DNA from: Anaerolineae bacterium | Lineage (GTDB): Bacteria > Chloroflexota > Anaerolineae > B4-G1 > SLSP01 | DNA length: 62,310 nt | Reading direction: 5' to 3' | NCBI GenBank assembly: GCA_034429675.1 | Contig: DAOUFX010000184.1 | Span: forward strand, 1 to 62,310 | Shown here: positions 1 to 62,310 of the stretch, piece by piece | Numbering within the stretch: the stretch's first letter is position 1 | Layout of the letters: every line of letters starts with the position of its first letter | Program-made: the position numbers and the translations under genes | The notes under the pieces: generated by a model | The model's input: the letters and a program-made list of their open reading frames with translations, nothing else | Database searches by the model: none | Told to the model about the DNA's origin: nothing

Positions 1-46
1 TTCGAGCCGGTACCCCGGCTCGAAAAAACACGGTTTCTTTTACCGG

Positions 47-268
47 TCAATGCTGCCCCTTGATTTCTTCTCGCGAAGCGTTCTTGGGGCATTGCGCTTG
101 CTCTCGCAGAAAGTCGAACAGACTTTCCAGATCAACAAAACCGTAGCGGCGTTCGCTTCCAATCTGCTCCAAATGTATCCGCAGCGGATCCGCAGTATTT
201 GACCGCCATAGTCGTAAAAGGTACGATTGGTATTGTGAGCGAGGACTTTCCATTATTATTGAGTCCAT
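47..268 (-). CDS. small hypothetical protein (73 aa), 'YLLRLWR ... GFVDLESLFDFL' motif
   Basis: Intact ORF from the track with no clear SD. The pattern SYLLRLWR..RIHLEQIGSERRYGFVDLESLFDFLREQ resembles, from memory, a family of ~70-80 aa proteins of unknown function. Confidence 0.45.
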   Translation of the reverse strand: MDSIIMESPRSQYQSYLLRLWRSNTADPLRIHLEQIGSERRYGFVDLESLFDFLREQAQCPKNASREEIKGQH

Positions 269-350
269 TCAAGTTTTGGCCCCCCCGGTCTGTGACAGAA
301 CCAGGGGGCCAATTTCAGTAACGATCGAGTTGTGCTTGTCGAGTTTAGGA

Positions 351-1055
351 TTAAGGCACTGAGGGGATCTCGATACCGCCGATGCCCGTGGTGCTATTGC
401 AAGATTCCGGCAGTTCAAAGGCGCTCAGAGTGTTGATATTGTTGACATTGATTTCAACTTTCTGCCCCTGGTTGTCCATCGTCATCCGCACCAGGTAGTT
501 CCCCTCCTGGGCCACCCAGGTGTCTACAGTGGCGCCTTCGGTCCCCGAACGGAAGTGGTCGGCCTTGACGCCGTTGACTTCCTCGGCGCCTACCAGCTCT
601 TCGCCCGTCATACCGGCGGTGTACCCTGAGATGTCGCCCATCTGTTCCAGGCCGGCCAGTTGATCGCCGGCGTCCACGGCCACGCACATTCCACCGGTCA
701 AGGTATAGAGTTTGTCCTCGATCACGTACATTTCCTGCGTCGCGCCTTCCACACCGCTGATGATGTGGTACTGGTTTTTCGACTTGATGAATTCGAAGGT
801 GGTCTCCATTCCTGAGGCGTTGATCTGCAACGAGTAGCTATCGGCGCTGTCGAGAGCGCCCGCCGGATTGCCGAACTCGCCCGGTGCGGTCGAATCCGAC
901 CCCGTAGATTCGACGGTTGCTGCCGTCTTATTGGCATCGTCTGAAACTGCTGCGGTTGTTGCCGGCGCTGCGGTTGGTTTGCTGCTGCCACAAGCGACCA
1001 GACTGAACATCAGGAGAAGCCCCATTGCTACGCAGAATACTTTTGTAAATTTCAT
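351..1055 (-). CDS. secreted lipoprotein, unknown function
   Basis: N-terminus MKFTKVFCVAMGLLLMFSLVAC|GSS is a signal peptide plus lipobox (L-V-A-C). It is followed by an Ala/Thr-rich linker, and AAGGAA lies upstream of the ATG. Confidence 0.7.
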   Translation of the reverse strand: MKFTKVFCVAMGLLLMFSLVACGSSKPTAAPATTAAVSDDANKTAATVESTGSDSTAPGEFGNPAGALDSADSYSLQINASGMETTFEFIKSKNQYHIISGVEGATQEMYVIEDKLYTLTGGMCVAVDAGDQLAGLEQMGDISGYTAGMTGEELVGAEEVNGVKADHFRSGTEGATVDTWVAQEGNYLVRMTMDNQGQKVEINVNNINTLSAFELPESCNSTTGIGGIEIPSVP

Positions 1056-1431
1056 TTCCTTTGACTTCCTTTTCTTGAATTTGGATTTTTTGATAGTTAT
1101 ACTGTCAGAGATACCTGCGCGCCCGTGTTCGCGCGCAATTGCCGCGTTATTGTTTGCTTATCCGATCCGTCTTCACTTCCTCCTTCACTCATAGCCTGCC
1201 GCGTCGGCGGCAAAGGTAGAAAAGGGAGTGTTTGTGCGAGCGCGTACCCCCCGCCCGCACAAACACCTTCCTTCACTTCAGTGTTGCATTGCGCTGCCGG
1301 TAGTCGGCGAGCGCAACGATGGAAACTCCCTTGATATTGTCCATGGGAGGAATCCACTTATAATGTGTGTTTGCCGGCCCGGATTCAGGCAGCAGGCAAC
1401 TCACTCTCATTTGCCAACAGTATAGAAAATG

Positions 1432-1451
1432 ATCGTGACGAAATCGTGACG
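1432..1451 (+). promoter_or_regulatory. perfect 9-nt direct repeat ATCGTGACG x2 with 11-nt period, just upstream of the SARP regulator start
   Basis: ATCGTGACG occurs at 1432-1440 and 1443-1451, read directly. One-helical-turn phasing is typical of OmpR/SARP-type direct-repeat operators. Function is inferred. Confidence 0.3.
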
Positions 1452-1467
1452 GATCTTAAGGAAAATC

Positions 1468-4400
1468 ATGTCCCGACTCAATATCACCTTACTTGGCCCC
1501 TTTCAAGTAACCAACGACGCAGTCCCGATCACGCAATTTGAAGCGGACACGGCCCGCGCTCTGCTGGCTTATCTGGCGATGCAGCCCGCTCTCGCTTTCC
1601 CGCGTGAGTCATTGTCCGATCTGCTCTGGCCCGAACAATGGCGTTCGGATTCGCTGGTGGCCCTGCGCCAGACCCTCGCTCGTTTGCGCCGCGCCATTGA
1701 TGACGCGGGCGCCGACCCTCCTTTCCTCACCATTACCCGCCAATCCATCGAATTCAATGCTGAGAGCGACTACCGGCTGGATGTTGCGGCCTTCACGCAG
1801 CAGATTGCCGCCGTTCAGAGCCATCGCCATCGGCGCCTGGAGGCCTGTCAGCGCTGTATGCAAAAACTCGAACGGGCCGCCAATCTCTATCGCGGCGATT
1901 TTCTGACCGGCTTCATGCTCGACAGTCTGCCGTTCGAGGAATGGGTGTTGATGGAGCGCGAGCGACTGCATCAGCAGGCGATGGACACGTTCTATCATCT
2001 GGCGACCTATCACCACCTTCACGGCAACTACGAGCAGATGCAACACTATGCCCGGCGTCAATTGGCCCTGGAACCCTGGCGCGAAGAGGCTCACCGCCAG
2101 TTGCTGGTCGCGCTGGCTTTGTCCGGCCAGCGCAGTGCGGCGTTGTCGCACTATAAAACGGTGCGGGACACCCTGATGGAGGAGCTGGGTGTAGAACCTA
2201 CCGATGAGACTGAGCAACTTCTGGCTCAAATCCGCGACGGGACATTGGCGCAAGAAGTGACCCCGCCCCACAACTTACCCAATCAACTCACATCGTTTGT
2301 CGGACGCGAACGAGAACTGGCCCGCATCGTCGGACGGTTGGAGGATCCTTCTTGCCGCCTGCTGACCCTGGTTGGGGCGGGCGGCGTCGGGAAGACCCGG
2401 TTGGCGCTGAAGGTCGCCGAGCAGATGGCATTTCACTTTCAGCATGGGGTGTGGTTTGTGCCCTTCGTTGACATTACCTTGTCGCAAGGTGCTCCTGGGG
2501 GATTTGAACGGAACACCTGGCACAATCAACTGGCTACTGCGGTAGCAACCTGTCTGGGTCTTGACTTTGCCGGTCAGGCCCACCCCAAGCAGCAATTGCT
2601 CCAGGCTTTGGCTTCCAGGGAAATCTTGTTGATTTTGGATAACTTCGAGCACTTGATCGGCGCCGCCGACTTTGTCGTGGATATGCTCGCTGCCGCTCCC
2701 CGGCTGACCGTGCTGGCGACATCGCGCGCCCGGTTGGATCTCCGGGCCGAACAGGTAGTCAAGCTAAAAGGGTTGCCGGTCCCCCAAAAGCGCGCTCCGC
2801 ATGCCGCCGACTATGGCAGCGTGCAGCTCTTTTACAAACGCGGTCAAAGCGTTGCGGAAGATTTTCGCCTCGACGACAGCACCTTGCCTCACGTCATACG
2901 CTTATGCCGACTGTTGAAAGGATTGCCTTTGGGCATCGAATTGGCCTCGACGTGGGTAAACCGGCTTCCCCTGGCCGATATTGTGGCGAATTTGCGGCGC
3001 GACATTGATTTCTTGTCGGTTACTCACCAGGACGTTCCCAAGCGTCACCGGCGCCTGCGCGCTATTTTTGAGAGTTCCTGGCAATTGCTCTCGCAAACCG
3101 AGCAGCAGACTTTGTCCCAGCTTTCGATTTTCCGCGGTGATTTTAGCTATACGGCGGCGCAGGCCATCACGCACGTCAACCTTGCGGAACTGGGAAGTCT
3201 GGTTGATAAATCGCTGCTTCACACCGGCGCGCCCGGACGATACATCGTGCATGAGATGTTGCGCCAATTCGCGGCTGAAAAACTCGCGACGGATGAGAAA
3301 TTTCCGGTGAATAGTGAATCGGCGGTGCCCGATGGGCAGGATGCGGATTCACTTTACAAAATTCGGGAGCGCCATGCGCGTTATTATCTGGCCTTCATCG
3401 TCGAGCAGACCCCCGCGCTCTACGGCGCAGAGCCGCAACGGGCCGTCGCCGAAGTGCAGCTTGAGATGTCCAATGTGCGTCACGCCTGGCAATGGGCGGT
3501 AGCTCACCTGCAGCCGTTTGCCGGCGACATCTTGCCGGACGTCTTGGCGGATTGTGTGGAAGGATTGATGCGCTTCTACGATCTCAAGGGGCTGTTCCAG
3601 GAAGGGACAGAAATGTTTGGCGCCGCCGTTGCACGATTACAAGAAGCGCCTCAGGTTGCCACTTACGCGCTTACCAGATTTTCGATGGCTCAGGCGCATT
3701 TCCTGGAGGCTCAAAGCGATTACAACACTGCGATGTTGCTTCTTCAACATGCCTTATCTTTGGCCAAACAAATCGAGCCGGCGGATGGAGTGGAAACCAG
3801 GCGCAGTCAGATGGACTTGCTCAAACTTTCCGGGGACTGTTACCACAAACTCGGCGATTATGTGCCTGCGGAGATGTGCTATGTTCAAAGCCTGGAACTC
3901 GGCCGGCAGCTTGAAAGTTTGCCGGGACAGGCGCGGGCGCATCGTGGGCTTGGGGATTTAGCCTGGAAACAAGGTGATCTAAACCGGGCTCAGGAGCGCT
4001 ATACTCAGAGTTTGGCGATCTGGCGGAAAACTTGTGATAAGAAAAGCATTGCCGAGAACCTTAATGATCTGGGTAAGACGGCCTATCTTCAGAGCCAGCC
4101 GGCCGAAGCGCAACAGTATTTGGAGGAAGCGTTGGCTTTGCATCGTCAGATCGGCGACCGGCGTGGTATTGCCGACAGCCGCGCAAATCTCGGCAGTATC
4201 TTTTTTCAGCGGGGCGACTTTTCCACGGCTAAGCGTTATTACGTCGAGAATCTGACCAGCCGCCGCGAAATTGGCGACCGGCGCGCGATGGCGGCCAGTT
4301 TGAATAATCTGGGGTTGTTGGCGTACTGGCAGCGAGATTATCACGCCGCATACGCTTATCATCAGGAGAGTCTGGCGATCAAACGCAGCATCGGCGACCG

Positions 4401-5022
4401 TTGGGGCGAAGCTTTCAGCTTGTGCACGCTTGGCTACATCACTGTGTACTGGGATAAGCCGGCGGCCTGGGATTTTTGCGCACAGGCCCTGGCCATTCGT
4501 CGCGAGATTGGCGATCAGCGCGGCGTGGTTGAAAGCCTTAACAGCCTGGGCTATGTTGCCTGCCAGAAGAAAGACTACGCGATCGCCCGGCAGCAGTTTG
4601 AGTCGGGGCTGGCATTGGCGCGCGAAATCAATCACAGCTCCGCGATTTCTGAAAGTTTGCTGGCACTGGCCATTTTGTGTTTTCAACAAGACCGGTTTGA
4701 GGAAAGCCGACGCTACTGTTACGAGATGCTGTCTGTTTCCCAGGGGCAGGGGTTCGCGCCGGACATTCTGATGGCGGTGCTCATCCTTGCCCGATTACTC
4801 TGGCGGCAGGGAGCGCACCACAAGAGCGCGGAATTGCTCGGTGTGGTGCGCTCCCATCCGTTTCTCCATCCCGACGGCGAGAGCCATATACAAGAATTGC
4901 ACATGGATCTGACAACGACGCTGTCCCCGGATGAGCTTGAGTCGGCCCTTGAAAACGGGAAAACGTTGGCGCTGGATGCGGTTGTGGCTGACTTGTTGGC
5001 CGGCTCAACCCTTCCGGCATAA
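1468..5022 (+). CDS. SARP/AfsR-like transcriptional regulator: winged-helix + BTAD, NB-ARC (STAND) ATPase, TPR repeats
   Basis: N-terminus LLGPFQV..ARALLAYLA..LWPE..ALRQTLARLRRAI is an OmpR/SARP DNA-binding domain followed by BTAD. P-loop is LVGAGGVGKTRLA. The C-terminal third holds repeated ~40-aa TPR-like units (..NLG..Y..G....A...Y..SLAI.R.IGDRRG..). Confidence 0.85.
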   Translation: MSRLNITLLGPFQVTNDAVPITQFEADTARALLAYLAMQPALAFPRESLSDLLWPEQWRSDSLVALRQTLARLRRAIDDAGADPPFLTITRQSIEFNAESDYRLDVAAFTQQIAAVQSHRHRRLEACQRCMQKLERAANLYRGDFLTGFMLDSLPFEEWVLMERERLHQQAMDTFYHLATYHHLHGNYEQMQHYARRQLALEPWREEAHRQLLVALALSGQRSAALSHYKTVRDTLMEELGVEPTDETEQLLAQIRDGTLAQEVTPPHNLPNQLTSFVGRERELARIVGRLEDPSCRLLTLVGAGGVGKTRLALKVAEQMAFHFQHGVWFVPFVDITLSQGAPGGFERNTWHNQLATAVATCLGLDFAGQAHPKQQLLQALASREILLILDNFEHLIGAADFVVDMLAAAPRLTVLATSRARLDLRAEQVVKLKGLPVPQKRAPHAADYGSVQLFYKRGQSVAEDFRLDDSTLPHVIRLCRLLKGLPLGIELASTWVNRLPLADIVANLRRDIDFLSVTHQDVPKRHRRLRAIFESSWQLLSQTEQQTLSQLSIFRGDFSYTAAQAITHVNLAELGSLVDKSLLHTGAPGRYIVHEMLRQFAAEKLATDEKFPVNSESAVPDGQDADSLYKIRERHARYYLAFIVEQTPALYGAEPQRAVAEVQLEMSNVRHAWQWAVAHLQPFAGDILPDVLADCVEGLMRFYDLKGLFQEGTEMFGAAVARLQEAPQVATYALTRFSMAQAHFLEAQSDYNTAMLLLQHALSLAKQIEPADGVETRRSQMDLLKLSGDCYHKLGDYVPAEMCYVQSLELGRQLESLPGQARAHRGLGDLAWKQGDLNRAQERYTQSLAIWRKTCDKKSIAENLNDLGKTAYLQSQPAEAQQYLEEALALHRQIGDRRGIADSRANLGSIFFQRGDFSTAKRYYVENLTSRREIGDRRAMAASLNNLGLLAYWQRDYHAAYAYHQESLAIKRSIGDRWGEAFSLCTLGYITVYWDKPAAWDFCAQALAIRREIGDQRGVVESLNSLGYVACQKKDYAIARQQFESGLALAREINHSSAISESLLALAILCFQQDRFEESRRYCYEMLSVSQGQGFAPDILMAVLILARLLWRQGAHHKSAELLGVVRSHPFLHPDGESHIQELHMDLTTTLSPDELESALENGKTLALDAVVADLLAGSTLPA

Positions 5023-5079
5023 CCGGCGTAGGTTTAACTCCCACGCAGGATCAGGGGTTGTCGTTGAAGTCATTGAAGG

Positions 5080-5117
5080 AGTGTTTTTCGTGCGGGTACT
5101 CCCGCACGAAAAACACT
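5080..5117. terminator. bidirectional intrinsic terminator hairpin (17-bp perfect stem, 4-nt loop)
   Basis: AGTGTTTTTCGTGCGGG (5080-5096) pairs with CCCGCACGAAAAACACT (5101-5117), loop TACT. It lies between two convergent genes ending at 5022 (+) and 5147 (-). Confidence 0.6.
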
Positions 5118-5146
5118 TCTCGTCTCCCGTCGAGCGGTGATTCTCG

Positions 5147-6040
5147 TTATGGTTGACGAGTGCAGCTCGTTTGCAACCAGCCTGCAATGGCTTGCCGGTA
5201 GACGTCAGGGACTTCGTAGAAAGTGAAATGCCCGACCCCACTTTCCAGAACGGCCAACTTTGCCCCAGGAACATGCTCCGCAATGAGACGTGCCTGCGCC
5301 GGCGGCACGATAGGATCGGCGTCACCGGTAACCACCAACGTCGGCGCTGTGATGCGCGGCAGCAGCGGTGTGATGTCAATGTCGGGCATGCGCCGGAAGT
5401 AGAGAGTCATCGCATCAAGATCCAGCTTCCGGTAGGCCGGATAAGAGCTTGCCTGTAGCGTTGCATCAATGTTGGGATAGGCCAGGGCTCGTTGTGGGTT
5501 GGGGCTGTACATACGGATAAATCGCCTGAAAACACTATAGTGTATCTTGCTTGGATTGAGGAGTAATTTGAACCCCATCCGGCCCAGCGCGCCGCTGCGA
5601 CACCACTTCTGGCATAGCCCTAACCCGCCGGTCCATTGGCCGTGCGCGAAGCCGGAAATACTGATTACCCCATGCGCGATCTCCGGTGTGGTCGCTGCGA
5701 TCGTGAGCACAGAAAATCCGCCGGTCGAATGTCCCACCAGCAGCGCCGGACGCTCCCCCACCAGTTCCCGGATGGCGAGCGTCAAGACGTGTGCGATACT
5801 TTCGGCGGTCAGATCGCCCGGTGTGAACCGGGGAGGAAAAACTGCCGGGTAATGGCCGGGTAAACTCAACGAATAGCAGGGGCCATAATCACGGAAAGGG
5901 GCAATCAGGTCGGGCTCCCAGAAATGGACCGAGCCGGTGATGCCGTGTATCAAAATGACCGGGATGCCGGGCCGGTCGGCATTGAACGCGATGGATGCCA
6001 GATCGTGTCCATCTATGTGCAATAAGCGTACAGACGTCAT
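5147..6040 (-). CDS. alpha/beta-fold hydrolase
   Basis: Oxyanion region ILIHGITGS and nucleophile elbow GHSTGG (G-x-S-x-G). I prefer the ATG at 6040 (MTSVRLLHIDG) because AGGAGGG lies 5 nt upstream. The track ORF extends to a GTG at 6121. Confidence 0.8.
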   Translation of the reverse strand: MTSVRLLHIDGHDLASIAFNADRPGIPVILIHGITGSVHFWEPDLIAPFRDYGPCYSLSLPGHYPAVFPPRFTPGDLTAESIAHVLTLAIRELVGERPALLVGHSTGGFSVLTIAATTPEIAHGVISISGFAHGQWTGGLGLCQKWCRSGALGRMGFKLLLNPSKIHYSVFRRFIRMYSPNPQRALAYPNIDATLQASSYPAYRKLDLDAMTLYFRRMPDIDITPLLPRITAPTLVVTGDADPIVPPAQARLIAEHVPGAKLAVLESGVGHFTFYEVPDVYRQAIAGWLQTSCTRQP

Positions 6041-6117
6041 CACGCCCTCCTGATAGTGTGTTCTGCGATGTGTAATAAATGCGTTGCTGTCATCTTTGTG
6101 TTCCTGGGAGTGTTTTC

Positions 6118-6885
6118 TCACCGGGCGGCCAGGAGCTTGTCAAAATCTTTGGGTAACAGGTAATGGTAGGCAAATAGCTTGCCATCCAGAACAATGCCGA
6201 ACACGCCGTAAGGACTGGGGGATAATTCCCTGACCTCCTGCGCCGAGTGCAACTCCACGATTTTTGTGGGTATTCCTTTTTCTTCCGCGATTTGTGCTAC
6301 GCCGTTCACGGCATCGTCAATGTACGGGCATTGTGGGGTGCGCACGATCGTCAGTCCGGCACCGAACCTGGCCTGGCGCGCCTCCCAGTCGGCAGGAAAG
6401 GTCGGAGTCGGCGCGTCATCGAAACGGCGCGCCAACAGGTGAAATGAGGGTGGAGCCTGGTCAACTTCCTCGAAGCCGTTCTTGATGAAGATGTCTTTCT
6501 TGGCCATCCACACCCTGTCGGTGGCAACCGTCGCGACTCCGTGCATGCCATGAGCGCGGGCATCCTCCAGACACGCCTCAATCAAGCGTCGTCCGTAACC
6601 TTTACCTTTTCCCTTTCCCACCACCCACAGGCAGTGAATGACCATGTAATTGGGGGCATTGACGGCGCGCCAGGCATATTCGCCGGGGATGTATTCGATG
6701 AACCCCACCATCCGCCCCCCGGTTTCGTGAATCATTAAAAGTCTTAATCCCTCGGCAAAGCGCGCTTCAAGCCAATCTCGTTTCTGGCTATATCCCGGCG
6801 CCTTGCGCTTGCTCATATAGCAGAAGAACCCCAGCTTGTCTACGTTTTCGGCAGTTACAGAAATCAGTTCGAAGGTGCCGTCCAT
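6118..6885 (-). CDS. GNAT N-acetyltransferase with YoaP-like C-terminal domain
   Basis: GFFCYMSKRKAPGYSQKRDWLE.. plus acetyl-CoA motif VVGKGKGKGYGRRLIE. The C-terminal part (QCPYIDDAV...GVFGIVLDGKLFAYHYL) resembles the YoaP-like domain. I prefer the ATG at 6885 (AAGGAAA SD), which avoids overlap with the upstream gene. Confidence 0.75.
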   Translation of the reverse strand: MDGTFELISVTAENVDKLGFFCYMSKRKAPGYSQKRDWLEARFAEGLRLLMIHETGGRMVGFIEYIPGEYAWRAVNAPNYMVIHCLWVVGKGKGKGYGRRLIEACLEDARAHGMHGVATVATDRVWMAKKDIFIKNGFEEVDQAPPSFHLLARRFDDAPTPTFPADWEARQARFGAGLTIVRTPQCPYIDDAVNGVAQIAEEKGIPTKIVELHSAQEVRELSPSPYGVFGIVLDGKLFAYHYLLPKDFDKLLAAR

Positions 6886-6898
6886 TGTGTTTTCCTTT

Positions 6899-7411
6899 TT
6901 AAAGTTTTCTCGCCAGATCATTGACCCAAGCGCGGACCGCATTCCAGTCGCGCGCGTCGCTGGCCGGGGCATGGTAAAGAGGGCTGGCCGGCAGGATGGT
7001 CAAAACATTGTCGGGGAAACGCAGCTTTGCCGGATCGTATTTTCCACCGAACAGTTCAATTGCAATTGGCTTGAGCCAGGGATACTTGCCCAGTTCGGCG
7101 TCCATCTGAGGGCGCACGGCTGATGTGTCTTCATCTGGGCGTGTTGGGCCGAGCGTGAAGATGGCAACGGGCAGCCTGGTTAGAACCTGTTGATTGCGTG
7201 TCAAGAACCGGTGCGCATCCTTAAGCCAATGGCCGATGTAGAGCGGCGCCCCCAGGATCACAGCGCGATACTCGCCCATCGGTCGCACCTGTCGGGCAGG
7301 TTGGACATCCGCTTTCAACCCACTCTCCATCAACATGGTGACAATTTTTTCGGCGACTTCTCGTGTTGAACCATACCGGGTAGCGTAAACGACAAGAATT
7401 GTGTCTGACAT
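6899..7411 (-). CDS. flavodoxin-like protein (HemG/flavodoxin_5 type)
   Basis: MSDTILVVYATRYGSTREVAEKI is a flavodoxin FMN-loop signature (T/S-x-Y-G-S-T). GGAGGAAA SD upstream. Confidence 0.75.
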   Translation of the reverse strand: MSDTILVVYATRYGSTREVAEKIVTMLMESGLKADVQPARQVRPMGEYRAVILGAPLYIGHWLKDAHRFLTRNQQVLTRLPVAIFTLGPTRPDEDTSAVRPQMDAELGKYPWLKPIAIELFGGKYDPAKLRFPDNVLTILPASPLYHAPASDARDWNAVRAWVNDLARKL

Positions 7412-7805
7412 CTATGATTTCCTCCGCTATCGAACGAATGATGAAAACCGGTTTTTGAAAGGCGGGAACTGGAAATTGACGCTTGGAAAGTTGTGATTCT
7501 AGCTGTAGTCTATACGATAATTTCAATTTCCGACACAGGGAAATTGTAGCATGTTTTCCAGTAAATTGCGCATGTCGGTTGATAGAAGTGTTTTGGTTTT
7601 GCATCCGAATCTGCTTGTGGTTTTGTATATTCTTAAACAGGGATACAATAGGGCTGGATTTGTTGTTATAGCCTCTATGAGTGTTCCCCATCCAGGGATT
7701 GCTGGGATTGCATGGAGAATCGAGTATAATAGAAGCGCGTTCTGGAAACAGACTCCAGGGATATCTTTAATAACATCTGACTCATTTTTTGCCGGAGGTG
7801 AAAAC

Positions 7806-8303
7806 ATGGCGGGAAACATAGAAGTCCGCAAAGCCAGGCTTAAGGATGCAGAGGTCATTGCCAATTTCGTTAATCGGGCGCACCCAGACTCAGCGGTTAC
7901 ACGCTTGAGTGTGGCGGAACGTTTCAGCCAGGTTGGGTTTATGGTGGCCGAAGAGGCGCAGCAGATGGTCGGATTGATCGGTTTTCAGGTGGACAATCTG
8001 GTGATCCGTGTCACAGATTTCCTGCTTGCGCCGGGTGTAGATCGGATTGCCGTAGGGAAAGCCTTGGTGGCTGCCATGGAAGCTGCCGGGACGGATCTCC
8101 AGGCCGAGGCGGCTATGTTGTACCTCCCCGAAAATCCCAGCGCCGGTTTGATCAGCTATTGGAAGTCTCTGGGGTATGCTCCGCGCGCCGTGTCCGATTT
8201 TCAGCATCGGGCGTGGCGCGAAGCCGCGTCCGAATGGTCTGCGGGTACAACCGAAGTAGTCACGAAGCAATTGCGCGATGAAATTGCCCGTAAGCCAATG
8301 TAG
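7806..8303 (+). CDS. GNAT-like acetyltransferase (short form of track ORF 7551-8303)
   Basis: GGAGGTG SD lies 5 nt before the ATG at 7806 (MAGNIEVRKARLKDAEVIANFV...). GNAT-like beta-strand and 'VGKALVAAME' segment. The upstream 85 codons of the track ORF fall in AT-rich, non-coding-looking DNA. Confidence 0.55.
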   Translation: MAGNIEVRKARLKDAEVIANFVNRAHPDSAVTRLSVAERFSQVGFMVAEEAQQMVGLIGFQVDNLVIRVTDFLLAPGVDRIAVGKALVAAMEAAGTDLQAEAAMLYLPENPSAGLISYWKSLGYAPRAVSDFQHRAWREAASEWSAGTTEVVTKQLRDEIARKPM

Positions 8304-8335
8304 GGGCGGTTGATCTTTTTGAGGAGAAAAACGGT

Positions 8336-8557
8336 ATGGAAAGAGTCAAGCAACTTATTGAGCAGCACCCACAATTGACGTCGTGGATTGTGCTGGCTAT
8401 TGGAATGGTGGTAATTCTGGTGTGGTCGGCCCGCGATGTGGGACTTTTGCCCGGACAGTGGGTCGCGCTAATTGTTGCAACCATTGGCGTCGCCGGGTTG
8501 GCGATTTGGATTATTGGCTGGGAAGATGAAGAAGAAGAGGTTGAGTCGCAAAGTTAG
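8336..8557 (+). CDS. small membrane protein (73 aa, two TM helices, acidic tail)
   Basis: Hydrophobic segments WIVLAIGMVVILVW and WVALIVATIGVAGLAIWIIGW with tail EDEEEEVESQS. A terminator hairpin follows. Confidence 0.5.
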   Translation: MERVKQLIEQHPQLTSWIVLAIGMVVILVWSARDVGLLPGQWVALIVATIGVAGLAIWIIGWEDEEEEVESQS

Positions 8558-8584
8558 CCAATGTTTGGGATGCTCTTATATCGA

Positions 8585-8616
8585 AAACACCCCCGAATTT
8601 GAGAGTGGGGGTGTTT
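8585..8616 (+). terminator. intrinsic terminator-like hairpin
   Basis: AAACACCCCC (8585-8594) pairs with GGGGGTGTTT (8607-8616). The stem ends in TTT, and it lies 28 nt after the stop at 8557. Confidence 0.45.
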
Positions 8617-8655
8617 CCGTTAAAATAGGAATTTAAGGTTCGTAGAGATTCTTGG

Positions 8656-8683
8656 TTGCGCCTGCGTTGAGATAGGCTATAAT
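8656..8683 (+). promoter_or_regulatory. sigma70-type promoter candidate for the lepB pair (TTGCGC-16-TATAAT)
   Basis: Hexamers read at 8656-8661 and 8678-8683, about 30 nt upstream of the lepB start. Confidence 0.4.
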
Positions 8684-8714
8684 CGCTTACGATACTGGGT
8701 AGGAGGTATAAACT

Positions 8715-9335
8715 TTGTCTGAGGAACCTTTAGAGGTTACAGAGCCGTCGCCCAAACCAGAAGAGGAGGAAGAAACTTCTCTAAGTCGGTCTTTTGGTAT
8801 CCGTTCCTGGCTTCAGGATGCGTTGGAAACATTGCTTCTGGCGATCATACTCTTTTTGGCTATTAATACTTTGACAGGGCGTTATCAAGTTCATGGACAA
8901 AGTATGGAACCTAGTTTGTACGATGGTCAATATTTGATTGCCAGCAAAGTGGCTTATTGGCTCCATTTGCCCGAACGTGGAGATATCGTGGTTTTGGATC
9001 CTCCTAATCAGCAGAGTGAAGTTCCGTATATTAAACGTGTGATTGGGCTGCCGGGCGATGTTGTAGAAGTGCGCGACCAGCGGGTGTGGGTAAACGGGAT
9101 ATCTCTTGCTGAACCTTATATCAAAGCCGCCCCCAATTACACCGGTAATTGGGTGGTGGATGAGGAAATGTATTTGGTGCTTGGCGACAACCGCAACAAT
9201 TCCAGCGATTCTCATGCCTGGGGGTTGTTGCCAAAATCGAATATTTTGGGAAAAGCTATCTTCTGCTATTGGCCTCCAGAACGTTGGGGGGCCATACCGC
9301 ACTATAGTTACGGGGAATTTGAGTCGGCCCGTTAG
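8715..9335 (+). CDS. lepB: signal peptidase I (paralog 1)
   Basis: TM anchor LLLAIILFLAINTL, catalytic Ser box GQSMEPSL, Lys box YIKRVIGLPGD, and GDNRNNSSDSHAWG. TTG start after GGAGG. Confidence 0.9.
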   Translation: MSEEPLEVTEPSPKPEEEEETSLSRSFGIRSWLQDALETLLLAIILFLAINTLTGRYQVHGQSMEPSLYDGQYLIASKVAYWLHLPERGDIVVLDPPNQQSEVPYIKRVIGLPGDVVEVRDQRVWVNGISLAEPYIKAAPNYTGNWVVDEEMYLVLGDNRNNSSDSHAWGLLPKSNILGKAIFCYWPPERWGAIPHYSYGEFESAR

Positions 9336-9370
9336 CGAGCTGTTCATCTCTGAACCGATATTGTGGGTGA

Positions 9371-10054
9371 ATGATGAGTACAGATTTTGTGCGCGGAACA
9401 GAGTCAGAGTGTGAAACCGATGCGGGGCGTCTACGCGAAGGGTCTTCTTCACATACTATGGAAGAGTATCCGCAAGAGGGCGGTGAAACGACTTCTTTTC
9501 AAACACGTGGTGCGGCGTTGCGGTTTTGGCTTCGTGATCTTCTGGAAACCTTTTTGTTGGCGACCGTCATTTTCTTGCTGGTGAATACGCTTACAGGACG
9601 TTACGAAGTGCAATCCGTCAGTATGGAACCGACATTATATGAGGGACAGTATTTGATCGTCAGCAAGATATCCTATTGGTTTCACTCTCCTGAACGTGGG
9701 GATATTGTAGTTCTCGATCCTCCTAACGGACAGAGTGAGATTCCATATATTAAGCGCATTGTTGGCTTACCCGGTGAGGCGGTTGAGATTCACGATGGCC
9801 GGGTCTGGATCAATGGTGTTGCTCTTAATGAGCCCTATATCAGTAGTCCGCCCAGTTATCAGCAGACACGTGTATTGAGTGCCGATGAGTATCTGGTATT
9901 GGGCGATAACCGCAACAATTCCAGTGATTCACATGTTTGGGGAGCTTTGCCGCGCGATCATATTATTGGGAAATCTGTTTTCCGTTATTGGCCACCGGCT
10001 AAGTTGGGGTTAATGCCACATTATCAATTCTCCGAGCTTGAAGCCGCGCCATAA
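9371..10054 (+). CDS. lepB: signal peptidase I (paralog 2)
   Basis: Same boxes as paralog 1 (VSMEPTL, YIKRIVGLPGE, GDNRNNSSDSHVWG). It is a diverged tandem copy, and the exact start is uncertain. Confidence 0.9.
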   Translation: MMSTDFVRGTESECETDAGRLREGSSSHTMEEYPQEGGETTSFQTRGAALRFWLRDLLETFLLATVIFLLVNTLTGRYEVQSVSMEPTLYEGQYLIVSKISYWFHSPERGDIVVLDPPNGQSEIPYIKRIVGLPGEAVEIHDGRVWINGVALNEPYISSPPSYQQTRVLSADEYLVLGDNRNNSSDSHVWGALPRDHIIGKSVFRYWPPAKLGLMPHYQFSELEAAP

Positions 10055-10081
10055 TAACAGGGTGCTTGAAGAGGCCTTTGA

Positions 10082-10354
10082 ATGAATTATCCTTGTCCTA
10101 ATTGTTCTTTTGGAAATCTGAAGCCTATCAAGGTCACCTACGTGCGTCGCTGGGGAGCCAGGTTTATTACGGTGCCCAATTTTTCAGCCTGGCGTTGTGA
10201 TTCGTGCAACTATACCCGTTATGACGCCGCCGCTCTTACTCGCCTGGAGCTGATTCTCGGCCCAGATATTGACGATTGGTCTGATATCTCTTTTCAACGA
10301 CATCCACCATCGGAAGGACCGGGCGAACGTGGCCCCCGGCGTTGGCCTTCTTAA
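10082..10354 (+). CDS. YgiT-type zinc-finger protein (90 aa)
   Basis: CPNC..(x31)..CDSCNY with the 'VP..SAWRC..C' arrangement typical of the YgiT/MqsA N-terminal Zn ribbon. No HTH domain follows. Confidence 0.6.
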   Translation: MNYPCPNCSFGNLKPIKVTYVRRWGARFITVPNFSAWRCDSCNYTRYDAAALTRLELILGPDIDDWSDISFQRHPPSEGPGERGPRRWPS

Positions 10355-10469
10355 ATGCCAGATTCTATGGTCGCTTTGTTGGTCTTGTTGCGCATGGAAA
10401 TCAGCTTCTCCTCATAGTTTATTCTCAATTTTTGGAAATAACCGATTTGCGTTTCCCTTCCACTTGTTT

Positions 10470-10497
10470 TTGACTAGATTGCAACTCGTGGTATAAT
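10470..10497 (+). promoter_or_regulatory. strong sigma70 promoter with extended -10 (TTGACT-16-TGgTATAAT) for rpoB
   Basis: TTGACT at 10470-10475 and TGGTATAAT at 10489-10497. It leaves a ~115-nt leader with two short hairpins before rpoB. Confidence 0.6.
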
Positions 10498-10617
10498 GAC
10501 CTGTCGCTTATCCTAACCGATTTGTTTGTTTGGGTATGGTATAAATTGGGGCGCAAGTCGGTTGGCCCCACGAGGGCATAATCTCGTGGTTATTAAAGGA
10601 AGACTGCCGGGAGGAAT

Positions 10618-13600
10618 GTGAGTAGAATGGCTGTAGCTGATCTTGGATTTAAGTCTTACGCGAGTATTCTGAGCGCTTTGCCGCTGCCGGGTTTGGTCGA
10701 AGTCCAACTGAAATCGTATGAGTGGTTATTGACCGAGGGCTTGTATCAGCTCTTTGATGAAATTTCGCCGATTGATAGTTTCAACGGCCTCCTTAGTCTG
10801 TACTTTCCTAGCACAAAGGCCCAAGAGAATGGATTTGATTTGGGTTATCGCTTCGGGGAACCCAAACATTGCCAGGCGGAATGTGAAGATCGTGATTTGA
10901 CGTTCGCGGTCCCGATTTACGTTGAAGTTGCCCTGGTCAATCGTGAAACCAGTGAGCTGGTTCAGCAGGAAATCTTCCTGGGGGATTTGCCGCTGATGAC
11001 GGAGAATGCAACCTTCATCATCAACGGTACTGAGCGTGTTGTTGTCAGCCAGCTGATCCGTTCTCCTGGTGTCTATTTCGGCGTGGATGATGATGCCGGG
11101 CGCCGCCTGGCGACGGCGAAGCTGATTCCTGATCGTGGAGCCTGGATGGAGTTCGAAACGCGCAAGTCGGGATATTTGACGTTGCGCTTTAATCGCAAAC
11201 GCACAATCCCAGTCACGATCTTTTTGCGCGCCCTGGCTGCCGTCAGCGATCAACTCCACAGCGAGGACCTGTCGTTGGGGAGCGACGAAGAGTTGTTGCA
11301 GTTGTTCGGCGAGGCAGACAATGATCCTGATCATCCCTGGATCGCCAATACGATCCGGCAAGAGCCAAGTTGGGAATCCAAATCTGGGCGTTCGGTAGCT
11401 GAAGAGGCCATTATCGAATTTTATCGCCGTATGCGCCCTGGCGATCCACCGACATTGGAAAATGCTCAGGAATATATGGTTTCTCAGCTTTTTGATCCCC
11501 AACGCTATAATTTGCAGCGAGTCGGGCGGTACAAGCTGAATCAACGTATGCAGATCAGTGTGCCGATGTCTGTGCGCACAATCACCAAGACCGATATCAT
11601 CGCTTTGGTGCGTCGGATGATTCATATCAATAACGGGGTTGCTGGACCAGACGATATGGACCATTTAGGGAATCGCCGCGTCAAGACGGTCGGCGAATTG
11701 GTGCAGGCGAAGATTCGGGTCGGGCTGGTGCGCATGGAGCGCGTGGTCAAGGAGCGGATGAGTATCCGCGAAGAGTCTCCTACACCGGTAAATTTGATTA
11801 ATATTCGCCCGGTGGTTGCTGCGATTCGTGAGTTCTTTGGCTCCAGCCAGCTTTCACAGTTTATGGAGCAGACCAATCCTCTCTCTAGCCTGACTCACAA
11901 GCGCACTTTGTCGGCTTTGGGGCCAGGCGGGTTGCGCCGTGAACGCGCCGGCTTTGATGTGCGCGATGTTCATAACAGCCACTATGGTCGTATCTGCCCT
12001 ATTGAAACCCCTGAAGGACCGAACATCGGTTTGATCGGGCGCCTCTCAACGTATGGGCGGGTCAATGATTTAGGGTTTATTGAAACTCCCTATCGCCGTG
12101 TCGTCCGTACGGTGCATAACACAGTTGATCAATTGCTCGACGAGAAGCTGCGCGAAGACGTCACCGATCCCACTACTGGTGAAGTGGTCGTGGCGGCAGG
12201 TACCAAGATCACACAAGATGTCGCCGAAACGATCGCTGCACTTTCGTTAACCGAGCCGGTGCGTATTATGCCGCGTGTCACCGACGAGGTTGTTTATCTC
12301 TCGGCTGATCGCGAAGAACCCTACGTGATTGCACAGGCCAATGCTGCGTTGGATGACGATGGATATTTTATTGATGATCGTGTCGCTGTACGCAAGAGCG
12401 ACGGGTTTACGCTGACCAACCCTTCCCGTATTGACTACATTGACGTGGCTCCTATCCAGATTGTGGGCGTTTCGGCAGCATTGATCCCCTTCCTTGAACA
12501 CGATGATGCGAACCGTGCTCTTATGGGATCGAATATGCAACGCCAGGCCGTTCCCTTGATCCGACCGGAATCTCCTTATGTCGGCACAGGAATTGAACCC
12601 GCCGCAGCATTGAATTCGGGCCTGGTCATGCTTTCAAAGGGCGCCGGAGTCGTCGTCAGTGTTACCGGTGATCGCGTTGTTGTGAGTCAGGATGACGGCG
12701 AGGTGATGACTTACAACCTGAAGAAGTACATGCGTTCTAACCAGAGCACCTGTATAGATCAGCGTCCTATTGTCGTCAAGGGTCAGCGTGTTGAAAAGGG
12801 TGATGTTCTGGCCGATAGCTCTTCGACTGAAGGTGGGCAACTCGCCTTAGGCCAGAATGTGTTGGTAGCGTTTATGTCGTGGGAAGGTGGCAACTATGAG
12901 GATGCTATCTTGCTCAGCGAGCATTTGGTACGCGAGGATCGTTTTACCTCCGTTCATATTGACAAGCACGAGCTTGCCGCCCGCGATACAAAATTGGGAC
13001 CAGAGGAAGTAACACGGGAAATCCCCAATGTCTCTGATGATGCCCTGCGCGATCTCGACGAAGAGGGCATCGTTCGCATCGGCGCTGAGGTCAACCCATT
13101 GGATATTTTGGTGGGAAAGATCACGCCCAAAGGCGAAAAGGAACTTACCCCAGAAGAAAAACTCTTGCGGGCAATCTTTGGCGAAAAGCTGCGCGACGTT
13201 AAGGATACCAGCTTGCGTATGCCTCATGGCGCTCACGGTAAGATTGTGGAAATCAAAGTGTTTGATCGTGAGGAATATCGTGACCTGCCGGCCGGAGTGG
13301 AGAAAATTGTGCGGGTCAGCGTTGCCCAACGTCGAAAAATCACCGAGGGTGATAAGATGGCCGGCCGTCATGGGAACAAAGGTGTGATTTCGAAGATTGT
13401 GCCCATCGAAGATATGCCATTCTTGCACGATGGAACATCTCTTGAGGTTATTTTGAACCCGCTTGGTGTTCCTGGCCGAATGAACATCGGGCAGATTTTG
13501 GAGACGCATCTGGGGTGGGCCTCTTTCCGTTTGGGTTTCCGCACGATTACTCCCGTTTTTGACGGGGCAAATGAGATCGAGATTGCGGCAGAGCTGGCGC

Positions 13601-14529
13601 GCGCCTGGTTAATTGACAAAGCCTGGGCCGATATTATGGAGCGCACTTGGACCTGGCTTAAGGCTCAGGAATACCCGCTGGAGACTTTGTTGGATGATGA
13701 AGAGGCCCGCCTTTTGTATATCGTCTCGTGGCTGTCACCCAAGAGCTATGATGTTAACATGTTGCGTGCCGATCAAAACTATGCCCGCCGTGCAGTTTTG
13801 CGGGAATGGCTAAGAGAAAAGGGGTATGATCCGGCAACGTTGCTTTCTTTTGAAGACGATCGCCGTCCTTCAGGGAAACGCCACTCTGTGGATCAGAAGG
13901 CTCAGGCAGTCTGCTTGCAACTCTGGATGGAAGAACAGGGGCAGGATGTTGCCGCCCTTTCTGATGAAGAAATCATTTTGGCGGCTACGGAGTATAGTTA
14001 TAAGTTTAGCGCTCCTCTGCCCACACTGGGGAAGATGATTGTATACAATGGAAAGACGGGTGAGCCCTTCGATCAGCCGGTAACCGTTGGCATTATCTAT
14101 ATGTTGAAGTTGCACCATCTGGTGGAAGATAAAGTTCACACTCGTTCTACGGGCCCCTATTCCCTGGTTACTCAACAACCTTTGGGAGGAAAGGCGCAAT
14201 TCGGCGGTCAGCGGTTTGGTGAAATGGAAGTTTGGGCACTTGAAGCCTACGGTGCCGCCTATACACTTCAAGAGATGTTGACGATTAAGTCCGATGATGT
14301 CCAGGGTCGTGTGAAGGCATACGAAGCGATTGTTAAGGGCATGCCTATTGAGGAGCCGGGTATTCCGGCATCCTTTAAAGTGTTGGTGAAAGAATTGCAG
14401 AGCCTGGCATTAGCTGTGGAAGCCATTACCGATTCTGGGGAGGTGTTGCGCTTTGGACGTGACGAGCGTCGTATGCAACTGCCGAAACTGGGGATGGGCT
14501 TGTTGGGATTGACACCCAGAGAGCAATAA
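10618..14529 (+). CDS. rpoB: DNA-directed RNA polymerase subunit beta
   Basis: Unambiguous conserved blocks ([57 protein letters not shown]). The start (GTG 10618 or ATG 10627) is uncertain. Confidence 0.97.
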
Positions 14530-14534
14530 AGCGG

Positions 14535-14562
14535 TTGACCTTTTTGTGCTTTGTGGTAGAAT
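14535..14562 (+). promoter_or_regulatory. sigma70 promoter with extended -10 (TTGACC-16-TGgTAGAAT) for the str operon
   Basis: TTGACC at 14535-14540 and TGGTAGAAT at 14554-14562, immediately after the rpoB stop. A ~150-nt leader contains the hairpin AGGCCATC/GATGGCCT (14634-14658). Confidence 0.55.
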
Positions 14563-14715
14563 CCTGCTTTGTTGATGGAAGCGGCTACAAACCCCGTTTC
14601 CAACATCTTAACAAAAACCGGTCTACAATGAAGAGGCCATCGCAGCGTAGGATGGCCTTGTTTGCTGAAAATTAGTATAGTCGTGCCTTAGTAAGGCATT
14701 CAACAGGAGGAAAAA

Positions 14716-15138
14716 GTGCCCACAATTAATCAGTTGGTGCGCAAGGGTCGTAACCTTCAGGCGAAGAAGTCTAAGTCTCCCGCGATGTTATATAACATCA
14801 ATACAAAGAAGGGTGGGCGACGGACTCGCGTCAAGGGCGGCAATCCGCAAAAGCGTGGTGTGTGTACTGTCGTACGCACGGAGACCCCGAAGAAACCGAA
14901 CTCTGCCTTGCGGAAAGTAGCGCGCGTGAGACTTTCTAATCGTATTGAGGTGACGGCGTATATTCCTGGCGAGGGACATAACTTGCAGGAGCACTCTGTC
15001 GTTCTGGTGCGTGGTGGTCGTGTAAAAGACTTGCCCGGTGTGCGCTATCACATTGTTCGTGGCAGTTTAGACTCTACGGGTGTAGAGGGTCGTCATCAGC
15101 AGCGTTCCAAGTATGGAACCAAGCGTGCTGAGAAGTAA
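14716..15138 (+). CDS. rpsL: 30S ribosomal protein S12 (140 aa, with internal insertion)
   Basis: [12 protein letters not shown]...[35 protein letters not shown] start after AGGAGGAAAAA. Confidence 0.97.
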
Positions 15139-15161
15139 TTAGGAAGCGGAGTGATACAGGT

Positions 15162-15632
15162 ATGTCAAGACGATCTCGTCCTGCAAAGCGTGTAGTTTCG
15201 CCTGATGTTCGTTATGGCAGCGTTGAGGTGCATAAATTCATTAACCGGATGATGCACGGCGGTAAGAAGAGCGTTGCTCGTGGTGTTTTCTATGGCGCGC
15301 TTGACCGAGTTGAAGCTCGCGCCAACAAACCGGGAATCGAAGTTTTCAATGCTGCATTGCAAAATGTAATGCCAGCGCTTGAAGTTCGTCCTCGTCGTGT
15401 CGGTGGTGCCACTTATCAGATCCCTGTCGAGGTGGAATCTCATCGGCAGCTCGCATTAGCTATTCGTTGGATTTTGGAAGCAGCCCGTAAGCGTGGTGGT
15501 CGTGGTATGGCTGAAAAATTGTCAGCGGAACTGATGGATGCTGCCAGTGGTGTGGGTGCCGCTGTTAAGAAACGCGAAGAAACTTTAAAGATGGCAGAGG
15601 CGAATCGCGCGTTTGCTCACCTGCGTTGGTGA
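15162..15632 (+). CDS. rpsG: 30S ribosomal protein S7
   Basis: MSRR..PD.RYGS..V.KFIN.MM..GKKS and a C-terminal [10 protein letters not shown] signature. Position after rpsL. Confidence 0.97.
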
Positions 15633-15701
15633 ACTGATTCCGTCTGTGATGGTTTTGCAGGCGGCGTAGCAGGGCTGTCGCCGGTGCATGAGGTTTAGGC
15701 G

Positions 15702-17774
15702 ATGGCTAATGAACATTCACTTGAAAATATAAGAAACATTGGGGTGATTGCCCACATTGACGCGGGTAAGACCACGACGACAGAGCGTATCCTTTATTAT
15801 ACGGGTCGTACTCACCGATTGGGCAACGTGGATGAAGGAACAACTGTCACCGACTGGATGATCCAGGAGCGGGAACGTGGTATCACAATCACCTCGGCAG
15901 CTGTAACGTGTTTTTGGCACGGCTACCAGATTAATATTGTTGACACTCCCGGCCATATTGATTTTACGGCCGAAGTGCAGCGTAGTTTACGTGTTTTGGA
16001 TGGCGGTGTAGTGGTTTTTGACGGAACTGCCGGGGTAGAACCTCAATCTGAGACGGTATGGCGACAAGCAAGAGCTTTTGGAGTTCCGCTTCTTGCGTTC
16101 ATTAATAAAATGGATAAGTTGGGGGCGGATTTTGCCCACGCTGTGAGCACTATCGAGCAGCGTTTGCATGCAAAGCCCGTGCCAATTCAGTGGCCGATCG
16201 GTGCTGAAGCCGGTTTTCAAGGGGTAGTAGATTTGCTTGAGTGGCGCGCCTTCGGGTGGCCAGATCAAACGGGGGAGACCGCTCAAGAAATTCCAATTCC
16301 TGATAGTGTAGAACTGGAAGCCGCTGAAGCGCGTGAGGCGATGCTGGAAGCAATAGCGGAGACGGATGACGCATTAACGGTGCGTTATCTTGAGGGAGAG
16401 GTAATCCCTGCATCGGATTTGCGAGTCGCTTTGCGCAAAGCAACGATAGCGGGCGCCCTTCATCCGGTGTTATGTGGTTCGTCCTTGCGTAATAAAGGCA
16501 TCCAATTGTTATTGGATGCTGTGGTTGACTTTTTGCCTTCTCCTTTGGATGTCCCTTCCGTGAAGGGTGAGAATCCAAAAAAAGAGCGAGTAGAGGAACG
16601 GCCATCGGATGAAGAGGCTCCTCTAGTTGCTTTGATCTTTAAAATTGCAACAGACCCTTATGCGGGTCGTCTGGCCTACTTTCGGGTGTATTCCGGGAAA
16701 GTGACGCGTGGCAATGTATATCTGAATGCAAATAAGGGCTCACGTGAGCGTGTGTCTAAGTTGCTCAGGATGTTTGCCGATCATCGCGAAGAAGTTGAGG
16801 AAATCAAAGCTGGTGATATTGGCGCTACGGTAGGATTGAAAAACACTTTCACTGGAGATACATTGGCGGCAATGCATGCTCCGATTATTCTGGAATCTAT
16901 TCGTTTCCCAGAACCGGTTATTGCGGTGGCGGTTGAGCCTAAAACGGTTGCCGATCAAGCCCGATTGAACGATGCTTTACAGCGTCTGGCTGAGGAAGAC
17001 CCGACATTTCAAGTGCGCCTGGATGAGGCTACCGGTCAAACTATCATCTCTGGAATGGGAGAGCTGCATCTGGAGATTTTGATAGATCGGATGCTACGCG
17101 AGTTTAATGTCCAGGCCAATGTTGGGGATCCCCGAGTTTCTTATAAAGAAACGGTGACTCGATCCAGTCAGGCAGAGGCAGTTTTTGATCGAACCCTGGC
17201 TGGGAAATCTCAGTATGCGCGGGTAGTGTTGGAAGTAACCCCGGCAAGTGAGGGGCGTGAGTCGCGGTTTGAAAATACAATGCGTTCGCAGGACCTGATT
17301 CCTTCATTTGTTGAGGCAATCAGAGCTGGGGCGCTTGTCTCGTTGGATAGTGGGGTGCTGGCCGGATACCCACTCGTGGGGATTGTTGTGCGTTTGATTG
17401 ATGCTACCGCCAGCGCTGAACTTTCAACCGAAGTGGCCTTTGAGGCCGCCGCATCCCAAGCTTTTCGACAAGCGGTTGAGGCAGCCTCTCCCGTATTGCT
17501 GGAGCCCGTGATGGATGTGGAGGTTGTGGTGCCTGACGGGTTTGTGGGTGAGGTTCTGGGCGATTTAAACAGTCGTGGAGCTAACATCCAGTTAATGGAG
17601 CCGCGACCGGGAGGAATCCAGGCAATTCGGGCCTATGCTCCTCTGACGAAGATGTTTGAGTATGCTACTGACTTGCGGAGTATGTCGCAGGGACGTGGTA
17701 CGTTTACAATGGAGTTTCACCATTACGATCCGGTGGACTCCCGGCAAATGGAAGCCATTTTATATGGCGCATAA
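15702..17774 (+). CDS. fusA: elongation factor G
   Basis: NIGVIAHIDAGKTTTTERIL, canonical switch I QERERGITITSA, DTPGHIDF and NKMDK. Confidence 0.97.
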   Translation: MANEHSLENIRNIGVIAHIDAGKTTTTERILYYTGRTHRLGNVDEGTTVTDWMIQERERGITITSAAVTCFWHGYQINIVDTPGHIDFTAEVQRSLRVLDGGVVVFDGTAGVEPQSETVWRQARAFGVPLLAFINKMDKLGADFAHAVSTIEQRLHAKPVPIQWPIGAEAGFQGVVDLLEWRAFGWPDQTGETAQEIPIPDSVELEAAEAREAMLEAIAETDDALTVRYLEGEVIPASDLRVALRKATIAGALHPVLCGSSLRNKGIQLLLDAVVDFLPSPLDVPSVKGENPKKERVEERPSDEEAPLVALIFKIATDPYAGRLAYFRVYSGKVTRGNVYLNANKGSRERVSKLLRMFADHREEVEEIKAGDIGATVGLKNTFTGDTLAAMHAPIILESIRFPEPVIAVAVEPKTVADQARLNDALQRLAEEDPTFQVRLDEATGQTIISGMGELHLEILIDRMLREFNVQANVGDPRVSYKETVTRSSQAEAVFDRTLAGKSQYARVVLEVTPASEGRESRFENTMRSQDLIPSFVEAIRAGALVSLDSGVLAGYPLVGIVVRLIDATASAELSTEVAFEAAASQAFRQAVEAASPVLLEPVMDVEVVVPDGFVGEVLGDLNSRGANIQLMEPRPGGIQAIRAYAPLTKMFEYATDLRSMSQGRGTFTMEFHHYDPVDSRQMEAILYGA

Positions 17775-17888
17775 GTGTCAACTCGTGTGACACATTTGAC
17801 CATCTTGAGCGCAGGTTTTGTTTCGTAGGTGGTGCTTTCATTACTAGGTACAAAGCAATAATCAAATAAAAGTAAGGAGAGATTAACA

Positions 17889-19109
17889 ATGGCTAAACAG
17901 AAGTTCGAGCGTACAAAGCCACATGTGAACATCGGTACCATCGGTCACATTGATCATGGTAAAACCACCTTAACCGCGGCGATTACTCACACGCTGTCTA
18001 CCAAAGGGTGGGCCGAGAACAAGGCCTACGATGAGGTGGCGAAGGCCGATGCCAAGATGTTCCGCCGCGACGCAACCAAAATTTTGACCGTTGCTATTTC
18101 GCACGTTGAATACGAAACCGAAACTCGTCACTATGCCCATGTTGACTGCCCTGGTCACCGTGACTATATCAAAAACATGATTACCGGTGCGGCGCAGATG
18201 GACGGTGCAATTTTGGTGGTTTCCGCTGTTGATGGCCCAATGCCGCAAACTCGTGAACACATCCTGTTGGCCCATCAGGTCGAAGTGCCCGCGATGGTCG
18301 TGTTCTTGAACAAAGTTGATCTGATGGATGATCCTGAACTGTTGGAGTTGGTTGATCTGGAAATCCGTGAGCTGCTGAGCGTCTATAAGTTTCCGGGCGA
18401 TGAGACTCCTATCGTGCGCGGTTCCGCGTTGCAGGCCTTAAACTGCAAGAGCGATGACCCCAATGATCCGGCCTATGCTTCTATTTGGGAGTTAATGCGC
18501 GTCGTAGATGAGTATATTCCCACGCCCGTGCGTGACGAAGACAAACCCTTCATGATGTCTATTGAAGATGTCTTCTCTATTAAGGGTCGTGGCACAGTTG
18601 TGACCGGGCGTGTGGAGCGCGGTACACTGCGCCCCAACACCGAAGTTGAGCTGGTGGGGGATATTTATGAGAAGCCGCGTAAGACAGTCGTCACGTCTAT
18701 GGAAATGTTCCATAAGACGCTTGAGGTGGTCCGCGCGGGTGACAATGCCGGGCTTCTGTTGCGTGGTGTAGGCAAAGATGAAGTTGGTCGCGGTGTGGTT
18801 GTTGCCGCTCCTAATACGATTCATGCGCAGCGTAAGTTTGAGTCCGAAGTCTACATTCTGCGTCGCGACGAGGGTGGTCGTCACAAGCCCTTCTTCTCCG
18901 GTTATAAACCTCAGTTCTTTATCCGTACGATGGATATTACCGGATCAGTTGAGCTGCCCAGTGGTGTGGAGATGGTGATGCCCGGTGACAGCACGACAAT
19001 GACGGTTGAGCTGATTACGCCGGTGGCTTTGGAAACGGGCTCTCGGTTTGCTATCCGCGAAGGTGGGTTGACAGTCGGCGCGGGCGTTATTACGAAGATT
19101 CTTGAGTAG
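17889..19109 (+). CDS. tuf: elongation factor Tu (406 aa, non-canonical switch-I region)
   Basis: [28 protein letters not shown], a conserved domain II/III and C-terminus [15 protein letters not shown]. See findings for the divergent residues 49-68. Confidence 0.95.
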
Positions 19110-19117
19110 TTCATCTT

Positions 19118-19159
19118 GCAAATGGACGAATCTGTGAGTTATCTGATTTGTCCATTTGC
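19118..19159 (+). other. 10-bp inverted repeat (GCAAATGGAC / GTCCATTTGC, 22-nt loop) between tuf and rpsJ
   Basis: Read directly. It could be a weak terminator/attenuator or an S10-operon leader structure. There is no clear U-tract. Confidence 0.3.
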
Positions 19160-19178
19160 TATCTAAATAGGTGGTTTT

Positions 19179-19487
19179 ATGGCTAAACAACGCATTCGCA
19201 TTCGGTTAAAGGGATATGATCATCGCATTTTAGATGAATCTGCACGCCGTATCGTTGAGGCGGCAGAGCGGACAGGCGCGCGCGTGGTTGGCCCGGTTCC
19301 TCTGCCTACCAAGTTGGAACGTTTTACGGTGCGTCGTTCTGCCTTTATTGACAAGGATAGCCACGAGCATTTTGAGATTCGTACGCACAAGCGGTTGATT
19401 GATATCCAAGAACCGGATTCGAAGACTATCGATACGTTGATGCGACTCAATATGCCTGCCGGCGTTGATATTGAGATTAAGCTCTAG
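19179..19487 (+). CDS. rpsJ: 30S ribosomal protein S10
   Basis: [14 protein letters not shown]...GPVPLPT...HKRLIDI. Confidence 0.97.
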
Positions 19488-19644
19488 TCACTTAGTCTTT
19501 ATAATTTTACTTATCATTACACCCTTTGGTCACAGCTTTTTTGAGCAGTGTGGCGAAGACCATAGGGTAGCGTGAGCCGGATTGGAAGTCTTTATTGCTG
19601 TGGGATGATGAGGCTCTGGTGCCGGCAGTCCCAAGGAGGAAATT

Positions 19645-20295
19645 GTGAAAGGAATTCTCGGTAAGAAAGTGGGCATGACCCAAGTGATCCAGGATGACGG
19701 AAAGGTTGTCCCGGTCACGGTTGTCGAAGCCGGGCCATGTTATGTGACACAGGTTCGCACTCCTGAGCAAGATGGTTATCGAGCTGTGCAGTTGGGGTTT
19801 GGTGCGGCAAAGCCTAAGCACCTCACTCAAGGTCAGCGGGGCCATCTGCACAAGGCCGGTGCTCCTGATTTGCGTCACCTGCAGGAGATCCGTGTTCGTG
19901 ATGACGAAGTCTACGAAGTCGGGCAGAAGATTCTGGTAGACATATTTGCGCCTGGCGAACGTGTTGATATTGTCGGAAAATCCAAAGGGCGAGGTTTTGC
20001 CGGAGTTGTTAAGCGGCATGGTTTCGCCGGGGGGCCTCACACCCACGGTCAGTCTGATCGTGAGCGTGCGCCCGGTTCCATCGGAGCCTGCGCGGATCCT
20101 GGTCGAATTTGGAAGGGAAAGAAGATGCCGGGTCGGTTGGGTAATTCGCGCATAACCATTCAGAATCTGGAAGTTGTTCTGGTGGACCCTGAGCGTAATC
20201 TTTTGGCCGTGCGTGGTAGCGTGCCTGGTCCTAATGGCAGTCTTGTCTTGGTAACGGTCGCCCGCAAGCAAAGAGTTTATAAGGGAGGTAATTAG
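19645..20295 (+). CDS. rplC: 50S ribosomal protein L3
   Basis: [14 protein letters not shown]..., GTG start after AAGGAGGAAATT. Confidence 0.96.
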
Positions 20296-20297
20296 CA

Positions 20298-20948
20298 ATG
20301 CTTACTCCTGTTTTGAATATGCAGGGCGAGAAAGTGAATGAGATTGAGTTGCGCCCGGACATTTTTGAAGTCTCTGTCAATGTACCGTTAATGCATCAAG
20401 CTCTGGTGCGTCAGTTGTCCAATGCGCGTTTAGGTACGCATAAGACTAAGACTCGCAGTGAGAATAATCGCTCAAAGGCAAAATGGTATCGCCAGAAGGG
20501 TACTGGTCGGGCGCGTCATGGTAGTCGTAATGCTCCTACATTTGTCGGTGGTGGTATTTCCCATGGCCCGATGCCTCGTAGCTACGAAAAGCAAATGCCT
20601 CGTAAGATGCGCCGTGCTGCCTTACGTTCTGCGTTGTCGGTGAAAGCTGCGTCTCAGCAGATTGTAGTCATGGATACGTTGGAGCTTGCCACTCCCAAGA
20701 CCAAAGAAATCACGGGTCTTTTGAAGAAGGTATCAGCTTCTGGAAAAGCATTGATCTTGCTGGCCGAGCGTAATGAGATTGTCGAACGTTCTGTACGCAA
20801 CATCGCAACGGCGAAAACATTGCGAGCGCATTACTTGAATATCCGCGATCTTTTGGGGGCCGATTATGTAGTGGTGCCATTGGCTGCTCTCAAAGTGATT
20901 GAATCTATTTTGGGTGGCCGTTCATCGGACGTGGATGTGGTGGAGTAG
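20298..20948 (+). CDS. rplD: 50S ribosomal protein L4
   Basis: ...RQKGTGRARHGS...GGG..HGP; S10-operon position. Confidence 0.96.
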   Translation: MLTPVLNMQGEKVNEIELRPDIFEVSVNVPLMHQALVRQLSNARLGTHKTKTRSENNRSKAKWYRQKGTGRARHGSRNAPTFVGGGISHGPMPRSYEKQMPRKMRRAALRSALSVKAASQQIVVMDTLELATPKTKEITGLLKKVSASGKALILLAERNEIVERSVRNIATAKTLRAHYLNIRDLLGADYVVVPLAALKVIESILGGRSSDVDVVE

Positions 20949-20952
20949 AATT

Positions 20953-21240
20953 ATGAATATCTATGATGTAATCATCCGTCCTTTGGAAACAGAGAAGGCT
21001 TACTCACAGCGCTCGCTGGGGCAGTATGTGTTTATTATCAACGCTAATGCTAATAAACTACAGGTTCAGCAGGCGGTCGAAGAAATTTACAATGTTGAGG
21101 TAGCCTCGGTGAATGTGATGCGGATGCCGGCTAAGGTCAATCATATGCGTGGTCGTCGGCGTGTTGTGCGCCGCGCTGTTTGGAAGAAAGCCGTAGTTAC
21201 ACTTGCTCCTGGCAAGCGGATTGAACAGTTGGAGGCATAG
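20953..21240 (+). CDS. rplW: 50S ribosomal protein L23
   Basis: [16 protein letters not shown]... I chose the ATG at 20953, 5 nt after the rplD stop. The track ORF start at 20899 overlaps rplD. Confidence 0.95.
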
Positions 21241-21242
21241 CA

Positions 21243-22085
21243 ATGGGAATTAAGAAGTATAATCCCACCTCTCCTGGCCGCCGTTGGATGACCGGTCAGA
21301 CCTTTGAAGAGATCACGCGGACCAAGCCTGAGAAGAGCTTGTTGCGGGTGTTGAATAAGCGTGCCGGGCGCAATGTGCATGGTCGGGTAACTGTACGTCA
21401 TCGAGGCGGCGGTCATGCGCGCAAGTATCGTGTCATTGATTTCCGTCGTGATAAGTTTGATATTCCGGCTCGGGTTGACTCTATTGAGTATGACCCTAAT
21501 CGTTCAGCGCGCATCGCGTTGCTGGTTTATGCGGATGGTGAAAAGCGCTACATTCTGGCCCCTTTGGGGCTCAAAGTGGGACAGACTGTTGTTAGTTCCA
21601 GCGAAGGCGGAGAAGTGCGAGTTGGTCATGCGCTTCGTCTGGCGAATATCCCTCTAGGTACCCTGGTTCACAATGTGGAGTTGTCTCCAGGGCGCGGTGG
21701 TCAGATGGTTCGCGCTGCCGGTTCTGCGGCACAGGTTCTGGCCAAAGAGGGCGATTATATTACTTTGCGTTTGCCTAGCGGCGAGATGCGCATGGTGCGC
21801 AAAGAATGTATGGCCACAATTGGTCAGGTCGGAAATGTGGACCATGCCAATGTCAAATTGGGTAAGGCCGGTCGCAAGCGTTGGTTGGGTTGGCGCCCTA
21901 CTATTCGTGGTTCTGCAATGACTCCCCGGGATCACCCCCATGGCGGTGGTGAAGGTCGCAGTCCTATAGGCATGGCAGGTCCTAAGTCACCTTGGGGGTG
22001 GCGTACATTGGGCCGCAAAACCCGTCGCAATAAAGCTACGGACAAGTATATCGTTCGCCGTCGTCGGGCCGGTGGCCGTCGCTAG
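21243..22085 (+). CDS. rplB: 50S ribosomal protein L2
   Basis: [14 protein letters not shown]..., [17 protein letters not shown]. Confidence 0.97.
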
Positions 22086-22102
22086 GTGGAGGAGGAAACA
22101 GA

Positions 22103-22384
22103 ATGTCGCGTTCTTTGAAGAAAGGACCTTTTGTAGATCCTAAGTTATTGAAGAAGGTTGAGGAGATGAATCGCTCCGGTAAGAAGCGTGTGCTTCGTAC
22201 CTGGTCGCGTGCTTCAGTGATCTTCCCCCAGATGGTGGGACACACGATCGCTGTTCACGACGGGCGACGACATGTTCCCATCTATGTTACCGAGAATATG
22301 GTTGGACATCGTTTGGGTGAGTTTGCGCCGACCCGCACTTTTCGGGGGCATATTATGAAGGAAAAGAAGGGGAAAGTGAGGTAG
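22103..22384 (+). CDS. rpsS: 30S ribosomal protein S19
   Basis: [12 protein letters not shown]...[25 protein letters not shown]. Confidence 0.97.
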
Positions 22385-22388
22385 AACG

Positions 22389-22754
22389 ATGTTGGAAACA
22401 GTTCATGCAAAAGCTCAACATATCCCTATATCGCCTTTGAAGGTGCGGCGTGTTATTAATCCTTTGCGCGGAATGCTTGCTCAGTCGGCATTGGATGCTT
22501 TGCACGCGATGCCGCATGGCGCCGCTTTGCCGGTCTACAAACTCATTCGTTCCGCAATGGCGAATGCAGATGAGTTGGGGTTGGATGTCAACAATCTGTA
22601 TATCGCGGAAATTGCGGCCAATGAAGGTCCGGGGCGTATGCCTGGCAAAGGTTGGCGTGCACGATGGGGTAGCCGTGGCCGCTATCGGCCTATTCGGAAG
22701 CGTTCATCACACATTACGGTCGTTCTAGAAGAGCGACTTGGCGATGAAGACTAG
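22389..22754 (+). CDS. rplV: 50S ribosomal protein L22
   Basis: Operon position and the motif ...[15 protein letters not shown]... with a C-terminal ITVVL. Confidence 0.93.
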
Positions 22755-22768
22755 TAAGGAGGCATGTC

Positions 22769-23452
22769 TTGGGGCGTAAAGTTCATCCCTACGGTTTTCG
22801 ATTGAAGGTTATTCGTGACTGGAAATCTCGTTGGTTTGCTGAGGGCCGTGAGTATGCGGAACTCTTGAAGGAAGATCGCACCATTCGTGAATTGGTCTAT
22901 CAGATTATGAGAGAACGTTCGCGCGATGGTCAATCTGGCGTTTCTCGGGTGGAGATTGAGCGTTTCCCCCCAAATCAGATGTCGGTGATTATTTGGACTT
23001 CGCGCCCGGGTGTCGTTATTGGGCGCAAAGGGGAGAATGTTAAGGCGCTGCGTAAAAGTATTGAGGATGCAAGTGGTGGAAAGCGCGTGCACGTGGATGT
23101 TCAAGAAATAGAACAACCCGATTTGGATGCCAAGTTAGTCGCTGAGAATATTGTGGCTCAATTGGAAAAGCGTATTTACCACAACCGTGCTATGAAGCGC
23201 GCTATACGCCAGGCTATTCGTGCCGGTGCGGAAGGTATCAAGGTGATGTGTGCTGGGCGTCTTGCCGGTGCAGAGATGGCGCGTCGTGAGTGGCTGCGCG
23301 AGGGGCAAGTGCCCCTGCAGACATTGCGTGCCGATATTGACTATGCCCAGGAAGAAGCTCTCACCACTTACGGACGCATTGGTGTCAAGGTCTGGATTTA
23401 CAAGGGTGAAGTGTTGCCCAAAAAGGCAACCTCTGGCGAAGGAATTTCCTAG
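22769..23452 (+). CDS. rpsC: 30S ribosomal protein S3
   Basis: [11 protein letters not shown].....W.SRWFA and the KH domain [14 protein letters not shown] start after AAGGAGG. Confidence 0.96.
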
Positions 23453-23483
23453 CACCCAGAAATTGAGTTGAGGTGATAGAGTT

Positions 23484-23912
23484 ATGTTGATGCCAAAGCG
23501 CGTGAAATATCGCAAACAGCAACGTGGGCGTATGAACGGAAAGGAATCCCGGGGAGTTGACGTTGATTTTGGTGATTATGGTTTGCAAGCCATGGAGCCT
23601 TCCTGGATAACCGCCCGTCAACTTGAAGCGGCACGCCGTGCGATTGTGCGCCATATGCGCCGCCGTGGTAAGTATTGGATTCGCATTTTTCCAGACAAAC
23701 CGGTAACCCATAAACCTGCGGAAACCCGGATGGGTAAAGGAAAAGGTGCTGTGGATCAGTGGGTAGCTGTTGTGCGCCCGGGTCGTGTGATGTTTGAAAT
23801 CAGTGGTGTGTCGGATGATGTAGCTCGCGAAGCACTTCGGTTAGCTGCTCACAAACTCCCTATTCGAACTCAGGTGATTACACGCTTGGATCTTGGAGAA
23901 GTAGGAGAGTAG
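23484..23912 (+). CDS. rplP: 50S ribosomal protein L16
   Basis: [18 protein letters not shown]... Confidence 0.97.
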
Positions 23913-23914
23913 GG

Positions 23915-24139
23915 ATGACAACGACACAGGAATTGAAAGAGTTGAAGACCAATGATTTGCAGCTTCGCTTGCAGGAAACGCGACGTCAGTTGTTCAATTT
24001 GCGTCAGCAATGGTATGCAGGCGGTCTGGGGGATCATAATCGCATCCGTATCGTCCGCAAGGATATCGCCCGTATTTTGACCATTCTCCGTGAGCGTGAG
24101 TCTAATGCGGAAATTGAGTCGGGAGGAGAAGCTGCATGA
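23915..24139 (+). CDS. rpmC: 50S ribosomal protein L29
   Basis: ...[25 protein letters not shown]...; operon position. Confidence 0.93.
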
Positions 24140-24387
24140 AAGAGCTACGACGACGACTGACTGGTTTTGTGACCAGTGATAAGATGGAAAAGACTGTGGT
24201 TGTTAGCGTTGAACGTCGCTATCGCCACCCTTTATACAAGAAGGTAGTGCGTTCAACTAAGAAGTACATGGCCCACGATGAGAATAATGATTGTCAAATC
24301 GGGGATAAGGTGCAAATTGTGGAATCGCATCCTTATAGTCGCCACAAGCGTTGGGTTGTGGAAGAAATTCTGGAACGGGCCGCGTAA
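24136..24387 (+). CDS. rpsQ: 30S ribosomal protein S17
   Basis: ...[29 protein letters not shown]... 4-nt ATGA overlap with rpmC. Confidence 0.95.
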
Positions 24388-24397
24388 GGGGTGATGT

Positions 24398-24769
24398 ATG
24401 ATTCAGAAGGAGACGCGATTAACAGTTGCCGATAACACAGGCGCGCAGGAGCTATTGTGTATTCAGGTAATGGGAGGCTCTCGTCGGCGTTATGGTTATG
24501 TCGGCGATACCATTGTCGCCGCTGTCAAGTCATCTACGCCCAATGCAACGGTCAAAAAGGGAGAGGTTGTGCGGGCTGTGGTTGTGCGTGTTACTAGAGA
24601 ATATCGCCGGCCTGATGGCTCTTATATCCGTTTCGACGATAATGCGGCAGTCATTTTGGACGCTTCTGGGACTAACCCCCGTGGAACTCGTATCTTTGGC
24701 CCGGTAGCGCGTGAGCTACGTGAAAAGGGCTTCATGAAGATTGTGTCCCTGGCGCCCGAAGTTTTGTAG
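24398..24769 (+). CDS. rplN: 50S ribosomal protein L14
   Basis: [16 protein letters not shown]....CI.V.GG. Confidence 0.97.
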
Positions 24770-24789
24770 GCCCAATGAGGAAGTGAGAA

Positions 24790-25107
24790 ATGAATCGGAT
24801 CAAGAAAGGTGACATCGTTGAGGTGATCTCTGGCGAGGATAAGGGAATGCAGGGTGAGGTTTTACGTGTATTCCCGCGAGCCAATCGTGTAGTGGTGTCT
24901 AAAGTCAACATGATTGTCAAACACCAAAGTGCAAAGCGCGCTGGTCGTTCGATGCAGGGTGGACGCATTCAGTTCGAGGCCCCGATTGACCTTTCTAAGG
25001 TCATGTTGGTCCCCTCAAAAGAAAAAACCGCAACTCGTGTTGGCTTTGCCGTTGAGGGTGACCGCAAGGTACGTATCTCTCGACGCACGGGCGAGGCTAT
25101 TGATTAG
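24790..25107 (+). CDS. rplX: 50S ribosomal protein L24
   Basis: KOW motif [19 protein letters not shown]; operon position. Confidence 0.95.
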
Positions 25108-25118
25108 GAGTAAGACGG

Positions 25119-25658
25119 ATGCAGCGACTAAAAGAACGTTATCGTGAGGAAATTGCCCCGGCTCTGATGCAGGAATTCGCTTACAAGAATGTGATGCAAG
25201 TTCCTCGGATTCGTAAGGTCGTGGTCAACATTGGGATGGGTGAAGCCTTGGACAACCCTAAGTCTATCGAATACGCGGTCAATGATTTGCGGATCATTAC
25301 GGGGCAACAGCCGGTGATTACGAAAGCCCGCAAGTCGGTGGCAAACTTCAAGTTACGCGAAGGACGAGCGATAGGTGTGAAAGTAACCTTACGTGGCTCA
25401 CGCATGTGGGCTTTCCTGGATCGTCTGATTAGCGTGGCATTGCCGCGTACCCGTGACTTTCATGGCGTCCCGGATAAGCTGGACGGTCGTGGAAACTTTA
25501 CCTTAGGTTTGCGTGAGCAGTTACTTTTCCCAGAGATAGATTACGACAAAATTGATAAGATTCGGGGAATGGAAGTCAGCATTTCCACGACGGCTGATTC
25601 TGATGAGGAAGCCCATCGGCTTCTTGAGTTGTTGGGTATGCCGTTTCGGCACGCATAA
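25119..25658 (+). CDS. rplE: 50S ribosomal protein L5
   Basis: [34 protein letters not shown]. Confidence 0.97.
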
Positions 25659-25685
25659 GAGAACAAGGTTTGACAAGGAGTAATT

Positions 25686-25868
25686 ATGGCTAAAACATCA
25701 ATGCCAATTCGAGAAACTCGGCGTAAGTACAAAATTCGGATACGCCATCGTTGTTCTCGATGTGGTCGTCCACGCGGGTACTACCGTCGGTTTGGATTGT
25801 GCCGAATTTGTCTCCGCGAATTGGCCCTAGAAGGTAACATCCCTGGCTTGGTAAAGTCCAGTTGGTAA
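25686..25868 (+). CDS. rpsN: 30S ribosomal protein S14, zinc-binding type Z (60 aa)
   Basis: [20 protein letters not shown], a C-x2-C...C-x2-C Zn motif, ending in KSSW. Confidence 0.96.
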
Positions 25869-25880
25869 TGGAGCGAGACT

Positions 25881-26291
25881 ATGGCGACTTCAGATCCAAT
25901 TGCTGATATGTTAGCGCGTATTCGTAATGCTTTAATGGTAAAGCATGCTGCTGTGTCTATGCCTTCGTCCAAAATAAAGCTTGCAATTGCAAAAATCTTG
26001 AAGGACGAGGGATATATTGAGGGATACCGGGTGATTGCATCCGAGAACTCCTACCAGAACCTTGAGATTCAACTGAAGTATGTAGGTGATGTGAAGCATC
26101 AACGTTCGGTCATCACTGACTTGAAGCGTGTGAGTAAACCTGGGCGACGTATTTATGCGGCGGTCAAGGATATTCCATGGGTTCGTAGTGGTATGGGGAT
26201 CACAATCCTCTCTACGCCTAAGGGCGTGATTACCGGGCAGCAGGCTCGGCGATTGAACGTGGGCGGAGAGATCCTCTGCTACGTTTGGTAG
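25881..26291 (+). CDS. rpsH: 30S ribosomal protein S8
   Basis: [14 protein letters not shown]... and GGEILCYVW at the C-terminus. Confidence 0.97.
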
Positions 26292-26315
26292 GCCGTTGGA
26301 ATAGGGAGGTGAATT

Positions 26316-26861
26316 GTGTCGCGGATAGGTAATAAACCCATCTCGGTCCCATCCGGGGTGCAAGTTGCGATTGATGGTAATCTCGTCACCGTCAAGGGCC
26401 CAAAAGGTCAGTTGACGCGGGAGTTCCATCCCGACATGACCATTACTTTGGAGGATGGCACCGTTCGGGTACAACGTCCCAACGATGCTCAGAATGTCAA
26501 AGCGCTTCATGGATTGACGCGTGCGTTGATCAATAATATGGTAGTTGGGGTGACGGAAGGATATAGTCACACACTGGAGATCCAGGGTACAGGATATCGG
26601 GCTGAGCTCCAGGGGAAGAATCTGGTCTTGAACCTTGGTTTTTCGCATCCTGTAGTCGTGGTTCCGCCTGAAGGTGTTGTATTCGAGGTGAATCCTCGCA
26701 ACAGCACGGTGACTATCAAGGGGTATGATAAAGAGGTTGTTGGTCGTATTACTTCTGAAATCCGGGCCTGGCGTCCTGTCGAGCCTTACCTGGGCAAGGG
26801 TATCCGGTATCAGGGTGAAGTTGTCCGGCGTAAGGCCGGCAAAGCCGGTAAAGCGGCATAA
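26316..26861 (+). CDS. rplF: 50S ribosomal protein L6
   Basis: MSRIGNKPISVPSGV.V.I.G..V.VKGPKG. Confidence 0.96.
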   Translation: MSRIGNKPISVPSGVQVAIDGNLVTVKGPKGQLTREFHPDMTITLEDGTVRVQRPNDAQNVKALHGLTRALINNMVVGVTEGYSHTLEIQGTGYRAELQGKNLVLNLGFSHPVVVVPPEGVVFEVNPRNSTVTIKGYDKEVVGRITSEIRAWRPVEPYLGKGIRYQGEVVRRKAGKAGKAA

Positions 26862-26895
26862 TTATATTACGTGGGACTGAGGGTGAATTTAAGAA

Positions 26896-27264
26896 ATGAA
26901 ACCAGAAAGTGATCGTCATCAAGCCCGACTGCGGCGACACGATCACATTCGCAAGAATGTGTCGGGCACGCCGGAACGTCCACGTTTGAATGTCTTTCGC
27001 AGTTTGACCCATATTTATGCACAGGTCATTGATGATACTGTAGGGCGTACATTGGTGACTGCTTCTACGATTGATCGGGAAATTCGTGATGCTTTGGTGA
27101 ATTTGTCGAAGGCGGAGCAGGCACGGATTGTGGGAAAGACATTGGCAGAACGGGCATTGGCAAAAGGAATTAAGTCGGTGGTGTTTGACCGTGGTGGTTA
27201 TAAATATCATGGCCGTGTCAAGGCTCTGGCCGAAGCCGCACGTGAGACAGGCCTGGATTTTTAG
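26896..27264 (+). CDS. rplR: 50S ribosomal protein L18
   Basis: ...RLRRH.HIRK...[20 protein letters not shown]... and [23 protein letters not shown]. Confidence 0.96.
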
Positions 27265-27279
27265 GCGGCAGGAGGAAAT

Positions 27280-27831
27280 ATGGAGTCGCGACAAGGGCAG
27301 CGAGAACATAAACCATTATTAGAAGAAGGACAGGAAGAACTGGATGAGCGCGTTGTTGATATTACGCGCGTGGCCAAGGTTGTCAAGGGTGGCCGCACTT
27401 TTCACTTCCGTGTGGTAGCTGTTGTTGGGGATAACAAAGGCCAGGTCGGTTTGGGAATTGGCAAGGCTCGAACAGTCCCCGATGCTATCGGTAAGGCGAC
27501 CAGTCGGGCGCACCGTGCGATGCATGCAATCCCATTGGAAGGCACTACAATTCCACATGAGGTTGAAGGGCGATGTGGCGGATCTTCGGTTTTGTTGCGA
27601 CCGGCTACCAAAGGTACTGGTGTGATCGCTGGCGGCGGTGTCCGCGCTGTTTTGGAAGTTGCCGGTATTCATGACGTGTTGACTAAATCTATGGGAAGCG
27701 CCACTCAAGTCAATGTGGTTCAGGCGACAATGGAAGCTCTGGACAGCTTGCGTTGGGTGGAAGAAGTAGCGCAGGAACGCGGCAAGCCGGTGGCAGAAGT
27801 GATGCCGTTCTGGCGCAGGAGGAATGCGTAA
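27280..27831 (+). CDS. rpsE: 30S ribosomal protein S5
   Basis: ...[28 protein letters not shown]. Confidence 0.96.
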
Positions 27832-28019
27832 TGTCCAAAAAGTTACAGATAAAGTTGGTACGCAGCCCTATTGGATATTCGGCGCGGCAGAAGCGCACAG
27901 TGCAGGCGATGGGATTGCGAAAGATGAACCAGGTGGTTGTATTGCCTGATAACCCAGCGGTGCGGGGAATGGTCAGCAAGGTTCCTCACCTGGTCCAAGT
28001 TGAAGAAGTTGAAGCTTAA
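27831..28019 (+). CDS. rpmD: 50S ribosomal protein L30 (62 aa)
   Basis: [15 protein letters not shown]......R.TV.A.GLRK. The ATG at 27831 overlaps the rpsE stop (TAATG). The track ORF start at 27753 lies inside rpsE. Confidence 0.93.
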
Positions 28020-28034
28020 CTGGGGGTAGTTGTA

Positions 28035-28517
28035 ATGAAATTACATGATCTACAACCTGTGGCAGGGTCGAATAAACGCAGAAAGCGTGTGGGCCGGGGA
28101 ACCGCGGCCGGACAAGGCAAGACCGCCGGACGCGGTACCAAGGGCCAGAATGCACGTAGTGGCGGCGGCGTGCGCCCGTATTTTGAGGGTGGGCAATTGC
28201 CGTTAGTGCGTAAATTACCCTTTGCTCGTGGTTATAAGTTTTTCAATCCATATAAGGTAACGTTCGAGGCGGTGAATCTGGATCAGCTTGCTGGTTCTTT
28301 TGGAGCAAACGCTATTGTTTCGCCGGAAACACTTTGCCAAGCGGGGCTGGTCAAGCATGCTGAGGATATGGTGGCTGTGTTAGGTCGAGGCGAGATTGAT
28401 CGTCCTCTTCAGGTGTCAGCGCATCGCGTGTCAGATTCTGCTCGTGCTAAGATTGAGGCAGCAGGTGGCAAAGTTGAAATTTTGCCCTGGGAGCGTGGGG
28501 GCTACCACACTCGCTAG
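28035..28517 (+). CDS. rplO: 50S ribosomal protein L15
   Basis: MKLHDLQP..GS.K.RKRVGRG...G.GKT.GRG.KGQ. Confidence 0.96.
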   Translation: MKLHDLQPVAGSNKRRKRVGRGTAAGQGKTAGRGTKGQNARSGGGVRPYFEGGQLPLVRKLPFARGYKFFNPYKVTFEAVNLDQLAGSFGANAIVSPETLCQAGLVKHAEDMVAVLGRGEIDRPLQVSAHRVSDSARAKIEAAGGKVEILPWERGGYHTR

Positions 28518-28574
28518 CGTTGGCGTGCCCGGTTTGTTGGAGCCGTCTGAAACTTTGATGGAGGAGATTGACTA

Positions 28575-29885
28575 ATGTTTGAAGCCCTACGCAATGCGCT
28601 GAAACTTCCTGATTTACGCCGGCGCATCCTCTATACAATTCTGGTTCTGATTATCTATCGCATGGCGTCAAATATCCCGGTGCCCGGTGTTGACCGGGTT
28701 GCATTGAAGAGTTATTTTGACTCGGCGGCAGCGGATGCAACGAGGCCGTTCCTTGGCCTGATGGATTTGTTGTCGGGCGGCGCAGTTTCCAATTTCTCAA
28801 TCCTGGCCGCTGGCGTCTACCCGTATGTGACTGCAACCCTGGTGATCCAGTTGTTGCTGCCAATTTTCCCGAAGTGGGAAAAGCAGATCCAGGAAGAGGG
28901 TGAGGAAGGTCAGCGGAAAATGAATCAATGGGCCTTCTATATCACTGTGCCGTTGGCCGGACTTCAAGCTTTTGCCCAGGCGCAGCTCTTTCGTCAGGCG
29001 GCGAGCCCGATCTTGCCACATTTTGGTTGGGAACCCGCTAATCTGTTGCCTACATTTACTCTGTTGGTATCTATGATTGCCGGAACGATGTTTGCTATAT
29101 GGTTGGGCGAGCTCATTTCGGAGCAGGGTATTGGCAATGGACTTTCTTTGATCATCTTCGGAGGCATTGTATCGCGTGTGCCTGCAAATCTGAAAAGCGT
29201 CTATGACAGTGATAAGCTTCTGGGAGTAGCCATTTTCCTGATCATCACCGTTGTGACGATTCTCTTTATTGTCTTCATTCAAAATGGCGAACGTCGGATC
29301 AAAGTGCAGTATGGGAAGCGTGTGCGCGGTATGAAGGTCTACGGTGGGGGCAGCACTTACATTCCACTTAAGGTCAATACTGCGGGCATGATCCCCTTGA
29401 TCTTTGCTCAGTCCATTCTGGCTTTCCCGGCGGTTATTGCCCAGTTTTTCAGTGGCAGCAGTAATCCTGGGGTTCGTTCGGTCGCACAATGGATCATCAC
29501 GTTTTTTGGAGGCAAAGAGCCTGGATATATTCCACTCTATTTCCTGGCAGTCGCCGGCTTCACCTACTTCTATACATTCGTGATGATCGAGCAGCAAAAG
29601 CTGCCGGAGATGCTTCAGAAGCAGGGTGGTTTTATTCCCGGTGTGCGCCCGGGGCAGCGTACTGAGGAATTCATTCATGGGATTTATCAACGGATTACCT
29701 TAGTAGACGCGGTTTTCTTGGGTCTTGTGGCGGTTTTACCGCTGATTATGGGACTGTTTATGAAGTCGAGCCAGATGATCATCCAGAGTTCCGGTTTGCT
29801 GATTGTGGTAGGAACTGTGATGGAGACCATGCGGCAATTAGAATCTCAATTGCTGATGCGGAATTACGAAGGGTTCCTGCGTTAA
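28575..29885 (+). CDS. secY: preprotein translocase subunit SecY
   Basis: Ten hydrophobic segments. Signature ...LRRRILYT...IYR....IP.PG.D and a C-terminal MRNYEGFLR. Confidence 0.96.
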   Translation: MFEALRNALKLPDLRRRILYTILVLIIYRMASNIPVPGVDRVALKSYFDSAAADATRPFLGLMDLLSGGAVSNFSILAAGVYPYVTATLVIQLLLPIFPKWEKQIQEEGEEGQRKMNQWAFYITVPLAGLQAFAQAQLFRQAASPILPHFGWEPANLLPTFTLLVSMIAGTMFAIWLGELISEQGIGNGLSLIIFGGIVSRVPANLKSVYDSDKLLGVAIFLIITVVTILFIVFIQNGERRIKVQYGKRVRGMKVYGGGSTYIPLKVNTAGMIPLIFAQSILAFPAVIAQFFSGSSNPGVRSVAQWIITFFGGKEPGYIPLYFLAVAGFTYFYTFVMIEQQKLPEMLQKQGGFIPGVRPGQRTEEFIHGIYQRITLVDAVFLGLVAVLPLIMGLFMKSSQMIIQSSGLLIVVGTVMETMRQLESQLLMRNYEGFLR

Positions 29886-29890
29886 AGGTG

Positions 29891-29899
29891 TGGTATAAT
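29891..29899 (+). promoter_or_regulatory. extended -10 element TGgTATAAT (internal promoter candidate for rpmJ-rpsM-rpsK-rpsD-rpoA-rplQ)
   Basis: Read at 29891-29899, 6 nt after the secY stop. There is only a poor -35 (TTCCTG) inside the secY 3' end. Confidence 0.4.
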
Positions 29900-29965
29900 A
29901 ACTCGTCTGTGTCCGCATCTTATGGGCCGTAGGTGGAATGCGGCTTTTGGAAAAAGGAGTTAGAA

Positions 29966-30079
29966 ATGAAGGTTTCACCATCAATAAAGCGACGTTGCCC
30001 GAAGTGCAAGATCATTCGGCGAAAACGGGTGGTGCGTATCATTTGCGATAACCCCAAGCACAAGCAACGTCAGGGTTAG
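29966..30079 (+). CDS. rpmJ: 50S ribosomal protein L36 (37 aa; below the ORF-track size cut-off)
   Basis: Hand translation gives [37 protein letters not shown], the canonical L36 with a C-x2-C-x12-C-x4-H Zn motif. AAGGAG SD lies 6 nt upstream. Confidence 0.93.
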
Positions 30080-30110
30080 TTGATTCGCTCAGAGGAGGCT
30101 GAAGAAAGGT

Positions 30111-30500
30111 ATGGCACGTATAGCAGGGGTTGATCTGCCGCGCAACAAGCGAATTGAAATTGCGCTAACGTATATTTACGGTATCGGACGCAAAACCAGT
30201 AATGATATTCTGGCTCGCGCAGGGGTTGACCCTGATAAGCGTGAGAAAGATTTAACGGAAGCCGAAGTAGCTTCGTTGCGCGAGATTGTTGACAATGATT
30301 GTATGGTGGAAGGCGACCTGCGTCGTGAGATTCAGATGAATATCAAGCGTTTGATTGAGATCGGGTCTTACCGAGGTTTGCGCCATCGTCGGAATTTGCC
30401 GGCTCGTGGTCAGCGCACGCGGACGAATGCCCGCACAAAGCGCGGTCCCCGGAAGACGGTCCCCGGTCGCGGTCGTCGCCGTGGCTCGAAGAAAAAGTAA
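30111..30500 (+). CDS. rpsM: 30S ribosomal protein S13
   Basis: [25 protein letters not shown]... Confidence 0.97.
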
Positions 30501-30553
30501 GCGTTGGGTTTTGTTGGTGTTGCAAAACACTTATTGTAAGCTGCTATGATTTT

Positions 30554-30573
30554 TAGGAGGCTTTAGGAGGCTT
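30554..30573 (+). repeat. perfect 10-nt tandem duplication TAGGAGGCTT x2 (duplicated Shine-Dalgarno) upstream of rpsK
   Basis: 30554-30563 equals 30564-30573, read directly. The second GGAGG lies 4 nt before the ATG at 30575 and the first 14 nt before it. Confidence 0.85.
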
Positions 30574-30574
30574 T

Positions 30575-30979
30575 ATGGCGAAAAGTCAGGCTCGGGTAGC
30601 ACGGCGGGCAACTCGTCGTGTAAAACGCAATGTGCCTCGTGGTTGTGTGTATGTTAAGACATCGTTTAACAACACTATCGTGACTGTGACGGATGCTCAG
30701 GGAAATGTGATCCGTTGGTCCAGTGCAGGAGCTGTAGGGTTTAAAGGTACCCGGAAGAGCACTCCTTTCGCGGCGCAGGTGGCGGCGAGAAAGGCAACCA
30801 ATGAGGCAATTGAAAATGATGGTATGCAAGAAGTGGATGTGTTTGTCAATGGAGCCGGTCCTGGTCGTGAGGCTGCCTTGAGAGCTATCGCTTCGGTAGG
30901 GTTACGGGTGCGATCAATTGTAGATACGACTCCTATTCCGCACAATGGGTGTCGTGCTCCCAAAAAACGACGAGTGTAG
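30575..30979 (+). CDS. rpsK: 30S ribosomal protein S11
   Basis: ...[36 protein letters not shown]. Confidence 0.97.
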
Positions 30980-31011
30980 GTTGATCAACAAAGGTTTGTA
31001 GTGGAGAAAAT

Positions 31012-31650
31012 ATGGCAAAATATATAGGTCCTTCGTGCAAGCTTTGTCGTCGTGAGGGAATGAAGCTCTATCTCAAGGGCGATAAGTGTTACTCTGAACG
31101 ATGTCCATTTGAGAATCGTGCTTATCCTCCCGGACAACATGGCAAAGAGGCTTCTTTCCGTCGTCGCAAGCTTTCGGATTATGCAATGCAGTTGCGAGAG
31201 AAGCAAAAGGCACGCCGAATTTATGGGGTGCTAGAACGTCAGTTCCGACGTTACTTTCAGGTGGCCGCGCGCCGCCCCGGATTGACTGGCGAGAATTTGC
31301 TGTCAATTTTGGAGGCCCGGCTAGATAATGTGATTTACCGGTTAGGGTTTGCCGATTCGCGTGCCCAGGCGCGTCAGTTGGTTTCTCACGGTCATTTCAC
31401 GGTCAATGGGCGTAAGACAGATATTTCGTCTTTTTTGGTGCGACCCAACGATACGGTTGCGGTTCGTACAGAAAGTCGCCGCAGCAAGTACTTCAAGGAT
31501 CGTCGTGAATTGCTTGGTAAGCGTGCTGTGCCAGCCTGGTTGAGTCTTGATGAGGATACATTAAGTGCTCGTATGTTGGCTGTTCCTACGCGCCAAGAAA
31601 TTGACGTTCCTGTGGAAGAGCAGTTAATCGTTGAATTCTATTCACGTTAA
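31012..31650 (+). CDS. rpsD: 30S ribosomal protein S4 (with N-terminal Cys4 ribbon)
   Basis: [31 protein letters not shown]... and the S4 domain [26 protein letters not shown]. Confidence 0.97.
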
Positions 31651-31667
31651 AGCAGACAGGAGGCGAA

Positions 31668-32630
31668 GTGCTAGTAGCGCCAGTTCTGCCAAAAGTTGAA
31701 GTTGATGTCAATGCCGAGCAATATGGCCGGTATATTATTGGCCCGCTGGAAAATGGTTATGGGGTTACGTTAGGTAACTCTCTGCGGCGGGTTTTGCTCT
31801 CTTCTTTGGAGGGAGCGGCAATCACTGCTATGCGCATCACGGATATTCCGCATGAGTTCGCGGCGATTCCAGGTGTGCGTGAGGACGTGATTCAAGTTAT
31901 GCTTCAACTCAAGCAAATACGCCTTTGTATGGAAGGGGAAGGTCCGCAGTATATGACGCTGCGCGTGGAAGGACCCGGTGTGGTTACCGCCAGCGACATT
32001 ATTGCCCCTCCTGAGATTGAAATTCTCAACCCTGAACTTTATCTGTTTACAGTAGACAATGATGAGGCGCATCTTGATTTTGAGTTTACCGTGGAAAAGG
32101 GGCGTGGCTATCTGTCTTCTGAAGGTCGCGGACGGATGCCGATTGGGGTTCTGCCGGTAGATGCTATTTTTAGCCCGATTCGTCGTGTGAACTTTCATAT
32201 TGATCAAGCGCGTGTGGGACAGCTGACCAATTACGATCGCTTGACAATGGATGTTTGGACTGATGGTCGAATCTCGCCTCTGGATGCCCTCAAAGATTCG
32301 GCGCGAATTTTGGTAACGCACTTGCGTTTGGTTGCCGGCGCCGAGTTGGAAGAGGAACTTGATTTGGATATTGGGGTTGAGAAGGAAACCATTCCACATC
32401 AGGCTTATGCAACACCCATTGAGGATTTGGGGTTGGGCGTGCGGGTGTACAATGCATTGAAACGCACGGGAATATCGAATGTTGGCGAAGTGCTTGAGAT
32501 GTTGACCCGTGGCCGCGATGCTATGTTGTCTATTCGCAATTTCGGTGAGAAGTCATTGGAAGAGTTGGCTGAACAATTAAAAGAGAAAGGATTCTGGACG
32601 GCTGAAGTCGAAGCTGCAATTGAAATCTAG
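31668..32630 (+). CDS. rpoA: DNA-directed RNA polymerase subunit alpha
   Basis: ...GYG.TLGNSLRRVLLSSLEGAAIT... and a C-terminal domain with L.LGVRVYNALKR.GI..VGE. GTG start after AGGAGG. Confidence 0.96.
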   Translation: MLVAPVLPKVEVDVNAEQYGRYIIGPLENGYGVTLGNSLRRVLLSSLEGAAITAMRITDIPHEFAAIPGVREDVIQVMLQLKQIRLCMEGEGPQYMTLRVEGPGVVTASDIIAPPEIEILNPELYLFTVDNDEAHLDFEFTVEKGRGYLSSEGRGRMPIGVLPVDAIFSPIRRVNFHIDQARVGQLTNYDRLTMDVWTDGRISPLDALKDSARILVTHLRLVAGAELEEELDLDIGVEKETIPHQAYATPIEDLGLGVRVYNALKRTGISNVGEVLEMLTRGRDAMLSIRNFGEKSLEELAEQLKEKGFWTAEVEAAIEI

Positions 32631-32657
32631 CCGGTCCTGTGTAAGAGGAGGTTGAGT

Positions 32658-33041
32658 ATGCGACATCACGTCGCGGGTAAAAAGTTGAATCGTCCTGTAG
32701 GTCAGCGGACGGCTTTGCGGCGCAATTTGGTGACAGAGTTGTTCCGTCATGATCGTATTCGTACAACGCGCGCCAAGGCTGAGGCGATACGGGGACAAGC
32801 AGAAAGGCTTGTTACATTGGCAAAGCGTGGTTTGGAGGCCGGCAAGCAGGATCCGGCTCGCGAGGTTCATGCCCGTCGTTTAGTGGCAGGTCGTCTTAAT
32901 GATCCACAAGTAGTGCAGCGGCTTTTTAGCGACATAGCGCCACGGTATATGGATCGCGCCGGTGGATACACCCGGATGTTGAAGATGGGAGTTCGTAAGG
33001 GGGATGCTGCCCCGATCGTGCTCTTGGAGTTGGTTGATTAA
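32658..33041 (+). CDS. rplQ: 50S ribosomal protein L17
   Basis: MRHHVAGKKLNR...QR.AL.RNL...L..H.RI.TT..KA. The ATG at 32658 lies 6 nt after AAGAGGAGG. The track ORF begins two codons earlier at a TTG. Confidence 0.95.
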   Translation: MRHHVAGKKLNRPVGQRTALRRNLVTELFRHDRIRTTRAKAEAIRGQAERLVTLAKRGLEAGKQDPAREVHARRLVAGRLNDPQVVQRLFSDIAPRYMDRAGGYTRMLKMGVRKGDAAPIVLLELVD

Positions 33042-33107
33042 CTTTAACAGGTTAGGGCTGCCATTCTCGTTGTTGGGAGAATGGGATAGCCGCTGAACAT
33101 ATCTGCA

Positions 33108-33842
33108 ATGCGGGTCAAGGCCGTTGTAGCTTACGATGGCACGGGGTATGCCGGATTTCAGAGACAGAAGAATGCATTAAGTATTCAACAAGACCTCGAA
33201 ATGGTTTTGGAGAAACTTTCTGGGACTTCTGTTTCTGTCTTATCTGCTGGGCGTACTGATGCCGGGGTTCATGCTGAAGGCCAGGTTATTGCATTCGATA
33301 TACTTTGGAGGCATGCTTTGGCAGACCTTCAAAGTGCAATGAATGCTTTGCTGCCGGAACAGATAGCGGTGCTGACTTTGGAGGAGGTTTCCGATAGGTT
33401 CCATCCTCGTTATGATGCGCTTTATCGTTGGTATCGTTACACGCTTTATCGTGGCTCGACGCGCAACCCATTGTTCAGTCGGTATAGCCTGCATGTCTCT
33501 CGTCCTTTGCGTTATGATTTGATGCGAACTGCTGCACAGTTTTTGTTAGGGCAGCATGATTTTTGGGCCTTCGGATCACCTCCAAAAGGTGATAATTCGG
33601 TCCGGGAGGTTTATAAGGCTGACTGGTCAGAGGATGGTGTCTGGGTGTATTTTGACATTGTGGCCAATGCCTTTTTGTATCGAATGGTACGCATGGTGGT
33701 GGGGACTCTGTTACGTGTTGGTTCTGAGGCGTTGTCGCCTGGTGAGTTTGGCGATATTTTGACTTCGCGAGATCGCCGGCGTGCCGGCCCAGCTGCGGTA
33801 GCCCGTGGGCTTTGTTTGAAGCGAGTGATTTATGAAGCATGA
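33108..33842 (+). CDS. truA: tRNA pseudouridine(38-40) synthase TruA
   Basis: MRVKAVVAYDGTGYAGFQRQ...SAGRTDAGVHAEGQV, which contains the catalytic Asp motif. Confidence 0.93.
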   Translation: MRVKAVVAYDGTGYAGFQRQKNALSIQQDLEMVLEKLSGTSVSVLSAGRTDAGVHAEGQVIAFDILWRHALADLQSAMNALLPEQIAVLTLEEVSDRFHPRYDALYRWYRYTLYRGSTRNPLFSRYSLHVSRPLRYDLMRTAAQFLLGQHDFWAFGSPPKGDNSVREVYKADWSEDGVWVYFDIVANAFLYRMVRMVVGTLLRVGSEALSPGEFGDILTSRDRRRAGPAAVARGLCLKRVIYEA

Positions 33843-33870
33843 GGCGCATGAACGCACTCAGCTCTTATGA

Positions 33871-34332
33871 ATGGAGTGGCAGAAGGTGAAACGATTAAAC
33901 ATACATAAGACTTATGTGGCCAAGCCGGGTACGTTTGAGCAGCAATGGTATGTTATTGATGCTACCGGTAAGACATTGGGACGTCTGGCGACCATGGTGG
34001 CGAGTATTTTGCGAGGAAAGAACAAGCCGCAATATACTCCTTATGAAGATGTTGGCGATTTTGTCATCATCGTCAATGCTGAAAAGGTACATGTAACGGG
34101 TCGTAAGTTAGACCAGAAGTCCTACTATCGTTATTCGGGGTATCCCGGTGGGCTTCGCAGTGTAACGTTGCGGCGTCAGTTGGAGACACATCCCGAACGC
34201 GTCATTGAGCATGCAGTGAAGGGTATGCTGCCTCGAGGTCCGTTGGGGCGACAGATGTATAGGAAGCTTAAGGTCTATGTCGGGCCGGAGCATCCTCATC
34301 AAGCGCAACAGCCTCAAGCGATGGAGATTTAA
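33871..34332 (+). CDS. rplM: 50S ribosomal protein L13
   Basis: ...[29 protein letters not shown]... The start could instead be the GTG at 33886, which has GGAG 9 nt upstream. Confidence 0.94.
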
Positions 34333-34343
34333 GGAGAATAGTT

Positions 34344-34730
34344 ATGTATTATGAAGGGCTAGGGCGTAGAAAGACCGCTACTGCGCGTGCTCGACTTCAC
34401 TCTGCGGGAAGCGGTGAGTTTGTTGTTAATGGGAAGGCCTATCGGGAGTATTTCCCCCGAGAGTTGGATTCTCAGAGCTTGATGGCCCCACTGCAATTGA
34501 CGCAAACGGTGGGACAGTTCGACGTGACGGTTCAAGTTGCCGGTGGGGGAATAACTGGCCAGGCCGAGGCAGTTCGGATGGCGATTTCTCGTGCCTTATT
34601 GAAAATCAACCCTGATTTTCGATCTGCATTGCGCAAAGCGGGCTATCTTACCCGCGACGCGCGCGCCAAGGAACGTAAAAAGCCAGGTCTTAAGCGCGCA
34701 CGTAAGGCTCCGCAATACACCAAGCGTTAG
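34344..34730 (+). CDS. rpsI: 30S ribosomal protein S9
   Basis: ...GRRK.A.AR..L..G.G...NG... and a C-terminal KPGLKRARKAPQYTKR. Confidence 0.96.
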   Translation: MYYEGLGRRKTATARARLHSAGSGEFVVNGKAYREYFPRELDSQSLMAPLQLTQTVGQFDVTVQVAGGGITGQAEAVRMAISRALLKINPDFRSALRKAGYLTRDARAKERKKPGLKRARKAPQYTKR

Positions 34731-34767
34731 TTTGTGTGTTTGTTGCGCCGGATATTTTGAACTCGAT

Positions 34768-34799
34768 ATACGTGTCCCATTTTCAGATGGGACACGTAT
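34768..34799 (+). terminator. rho-independent terminator closing the ribosomal-protein cluster
   Basis: ATACGTGTCCCAT (34768-34780) pairs with ATGGGACACGTAT (34787-34799), followed by TTTGTGT. A second hairpin ATGTAGGTT/AACCTACAT (34839-34865) followed by ATTTTTG lies just downstream. Confidence 0.75.
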
Positions 34800-34878
34800 T
34801 TGTGTAGTGCTGATACTCACCAGCTATTTATAGATTGCATGTAGGTTTTTTCTAGTAACCTACATATTTTTGTTACCT

Positions 34879-36363
34879 ATGGCACAGATTACAATTCTAG
34901 GATTAGGGCCCGGCTCACCGGAGAGTCTGACGTGTGAGGCATGGCAAATTCTAACAACCACGAGCGAGGTTTGGCTTCGGACAGCACGTCATCCTATCAT
35001 GGCCCATCTGCCGCAGTCAGTTACTCTCCATTCTTTTGATGATTTGTACGAGGGCCGCGCGACTTTCGCCGAGGTTTATACTGCGATTGTAGAGCGCATC
35101 CTGGATTTGGGACGTCGCCCGGAGGGTGTTTGTTATTGTGTTCCTGGACATCCCTGGGTTGGCGAAGCCACTGTGCCACATATTGTGCGTCAAGCCAGGG
35201 AACTGGGTGTCGCTGTTCGCGTTGTCTCCGGTCTGAGTTTTGTTGAGCCAATGTTGTCGGCCCTGTGCCTCGATGCTTTAGACGGAGTACAGATTGTAGA
35301 TGCTTTGGATTTAGTGTCTCTTTGCCATCCTCCGTTGAACCCTGATATGCCAGTTCTGATCGCACAAGTTTACAGTCGCGCTGTTGCTTCGGACTTGAAG
35401 CTAGTGTTGATGAATCAATACCCGGATGAGCATCAAGTAGCGTTGGTAGATGCTGCTGGTACGCCGGCTGAGCAAGTATCCTGGCTACCGCTTTATGAAA
35501 TAGACCGCCAGGAAGTAACTTCGTTGACTTCTCTCTATGTTTCTCCACTTCCCGCGGTGAGTAGTTTTGAGGGTTTTCAGCAAACGGTGGCGCGTTTGCG
35601 CGCTCCTGACGGGTGTCCATGGGATCGAGAACAAACTCACCTAAGTCTCCGCACTAATTTGCTCGAGGAAACTTATGAGGTTTTGGCGGCTATTGATACT
35701 GAGGATGTGGATGGTTTGCGCGAGGAATTGGGTGATTTGTTGCTTCAGATTGTTCTGCACGCACAAATTGCTGTCGAGGATGGCGAGTTTTATATGTCCG
35801 AGATCATTACGGGGATTGATTCCAAACTCAAGCATCGTCATCCACATGTTTGGGGAAACGTTCAGGTTCAAAACAGTCAAGATGTGATTTTAAACTGGGA
35901 GGCCATCAAACGCCGTGACCGTGAGGCCAATGGAGTGGAGGTGCGCTCCATGTTGGATGGTATTCCTCAATCTCTGCCGAGCCTGGCACAGGCGATCGAA
36001 TATAGTAAACGAGTGGCTCGTGTAGGCTTTGATTTGGGGGATACCGGCGTTACCCCTATTTCTACGGCGGTTGATGACCGACGAATCGTGGAAAAAGCAT
36101 TGGATGAAGTTGTGGAGTATAGTGAAATGCCCAAGATCCAAGATACTGATGGATTGAGCAGGATCTGGGGGAAATTGCTTTTTGCGATTGCCAGTTATGC
36201 CCGAAAATCCGGCGTTGACTTGGAGAGCGCTTTGCGCGAGACGAATGCAAGAGTAGCAAAATGTTTTCGCGCTTTAGAGACCACAGCCCGTGACGCAGGT
36301 AAGCCTTTAGCTGAGATGGATCCGATGCAACTTAATCAGATATGGCAGGAGATTTACAAATAG
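34879..36363 (+). CDS. mazG: YabN-type fusion: tetrapyrrole (SAM) methylase-like domain + MazG NTP pyrophosphohydrolase
   Basis: N-terminus ITILGLGPGSPESLT is TP_methylase-like. The middle RLRAPDGCPWDREQTH.SL...LLEETYEV..AI and a second EE..E..GDLLF-like repeat are MazG-like. I prefer the ATG at 34879 over the TTG at 34870. Confidence 0.85.
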   Translation: MAQITILGLGPGSPESLTCEAWQILTTTSEVWLRTARHPIMAHLPQSVTLHSFDDLYEGRATFAEVYTAIVERILDLGRRPEGVCYCVPGHPWVGEATVPHIVRQARELGVAVRVVSGLSFVEPMLSALCLDALDGVQIVDALDLVSLCHPPLNPDMPVLIAQVYSRAVASDLKLVLMNQYPDEHQVALVDAAGTPAEQVSWLPLYEIDRQEVTSLTSLYVSPLPAVSSFEGFQQTVARLRAPDGCPWDREQTHLSLRTNLLEETYEVLAAIDTEDVDGLREELGDLLLQIVLHAQIAVEDGEFYMSEIITGIDSKLKHRHPHVWGNVQVQNSQDVILNWEAIKRRDREANGVEVRSMLDGIPQSLPSLAQAIEYSKRVARVGFDLGDTGVTPISTAVDDRRIVEKALDEVVEYSEMPKIQDTDGLSRIWGKLLFAIASYARKSGVDLESALRETNARVAKCFRALETTARDAGKPLAEMDPMQLNQIWQEIYK

Positions 36364-36677
36364 GGTTCGATCTCTTCAATGAGCTTTTGAAGTGGTTTGT
36401 TTCCTATGAGTCGGGTTACTTCCTCGCCATTTTTGAAGATAATCATAGTAGGAATGTTCATGATGCCATATTGTGTCGTTAGGGCAACAGCTTCCTGAGT
36501 GTTGACTTTCACAATTTTTAGTCGTCCTTGCAATTCTTCCGCAACTTGTTCCAGGGTCGGTCCCAGTTTCTTGCAGGGCGGACACCACTCCGCCCAAAAG
36601 TCCACAAGCACAGGCAAAGCGGCATGTGTAACCTCGATCTCGAAGTTGTTTTCATCTACTGTTTGTAGCTGCCCCAT
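36354..36677 (-). CDS. trxA: thioredoxin
   Basis: VLVDFWAEWCPPCK active site, 107 aa. The 3' end overlaps the mazG 3' end by 10 nt (convergent). Confidence 0.95.
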   Translation of the reverse strand: MGQLQTVDENNFEIEVTHAALPVLVDFWAEWCPPCKKLGPTLEQVAEELQGRLKIVKVNTQEAVALTTQYGIMNIPTMIIFKNGEEVTRLIGNKPLQKLIEEIEPYL

Positions 36678-36843
36678 AAGTGTTAACCTCTTTTCAGTAA
36701 GCTGCCAAGATTATCGCATGCTGGATAACATTGTCAAGCATAGAAACTCTTGGTACACTCTATCTGTGACGTTTTTTCCTTGAAAATTTTGCATTCTCAC
36801 GCCTGGGAAATGGCTATGTCAGGCAATCGTCAGGTTCAAGGTC

Positions 36844-36872
36844 TTGTCATTTAAATTTTGTTATGCTATAAT
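36844..36872 (+). promoter_or_regulatory. sigma70 promoter with extended -10 (TTGTCA-17 nt to the hexamer-TGcTATAAT)
   Basis: TTGTCA at 36844-36849 and TGCTATAAT at 36864-36872, upstream of the M23 peptidase pair. Confidence 0.55.
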
Positions 36873-36917
36873 AATCCCTGTTGAGGGGCACCTGTGTGTC
36901 TCTCGAGGCTTGTGCCT

Positions 36918-38144
36918 ATGAACAATACAATAGACATATATAACGCGCAGACTGTGGACGTTACAAATCCCAAATGGGGTTTGTCTTATGTAGTTGGGCG
37001 AGTTGTCGGCAGAGCAACGGCTGTGATTTGGCGTTGGAGTAATGATCGCCAGGTTGTGGCCGCTTTTGTTGGTCGTTATAGTGCTCATGCGGCTGTTTTG
37101 GGGTTGGCTTTGCTGGTTGGACTTTTGGGCCAATTGGCATTTGCACCTTTGCGATCTGCTGATGTGAGCGTTGCCGAATCCTCAGATTTTTTGACCTCTT
37201 CTATGCGGGCTGCTGCTGAACCGGTGGCAACCCCCACTTCTGTCGTTGCAGGAACCGCTTTACTGCGTCAGACTGCATCCCATAACCATGTGGTGTATCG
37301 CCACGCTCAGCCCTTAACCACTATCCCTGAACGAGATCGTTTAGAGGTTATTACTTATACTATACAATCCGGGGATAACCTCTTTTTGATTGCTGAGCGG
37401 TTCAAATTATCTCCTTACACGATTGTTTGGTCGAATATGGAAGCCCTACAGGGTGCGCCATATTTGATTCAACCGGGATTGACTTTGTTTATTCCTCCTG
37501 TAGATGGCGCCTATCACACTGTGATGTCTGGTGAAACCATTGATAGTATCGCCGAGAGCTACGAAGTTTCTACTGAGGCGCTTTATAACTCGTGGAATGA
37601 TGTGAAGCCTGGCAAGCCTCTGCGTGAAGGTGCCCTTTTGGTTGTTCCCGGTGGCACTGGTGAGGATTTCGATTGGGAGCCGCCTGCGCCTGAGCCATCT
37701 GCTCCTGGTGTTGCGTCTGCTTCGGCCAGTTGGGGATATTGTGGTAACGTAGCCGTTTCGGGTCTGGGCGGAAGTGGGTGGTTTATATTACCTACTGGAT
37801 CTACGGCTGTTTCTGGTTGGTATTTCCATGACTATCGCAATCCTGGCCATGGCGGGTTGGATTACACCTGTCATTCTGGTGATCCCATTTATGCCGCTGA
37901 TAATGGCGTGGTTATCTTTGCCGGGTGGGGTGGTGGTTACGGGAATTTGGTGCAGGTCAGTCATGGCAACGGTTATGTGACGTATTATGCACACTTCTCC
38001 GGTTTCGCCGTAGGCTGCGGTGAATCTGTTTATCAAGGGCAACTTCTAGGGTATTGCGGCACAACGGGTTGGTCAACCGGTCCACATCTTCATTATGAGA
38101 TACGTTATAACGGCGTGCCTATGGACCCCCAACTTTTTGAATGA
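36918..38144 (+). CDS. LysM-domain M23 family metallopeptidase (paralog 1)
   Basis: N-terminal TM segment. Two LysM-like units (YTIQSGDNLFLIAERF..., HTVMSGETIDSIAESY...). M23 motifs HGGLDY... and GTTGWSTGPHLHYEIR. The start could be the GTG at 36894. Confidence 0.85.
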   Translation: MNNTIDIYNAQTVDVTNPKWGLSYVVGRVVGRATAVIWRWSNDRQVVAAFVGRYSAHAAVLGLALLVGLLGQLAFAPLRSADVSVAESSDFLTSSMRAAAEPVATPTSVVAGTALLRQTASHNHVVYRHAQPLTTIPERDRLEVITYTIQSGDNLFLIAERFKLSPYTIVWSNMEALQGAPYLIQPGLTLFIPPVDGAYHTVMSGETIDSIAESYEVSTEALYNSWNDVKPGKPLREGALLVVPGGTGEDFDWEPPAPEPSAPGVASASASWGYCGNVAVSGLGGSGWFILPTGSTAVSGWYFHDYRNPGHGGLDYTCHSGDPIYAADNGVVIFAGWGGGYGNLVQVSHGNGYVTYYAHFSGFAVGCGESVYQGQLLGYCGTTGWSTGPHLHYEIRYNGVPMDPQLFE

Positions 38145-39262
38145 TGAACGAGGCATCCCAACCCTCTAACTCAGGCAGTATCGCCTGGGATACTCCTCCC
38201 CTTCTGCGCATTTCGGTGCGGTTTGCAGTCTGGGTATGGCGTTGGAACAGTGATCATGCGGGACAGCGCCCGTTGTTGGGCCGTTTTGCCTCACACATAT
38301 CCGTCGGTTTGATGCTGGCGCTGATTTTGCTTGTAGCCGGTCTGCAAGTGGATGCCCTCGTAACTGCTTCTGAAGCTGCAGATATGGCATTGCTGGGCGG
38401 TCAAGCGCAGGCTATGAATGTTATTTCTGCTCCTACGCGGCGTGTTTATTACCGTGGGGGAGTACAGTCGTTGATTGTGCGCCAGGCGCAATCCCACACA
38501 GCGATTCCTGATCGTCCCCGTTTGGAGATCATTACCTACGAAGTGCAGGCCGGTGAAACTGCCGAAACGATTGCTGCCACTTTCAATTTACAACCCACAA
38601 CCTTATTGTGGTCGAACCCTGAAATGGAAAAGTCTCCCGATTTGTTGAAAGTGGGTCAGACGTTGATCATTTTGCCGTTGGATGGGGTTTACCATACAAT
38701 TGCCATCAGTGAGACGTTGGAAATGTTGGCGGAAAAATATAAGGTTGAAGTGGATGTAATTGTGAATTGCCCCTTCAACACAATCCCCAAAAACCGCGAG
38801 CTTGTAGTCGGTGAGAAACTGATCATCCCCGGCGGCCAAAAGCCTTATGAGGTGCGTAAGGTAACCACGTATGAGGGCCCGGTGACCGATGACGCCGCCG
38901 GTTCCGGGACGTTCTACTGGCCGGCTTCAGGGGTTCTGACGCAAGGTTATTGGTATGCGCACCGTGCCATTGACATCGGGGCTTCGGTTGGAACGGCGAT
39001 CATTGCATCGGATTCGGGTTATGTTAGCTTTGCCGGATGGACGGACATTGGGTACGGTTATCTGGTTGTTATCAATCACGCCAATGGTTATCAGACCTAT
39101 TATGCGCATTTGAGTGATATTTTCGTGAGCGAAGGCGAAATGGTATATGGTGGACAAGTGATCGGCGCGATGGGAAGTACCGGCAATTCCACCGGACCGC
39201 ATCTCCATTTTGAGATTCGCTATAATGGGTATCCGACAAATCCAAGAATCTATTTACCTTAG
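38141..39262 (+). CDS. LysM-domain M23 family metallopeptidase (paralog 2)
   Basis: Same architecture as paralog 1 (YEVQAGETAETIAATF, HTIAISETLEMLAEKY, HRAIDI, GSTGNSTGPHLHFEIR). ATGA overlap with paralog 1. Confidence 0.85.
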   Translation: MMNEASQPSNSGSIAWDTPPLLRISVRFAVWVWRWNSDHAGQRPLLGRFASHISVGLMLALILLVAGLQVDALVTASEAADMALLGGQAQAMNVISAPTRRVYYRGGVQSLIVRQAQSHTAIPDRPRLEIITYEVQAGETAETIAATFNLQPTTLLWSNPEMEKSPDLLKVGQTLIILPLDGVYHTIAISETLEMLAEKYKVEVDVIVNCPFNTIPKNRELVVGEKLIIPGGQKPYEVRKVTTYEGPVTDDAAGSGTFYWPASGVLTQGYWYAHRAIDIGASVGTAIIASDSGYVSFAGWTDIGYGYLVVINHANGYQTYYAHLSDIFVSEGEMVYGGQVIGAMGSTGNSTGPHLHFEIRYNGYPTNPRIYLP

Positions 39263-39285
39263 TTGCAACTGTTATGGCCCTAACA

Positions 39286-39318
39286 AAAACGGGGAGGTGA
39301 TCATCACCTCCCCGTTTT
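39286..39318. terminator. bidirectional intrinsic terminator (A-tract, 15-bp stem, T-tract)
   Basis: AAAACGGGGAGGTGA (39286-39300) pairs with TCACCTCCCCGTTTT (39304-39318), between the convergent M23 paralog 2 and lysS. Confidence 0.8.
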
Positions 39319-39334
39319 ATGTTCCCTGACTTTC

Positions 39335-40843
39335 TTAAACGTCCCGTGAGCGTAGGTGGGGGTACAGCAAGACTTCTCGTATTGAATGTTTATCACTAAA
39401 GAGCATGGCCAGGCGATCAACACCGAGTCCGAATCCGCCGCATGGCGGCATGCCATATTTCATGGCACGCAGATAATCTTCATCCAGAGGATGTTCTTCC
39501 TCATCTCCTGTTCCCTGCGTATGGTCCTGCCGCGAGAAACGTTTTTCCTGTTCAAAGGGGTCATTCAGTTCCGTGAAGGCATTTCCTGTTTCTATGCCGC
39601 CGATGAAGACCTCAAAACGTTCGACGTGAGATGGATCGTCGGGTTTCTGCTTTGCAAGCGGCGATATCTCGATAGGGTAGTCGTAAACAAAAGTGGGTTG
39701 GATCAATTCCGATTCTACTTCAGAAAGCAGATTGTCTACCAGATGTCCCCAACTAGACTTCGCAGCAGCTTCATATCCCTGTTTGCGCATCTCGGCGCGC
39801 AAGGTATCGGCATCTGGATATTCTCGATAGTCAATGCCGGTTCCCTGTTGGATGAGCTCTCGCAGGCTGACACGCTTCCAAGGCGGCGTCAAATCAATTT
39901 CATGGCCATTGTAGTGGATTTTTGATGTTCCCAAAACTTGTTGGGCGGCGTGGGAGATCAACTGTTCCACGGTTTCCATCATGCCGAATAGATCCGTATA
40001 GGCGCAGTAGAGTTCAAGTTGCGTGAATTCGGGATTGTGTTTGTATGAAACTCCCTCATTGCGGAAATCCCGGCCGATTTCGTAGACGCGCTCGTACATA
40101 CCCACAAGGAGGCGTTTAAGATACAATTCAAACGATATCCGCAGGTAGAGCGATTGTTTGAGTTGATTGTGATAGGTGGTGAAAGGACGTGCAGCTGCGC
40201 CGCCGTAGATGGGTTGAAGGATGGGCGTTTCTACTTCCAGGTATTCATGGTTGTCCAACCATGTTCGTAGGGCGCTAATCGTCCGTGATCGAGTACGAAA
40301 GATTTCACGCACTTCGGGATTGACGGCCAGGTCAGCGTAGCGTTGTCGGTATCGCTCTTCAATATCTGAAAAAGCACTGTTCCGCGTAAGAGCCCCCTCC
40401 TTTTCATATTCTTTGGGTATAGGAAGTGGTGTAATTGCCTTCGCTAACATTCTCAAAGTCCGGGCATGAACGCTGATTTCACCGCTGCGAGTGCGCATCA
40501 GCGAACCGCTTGCCTCGACAAAATCGCCCAGATCGTAGGCTTTTTTGAATAACTCGAAACTTTCTTCGCCTAAGTCGTCGAGGCGTAAAAAGAGTTGAAT
40601 CTTTCCAGACCCATCTTCGATGTGCGCAAACGCTACTTTGCCCATCAAGCGAATGCTGATTAACCTGCCGACGACGGTGACGTCAGAAACAGTTGTCTGC
40701 TGTTTTTCCGCTTCTTCGTAGACGTTCATCGCTTGCATCGCTGTGTGAGTGCGGTTGGTGCGATGTGGGTAAGGTGAGAGCCCGGCCATTGTTAATAATT
40801 CGATTTTCTCGGCACGCTGTTGTTCCAGATCGTTTAGGTCCAT
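39335..40843 (-). CDS. lysS: lysine--tRNA ligase (class II)
   Basis: OB-fold N-domain (VTVVGRLISIRLMGKVAFAHIEDGSGKIQLF). Class II motifs FRNEG.S..HNPEFT..E.Y and GG.G.G.DRL.M. Confidence 0.95.
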   Translation of the reverse strand: MDLNDLEQQRAEKIELLTMAGLSPYPHRTNRTHTAMQAMNVYEEAEKQQTTVSDVTVVGRLISIRLMGKVAFAHIEDGSGKIQLFLRLDDLGEESFELFKKAYDLGDFVEASGSLMRTRSGEISVHARTLRMLAKAITPLPIPKEYEKEGALTRNSAFSDIEERYRQRYADLAVNPEVREIFRTRSRTISALRTWLDNHEYLEVETPILQPIYGGAAARPFTTYHNQLKQSLYLRISFELYLKRLLVGMYERVYEIGRDFRNEGVSYKHNPEFTQLELYCAYTDLFGMMETVEQLISHAAQQVLGTSKIHYNGHEIDLTPPWKRVSLRELIQQGTGIDYREYPDADTLRAEMRKQGYEAAAKSSWGHLVDNLLSEVESELIQPTFVYDYPIEISPLAKQKPDDPSHVERFEVFIGGIETGNAFTELNDPFEQEKRFSRQDHTQGTGDEEEHPLDEDYLRAMKYGMPPCGGFGLGVDRLAMLFSDKHSIREVLLYPHLRSRDV

Positions 40844-40903
40844 TGGATAACTCCTGTTCTCAGAGTCGAGATAAGTGTTCCATACACGTTTGGCTTCTAT
40901 AAA

Positions 40904-40932
40904 ACAAGCCCATACACAGCGTATGGGCTTGT
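40904..40932 (-). terminator. terminator-like hairpin downstream of greA
   Basis: ACAAGCCCATAC pairs with GTATGGGCTTGT (12-bp stem). On the minus strand it is followed by TTTATAG, a short T-tract. Confidence 0.45.
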
Positions 40933-40951
40933 CCTTATGATTTGGATCTGT

Positions 40952-41422
40952 TTACTTGATCAGTACGATCTCAAAGACAATATCCCCATCCGGCGCCTGC
41001 ACTGTGGCCTTGTCGCCTATCTGCTTGCCCAGCAACGCTTTACCCAGTGGAGACTCGTTGGAAATCTTGCCATTAGCGGGGTCGGCCTCAGTGGATCCAA
41101 CGATGTAATATACCTCGGTGTCGTCTGTGCCGGTTTCTTTGACTGTGACATAGCTTCCGATTCCGACAAAGCCTTTAGGAGCAAGTGTTTCGATGATAAC
41201 TGCTTTGCGCAACTGTTCTTCAAACGCCAGGATGCGTCCCTCAACAAAAGATTGTTCGCGCCGTGCATCTTCCAGCTCCGCATTCTCGATGAGCTCGCCT
41301 TCCCCTAATGCTGCGTGCAAACGTTCCGCCACTTGTTGCCGACGAACCGTTTTCAGGTATTGTAATTCTTCTTCTAAGGCTCGGTATCCTGCTTCTGTAA
41401 GATACACCGGACTTTTGCTCAT
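40952..41422 (-). CDS. greA: transcription elongation factor GreA
   Basis: ...LTEAGYRALEEELQYLK...R..VAE.L..A...G.L.ENAE. and a C-terminal SNESPLGKALLGK..GD. Confidence 0.94.
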   Translation of the reverse strand: MSKSPVYLTEAGYRALEEELQYLKTVRRQQVAERLHAALGEGELIENAELEDARREQSFVEGRILAFEEQLRKAVIIETLAPKGFVGIGSYVTVKETGTDDTEVYYIVGSTEADPANGKISNESPLGKALLGKQIGDKATVQAPDGDIVFEIVLIK

Positions 41423-41661
41423 GAAGTTGCTTCCTCCAACGTGAATACATTCTATGTGTCTTATATAAAAGAAAAACCCGAGAGCGTTACACGCTCACAG
41501 GCCAGCCAATATTAACATACTTCCCGGATTTGTAAAGCCAGTGGGGCGTGTGGCACGCCAGTCGGGCACTGTTCTAAAAACAGAGGCTCGTTGGGGAAGT
41601 TTATGTAGGTACTGTGAGTCTGGTTTTGATAGGACTTGTGGCATCGATGCAGGTAAGCGGT

Positions 41662-42921
41662 TTAGGAGGCCGAAGGGGGCATATTTGAAGGGGCGCCAGG
41701 AGCTTTTGTTGCCATCAGCGACGGCACAATTGGCAAGGTAAAATAGAAGGTGCTGCCTTTGCCGATCTCACTTCTGACTCCGATTTGTCCCTGGTGCGCC
41801 TCTACAATTTGGCGTGCGACAACAAGCCCCAATCCTGTTCCTGTTGCTTTGCTTTCGCCCCCTGGTAGACGCGAGAATTTGCGGAAGAGTTTGGAGATTT
41901 GATCCGCCGGGATGCCTGGGCCGGTGTCTGTAACTTCGATAACTATTTGCTGATCTTCTGCATAGGCTTTAACGATGATGGTATCTCCAGGGTCGGAATA
42001 TTTCACTGCGTTGCTGAGTAGATTGAGTAAGACCTGGTGGATGCGTTGTGCGTCTCCTGTGGTCTCAGGTAGAGTATCGGGCATTTCTACTTGCACATGG
42101 CGCGACTTTCCTTCAGCTGATGGTTTGATGACATTGGTGGAGAGCTCGATAACATTGGGAATTTTTAAGACATCTTGGGCCATCTGAACTCGTCCCGATT
42201 CCAGCCGCGCCAAATCCAGGAAGGTGGTCGCCAACTCGTTGACTCGCTCTGTTTCGTGTTGGATAATGTCAGCGAACTTTTCGCGCGTTGCCTCATTCAG
42301 GTCTGGCCTTTGCAACAATTCGGCATAGGAGAGGATTGCCGTCAATGGTGTGCGGATTTCATGGATCACTTCGGAGACCCAATCGCTTTGTTCGAAGAGG
42401 CGGGCATTTTCTACAGCTACCGCCGCAATGCTTGCCAGAGTCTCCAGGGTTTCCATATCCTGGCGGGTAAAACTGTAACGCGCTTTCATGGTAACCGACT
42501 CCAGTACCCCGATGACTTTGTCGCCAAAGATCATTGGGACAGCGATAATGGACTGGGTAGCATCAATGGTTTTGATGCTATAGAGTCGGGAATCCGACTG
42601 GGCGTCTTCTACGATTGCCATCTCGCGATTCTTTACGACCCACCCGGCCAGACTACCTTTCACAGGGACTTCCATCACTTCCAGGATTTGAGATCCCGGC
42701 CCCGCTGTAGCTGCAAATCGCAAAGTTTCTTCGTTTTCCATCAACAAAATCGAAGCCCCATCCGCATGGGTGAGTTGATGCGCCGAATCTACAATTTGTT
42801 GGAGCAATCTCCGCATTTCAAGGGTCGAATTGAGGCGGCGGCTGATACTAATCAGTTGTTCCAATACCACCACTTTTTGCTCAAGTTGTTTGTAATCTTT
42901 CGAGTTCATAAGTTTTCTCAT
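41662..42921 (-). CDS. GAF-domain sensor histidine kinase (cytoplasmic)
   Basis: Coiled-coil followed by GAF (LLQQIVDSAHQLTHADGASILLME...AVPMIFGDKVIGVLE). H-box SEVIHEIRTPLTAI. N/G boxes LLNLLSNAVKY, DTGPGIP and GTGLGL. No TM segment. The ATG at 42921 overlaps the upstream stop by 1 nt (TGATG). Confidence 0.88.
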   Translation of the reverse strand: MRKLMNSKDYKQLEQKVVVLEQLISISRRLNSTLEMRRLLQQIVDSAHQLTHADGASILLMENEETLRFAATAGPGSQILEVMEVPVKGSLAGWVVKNREMAIVEDAQSDSRLYSIKTIDATQSIIAVPMIFGDKVIGVLESVTMKARYSFTRQDMETLETLASIAAVAVENARLFEQSDWVSEVIHEIRTPLTAILSYAELLQRPDLNEATREKFADIIQHETERVNELATTFLDLARLESGRVQMAQDVLKIPNVIELSTNVIKPSAEGKSRHVQVEMPDTLPETTGDAQRIHQVLLNLLSNAVKYSDPGDTIIVKAYAEDQQIVIEVTDTGPGIPADQISKLFRKFSRLPGGESKATGTGLGLVVARQIVEAHQGQIGVRSEIGKGSTFYFTLPIVPSLMATKAPGAPSNMPPSAS

Positions 42922-44066
42922 CAATTTTTTGCAATTGATTGTATCACAAGCTGCACTTGTTGTGAAATTTGCCCTTCGGGTTGTAACAATACTATGGGAG
43001 TGGCTTTTTGGATACTTTCGTGGGCAAGATCTGGGGCAGGGGGGATCTTGCTGATTGGCACGCGTTGGAGTTGCTGTTCGATGGTTTTGTAGTCAGGCAG
43101 TGTCGTTGTTGTGCGGTTGATCAACACGATTTGAGTTTTGTCGGCAACTGTCTGGCTTTCGAGACTTTTTAGCATCTCTTTTGCCAGGCTGATGCCGACA
43201 GGAGTTGGTTCCAGTGTCATTACGATGCTATTGGCAACTCTCAACGCTTCTGTCGTCGCTTCATCCAGGATGGGCGGCAGATCAAGTAGCAGATAGTCGT
43301 AGTCGGCGGCCAAATAGCGCAGAATAGTGCGAACTCGTTCCTTGGTGATTGCTGGACCGGTACCCATGGGTTGCGCTGTACTGAGGAGCACATGAATGCC
43401 GGTGTTGTGCTGTATCAGGGCTGCCTGAATACTCTCTTTGTTCAGCCCCAGAATGGGTTGTTCCATCAAGGTTTGGATATTGCCGGTTGTTGTTGCCAAT
43501 CCCAGATGCATGGCGATAACGCCGCTGCCGTCTTTTAGCTCAACGAGCGCTATTTGTTTGTTCGGTTGGCGGCGTTTCAGTTCCAGTGCAGCATTGACGA
43601 TGAGGGTGGTGGTGCCAATCCCTCCTTTGGCCGGCAAAAAGGCGAGAATACACCCTTTTTGAAGCTCGGAAGAGATTTGTGTTTTGCGTTGCAGGAGCGT
43701 TTCGACGCGGGTAATCAGTTCCGCCGGATGGATGGGCTTGGTGAGATAGTCGTCTGCACCTGCCTGAAACCCGGCAATTTTGTCGTTGATGGCCGTTTTT
43801 GCCGTGAACATCAGGATCGGAATGGTTTGGGTGGCCGATTCTTTGCGCAATTGCATGGTAACTTTGTATCCATCCATATCCGGCATCATCACATCCAGAA
43901 TGATGAGCTCCGGTTGGGTTTCCAAAGCTTTATCGAGGGTTTGTTGTCCTGAAGTCGCGGTGATAACTTCGTATCCCTTGCGCTCTAGCATCAGACCAAC
44001 GAGCCGCAACGCATCCATATCGTCGTCGGCGACCAAAATTCTATGTGCTGCCATAGGCACGCTCAC
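42921..44066 (-). CDS. response-regulator receiver fused to CpaE/TadZ-like (ParA/MinD-superfamily) ATPase domain
   Basis: REC: ILVADDD...IILDVMMPDMDG...TAK...DYLTKP. ATPase: FLPAKGGIGTTTLIVNAA, a deviant Walker A with the signature Lys but no GK[ST] Lys, and Walker B DYDYLLLDLPP. The start (GTG 44066 or ATG 44054) is uncertain. Confidence 0.8.
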   Translation of the reverse strand: MSVPMAAHRILVADDDMDALRLVGLMLERKGYEVITATSGQQTLDKALETQPELIILDVMMPDMDGYKVTMQLRKESATQTIPILMFTAKTAINDKIAGFQAGADDYLTKPIHPAELITRVETLLQRKTQISSELQKGCILAFLPAKGGIGTTTLIVNAALELKRRQPNKQIALVELKDGSGVIAMHLGLATTTGNIQTLMEQPILGLNKESIQAALIQHNTGIHVLLSTAQPMGTGPAITKERVRTILRYLAADYDYLLLDLPPILDEATTEALRVANSIVMTLEPTPVGISLAKEMLKSLESQTVADKTQIVLINRTTTTLPDYKTIEQQLQRVPISKIPPAPDLAHESIQKATPIVLLQPEGQISQQVQLVIQSIAKN

Positions 44067-44163
44067 TTTCTTTATCTGTTTTAACGTTTCCGAGCATGTC
44101 TTCCGTGCTCATTTTGCATAATTCCAGGTCAAAGCCCGACACTTACCATTTTACTGAGTATCT

Positions 44164-44191
44164 ATTATACCGTGTAGATTGTGGGTATCAA
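44164..44191 (-). promoter_or_regulatory. sigma70 promoter candidate (TTGATA-16-TATAAT on minus strand) for the REC-ATPase/kinase operon
   Basis: The reverse complement of 44186-44191 is TTGATA and of 44164-44169 is TATAAT. It sits just downstream of the dnaA terminator. Confidence 0.45.
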
Positions 44192-44210
44192 GTTTGTTTT
44201 TTTAAAACAA

Positions 44211-44240
44211 AAACACAGGAGCCATAGACCTCCTGTGTTT
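44211..44240 (-). terminator. rho-independent terminator of dnaA
   Basis: AAACACAGGAG (44211-44221) pairs with CTCCTGTGTTT (44230-44240). On the minus strand it is followed by TTGTTTTAAAAAAA. Confidence 0.7.
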
Positions 44241-44273
44241 CATTTTCAGGTATTGTGAAAATGAGGCACCGTC

Positions 44274-45617
44274 TTAATTCTGTCCGTATAATTGCGCTTT
44301 AATGGTCATAACTTCACGTTTGAACTGGTCATCTTGTTCAAGACGGGCGCGTACTCGCTGGTAGCCATAGAGAATCGTCGTATGATCGCGTCCACCCAAT
44401 TCCGCTCCTATTTGCGGCAGCGAGGCATGGGTTTCTTCACGCAGTAAGTACATAGCGATTTGTCGGGGTTCCGCAACGCGGCGACTACGGCGTTTTCCAC
44501 AGATTTCGTCTTTTGACACACCGTAGTAAACGGCGATGGTGCCGATGATCTCGTTGGGGGAGATGTCTGGTCGGTTCGGCAGCAAGTCTGCCAGCGCTTT
44601 TTCGACAATAGATTGTGTGAGCGGCAATCCAGTGAGGTTGGTCATAGCCAACACCCGATTGAGCGCGCCTTCCAATTCACGAATGTTGCTCTCGACATTG
44701 GTTGCAATGTAGCTTAGAATGTCGTTGGAGACATTCACGCCAAGTTGTTCGGCTTTCGACTGTAGGATTGCTACACGGGTTTCGTAATCCGGTGGTTGGA
44801 TGTCTACAATGAGTCCCCATTCAAAACGAGAACGTAGACGCTCTTCCAATGTGACCATAGCTTTGGGGGTGCGGTCGCTGCTGAGGACAATTTGGCGTTG
44901 GGTGTCACGCAGGGCGTTGAAGGTGTGGAAGAATTCTTCTTGTGTACTTTCTTTGCCCGCAATGAACTGGATGTCGTCTACGAGAAGTACATCTGCGGTG
45001 CGGTATTTCTCTCGAAAGGATTCGGTGGTGTGCGTGCGGATGGCTTCGATGAGATCATTGGTGAAGGTTTCAGAGGATATGTAGAGCACCTGCATGCCCC
45101 GTTTGCAGCAGGTGTGACCGATTGCGTGTAACAGATGGGTTTTGCCTAAGCCCACCCCCCCGTGGATGAAAAGTGGGTTGTAGGCTCTGGACGGGGCTTC
45201 GGAAACGGCTTGCGAAGCGGCTTGCGCCAGACGGTTGCTGGACCCCACAACAAAACTTCGAAATGTGTAATCAGGATTGAGCCCTGGGTCTTGAATGGGC
45301 ATTGACATAGCAAACTCCATTTCTTGAAGCAGGGGTGCGGGAGCATGATTGGCCATCGTATCTTCCCATACGATGAAACGCGCCTGCATCTCTTCCCCTG
45401 TGATGCGTTGTAAGGTACGTTGAATCAGCGCATAAAGACGGTGTTCTAACCATTCCACCGCATAGCCATTTTTGACCCCAACAATCAAGGTGTCGTTGTT
45501 CTCAGTTCCGATGCAATGCGTGTCGCGCAGCCATGTGTCAAAGGTTGCGCGTGTCATCTGCAATTCGAGTTCGCCGAGCGCTGTTTTCCACAGCTTTTGA
45601 TGTTTCCCGTTGTTCAT
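44274..45617 (-). CDS. dnaA: chromosomal replication initiator protein DnaA
   Basis: NPLFIHGGVGLGKTHLLHAIG (Walker A), LLVDDIQF (Walker B), sensor/box VII, and C-terminal DNA-binding domain R..R.IAMYL.RE.T..SLP.IG..GGRDHTT. I prefer the ATG at 45617 (AAGGTGG 5 nt upstream) over the GTG at 45626. Confidence 0.95.
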   Translation of the reverse strand: MNNGKHQKLWKTALGELELQMTRATFDTWLRDTHCIGTENNDTLIVGVKNGYAVEWLEHRLYALIQRTLQRITGEEMQARFIVWEDTMANHAPAPLLQEMEFAMSMPIQDPGLNPDYTFRSFVVGSSNRLAQAASQAVSEAPSRAYNPLFIHGGVGLGKTHLLHAIGHTCCKRGMQVLYISSETFTNDLIEAIRTHTTESFREKYRTADVLLVDDIQFIAGKESTQEEFFHTFNALRDTQRQIVLSSDRTPKAMVTLEERLRSRFEWGLIVDIQPPDYETRVAILQSKAEQLGVNVSNDILSYIATNVESNIRELEGALNRVLAMTNLTGLPLTQSIVEKALADLLPNRPDISPNEIIGTIAVYYGVSKDEICGKRRSRRVAEPRQIAMYLLREETHASLPQIGAELGGRDHTTILYGYQRVRARLEQDDQFKREVMTIKAQLYGQN

Positions 45618-45626
45618 AAAATCCAC

Positions 45627-46021
45627 CTTGAGGTTTTGTCACACACCCACCTTATGATGTGTGCATTGATAGGCTGATCACCACTTGGGCCTGCTAAGAG
45701 GAATTTTGGTTTTGGGAACCGTATCCTTCGTGACCATGTACATTCTACCAAAAAAGACGGATTGTGGCAATGCAAAACGAGTCTTTTTACCTTAAAAACT
45801 ACTAAGTTTTAATATTGCTTTTTTGTTTGTGAATAGCAATCTTGCTTATCGGTATAGGTATGAACTTCCTATAGTTCTGCTACTATATGTGCCGTTTTCT
45901 GTGTGGAAAGGGGTTGGGATAACACGGTAAGGAATTGTTTTTACCAGGGCAGTTTGTGGGAACTCAGATGTCAATCTACTTTTATTTTGCTGTTGTTGCT
46001 AAGGCTCCAAAAACTTACTTT
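45627..46021. other. candidate oriC / dnaA control region (AT-rich, degenerate DnaA boxes)
   Basis: A 395-nt non-coding stretch upstream of dnaA with an AT-rich core at ~45781-45900. Boxes with 2-3 mismatches to TGTGGATAA lie at 45763-45771, 45828-45836, 45902-45910, 45955-45963 and, inverted, at 45914-45922. No perfect box was seen. Confidence 0.3.
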
Positions 46022-46594
46022 TCAAGGGCGTCGCCGACTTTCTCTCAGGTTGACCCGACCTTCTTCTATTTGTCGCGAGAGGGCCATCCAATCCTCGACC
46101 GGCAGAATGAGGGTCTTTTCGTGAGGATGGAGTAAGTACGGATGCATCCAGAACTTGAGCCACCACAAAGGCATGGGGAACGCCTTCAAGTCAACGGCAA
46201 CGACTGTGCGTCCCCAGATGCTCTGATACATGGCCCAGCGTGCACGTTTCTCTTTCTCGGGTGGGAAGATGGTATTAAACATGACCGGACGGGTCATGGT
46301 TACCCGTCCATAGGAGAAGCTTATCGGAAGAAAGGGTGTGTGAATAACGAAATGTTGTTTGTGCAGTCGTATGCATGCCAGGCGTGCCATAAGCGCATAA
46401 ACCGCCAGCAGCCCGCCGATAAGGGTAATGCCTAGCGTCAATGCTCTAAGACGTGGATCTGGCAGGGAGAGATTGGGAGCGACCCACCACAAACCAACCC
46501 CGCCGGGGATCAACCAGAGGGCAGGGCCAAACCAGCGCTTGGCTAGAACCTGATAGGGAAGCAATCGAAACTGGGTTCTGGGTTTTCGACTCAT
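46022..46594 (-). CDS. hypothetical membrane protein (two TM helices + soluble C-domain, possibly bPH-like)
   Basis: TM segments ALWLIPGGVGLWWV and LTLGITLIGGLLAVYALMA. The ATG at 46594 forms an ATGA overlap with the nth stop. The track ORF start at 46681 lies inside nth. Confidence 0.55.
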   Translation of the reverse strand: MSRKPRTQFRLLPYQVLAKRWFGPALWLIPGGVGLWWVAPNLSLPDPRLRALTLGITLIGGLLAVYALMARLACIRLHKQHFVIHTPFLPISFSYGRVTMTRPVMFNTIFPPEKEKRARWAMYQSIWGRTVVAVDLKAFPMPLWWLKFWMHPYLLHPHEKTLILPVEDWMALSRQIEEGRVNLRESRRRP

Positions 46595-47268
46595 GATGTT
46601 TTCTCCTGGGAGAGATGAGAATAATGCTCGCAAATGTCTTGAAGCTGACATTTCTCGCATTTGGGGAGATGGGCGTGACATGTATGGCGCCCGTGGAGGA
46701 TAAGGTTAATGTGGAGAGGGTAGTAAAGATCCGGCACCACGAGTGATTCCAACAACCAGTGCGCTTTTTCGCGCGATGTTGCGTCAGGAATCAGGCCCAG
46801 TCGCCGACTCAGGCGGTGGATGTGGGTGTCCACGGGAAAGGCCGGGCGCCCTAATGCAAAAAGTAAGACGATAGCGGCTGTTTTGGGGCCGACGCCATCA
46901 AGGTTAAGCAACCAGGCTCGCGCTTCCTCCAAAGGCATATCGCGCAGAAATTCCAGGGTGAGTTCACCTTGCGCCTCGGTGATGGTGTGTAGCGCTTTCT
47001 GGATATGCGGCCCTTTGGTTGGGGCTAATCCCGCCGGGCGGATGCTGTGGATGACCTCTTCGGCAGGAGCATCGCGCACGGCTTCCCAGGTCGGGTAGCG
47101 TTCGCGCAGTTGGGCGAACGCGATGTCGCGGTTGCGGTCGTTGGTGTTCTGGCTGAGGATGGTGTTGACCAGTTCTGCAATCGGTTCTCCGTGAGGCAGC
47201 CAGGGATGATCCCCGTAGACCCCGCAAAGGCGGCGGTGAATCTCCTGGATTTTTGCCGATACTTCCAT
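46591..47268 (-). CDS. nth: endonuclease III-family (HhH-GPD) DNA glycosylase with 4Fe-4S cluster loop
   Basis: LVNTILSQNTND.N, the HhH-GPD region L.LDGVGPKTAAIVLLF...PAFPVDTHI.R, and C-terminal C-x6-C-x2-C-x5-C (CHAHLPKCEKCQLQDIC). I chose the start at 47268 to avoid overlap with the Nudix gene. Confidence 0.85.
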   Translation of the reverse strand: MEVSAKIQEIHRRLCGVYGDHPWLPHGEPIAELVNTILSQNTNDRNRDIAFAQLRERYPTWEAVRDAPAEEVIHSIRPAGLAPTKGPHIQKALHTITEAQGELTLEFLRDMPLEEARAWLLNLDGVGPKTAAIVLLFALGRPAFPVDTHIHRLSRRLGLIPDATSREKAHWLLESLVVPDLYYPLHINLILHGRHTCHAHLPKCEKCQLQDICEHYSHLSQEKTS

Positions 47269-47279
47269 CTTCGCCGTCG

Positions 47280-47738
47280 TTATTGCAGAACCTTGTGCGC
47301 GCGTTTCACCCATTCTTGTTCTACTTCAAAGGTCAGGTCGGAGTATGCTTCTTCCCATGTGGCCCAGACCGGGAAAAATTGTCGATCGTCGGCGTCCGGG
47401 CGTGATGTTTGTTGCAGTGAACGCGCGCGCATCAGGAAATAATGTTCGGTGCGTTGCACTCTTTGCCCGTCGAGAGGAAAAACTACCATCTGTTCGCCTA
47501 AGTCTGCCAGGATTTCTATGTCGGTATATCCGGTCTCTTCTGCGACCTCGCGCAGGGCCGTTTCACTGTGAGTCTCTTTCGGCTCCACGTGACCTTTGGG
47601 TAAGCGTACCTCATCCCGCGACGGACGGATGAGCACCAACACTTGATCGCCGTCTGTGTTGGTTACTACGCCGCCGGCAGCCTGGTAATTGATGACTCCC
47701 GATTGTTTGAGCATTGCCATCGCTCCTTTCTCATTCAT
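47280..47738 (-). CDS. NUDIX hydrolase
   Basis: Nudix box GHVEPKETHSETALREVAEETG (G-x5-E-x7-REUxEExGU). The start may be an internal ATG (47720 or 47714), both preceded by AAAGGAG. Confidence 0.85.
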   Translation of the reverse strand: MNEKGAMAMLKQSGVINYQAAGGVVTNTDGDQVLVLIRPSRDEVRLPKGHVEPKETHSETALREVAEETGYTDIEILADLGEQMVVFPLDGQRVQRTEHYFLMRARSLQQTSRPDADDRQFFPVWATWEEAYSDLTFEVEQEWVKRAHKVLQ

Positions 47739-47859
47739 GTAAGCAATATGTCTGCCGTTGTGTCATCTCATTAAAAAGAGGAGACGGGGGGGGACTTGGG
47801 GGCGGGCGCAGGCCGCCCCCCAAGCCTCCACCCCAGATTTTGAGATGATAGCTGTTAAG

Positions 47860-49029
47860 TTATACCGGATGTTGGGGATTTGGCAAAGCTATGTCGGCAT
47901 TCTCGGTTGGGACGCCGGCGTTGACAGCCAACGCCACGGCTGCCGCACGTGTGTGCACTTCCAGTTTGCTGAAGATGGCTTTGAGATGCCGTTTGACGGT
48001 GTTGGTGGTGATGCACAGGGCGCCGGCGATTTCTTTGTTGGTCATCCCCTGCACTAACAATTCCAGAACTTCTTGTTCGCGCAGTGTCAGAACTTCGAGG
48101 GGCGTTCGGCTTTGGCTCAGGCTCCGCGCTTCGGAGACGGCCTGCAAGAATGCCCGCCGGTTGAAGGTTTGTTTTTCGAGGTAGGCGAAAACGCCTTGCT
48201 TGCTGTAGATTCGTTCAATCTCTTCTGGCGCAGCTATGCCGCTGACAACGATGGTGGGAATTTTAAGCGCATGGGTGTTATTCAGTACCTGATAACCTTC
48301 CAATTCCGGCCTGGTTGCCAGCTCCTCCGGTGAGATAGCGCCGGCTAACGAAAGGTCCACGATTGCCAGGCGATAGTTCTCGCGGCGGAGGCATCCCAAC
48401 GCTTCGCCGAAGCTGTTGCACAGACGCACCTCGTATCCAACGTCTCGTAGCAATTCGGCGAGAATGTTGCGCCATCCGGCATCGTCTTCGACGACTAACA
48501 CCGCTCCCATTGCTGCGTTTTGGGGGCTGCGCCCGGCGGCGCTTGCCGCAGATCCGGTTTTGTCGTCGGGTCGGTCGTTCCCCTTTTCTATGGAGGATGC
48601 GCTGGCCAACGCCTGTTCGATCAGTCTCCGAAATTCGGCCCGATCGAAGGTTTCCTTGCGCAAGCAACTGAACGCCCCATAGTGCGTCATCACGTTCACG
48701 GCCAGTTCGACTGTGGCGAATCCGGTGAGCATAATTGGCACACAGCCGGGATCGTGGCGGCGCACGGCATCCAGCACCCGTATCCCATCTTGATTGTTGA
48801 AATCCCCCTCGCCCAGCGCCAGGTCAATGACAGCAATCCGGTGTGGGTGAGCGCGCAGAATGTCACCGGCCGCCGCGAAGTTGTCCGTCAAATCCACGGC
48901 AAGCCCGGCGTCGCTGAGGATTTCTCTGAGAATCTGCTGCCAGGAGCGATCGTCTTCGACGATGAGGGCGCGCGGGCGCGCGACCTCGCGTGTGCTTTCA
49001 GGGGCGCTTGTGCGCGAGCGAGCGCTCAA
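47860..49029 (-). CDS. LuxR/FixJ-family response regulator with two tandem receiver domains
   Basis: REC1: LIVEDDRSW...IAVIDLAL...IMLTG...CLRK. REC2: LVVEDDAGW...LAIVDLSL...IVVSG...YLEK. C-terminal HTH: LTLREQEVLELLVQGMTNKEIAGALCITTNTVKRHLKAIFSKL. TTG start overlapping the kinase stop. Confidence 0.85.
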   Translation of the reverse strand: MSARSRTSAPESTREVARPRALIVEDDRSWQQILREILSDAGLAVDLTDNFAAAGDILRAHPHRIAVIDLALGEGDFNNQDGIRVLDAVRRHDPGCVPIMLTGFATVELAVNVMTHYGAFSCLRKETFDRAEFRRLIEQALASASSIEKGNDRPDDKTGSAASAAGRSPQNAAMGAVLVVEDDAGWRNILAELLRDVGYEVRLCNSFGEALGCLRRENYRLAIVDLSLAGAISPEELATRPELEGYQVLNNTHALKIPTIVVSGIAAPEEIERIYSKQGVFAYLEKQTFNRRAFLQAVSEARSLSQSRTPLEVLTLREQEVLELLVQGMTNKEIAGALCITTNTVKRHLKAIFSKLEVHTRAAAVALAVNAGVPTENADIALPNPQHPV

Positions 49030-51335
49030 GACGCCTCCGCGCGCGGCAACCGGAGCCGGAAGGCGGCGCCGTGTTGTCCGTCGCTTTCTACGGCAATGGT
49101 CCCGCCCAAACGCACGATGAGCGTCTTAACCCACCACAATCCAAATCCGAGTTTGCCGCTGCGTTTAGGGGCGCGCTCGGCGGCGTTAAACTCGAAGATG
49201 CCGGTATGGCGTTCTGGCGGGATGCCAGGGCCATTGTCGCTGACGACAATCTCAATCCATTGGGGTTGGGGGGCGCCCCGGATAATGATCGCGCCGTTTC
49301 CTTGCATGGCATGAGCTGCATTCTCCAGCAGATTGGTGAAGACCCACGTCAGGCTTTGTTGCCCGGCTATGACCGGCGGCAGAGCGTCCACGCCGGCTGT
49401 GTCCACGCTGATGGCGCTTTCGGAGAGACCGGACGCCTGGATGGCGGCGTTGATGCATTGGGCGATATTGACCGGCGCCAGGTGCAACGGACGCAAGTGC
49501 GTCAGATTTTCACGCACCGCGTATAGCGCTTCGCGTGCGCTGCGCTCGATTTCTTCTAAGTTGGCAGCTAGATACTCGTTGGCTGCGAGCTCGTTCGCGC
49601 ATTTGTCCTGAATGCCCTGGATGCGCACGGGGATGGTGCCCACTTTGTTGTTGAGGTGATGGAGTACGTTGGCAGCGACGTCGCCGACCGCGGCAAACGT
49701 CTCGGCCACGGCATGCCGCTCCTGGGTCGTGCGTAACATCTGTTGCCATTCGGCGCTGTGGAGGGCCAACGCGGCGAAATGCGCCAGGCAGGTCAGCACC
49801 TTTTCATCCCATTCGGATTTTGTGAAGTGCCCCGGTTCCGCCGTAGCGCCATAGACGCTGAAGGCTCCGATGGGCTCGCGACGGTCGCTGGAAAGCAGCG
49901 GCACGATGAGCGCTTCACCCCAATGGCCTTCCTGGGCCAGGTCGGCGCGGTAGAAGCGTTGGTCGGCCTGAACATCTTCGGAGGTGATGGTGCGCCCCTG
50001 CAAGATAGCCAGTCCGGTCAAACTCCCGCGCAGGGGGAGTCTCTCCCCGTGTCCTTGCTCCTGGCTGGCGGCTTGCAGATGAAGGATGTCGTCTTTGAGC
50101 GTCCAGATGGCGCAGGCGGCGGCGTTTAATAATTTGGCGGCAAGTCGGGCCAGGTGCTCCAACACCTGACGGCATGGTTGCACCAACAACAGCCGGGTGA
50201 CTTCGAGGAGCGCATCCAGCAAGCGCGCCTCCTGGATGGCAATGATGGCTTGCGTCGCCAGCGTTTGCAGGGAGAGGCTGTCCTCCTCGCTGAAGGCGCC
50301 GATGAGCGGGCTTTCGAGGTTCAGCACCCCTTCCAACCTGCCGCCGGAGCCGATGAGGGGCACTGCCAGTTCTGAGCGCATGCTCAGGTCGGCGTAGAGT
50401 GGGCGATAGATGCGCACCCACGGAGCAGCCTGCAGGTCGTGAATGCGCAGCGGTTGGCGGTGCCCGGCGACCCAGCCCATGATACTGTGATCGTCAATGG
50501 GCAGGACGTCGGCTTGCGGACGTCCGTGATCTACGCCGGCGACCGTGTGGGCCACCAGCGCCGTCGAGTTCTCATCCACGAGTCTGAAGATACCGTAGTG
50601 GGCGCCGGTGATATCCAATGCCATGTGTAGGATGGTTTCCAACGTCTCCTGTAATCCCAATCGCGACGAGATGAGCATGCCGGCGCGGCGCAGGCGTTTC
50701 AATTCTTCTTCTTTTCGTTGCAGGTCGCGTTGGACGTTTACCAGGCGGCGCGCCTGGTAGATGGCCATCGCGGCTTGATTGACGAAGTTCTCCAACATCA
50801 GCAGTTCGATTTGATCAAACCGGCGTTGTTCGTGCAGGTAGACGTAGAGCGCGCCGACGGCCTGGAAAGCCACCACCAACGGAAAACAGGCCATCGCTCT
50901 GGCGCCGGCCTGAACTTTCATGGGATGGATGGTGAGATCGGGTTCTTCATACGAGATGACGCGGCGGCGCTGGCTGATGGCGCGCACGCCGATACCGTCT
51001 TCACGTGGGCTGTCCTGGTGTGGCGCACCGGTAGCTTCCCCCGCCGACACACGCGAGGTGAGGTCGAAGGTGTGCTGGCTCTGGTCGTACATATAAATCA
51101 CCGCCGAGGCCCCCGGCACGACGCGGATAGCGCTTCCGACAATAAGCAGGAGGGTATCCTGCACTTCTCCGCCGGGGTCAAGTTCGTGGTGCAGTTTGCT
51201 CTGCGGGCCGAAGCGGTTGATAGCTGTGCCGACCTGGTTCAGGTTGGTCAGCGCCTCAAGGAGGCGGCTGTCAACCTGCTTCAATTCAGCCTCGTTTTGC
51301 ATTGCCCCTGCCATTCTATACTTCGATTCACCCAT
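49026..51335 (-). CDS. cytoplasmic sensor histidine kinase with three GAF domains
   Basis: Three GAF-like blocks, each ending ...VPL/FPL..xx..GxLxV/L. Degenerate H-box AANVLHHLNNKVG. N box FTNLLENAAHAM. G boxes DNGPGIP and GFGLWW. No TM segment. Confidence 0.8.
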   Translation of the reverse strand: MGESKYRMAGAMQNEAELKQVDSRLLEALTNLNQVGTAINRFGPQSKLHHELDPGGEVQDTLLLIVGSAIRVVPGASAVIYMYDQSQHTFDLTSRVSAGEATGAPHQDSPREDGIGVRAISQRRRVISYEEPDLTIHPMKVQAGARAMACFPLVVAFQAVGALYVYLHEQRRFDQIELLMLENFVNQAAMAIYQARRLVNVQRDLQRKEEELKRLRRAGMLISSRLGLQETLETILHMALDITGAHYGIFRLVDENSTALVAHTVAGVDHGRPQADVLPIDDHSIMGWVAGHRQPLRIHDLQAAPWVRIYRPLYADLSMRSELAVPLIGSGGRLEGVLNLESPLIGAFSEEDSLSLQTLATQAIIAIQEARLLDALLEVTRLLLVQPCRQVLEHLARLAAKLLNAAACAIWTLKDDILHLQAASQEQGHGERLPLRGSLTGLAILQGRTITSEDVQADQRFYRADLAQEGHWGEALIVPLLSSDRREPIGAFSVYGATAEPGHFTKSEWDEKVLTCLAHFAALALHSAEWQQMLRTTQERHAVAETFAAVGDVAANVLHHLNNKVGTIPVRIQGIQDKCANELAANEYLAANLEEIERSAREALYAVRENLTHLRPLHLAPVNIAQCINAAIQASGLSESAISVDTAGVDALPPVIAGQQSLTWVFTNLLENAAHAMQGNGAIIIRGAPQPQWIEIVVSDNGPGIPPERHTGIFEFNAAERAPKRSGKLGFGLWWVKTLIVRLGGTIAVESDGQHGAAFRLRLPRAEAS

Positions 51336-51450
51336 AGACTGCCTTGATTTTCTCCATTTTCAAAGGTGACAAGGCATTGTAACACGTGCGCGCAGCTTGT
51401 CCAAATGGCTCGACTCTTTTTGGTCGCGTTTCATTTTCAAATTCCAAAAA

Positions 51451-51478
51451 ACGAGGCCGGAGTATTCCCCGGCCTCGT
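51451..51478 (-). terminator. rho-independent terminator of glnA
   Basis: ACGAGGCCGG (51451-51460) pairs with CCGGCCTCGT (51469-51478). On the minus strand it is followed by TTTTTGG. Confidence 0.75.
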
Positions 51479-51538
51479 CTGAGATATTCTAAACAGGGTG
51501 GGGGCAGTCCAAATCCCCACTCTCTCATTTCCCAATCC

Positions 51539-52948
<1,410 letters not shown>

Positions 52949-53018
52949 CGCTCTTTCCTCCTACTCTTATTTTCATCTGACATAGTTGAAATTTCGTCTC
53001 GTCTTCAAGGACTCTTCC

Positions 53019-53047
53019 ATTATAGGGGTGACCATGGGGGGGGTCTA
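53019..53047 (-). promoter_or_regulatory. sigma70 promoter candidate for glnA (TAGACC-17-TATAAT on minus strand) containing a C8/G8 homopolymer
   Basis: The reverse complement of 53019-53024 is TATAAT and of 53042-53047 is TAGACC. The G8 run at 53036-53043 spans the spacer/-35 junction. Confidence 0.4.
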
Positions 53048-53091
53048 GTACCCAATCGGGTCATTTTTCTTGATCAGATTATAATGGTCAG

Positions 53092-56000
53092 ATGATGGAG
53101 CGTACATTTTACGAGCGCGCGCGCGAGTTGCTGTTTGACCATGTCGGCGCGGAAGCCATTCGCCAGTGGTTGACGCCCCTCGGCATTGCGGATTGGCGGG
53201 CGGCGCATCGCTGCTTGCTGCGCATGGCGCAGGAATCGCAGGCTGCGCCGGCGTTGTCCAACCTGTTGCCCTATCTGTTGTTAGCGCTCGCCGATGCGGC
53301 CAATCCCGACCGCGTGTTGGTAGGGTTGGAGCGTTTCATCCGCAGCACTCCTGACAAATCCGGCATGATGGAGTATCTGGCCGCGAATCCGCGCGCGGTT
53401 GAAATCCTGGTGACATTGTTTGCCGGCAGTCAATTCCTCACCGAAATTCTTCTCCGTAACCCCGAATATTTCTCACGGTTGATGGAGCAACGCACCCTGT
53501 CGTCCCCCAAGGGCGTGGATCAGTTTAACGCCGAGGCGCGCGCGGCGGCGTTCCCTGAGGCTGGCGATGGCGCAATCATCGCTGTGGAAACCCGCCTGGA
53601 CGCCATGCGGCGCTTTCAGCGATGGGAATTGTTGCGAATCGGCGCGTGTGACCTGCTGGGCCTGCTGCCGCTGTCGGTAGTCACTTCACAATTATCCAAC
53701 CTCGCCGATAGTGTGGTCCAGACGTGTCTGGAGATTGCTTCCGCCCAAACCGGCGTCCCGGCGGAGGGTTTTGTGGTGCTGGCCATGGGAAAGCACGGCG
53801 GGCGCGAGTTGAATTACAGCTCGGACATTGACCTCCTTTTTCTGACTCGGGCCGACGCCGGGAATTACCTGCGCCTGGCCGAACGGCTGATTGCCGCGTT
53901 GACGCAGGTGACCGGCGAAGGATTTTTATACCGGGTGGACATGCGGCTGCGTCCCTGGGGGGAGACGGGGGCGCTGGTGGTTTCGGTGGACGGGTATCTT
54001 GCCTATCTCGAAAAATACGCGCGGTTGTGGGAGAAACAAGCTTTGCTCAAGGCGCGTCCCGCTGCCGGAGACGTGACGGTGGGTGAGGCTTTTTTGAACC
54101 GGGCTATGCCCCTGATCTTTGAGGAACAGCCCCTTGCCGTGCGTGCCGGCGCTTATGCCATGAAGCAGCGCACGGAGGCTTATTTGCGGCAACAAGGACG
54201 CCATTGGGGCGACGTCAAGTTGGGAGAAGGCTCGATCCGCGACGTCGAATTCGTCATTCAGTATTTGCAGATGATCTACGGTTCGCAGTTTCCCGAAATC
54301 CGCAGCCGCAATACGTTGGATGCGCTGGCGCGCGCGGTGGTGTGCCGCATCCTGGCCGCCGAGGATTTCCGGGTGCTTACCGACGGCTACACATTTTTGC
54401 GGGCCATTGAACATCACTTGCAGATGATGCATTACCGGCAAACTCACGCCTTGCCCGACGATTCCGTCGCGTTGGCGCAACTGGCTCAGCGCCTGGGATT
54501 TCAGGGAAAAGACGCAGGGGTGCAATTCCTGGCCCACTACGAACAGCATCGTATTGCGGTGCGGGCTGTCTACTTGCATTATCTTGGGGAGGGCGAGATG
54601 GGAAGATTGAATCCGGCAGAAGAGTCACTGCGCAGGGGCGTTTTCGGCGCTGAATCCTCCGCCGAGCATCCTTCGGGTTTTTCGGCGCATATCTCACGGA
54701 TGGATCCGGCGTACACGGCAGTGTTTAGCCCTGAGGAATTGCAATCTCATGCCGCGCTCGCCGGGCAACTCAACGCCGATACGCTGGTGAAGGTTGCTGC
54801 CGTTCCGTTGGAAGACGGTCGCTGGCGCGTCACCGTCGTCGCCTACGACTATTTGGGGGAGTTGTCGCTGATCTGCGGCTTGCTCTTTGTTTATGGGTGC
54901 GCCATCAGAGACGGCAACGTCTTCACCTACGAGCCGGCCTCCGCCGTGCAACGGCAGGAATCGCGGCGCAAAATCGTGGATGTTTTCACGGTGTACCCCG
55001 AACATAAGACGGTGACCGCGGAGACCTGGTTGTCATACGAATCCGACCTGGCCGAGTTGTTGCAGCTGATGCACCGCGATTGCCGCCGTGAGGCGCGTGG
55101 AATCCTCGCCAAGCGTTGGGCCGACAGCCTCCGCGATACGCCGGCGGTGACCACGCCGCTCTATCCCATTGACATTCAATTTGACAACGAAGTCTCCGAA
55201 CGGTACACCCTGATGCACATTGACGCCCCCGACACCAGCGGTTTCCTCTACGAGTTCACCAACGCGCTGGCCTACAGCCGTATTCACATCGCGCGGATGA
55301 CCGTCGCTTCGATCGGAGCGCGGGTTCACGACATCCTCTACGTCACCGACGCTAACGGCAAGAAGATCACGTCGCCCGAACGGCAACATCAGCTGCGGGT
55401 GGCCTCGGTGTTGATCAAACATTTCACGCATCTGTTGCCGCATTCCCCCAACCCTGAATCAGCTTTGCTCCATTTTCGTGAATTTGTCGAGCAGCGTTTC
55501 CGCAAGGAGGACTGGACCGCCGAATTGGCATCACTGGAACGCCCGGAGGTGTTGAACGCTTTGGCGCGACTGTTGGGCGTGAGCGATTTCCTTTGGGAGG
55601 ACTTTTTGCGGATGCAGTACGCGAATCTGTTCCCGGTGGTGCGCGATCTCGACGCTTTGCACACGATGAAGACGCGCGAGCAGTTGCAGGTCGAGCTGGA
55701 GTCCACGCTGCGGCCGATTCACGACGGCCCGCAGTTGCCCTCCGACGACGCGCCCTGGCAGCAGGCGCTCAACGCTTTCAAGGATCGCGAGATGTTTCGC
55801 ATTGACATGCGGCACATCCTGGGGCACACCCAGGAGTTTGGGGATTTCTCGGATGAGCTGACGGCGTTGGTCGAGGTGGTGGTCAATGTCGCTTACCACC
55901 TCTGCCATGAAGATTTGCGGGCGGTGTACGGCACGCCGCAGCTCTCCGAGGGCGAGGCCCAAAGCGACGTGAGCGAGATGGCGGTCTTCGGGCTGGGCAA

Positions 56001-56826
56001 ATGCGGCGGGCGCGAGTTGGGCTTTGCCTCGGATATCGAGTTGATGTTCATCTATGCCGGCAACGGCTACACCACCGGGCCGAACGTCATCACCACGTCC
56101 GAGTTCTACGAAAAGTTGGTGCAGACCTTTGTCAGCGCCATCCAGGCCCGACGCGAGGGAATCTTTGAAATTGACTTGCAGTTGCGTCCCTATGGCAAAG
56201 CCGGCAGCATGGCCGTTTCGCTGGAAGCATTTTCGCGTTATTATGCTCCGGACGGCCCTGCCTGGGCCTACGAACGCCAGGCTTTGGTCAAGTTGCGCCC
56301 GATCGCCGGGAATTTTGGGCTTGGCCAGCACGTCGCCGCGCTGCGGGACGCTTTTGTCTACACGCCTGATTCGTTCGATGTGACGGCCATGCGGGCGATG
56401 CGCGAGCGTCAGGTGCGGCATCTGGTTACGGGGGGAACTTTCAACGCCAAATTTAGCCCCGGCGGGTTGGTGGATGTGGAGTATCTGGTGCAGGGTTTGC
56501 AAATCACGCACGGGTACCAACGCCCGGAGCTGCGGCTGACGCAGACCCGTGAAACGATGGCGGCGCTGGCGGCAGCGGGGATTCTTCCGTCTGATGATTA
56601 CACCTGGCTGCGCAAGGCTCACACCTTTCTGCATTGGCTGATTGATGGGCTGCGGATGGTTCACGGCAACAACAAAGACCTGACGGTCCCGCCTGCCGAT
56701 AGTGAGGCTTTTGCTTTTCTGGCGCGACGCTTGCGGTATGGCGACGACGTGGCGCGGCTGCGCGATGAGTTGACCCGCTACACCGTTCGGGTTCAAGAAA
56801 TCGGCACGCGACTGCTGGGGGGCTAA
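53092..56826 (+). CDS. glnE: glutamine synthetase adenylyltransferase/adenylyl-removing enzyme GlnE with internal tandem ACT-like insertion (1244 aa)
   Basis: Two GlnE nucleotidyltransferase motifs: GKHGGRELNYSSDIDLLFL (~53787-53845) and GKCGGRELGFASDIELMFIY (~55991-56050). About 240 extra residues between them resemble GlnD ACT domains (see findings). Confidence 0.9.
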   Translation: MMERTFYERARELLFDHVGAEAIRQWLTPLGIADWRAAHRCLLRMAQESQAAPALSNLLPYLLLALADAANPDRVLVGLERFIRSTPDKSGMMEYLAANPRAVEILVTLFAGSQFLTEILLRNPEYFSRLMEQRTLSSPKGVDQFNAEARAAAFPEAGDGAIIAVETRLDAMRRFQRWELLRIGACDLLGLLPLSVVTSQLSNLADSVVQTCLEIASAQTGVPAEGFVVLAMGKHGGRELNYSSDIDLLFLTRADAGNYLRLAERLIAALTQVTGEGFLYRVDMRLRPWGETGALVVSVDGYLAYLEKYARLWEKQALLKARPAAGDVTVGEAFLNRAMPLIFEEQPLAVRAGAYAMKQRTEAYLRQQGRHWGDVKLGEGSIRDVEFVIQYLQMIYGSQFPEIRSRNTLDALARAVVCRILAAEDFRVLTDGYTFLRAIEHHLQMMHYRQTHALPDDSVALAQLAQRLGFQGKDAGVQFLAHYEQHRIAVRAVYLHYLGEGEMGRLNPAEESLRRGVFGAESSAEHPSGFSAHISRMDPAYTAVFSPEELQSHAALAGQLNADTLVKVAAVPLEDGRWRVTVVAYDYLGELSLICGLLFVYGCAIRDGNVFTYEPASAVQRQESRRKIVDVFTVYPEHKTVTAETWLSYESDLAELLQLMHRDCRREARGILAKRWADSLRDTPAVTTPLYPIDIQFDNEVSERYTLMHIDAPDTSGFLYEFTNALAYSRIHIARMTVASIGARVHDILYVTDANGKKITSPERQHQLRVASVLIKHFTHLLPHSPNPESALLHFREFVEQRFRKEDWTAELASLERPEVLNALARLLGVSDFLWEDFLRMQYANLFPVVRDLDALHTMKTREQLQVELESTLRPIHDGPQLPSDDAPWQQALNAFKDREMFRIDMRHILGHTQEFGDFSDELTALVEVVVNVAYHLCHEDLRAVYGTPQLSEGEAQSDVSEMAVFGLGKCGGRELGFASDIELMFIYAGNGYTTGPNVITTSEFYEKLVQTFVSAIQARREGIFEIDLQLRPYGKAGSMAVSLEAFSRYYAPDGPAWAYERQALVKLRPIAGNFGLGQHVAALRDAFVYTPDSFDVTAMRAMRERQVRHLVTGGTFNAKFSPGGLVDVEYLVQGLQITHGYQRPELRLTQTRETMAALAAAGILPSDDYTWLRKAHTFLHWLIDGLRMVHGNNKDLTVPPADSEAFAFLARRLRYGDDVARLRDELTRYTVRVQEIGTRLLGG

Positions 56827-56832
56827 GTTACT

Positions 56833-58437
56833 TTACGGTTCAAGTCCGCCGAAATATTCGCGGACGTACGTGCGCAGCGCCGGTGGGTAGGCGTTGCTTG
56901 AAAGAGACGCCTCAGCATCTTCGGCGTAATCGGCGTAGACTTCGCGATACGGCACTGTGGCCGGTCCGGGAACTCCGGTTTGCGGGTCCGCCTGCCCCTG
57001 TGTTTTCTCTCGGGGAATCGTGATTTCTCCGCCACGGCCTTCCAGACGTGCAGCCTCGGCGTTTCCGTAGGGGGCGCTGCTGCCGGAGTCTTCGCTGTGG
57101 CCGCTGGTTCCTTGCCCTGATCCGTTCCCACTGTTTCCTTGCTGCCCCTGTTGGCCGCCGTTCCCTTGCTGTCCCTGCTGCCCTTGCTGCCCGCTATTCC
57201 CTTGCTGCCCGCTATTCCCTTGTTGCCCCTGTTGTCCTTGTTGCCCCTGCTGCCCTTGTTGCCCGCTGTTCTGGTTCTGTGCGGTTTGCTGGGTTCCTCC
57301 CAGTTTCTCCTGGGCTTGCTGGAGGCCGGCCTGAGCTTCTTCCAGACTTTGGTTAGGTGCATTGTCCTGGGCTGCCTGCGAAAGGGTATCCGCGGCATCC
57401 GTGAGAGCTTCTCGCGCGCCGTCGGCGTTGCCCCGGTAGATTTCCTGGGAAATATCGCGGAATTGTTGCGCCAGTTCGGGATCGCTTTGTTGCAGTTGGT
57501 CGGCGATTTGGCTGAACGCATCGGCCAGGGCGGCCACTTCCTCTGCGGTGAGCGGGCGCCCGTTGACCGGGTCGGTGAAGCTGCGAAGGTATTCGGCGGC
57601 GGCGGCGACATCGCCGCGTTGCAGCGCCTCGGTCAGCGGTTGCACGATGTCCTCCGTCGAAAGCGGGGCAGCTTCGGCCAGGTTTTGAATACGCTGCTCG
57701 CTTTCGGACGAGTGCAGCTCGGCCAGCTGGCGCTCGGCTTCGGCCAGCGCCGCTAATTGTTCTTCGGTGGTGCTGCGAGGATCACTGAGAGTTTTCAGGG
57801 CCTCGTCCAGCGCCTTGAGGGCGGCCTCGCGTTCGGCCTCGGTAAGCGGCGCTTCCGCCAACGCATCGCGGGTGGTTTCTAATTGCGTGGCCGCTTCGGC
57901 GATCATCTGTTGTTGCGCCTTGATCCGCGCCAGTTCAGCTTCTTGCGGGTTCTCAAGGAGGAGCGCCGGGACCAGGAGCAGGCTCAGCACGAGAATGGCC
58001 GTGCGGGCGATGCGCGGCAAACGCACGGGGAACGCCGTCTGCGGTTCCACCGCGCGCAACGTTGCCAACGTCTCTTCGCGCTGTAGTCTGACCAAAGCGT
58101 CCGGCGCGCTGATGCGCGCGCCGTTCAGTTCCCAGGCCGTTGTCAGCCGGTCGGCCAGCTCCAATCGCCGGTCGAAGAGGCGCAGGCGGCGCGCCGGTGA
58201 GCCGGACCAGCCGTATCCTACCGTAATCCCGACAAGGCTGCCGCCGAGCAGAATCCAGACCAGACTTAAGACGAGGTCGCTGCGATACCACAGCGGCAGA
58301 AGTCGCGCGGCGAGCGCCGCCGTCAAACTGATTCCCAACGCCGCGGCCAATCCCCAACCCAATCCGGCGACGGCGCGGTGGCGGCGCAACGCCTCGGTCA
58401 GCCGGTTGAATTCAAGCGCCAGTTCCGGGGGCATCAT
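56833..58437 (-). CDS. membrane-anchored coiled-coil protein with Gln/Gly-rich (QQG)n low-complexity tract
   Basis: Three TM-like segments in the first ~170 aa, then long Ala/Glu/Leu-rich helical regions and a QQGQQGQQG...NSGQQG array. The C-terminus is PYREVYADY...LRTYVREYFGGLEP. The ATG at 58437 forms an ATGA overlap with the upstream gene stop. The track ORF start at 58524 lies inside that gene. Confidence 0.65.
   Translation of the reverse strand: MMPPELALEFNRLTEALRRHRAVAGLGWGLAAALGISLTAALAARLLPLWYRSDLVLSLVWILLGGSLVGITVGYGWSGSPARRLRLFDRRLELADRLTTAWELNGARISAPDALVRLQREETLATLRAVEPQTAFPVRLPRIARTAILVLSLLLVPALLLENPQEAELARIKAQQQMIAEAATQLETTRDALAEAPLTEAEREAALKALDEALKTLSDPRSTTEEQLAALAEAERQLAELHSSESEQRIQNLAEAAPLSTEDIVQPLTEALQRGDVAAAAEYLRSFTDPVNGRPLTAEEVAALADAFSQIADQLQQSDPELAQQFRDISQEIYRGNADGAREALTDAADTLSQAAQDNAPNQSLEEAQAGLQQAQEKLGGTQQTAQNQNSGQQGQQGQQGQQGQQGNSGQQGNSGQQGQQGQQGNGGQQGQQGNSGNGSGQGTSGHSEDSGSSAPYGNAEAARLEGRGGEITIPREKTQGQADPQTGVPGPATVPYREVYADYAEDAEASLSSNAYPPALRTYVREYFGGLEP
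57138..57270. repeat. in-frame 9-nt-period minisatellite (CCYTGYTGY on + strand = QQG codons), including a perfect 18-bp tandem duplication
   Basis: CCCTTGCTGCCCGCTATT occurs at 57181-57198 and again at 57199-57216, read directly. It is flanked by imperfect 9-nt units. Confidence 0.85.
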
Positions 58438-59372
58438 TGACGCTCCGGTTTTCTCAGGCGCACACAAGTACGCCAAAGGAGAAAGGCGACGGTGATCAAG
58501 GTCGTTACCGTGAAGGTGATCCACGGTGAGGGCAGCCAGACGACAGTGCTGGTATGGCCGGTAGCCGCATTATGATCAATTGTAAACTCCAGGAATCCCC
58601 ATCCCTGATCCAGTCCTAGCGCTTCCGTTCCAATGGCGGCTGACAGGGGATGTAGACCGATCAGGATGACCCAACCGCATTGAAGGAAGGCATCTATCCA
58701 GAAGGGGAGGTATACCGGGTCGCCGTTACTGGCGTACATCGTGCGGTACGTCCAACTCTGATAGATACTCATAAAAATGCTGACGATAACGGCCAGGATC
58801 GGCACCAATGCGACTTGAATCCCATAATACAAAATGACGGCGGCGATGGTTTTCCGCACCAGCGAAGAGGTGAAAATGGCCCAGGCGATGTTGAGCAACA
58901 TGGTCATCGTCAACAGCAACATCGTCAGCAACAACTCCGTCGTCGTCACACTTCCGATCCAGTAGCCGGCCATCAAGAGGGGCAACGGTGAAAGCACGTA
59001 GACGGCGCCGGTCATCAGGGCCGCCCCGACTTTGCCGAAGACGATGTCTCTGGGTTTAAGCGTGGTTGTGACCAATAGCGCCAGAGTGCGGTTTTCTTTC
59101 TCGCCTGACAGCGCTCCCAGGGCGTTGATGGGCACCAGAAGTTCGGCCGTCAGAAGCAAAACGATGCCGGAAAACCAGAAGATGGCCCTTCCTTGCGTAA
59201 ACAGATCCAGAATGGAGATGTAGGAATTTGCCTCAACCCAGCTGGAGACGTCCGAAAGCAGCGTGAACGCCAGGGCCAGCAGCCCTATCACTAACAAGTA
59301 GATACTGAGCAACCAGAAAAAGCGGTTGCGACGCGCGCTACTGTAAAGATGTCGGCTCAATAAAGGATTCAT
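58434..59372 (-). CDS. ABC-2-type permease-like polytopic membrane protein (no ATPase partner in window)
   Basis: About six hydrophobic helices. The N-terminus ..RRNRFFWLLSIYLLVIGLLALAF is typical of ABC-2/GldF-like permeases, judged from memory of the family. GGAGG SD upstream. Confidence 0.55.
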   Translation of the reverse strand: MNPLLSRHLYSSARRNRFFWLLSIYLLVIGLLALAFTLLSDVSSWVEANSYISILDLFTQGRAIFWFSGIVLLLTAELLVPINALGALSGEKENRTLALLVTTTLKPRDIVFGKVGAALMTGAVYVLSPLPLLMAGYWIGSVTTTELLLTMLLLTMTMLLNIAWAIFTSSLVRKTIAAVILYYGIQVALVPILAVIVSIFMSIYQSWTYRTMYASNGDPVYLPFWIDAFLQCGWVILIGLHPLSAAIGTEALGLDQGWGFLEFTIDHNAATGHTSTVVWLPSPWITFTVTTLITVAFLLWRTCVRLRKPERQ

Positions 59373-59531
59373 AGGACCTCCGGTTTGATTATACCGTTGA
59401 GGGAACGTAAATCAAGTTCGCGCTTTTTGGAACCTTTAGCCGGGATGAGTCGTTCTCAACCGTTTTTTGGCCCGGAATGGGATACCCATCCGGAATGTGC
59501 AGTTGAAACTACGATGATAAAGGAGTGAACG

Positions 59532-60185
59532 ATGAAAAAGCTATTGGGTGTAATCTGTGTTGTCTTGTTATTGGGCGCTTGCGCGTCAGCTTCATTGCCG
59601 GCTCAGGAAGCGACTGTATTGACCCCTGGAACTTATGCACGACCAACTGCGGGAGCAGGGGAGACCGCGACTCCGGCTATGCCAACCCTGGATGCCACGG
59701 CAACCGCGTATGCGCCAGAACTGTTGGCGACGCACACACCGTCTGTGGAATTGCTTGTAACGCCTACGCCGGAACGACCGTCAGATTTGTCTACGCCTAC
59801 GCCGCCGGCGGATGCATCCTTGACGACGCCAACGGCGCCGGCGGCAGCGCCGACACAGACGCCACCGCCTTCTACACCGTGGGCAGAATCGGAGACAGTG
59901 GTTTTTCTGCGGGCGAAAGTAGCCGAAGCCTTTGGCGTGCCGTCCGCTGCTTTGACGCCGCTGCTTCTCGAATCGGCGAGCTGGCGCGATTCCAGCCTGG
60001 GCTGTCCGCAACAAGGGATGCAGTATCTTCAAGTGCTCAGTGAAGGCTGGCGTGTAGTTTTCAGTGATGAAACCGGGAAATTGTACGAAATTCATGCAAC
60101 ACAAAACCTCTCTCAGGTGGTTTTCTGCGACGAGGCTCAAATCGGCCGATTGGATGATGCCTCTGTCTCCGATACGCAAAAATAA
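59532..60185 (+). CDS. secreted lipoprotein with Pro/Thr-rich linker and C-terminal 'W-x-D-SSLGCP' domain
   Basis: MKKLLGVICVVLLLGAC|ASAS lipobox, a PT/A-rich spacer of ~100 aa, then ...SWRDSSLGCPQQGMQYLQVLSEGWRVVFSDETGKLYEIHA. AAGGAG SD upstream. Confidence 0.7.
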   Translation: MKKLLGVICVVLLLGACASASLPAQEATVLTPGTYARPTAGAGETATPAMPTLDATATAYAPELLATHTPSVELLVTPTPERPSDLSTPTPPADASLTTPTAPAAAPTQTPPPSTPWAESETVVFLRAKVAEAFGVPSAALTPLLLESASWRDSSLGCPQQGMQYLQVLSEGWRVVFSDETGKLYEIHATQNLSQVVFCDEAQIGRLDDASVSDTQK

Positions 60186-60247
60186 TGTCGGACGCGCTTG
60201 CTCATGGCAAGAAGGCGGGTATACTTTCAGGTAAGGGGTTTTGATTC

Positions 60248-60279
60248 GAAACTCCCGTTCTGGTCAGGACGGGAGTTTC
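60248..60279 (+). terminator. rho-independent terminator
   Basis: GAAACTCCCGT (60248-60258) pairs with ACGGGAGTTTC (60269-60279), followed by TTGTG. Confidence 0.6.
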
Positions 60280-60333
60280 TTGTGATAGAGCAACGACTGC
60301 TGATCTTCTCTTTGAGAGGGCTCAGGTGGAAAA

Positions 60334-60870
60334 ATGCCAATTTATGAGTATTATTGCACCCGGTGTCACGGGCGTTTCCAGCACTTAGCAAAACGTATCG
60401 GAGAGGCTGCGCCTCCTTGCCCGCGCTGCGGCAACCTCGATGTTTCCCGGCAGGTATCGGCGGCGGCGACGTTGCACACGCAGCCGCATCACACGGCGGA
60501 GCTACGCGAGGCCTCGCGCAAAGTTGACCAGGATGATTCGCAAGCTATTGCGCGCTTTTTGCAAGAATCCGGGCATTTGGCCGACGCCGACGGAGTTTAT
60601 GGCAGCAACGCTTACCGTGAGTTGTTGGCGCGGCGGGCGGAGGGTGCGACCGAGGCAGATGTCGCGGATCTGACGCCAAGTCTGTTGACGGAGATGCAAA
60701 GCAACGACGCCGCGCAGATGGCCGGCGCAGTGATGTTCTCAAAACAAGTCGAGAATCGGATGGGGGCGGAAGGCCCACCGGAGCGCCATGACCACGATGC
60801 GCAGGAGTCTCAATCTGCTGAAAAAGCGGCGCGTGTCCGCCGGCGCGCCGACAATTTGGGATGGGCCTAG
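60334..60870 (+). CDS. FmdB-family zinc-ribbon protein with long C-terminal extension
   Basis: MPIYEYYCTRCHGRFQ....(x15)..CPRCGN is the classic FmdB/CxxC_CxxC_SSSS N-terminus. The rest is low-complexity/helical. Confidence 0.75.
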   Translation: MPIYEYYCTRCHGRFQHLAKRIGEAAPPCPRCGNLDVSRQVSAAATLHTQPHHTAELREASRKVDQDDSQAIARFLQESGHLADADGVYGSNAYRELLARRAEGATEADVADLTPSLLTEMQSNDAAQMAGAVMFSKQVENRMGAEGPPERHDHDAQESQSAEKAARVRRRADNLGWA

Positions 60871-60913
60871 GCGTGTATAGGAAATTCTTAATTAGAAATC
60901 GTATGGAGGTGGC

Positions 60914-62278
60914 ATGAAAAGTCCATTTTGGCAAAACGTCAGTGATATTTTTTCACGCTTGAAAGGTGGATCGTTGGCCATCGGTATTGGCATTTGGGTT
61001 GGTGTGTTTGGCCTTGCCTTGGCGTGTGCGCTCGGAGCTTTCGATTTTTCGGGCAAGCCTTCGTCTCAGACTGTTCCAACGCCCACGAGGTCTACGCAGA
61101 AGCCGACCGGCGCGACCGCGACCCCGACAGTTGGGTTCTCCTTGCCCACGCCGACGCCCAAGAGCGTCATTACTCCCACGGCGCAACCTACGTATCCTGC
61201 CCTACCGTGGGAATTCGGCTATGGCATCGCCGCACACACGCTCACTATGCCTGACTACACTCTGGATCAGATTTCCAAGCAATTGAAATTGCCCTGGGTC
61301 AAACAACAAGTGCGTTGGGATCACTTTTCAGGCGCCAGGGGGCAGATGGACTGGAGTGGGTATGATGTCACGGTTGAGTTTGCCAATGAGCGTGGTATGA
61401 AAGTAATGTTCAGTATCGTTGGCGCTCCTCAATGGTCGCGCACCTATTTCGACGATAATCCTCAGGCCGCGCCGCCTGACGACTATACGCTCTTCGTTGA
61501 ATTCTTGGGTGAACTGGTGGATCGTTATAAGGGAAGAATTCACGCGATTGAGGTGTGGAATGAGCAAAACCTGGATCGCGAATGGGATACAGCGGAAGGC
61601 GTGAAGGCGTCGGCTTATGTGGAGCTGTTGCGGTTGTCGTATCAGACGATCAAGAGCCGCGATCCCGGTATTATCATCATCAGTGGCGCGCTTTCGCCGG
61701 TTGGCGCTTCGGCAAATGATCCGGCGAATCCCAACCGGGTGATCTATATGGACGACTTTGCGTATTTCCAGCAGATGATTGACGCCGGCTTCCTGAACTA
61801 TGCCGATTGTGTGGGGGCGCATCACAATGGGATCAATATGCCTCCCGATGTAGCGTGGAACGAGGGTTACAATGATACTACGGCGCAGTTCCGCGGCCCT
61901 TTCGATAACCCTGACCATTCGTGGTCTTTCAAAAGCACGTTGTGGGGCTATCACGATATGATCAAGGCCGCCGGGCGCGATACACCGTTGTGTGTGACCG
62001 AGTTCGGTTGGGCCACATCTGAGGGATTTGAAGGCTATCCCCCCGGTTTTGAGTTTGCGATGGACAACACGTTGGCTGAACAGGCCGAGTGGGATGTGCA
62101 GGCGTTCCAGTTGATGCGCGAATGGGGATTTGTCCATCTGGCCTTCTTGTGGAATCTGGATTATTCCTACAAAGGCGGCCAGGTGACCGATCCGAATGCG
62201 CCTTACAGTATTCTCGATATGAAGGGCGCGGCGCGGCCTGCTTACGATGCAATCGCCAATATGTCCAAGGTACCTTAG
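60914..62278 (+). CDS. membrane-anchored glycoside hydrolase, clan GH-A (GH5-like TIM barrel)
   Basis: N-terminal TM segment (LAIGIGIWVGVFGLALACAL) and a PT-rich linker. Acid/base motif IEVWNEQN and nucleophile motif CVTEFGW. Confidence 0.65.
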   Translation: MKSPFWQNVSDIFSRLKGGSLAIGIGIWVGVFGLALACALGAFDFSGKPSSQTVPTPTRSTQKPTGATATPTVGFSLPTPTPKSVITPTAQPTYPALPWEFGYGIAAHTLTMPDYTLDQISKQLKLPWVKQQVRWDHFSGARGQMDWSGYDVTVEFANERGMKVMFSIVGAPQWSRTYFDDNPQAAPPDDYTLFVEFLGELVDRYKGRIHAIEVWNEQNLDREWDTAEGVKASAYVELLRLSYQTIKSRDPGIIIISGALSPVGASANDPANPNRVIYMDDFAYFQQMIDAGFLNYADCVGAHHNGINMPPDVAWNEGYNDTTAQFRGPFDNPDHSWSFKSTLWGYHDMIKAAGRDTPLCVTEFGWATSEGFEGYPPGFEFAMDNTLAEQAEWDVQAFQLMREWGFVHLAFLWNLDYSYKGGQVTDPNAPYSILDMKGAARPAYDAIANMSKVP

Positions 62279-62310
62279 ACCAATAAAAAGGGGAAAGTGG
62301 GAGTTTGGGG

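Follow-up and report, generated by a model that had tools for sequence, protein, structure and literature searches.

A GlnE-type glutamine synthetase adenylyltransferase with a GlnD-type tandem ACT module between its catalytic halves, in Anaerolineae

Control of glutamine synthetase (GS) by the adenylylation cascade is a textbook example of regulation by covalent modification. In E. coli, GlnE has two paralogous halves, each a nucleotidyltransferase with a helical domain. The adenylyl-removing (AR) half comes first (structure 1V4A) and the adenylyltransferase (AT) half follows (structure 3K7D). Canonical GlnE proteins are ~950-1000 aa long, with contiguous halves and a short linker. They have no ACT domains and sense glutamine directly, via the C-terminal half, with the responsive site in the AT half. 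For the E. coli enzyme this site is unmapped, and regulation also depends on PII and PII-UMP. In GlnD, the ACT module is C-terminal. Papers citing Zhang 2010 (PMC11190351, PMC4285133) describe the GlnD ACT domains as required for the glutamine response and, as cited from Jiang 1998, GlnD has a single glutamine site. Note that, outside Proteobacteria and Actinobacteria, where glnD is ubiquitous, the gene occurs only sporadically.

Two further groups of proteins are relevant. First, there is precedent for GS adenylylation free of PII and GlnD. GlnE regulation is PII-independent in Streptomyces coelicolor and, for AT activity, in Herbaspirillum seropedicae; in these cases GlnE senses glutamine itself. 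Both enzymes have the canonical two halves and no ACT domain, unlike the protein described below. Second, GlnD-like ACT domains are found on, or act on, metabolic enzymes. The Chlamydomonas alpha-amylase AMA2 needs such a domain if glutamine is to activate it, and plants have the related proteins ACR11 and ACR9. However, these systems are eukaryotic, involve unrelated enzymes and have no tie to GS adenylylation; AMA2 also has just a single ACT domain. Our literature search found no paper that mentions both GlnE and an ACT domain. This agrees with the initial annotation of the locus, which knew of no characterised example.

The window, the whole 62,310-nucleotide stretch of DNA analysed here, is from an Anaerolineae bacterium. 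The features of interest are as follows.

47860-49029, minus strand: response regulator with a LuxR-type HTH, downstream of glnA and on the same strand
49026-51335, minus strand: GAF-domain histidine kinase, downstream of glnA and on the same strand
51539-52948, minus strand: glnA, encoding the presumed substrate, a type I glutamine synthetase with Tyr397 in KDLYGLPPEE (codon 51758-51760)
53092-56826, plus strand: glnE ORF, 1244 aa, predicted bifunctional GS adenylyl-removing/adenylyltransferase enzyme containing a tandem ACT module between its halves
53092-54591, plus strand: Y half (aa 1-500), AR-like nucleotidyltransferase and helical domain, aligning to E. coli 1v4a residues 39-438
53788-53835, plus strand: Y-half catalytic motif GKHGGRELNYSSDIDL (aa 233-248), from a motif search
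54592-54672, plus strand: variable, gap-rich linker (aa 501-527) that joins the ACT2-X unit to the Y half; 43% gaps, majority frequency 0.20, pLDDT <50
54673-54777, plus strand: lead helices of the GlnD-type module (aa 528-562), aligning to GlnD 652-690 and helical in the model
54787-55074, plus strand: ACT1 (aa ~566-661), loop motif DYLGELSLICGLL, predicted beta-beta-alpha-beta-beta-alpha, aligning to GlnD ACT1
55075-55164, plus strand: helical segment linking ACT1 to ACT2 (aa 662-691), from the AlphaFold model and conservation profile
55165-55407, plus strand: ACT2 (aa 692-772), loop-helix motif APDTSGFLYEFTNAL, PF24931 above gathering score, aligning to GlnD ACT2
55408-55491, plus strand: junction helix HFTHLLPHSPNPESALLHFREF (aa 773-800) at the ACT2-to-X fusion; majority frequency 0.90, kept in architecture classes A, B and C
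55492-56823, plus strand: X half (aa 801-1244), AT-like nucleotidyltransferase and helical domain, with the ACT pair always upstream; Foldseek matches 3k7d and 1v4a
55996-56043, plus strand: X-half catalytic motif GKCGGRELGFASDIEL (aa 969-984), from a motif search

The glnE product has the expected content of a GlnE protein. Pfam PF03710 (GlnE) matches in two stretches (E 7e-102). So does the helical PF08335 (GlnD_UR_UTase; E 1e-38), with one copy behind each nucleotidyltransferase. As for E. coli GlnE, the cut-off of the NCBIfam GlnE equivalog PRK11072 is passed (529.2 bits, cut-off 487). Scores for PRK14109 (463.5, cut-off 625) and PRK14108 (369.8, cut-off 724) are below threshold. The pol-beta-type motif, G-x-G-G...D-x-[DE], is intact in both halves, as in E. 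coli, and the motifs of both halves are intact in 114 of 120 homologues. X differs from the E. coli enzyme in having Glu (D-I-E) as its second catalytic carboxylate. A database twin of the protein is 1243 aa long and starts at the second ATG. The two nucleotidyltransferase motifs, which the initial annotation had placed about 735 residues apart, are separated by 736 residues. In E. coli GlnE (946 aa), the motifs at aa 161 and 689 are 528 residues apart, close to the ~525 given previously.

We next consider which half is which. AR and AT profiles, built from nine canonical GlnE proteins, classified controls correctly in 18 of 18 cases. All six Y halves scored on the AR side, and all seven X halves on the AT side, with margins of only 11-54 bits compared to 90-270 bits in the controls. 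For the window protein, the Y half preferred the AR profile by 31 bits and the X half preferred the AT profile by 21 bits. Hence, unlike the E. coli halves, to which they are only ~23-32% identical, both fall marginally on their respective sides. The motif ELN..SD[IV]D, found in the AR half of nine out of nine canonical GlnE proteins, agrees with the signature of the Y motif, and in all three NCBIfam GlnE models the part matched by the Y half is the AR part. The X motif is nearest to the beta/gammaproteobacterial AT motif ELGY[SA]SDLDL. Conversely, BLASTP against E. coli, the full-length NCBIfam models overall, and Foldseek against 3K7D and 1V4A gave ties between AR and AT for the two halves. 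Among these methods, only the AR and AT profiles assigned the halves consistently, by a small margin; on this basis, Y appears AR-like and X appears AT-like. The ORF would then encode a bifunctional AR/AT enzyme in the order Y, flexible linker, GlnD-type regulatory module, X.

The major difference from canonical GlnE is an insertion. In E. coli GlnE numbering it lies between residues ~448 and ~504 (BLASTP), and adds ~245 residues of lead helices and two ACT domains. Profile comparisons identify aa ~528-772 as homologous to the whole C-terminal regulatory region of GlnD (lead helix, ACT1, linker and ACT2), beyond generic ACT domains. Used alone, the insert (aa 501-790) matched two GlnD equivalogs: PRK05092 at model positions 690-917 of 940 (E 1.8e-22) and TIGR01693 at positions 620-842 of 850 (E 2.3e-16). 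An hhalign comparison between the module profile and E. coli GlnD aligned it to GlnD 652-870 (probability 96.3%, E 1.6e-9). In Pfam, ACT2 (aa 695-769) passes PF24931, ACT_ACR9_3rd, with 32-35 bits against a gathering cut-off of 27. This places it in an ACR9-like ACT family. The generic ACT model, PF01842, scores 12-14 bits against a cut-off of 27 and is under threshold, and no Pfam model matches ACT1. The AlphaFold model of aa 500-830 (pLDDT 86, pTM 0.84) has two beta-beta-alpha-beta-beta-alpha units, and the significant Foldseek matches to the module come from regulatory regions with tandem ACT, or ACT-like, domains. When the insert was searched by sequence against the PDB, chance matches to peroxiredoxins were the sole result.

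The initial annotation had described the insert as a GlnD-like tandem ACT module, with a second block that follows GlnD ACT2, and had suggested an HMM search and an AlphaFold model as checks. Both checks, together with hhalign, give the same answer. The term GlnE/GlnD chimera, also used there, is a fair label for the domain content. Note that the likeness to GlnD ends with the module. The protein has no GlnD-type UTase domain, and no HD domain, for which Pfam gave no match. When scored against GlnD equivalog models, the protein reaches at most 113 bits, against cut-offs of 519-1567, and matches are limited to the ACT region or the shared nucleotidyltransferase fold. Furthermore, the ACT module of these proteins is internal or N-terminal, ahead of a catalytic domain, rather than C-terminal as in GlnD.

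Could the insert be an artefact, produced by misassembly or by a gene call that fuses two genes, or else a pseudogene segment in decay? A search of a 5.8-billion-protein index, using the insert alone, gave only fragments shorter than 500 aa, as such an artefact might. However, searching with the full-length protein found more than 120 full-length clusters, of 1184-1320 aa, with the same domain set. At least 559 GTDB species, mostly Anaerolineae, encode the ACT-GlnE module, and in all of the best 80 GTDB loci the N half, module and C half are contiguous in one frame. The module is also strongly conserved. We consider an artefact ruled out for practical purposes. The layout is the norm in hundreds of Anaerolineae species and no one-off. 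In these species, of which there are at least 559, the protein is named plainly as "GS adenylyltransferase". The initial annotation had allowed that this might be the annotated norm of a large GlnE clade with known PII dependence. The first part of this stands. Separately, proteins of ~300 aa looked like standalone ACT pairs, and a fourth architecture. The two that we looked up are both labelled partial, and we set these aside as fragments.

Three layouts were found. The window protein, and all of the best 80 GTDB loci, have the order AR-ACT2-AT. In Nitrospirota the norm is ACT2-AT with a separate AR gene, and the AR-half gene is adjacent in four of five loci. The third layout is a permuted ACT2-AT-AR. 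The X half, and the ACT-attached halves of classes B and C, form one orthologous group. Hence, the ACT pair always stands ahead of the same orthologous half, X, and the two are one conserved unit. Nitrospira moscoviensis provides a named example, 'GlnE subunit A (Modular protein)' (ALA57717.1). Its ACT2-AT unit is the same, both the X half and the ACT module being orthologous. Unlike the single fused polypeptide of the window, there are two genes (NITMOv2_1289/1290), with the AR-like half adjacent on the opposite strand. The Nitrospira ACT2-AT protein is known from genome annotation alone; for one relative, PGAP gives the name '[protein-PII] uridylyltransferase family protein'.

Constraint on the module is comparable to that on the catalytic halves. 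Majority frequencies are 0.73 for the ACT module, 0.75 for the Y half and 0.82 for the X half. Conservation peaks at the beta1-loop-alpha1 segments, where the ACT loop motifs DYLGEL and DTSGFL, with Asp/Gly, are conserved among homologues, and at the ACT2-X junction. The segment at 581-600, in ACT1, has a majority frequency of 0.91. Positions invariant over all three architecture classes cluster in ACT2, and likewise fall within these peaks of conservation.

On balance, we favour a model in which GS adenylylation is gated by the ACT pair, acting as an allosteric sensor whose ligand is most likely glutamine. Briefly, when nitrogen is plentiful, a small molecule, most probably glutamine, would bind the ACT pair. 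The signal would pass through the conserved ACT2-to-X junction helix and increase the adenylyltransferase activity of X, shift the AT/AR balance, or both. The adjacent GS would be modified with AMP on Tyr397 and so switched off. As the ligand falls, the AR-like half would take AMP off GS. The enzyme would then have a dedicated sensor for a signal that Proteobacteria deliver partly via GlnD and PII, and partly via the AT-half glutamine site. We infer both the ligand and the direction of regulation, as well as X being the AT half. Glutamine is proposed by analogy with GlnD, because ligand specificity of ACT domains is unreadable from sequence and the glutamine-contacting residues of GlnD are not mapped. 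The glutamine-sensing role suggested in the initial annotation is the most economical choice. Note that physical coupling between ACT2 and X is not firmly modelled, since the ACT2 and X model has a pTM of only 0.66 and a low-confidence stretch at aa ~814-843.

Since canonical GlnE senses glutamine without ACT domains, the pair could carry a different signal. It might sense glutamate, aspartate/asparagine, another amino acid, or a nucleotide, and be a second input over intrinsic glutamine sensing by the AT half. ACT domains bind diverse amino acids and further ligands. The best Foldseek matches to the module include the isoleucine-bound IlvA regulatory domain, regulatory subunits of aspartate kinase, and the N-terminal ACT-like region of mycobacterial L-GDH180. 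However, over ~220 columns the homology points specifically to the regulatory region of GlnD and not to other ACT families, with generic Pfam ACT under threshold, and GlnD-type ACT domains are those tied to glutamine. We regard a different ligand as unlikely.

It is still less probable that the pair has no ligand, and is a structural, oligomerisation or docking module that sits on the GS dodecamer, dimerises, or binds PII. ACT domains do often mediate oligomerisation, and ACR11, a plant GlnD-like ACT protein, acts through direct contact with enzymes of the GS/GOGAT cycle. Nevertheless, conservation is highest in the beta1-loop-alpha1 segment, the usual ACT ligand site. Furthermore, where the AR half is encoded as its own protein, the module is still found on the AT-like half, which fits a role in cis-regulation.

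A further reading is that PII and GlnD might be dispensable. The initial annotation took this view, and proposed a possible self-contained enzyme, independent of PII and GlnD. As it noted, no PII gene (glnB or glnK), amtB, or separate glnD is found within the 62-kb window, although this says nothing of the rest of the genome. GlnD is also absent from the window and 1.35 Mb of flanks, for 80 Anaerolineae loci, but these flanks are a small part of each genome. The sporadic occurrence of glnD outside Proteobacteria and Actinobacteria, and the precedents of S. coelicolor and, for AT activity, H. seropedicae, are consistent with a single protein that senses glutamine, replaces GlnD and PII, and needs neither PII nor its modification. 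Against this, amtB-glnK is beside glnE-ACT and glnA in three Anaerolineae relatives among the 80 loci (L039, L049 and L052), and the PII protein has the equivalent of Tyr51. Similarly, for Nitrospira, with a split ACT-GlnE, a figure legend in a review (PMC6311188) labels genes for GlnB (PII) and GlnD in nitrogen assimilation loci. A sensor domain also leaves room for a second input. Because ACT-less canonical GlnE senses glutamine directly, and PII-independent GlnEs exist, the ACT pair is neither required for PII independence nor proof of it. We conclude that the independence proposed previously is unsupported, and that such a one-protein replacement is doubtful.

The most extreme form is a little more doubtful again. 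Here, the GlnD-to-PII-to-GlnE relay of Anaerolineae would have collapsed into one polypeptide, the ACT pair, taken from GlnD or common to both, alone setting GS adenylylation via direct sensing of glutamine, with PII and its modification uninvolved. If true, the split form of Nitrospirota and the permuted form would make ACT2-AT an autonomous, glutamine-gated 'off switch', set against a separately encoded and differently regulated AR enzyme. The classic GS cascade would then have a second form of wiring, which might even be the ancestral one.

Irrespective of PII, ACT-GlnE puts the GlnD sensor module right before an AT-like catalytic half. Hundreds of species have it, in Anaerolineae and Nitrospirota, lineages that are abundant in the environment and in wastewater. 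The naturally separate ACT2-AT protein of cultured Nitrospira lends itself to work on how ligand binding is tied to AMPylation. Because ACT-GlnE proteins carry names as varied as plain GlnE, "hypothetical" and "[protein-PII] uridylyltransferase family protein", genome surveys of nitrogen regulation in these phyla can arrive at wrong counts of GlnD and GlnE.

Finally, we turn to the surrounding genes. As reported in the initial annotation, glnA is divergent from glnE and keeps the tyrosine of the adenylylation loop, so that, as for E. coli GlnE, the presumed GS substrate has Tyr397. Neighbouring GS proteins in related loci keep the motif KDLY[EDG]LP. In 41 of the 80 best GTDB loci, a GS that has the adenylylation tyrosine is encoded no more than 10 kb from glnE-ACT. 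An Rfam scan of the entire window was negative for RNA elements, glutamine riboswitches included. The trio of GS, histidine kinase and response regulator recurs in ~24 of the 80 related loci.

The window's glnE gene encodes a protein of 1244 residues:

53092-56826, + strand, glnE (ORF call)

In Pfam, the GlnE nucleotidyltransferase domain and the GlnD_UR_UTase helical domain are each found twice in it. The catalytic motifs, GKHGGRELNYSSDIDL at residue 233 and GKCGGRELGFASDIEL at residue 969, are 736 residues apart, compared with 528 in E. coli GlnE (946 aa, MG1655 sequence; motifs at residues 161 and 689). Hence, the enlarged spacing reported in the initial annotation is genuine. By BLASTP, the additional residues fall between positions ~448 and ~504 of the E. 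coli enzyme, where the linker meets the beginning of its central region. The N-terminal half can be aligned with structure 1V4A up to residue ~500.

The insert was originally likened to the tandem ACT module of GlnD, and profile searches bear this out. On their own, residues 501-790 match the C-terminal region in several GlnD equivalog models, best in PRK05092 (positions 690-917 of 940, E 1.8e-22) and also in TIGR01693 (positions 620-842 of 850, E 2.3e-16). Similarly, hhalign matched a 14-sequence module profile to E. coli GlnD (probability 96.3%, E 1.6e-9, 218 columns). The aligned span, GlnD 652-870, comprises a lead helical segment, ACT1, a linker and ACT2. In Pfam, an ACR9-like ACT domain (residues 695-769) exceeded its gathering score and the generic ACT model fell below threshold. 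An AlphaFold2 model of residues 500-830, made from a 52-sequence alignment, contains two beta-beta-alpha-beta-beta-alpha units (pLDDT 86, pTM 0.84). We conclude that the insert is a GlnD-type module, which is more specific than a generic ACT assignment.

No solved structure with sequence similarity to the insert was found in the PDB. Significant Foldseek matches of the module model were tandem ACT or ACT-like regulatory regions: the N-terminus of mycobacterial L-GDH180, the IlvA regulatory domain, aspartate kinase regulatory subunits, the GL3 ACT-like domain and GcvR. Of these, the ACT-like N-terminus of L-GDH180, the mycobacterial glutamate dehydrogenase of 180 kDa, ranks best (PDB 9hv6/7jsr). 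That protein is likewise an enzyme of the glutamate/glutamine node, and the resemblance may reflect no more than the shared ACT fold. A second model, of residues 520-1244, reproduced the folds (pLDDT 84.5); the predicted ACT-to-AT geometry is only moderately defined (pTM 0.66).

Searched exhaustively with phmmer, 1.84 billion representatives yielded 1936 matches to the insert, 98 at E ≤ 1e-30. Canonical GlnD was absent from the top 150, which sort into three architectures:

Class A, ~1170-1260 aa, module central, as in the window GlnE
Class B, ~720-785 aa, N-terminal module, then one GlnE half
Class C, ~1250-1275 aa, N-terminal module, then two GlnE halves

All-against-all comparison of the halves resolved two orthologous groups. 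Group X unites the window C-terminal half, class B proteins and the leading half of class C, always with the ACT pair directly before it. Group Y, to which the window N-terminal half and the trailing half of class C belong, never has the pair. Hence, the ACT pair is specific to X.

Class B is standard in Nitrospirota. At four of five class B loci examined, the gene adjoining ACT2-X on the other strand encodes a separate Y-type protein (530-574 aa); the fifth has no adjoining Y-type gene. The split pairs of Nitrospirota and relatives consist of ACT2-AT (~730-765 aa) and an AR-only half. Class C is permuted, with the ACT pair followed by AT-like then AR-like halves, the reverse of the canonical half order. 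Its sole locus examined has no glutamine synthetase (GS) gene nearby. Coordinates are those of each locus:

L008 8363-12220, split GlnE
L091 6391-10292, split GlnE
L092 4096-7993, split GlnE
L093 2917-6994, split GlnE
L006 10001-13762, permuted ACT2-AT-AR protein P0264 (also P0265, P0293, P0294, P0302, P0306, P0308)

Such relatives are natural experiments. Note that the Nitrospira moscoviensis class B protein is annotated "putative GlnE, subunit A (Modular protein)", and that of Ca. N. bockiana is named "[protein-PII] uridylyltransferase family protein" by PGAP (WP_447980160.1). Misnaming of ACT2-AT proteins as uridylyltransferases could inflate GlnD counts in genome surveys.

Since BLAST, NCBIfam full-length models and Foldseek did not separate adenylyl-removing (AR) from adenylyltransferase (AT) identity for the divergent halves, we built HMMs for each, fetching eight further canonical GlnEs (gamma-, beta- and alphaproteobacteria, actinobacteria). 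Leave-one-out controls were correct in 18/18 cases. All six Y halves scored toward AR (+11 to +54 bits) and all seven X halves toward AT (-13 to -40 bits). Y also has the ELN..SD[IV]D motif found in every canonical AR half examined, and the X motif resembles the beta/gammaproteobacterial AT motif ELGY[SA]SDLDL. Because the profile margins are small, placement of the ACT pair before an AT-like half is moderately supported by these sequence comparisons.

The module is as conserved as the catalytic halves (majority frequency 0.73; Y, 0.75; X, 0.82). The sole variable, gap-rich stretch (residues 501-527) separates Y from the module, and the junction helix between ACT2 and X (residues 773-800) is among the most conserved segments. 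This pattern tells the same story of an ACT pair belonging to X.

With full-length GlnE as the query, we recovered more than 120 clusters (90% identity) of 1184-1320 aa with an identical Pfam set. All named clusters are "glutamine synthetase adenylyltransferase", from Anaerolineae, Anaerolineales and Thermoflexales MAGs. Scanning one genome per GTDB species, the module profile was present in at least 559 species. Nearly all of the best 80 belong to the Chloroflexota class Anaerolineae (Anaerolineales, Ardenticatenales, Caldilineales); a single Thermoanaerobaculia MAG is also among them, and in 80/80 of these best loci N half, module and C half are contiguous. This clade-wide occurrence excludes an artefact or a peculiarity of one genome. 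The ACT-bearing GlnE therefore stands as described, but as the norm of a large clade rather than a one-off. Module fragments of 290-350 aa, called as separate proteins (P0001, P0007, P0009, P0032) on contigs of 229 kb to 1.95 Mb, are probably frameshifted long-read gene calls, not genuine standalone ACT-pair proteins.

In canonical GlnE, which senses glutamine directly, the glutamine-responsive site is in the C-terminal AT half; PII (GlnB/GlnK) dependence differs by species. GlnD has a single glutamine site, and a GlnD-like ACT domain renders an unrelated enzyme glutamine-activated. Two papers describe the GlnD ACT domains as needed for its glutamine response (PMC11190351, PMC4285133). In the best-supported model, the ACT pair would act in cis as an allosteric sensor, with glutamine as its most likely ligand, and would gate the AT-like half. 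Such gating would control AMPylation of GS.

As initially described, glnA is divergent from glnE and keeps the adenylylation-loop tyrosine (Tyr397 in KDLYGLPPEE). A GS gene lies within 10 kb of the ACT-bearing glnE in 41/80 related loci, and one class A relative carries glnA directly upstream on the same strand. Two regulatory genes accompany glnA in the window:

49026-51335, - strand, GAF-domain histidine kinase, three GAF matches, downstream of glnA on the same strand
47860-49029, - strand, response regulator with LuxR/GerE HTH, downstream of glnA

The trio recurs beside this glnE in ~24/80 Anaerolineae loci and, therefore, may be a lineage-specific nitrogen two-component system. Its layout (47860-52948, - strand) recalls glnA-ntrBC, but the domain types differ.

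The enzyme was also proposed to be self-contained and independent of PII and GlnD. The window indeed contains no glnB, glnK, glnD or amtB. GlnD was also not found by tblastn in the flanks of the 80 related loci, three nominal matches being the GlnE N half. Proteobacteria and Actinobacteria are the only groups in which glnD is ubiquitous. PII is nonetheless present in the lineage, since amtB-glnK lies directly beside glnA and the ACT-bearing glnE in three Anaerolineae MAGs:

L039 10076-12360, amtB-glnK
L049 1298-2844, amtB-glnK
L052 6775-8315, amtB-glnK

The PII encoded there keeps the Tyr51 equivalent. Furthermore, the legend to a figure in a Nitrospira review marks both GlnB and GlnD genes in nitrogen-assimilation loci (PMC6311188), and Nitrospirota carry the split form. 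Hence, the proposed independence is not supported at present. The T-loops of these PII proteins differ from that of E. coli GlnK, to which the proteins are 42-45% identical overall. In L039, two PII paralogues flank amtB, one with the Tyr51 equivalent and the other with Leu.

Our literature search, covering 8.3 million papers, found no publication that has "GlnE" together with "ACT domain", in line with the earlier statement that no characterised example was known. Database domain tables show the architecture, and one annotator's "Modular protein" label hints at it, but it is uncharacterised. Enzyme and sensor module are each known; their combination is undescribed.

Elsewhere in the window (region 10618-17774), rpoB and rpoC appear not to be neighbours as they usually are. 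No rpoC follows rpoB (10618-14529, 1303 aa), there is no ORF of at least 200 aa before fusA (EF-G) at 15702, and no rpoC-sized ORF occurs anywhere in the window. Composition steps between ~8000-46000 and 46000-60000. The rpoB/str/S10/spc ribosomal superoperon region (+ strand) has ~50% GC and strong positive GC skew (0.1-0.2); the dnaA-proximal glnA/glnE region has ~58-62% GC and little skew. Two further genes are relevant here:

44274-45626, - strand, dnaA
56833-58524, - strand, 563-aa ORF convergent with glnE, ends 6 nt apart

The 563-aa ORF has a Gln/Gly-rich repeat (QGQQGQQGNSG...) with a sub-threshold collagen-repeat match, and is followed by a gene for an ABC-2-type membrane protein.
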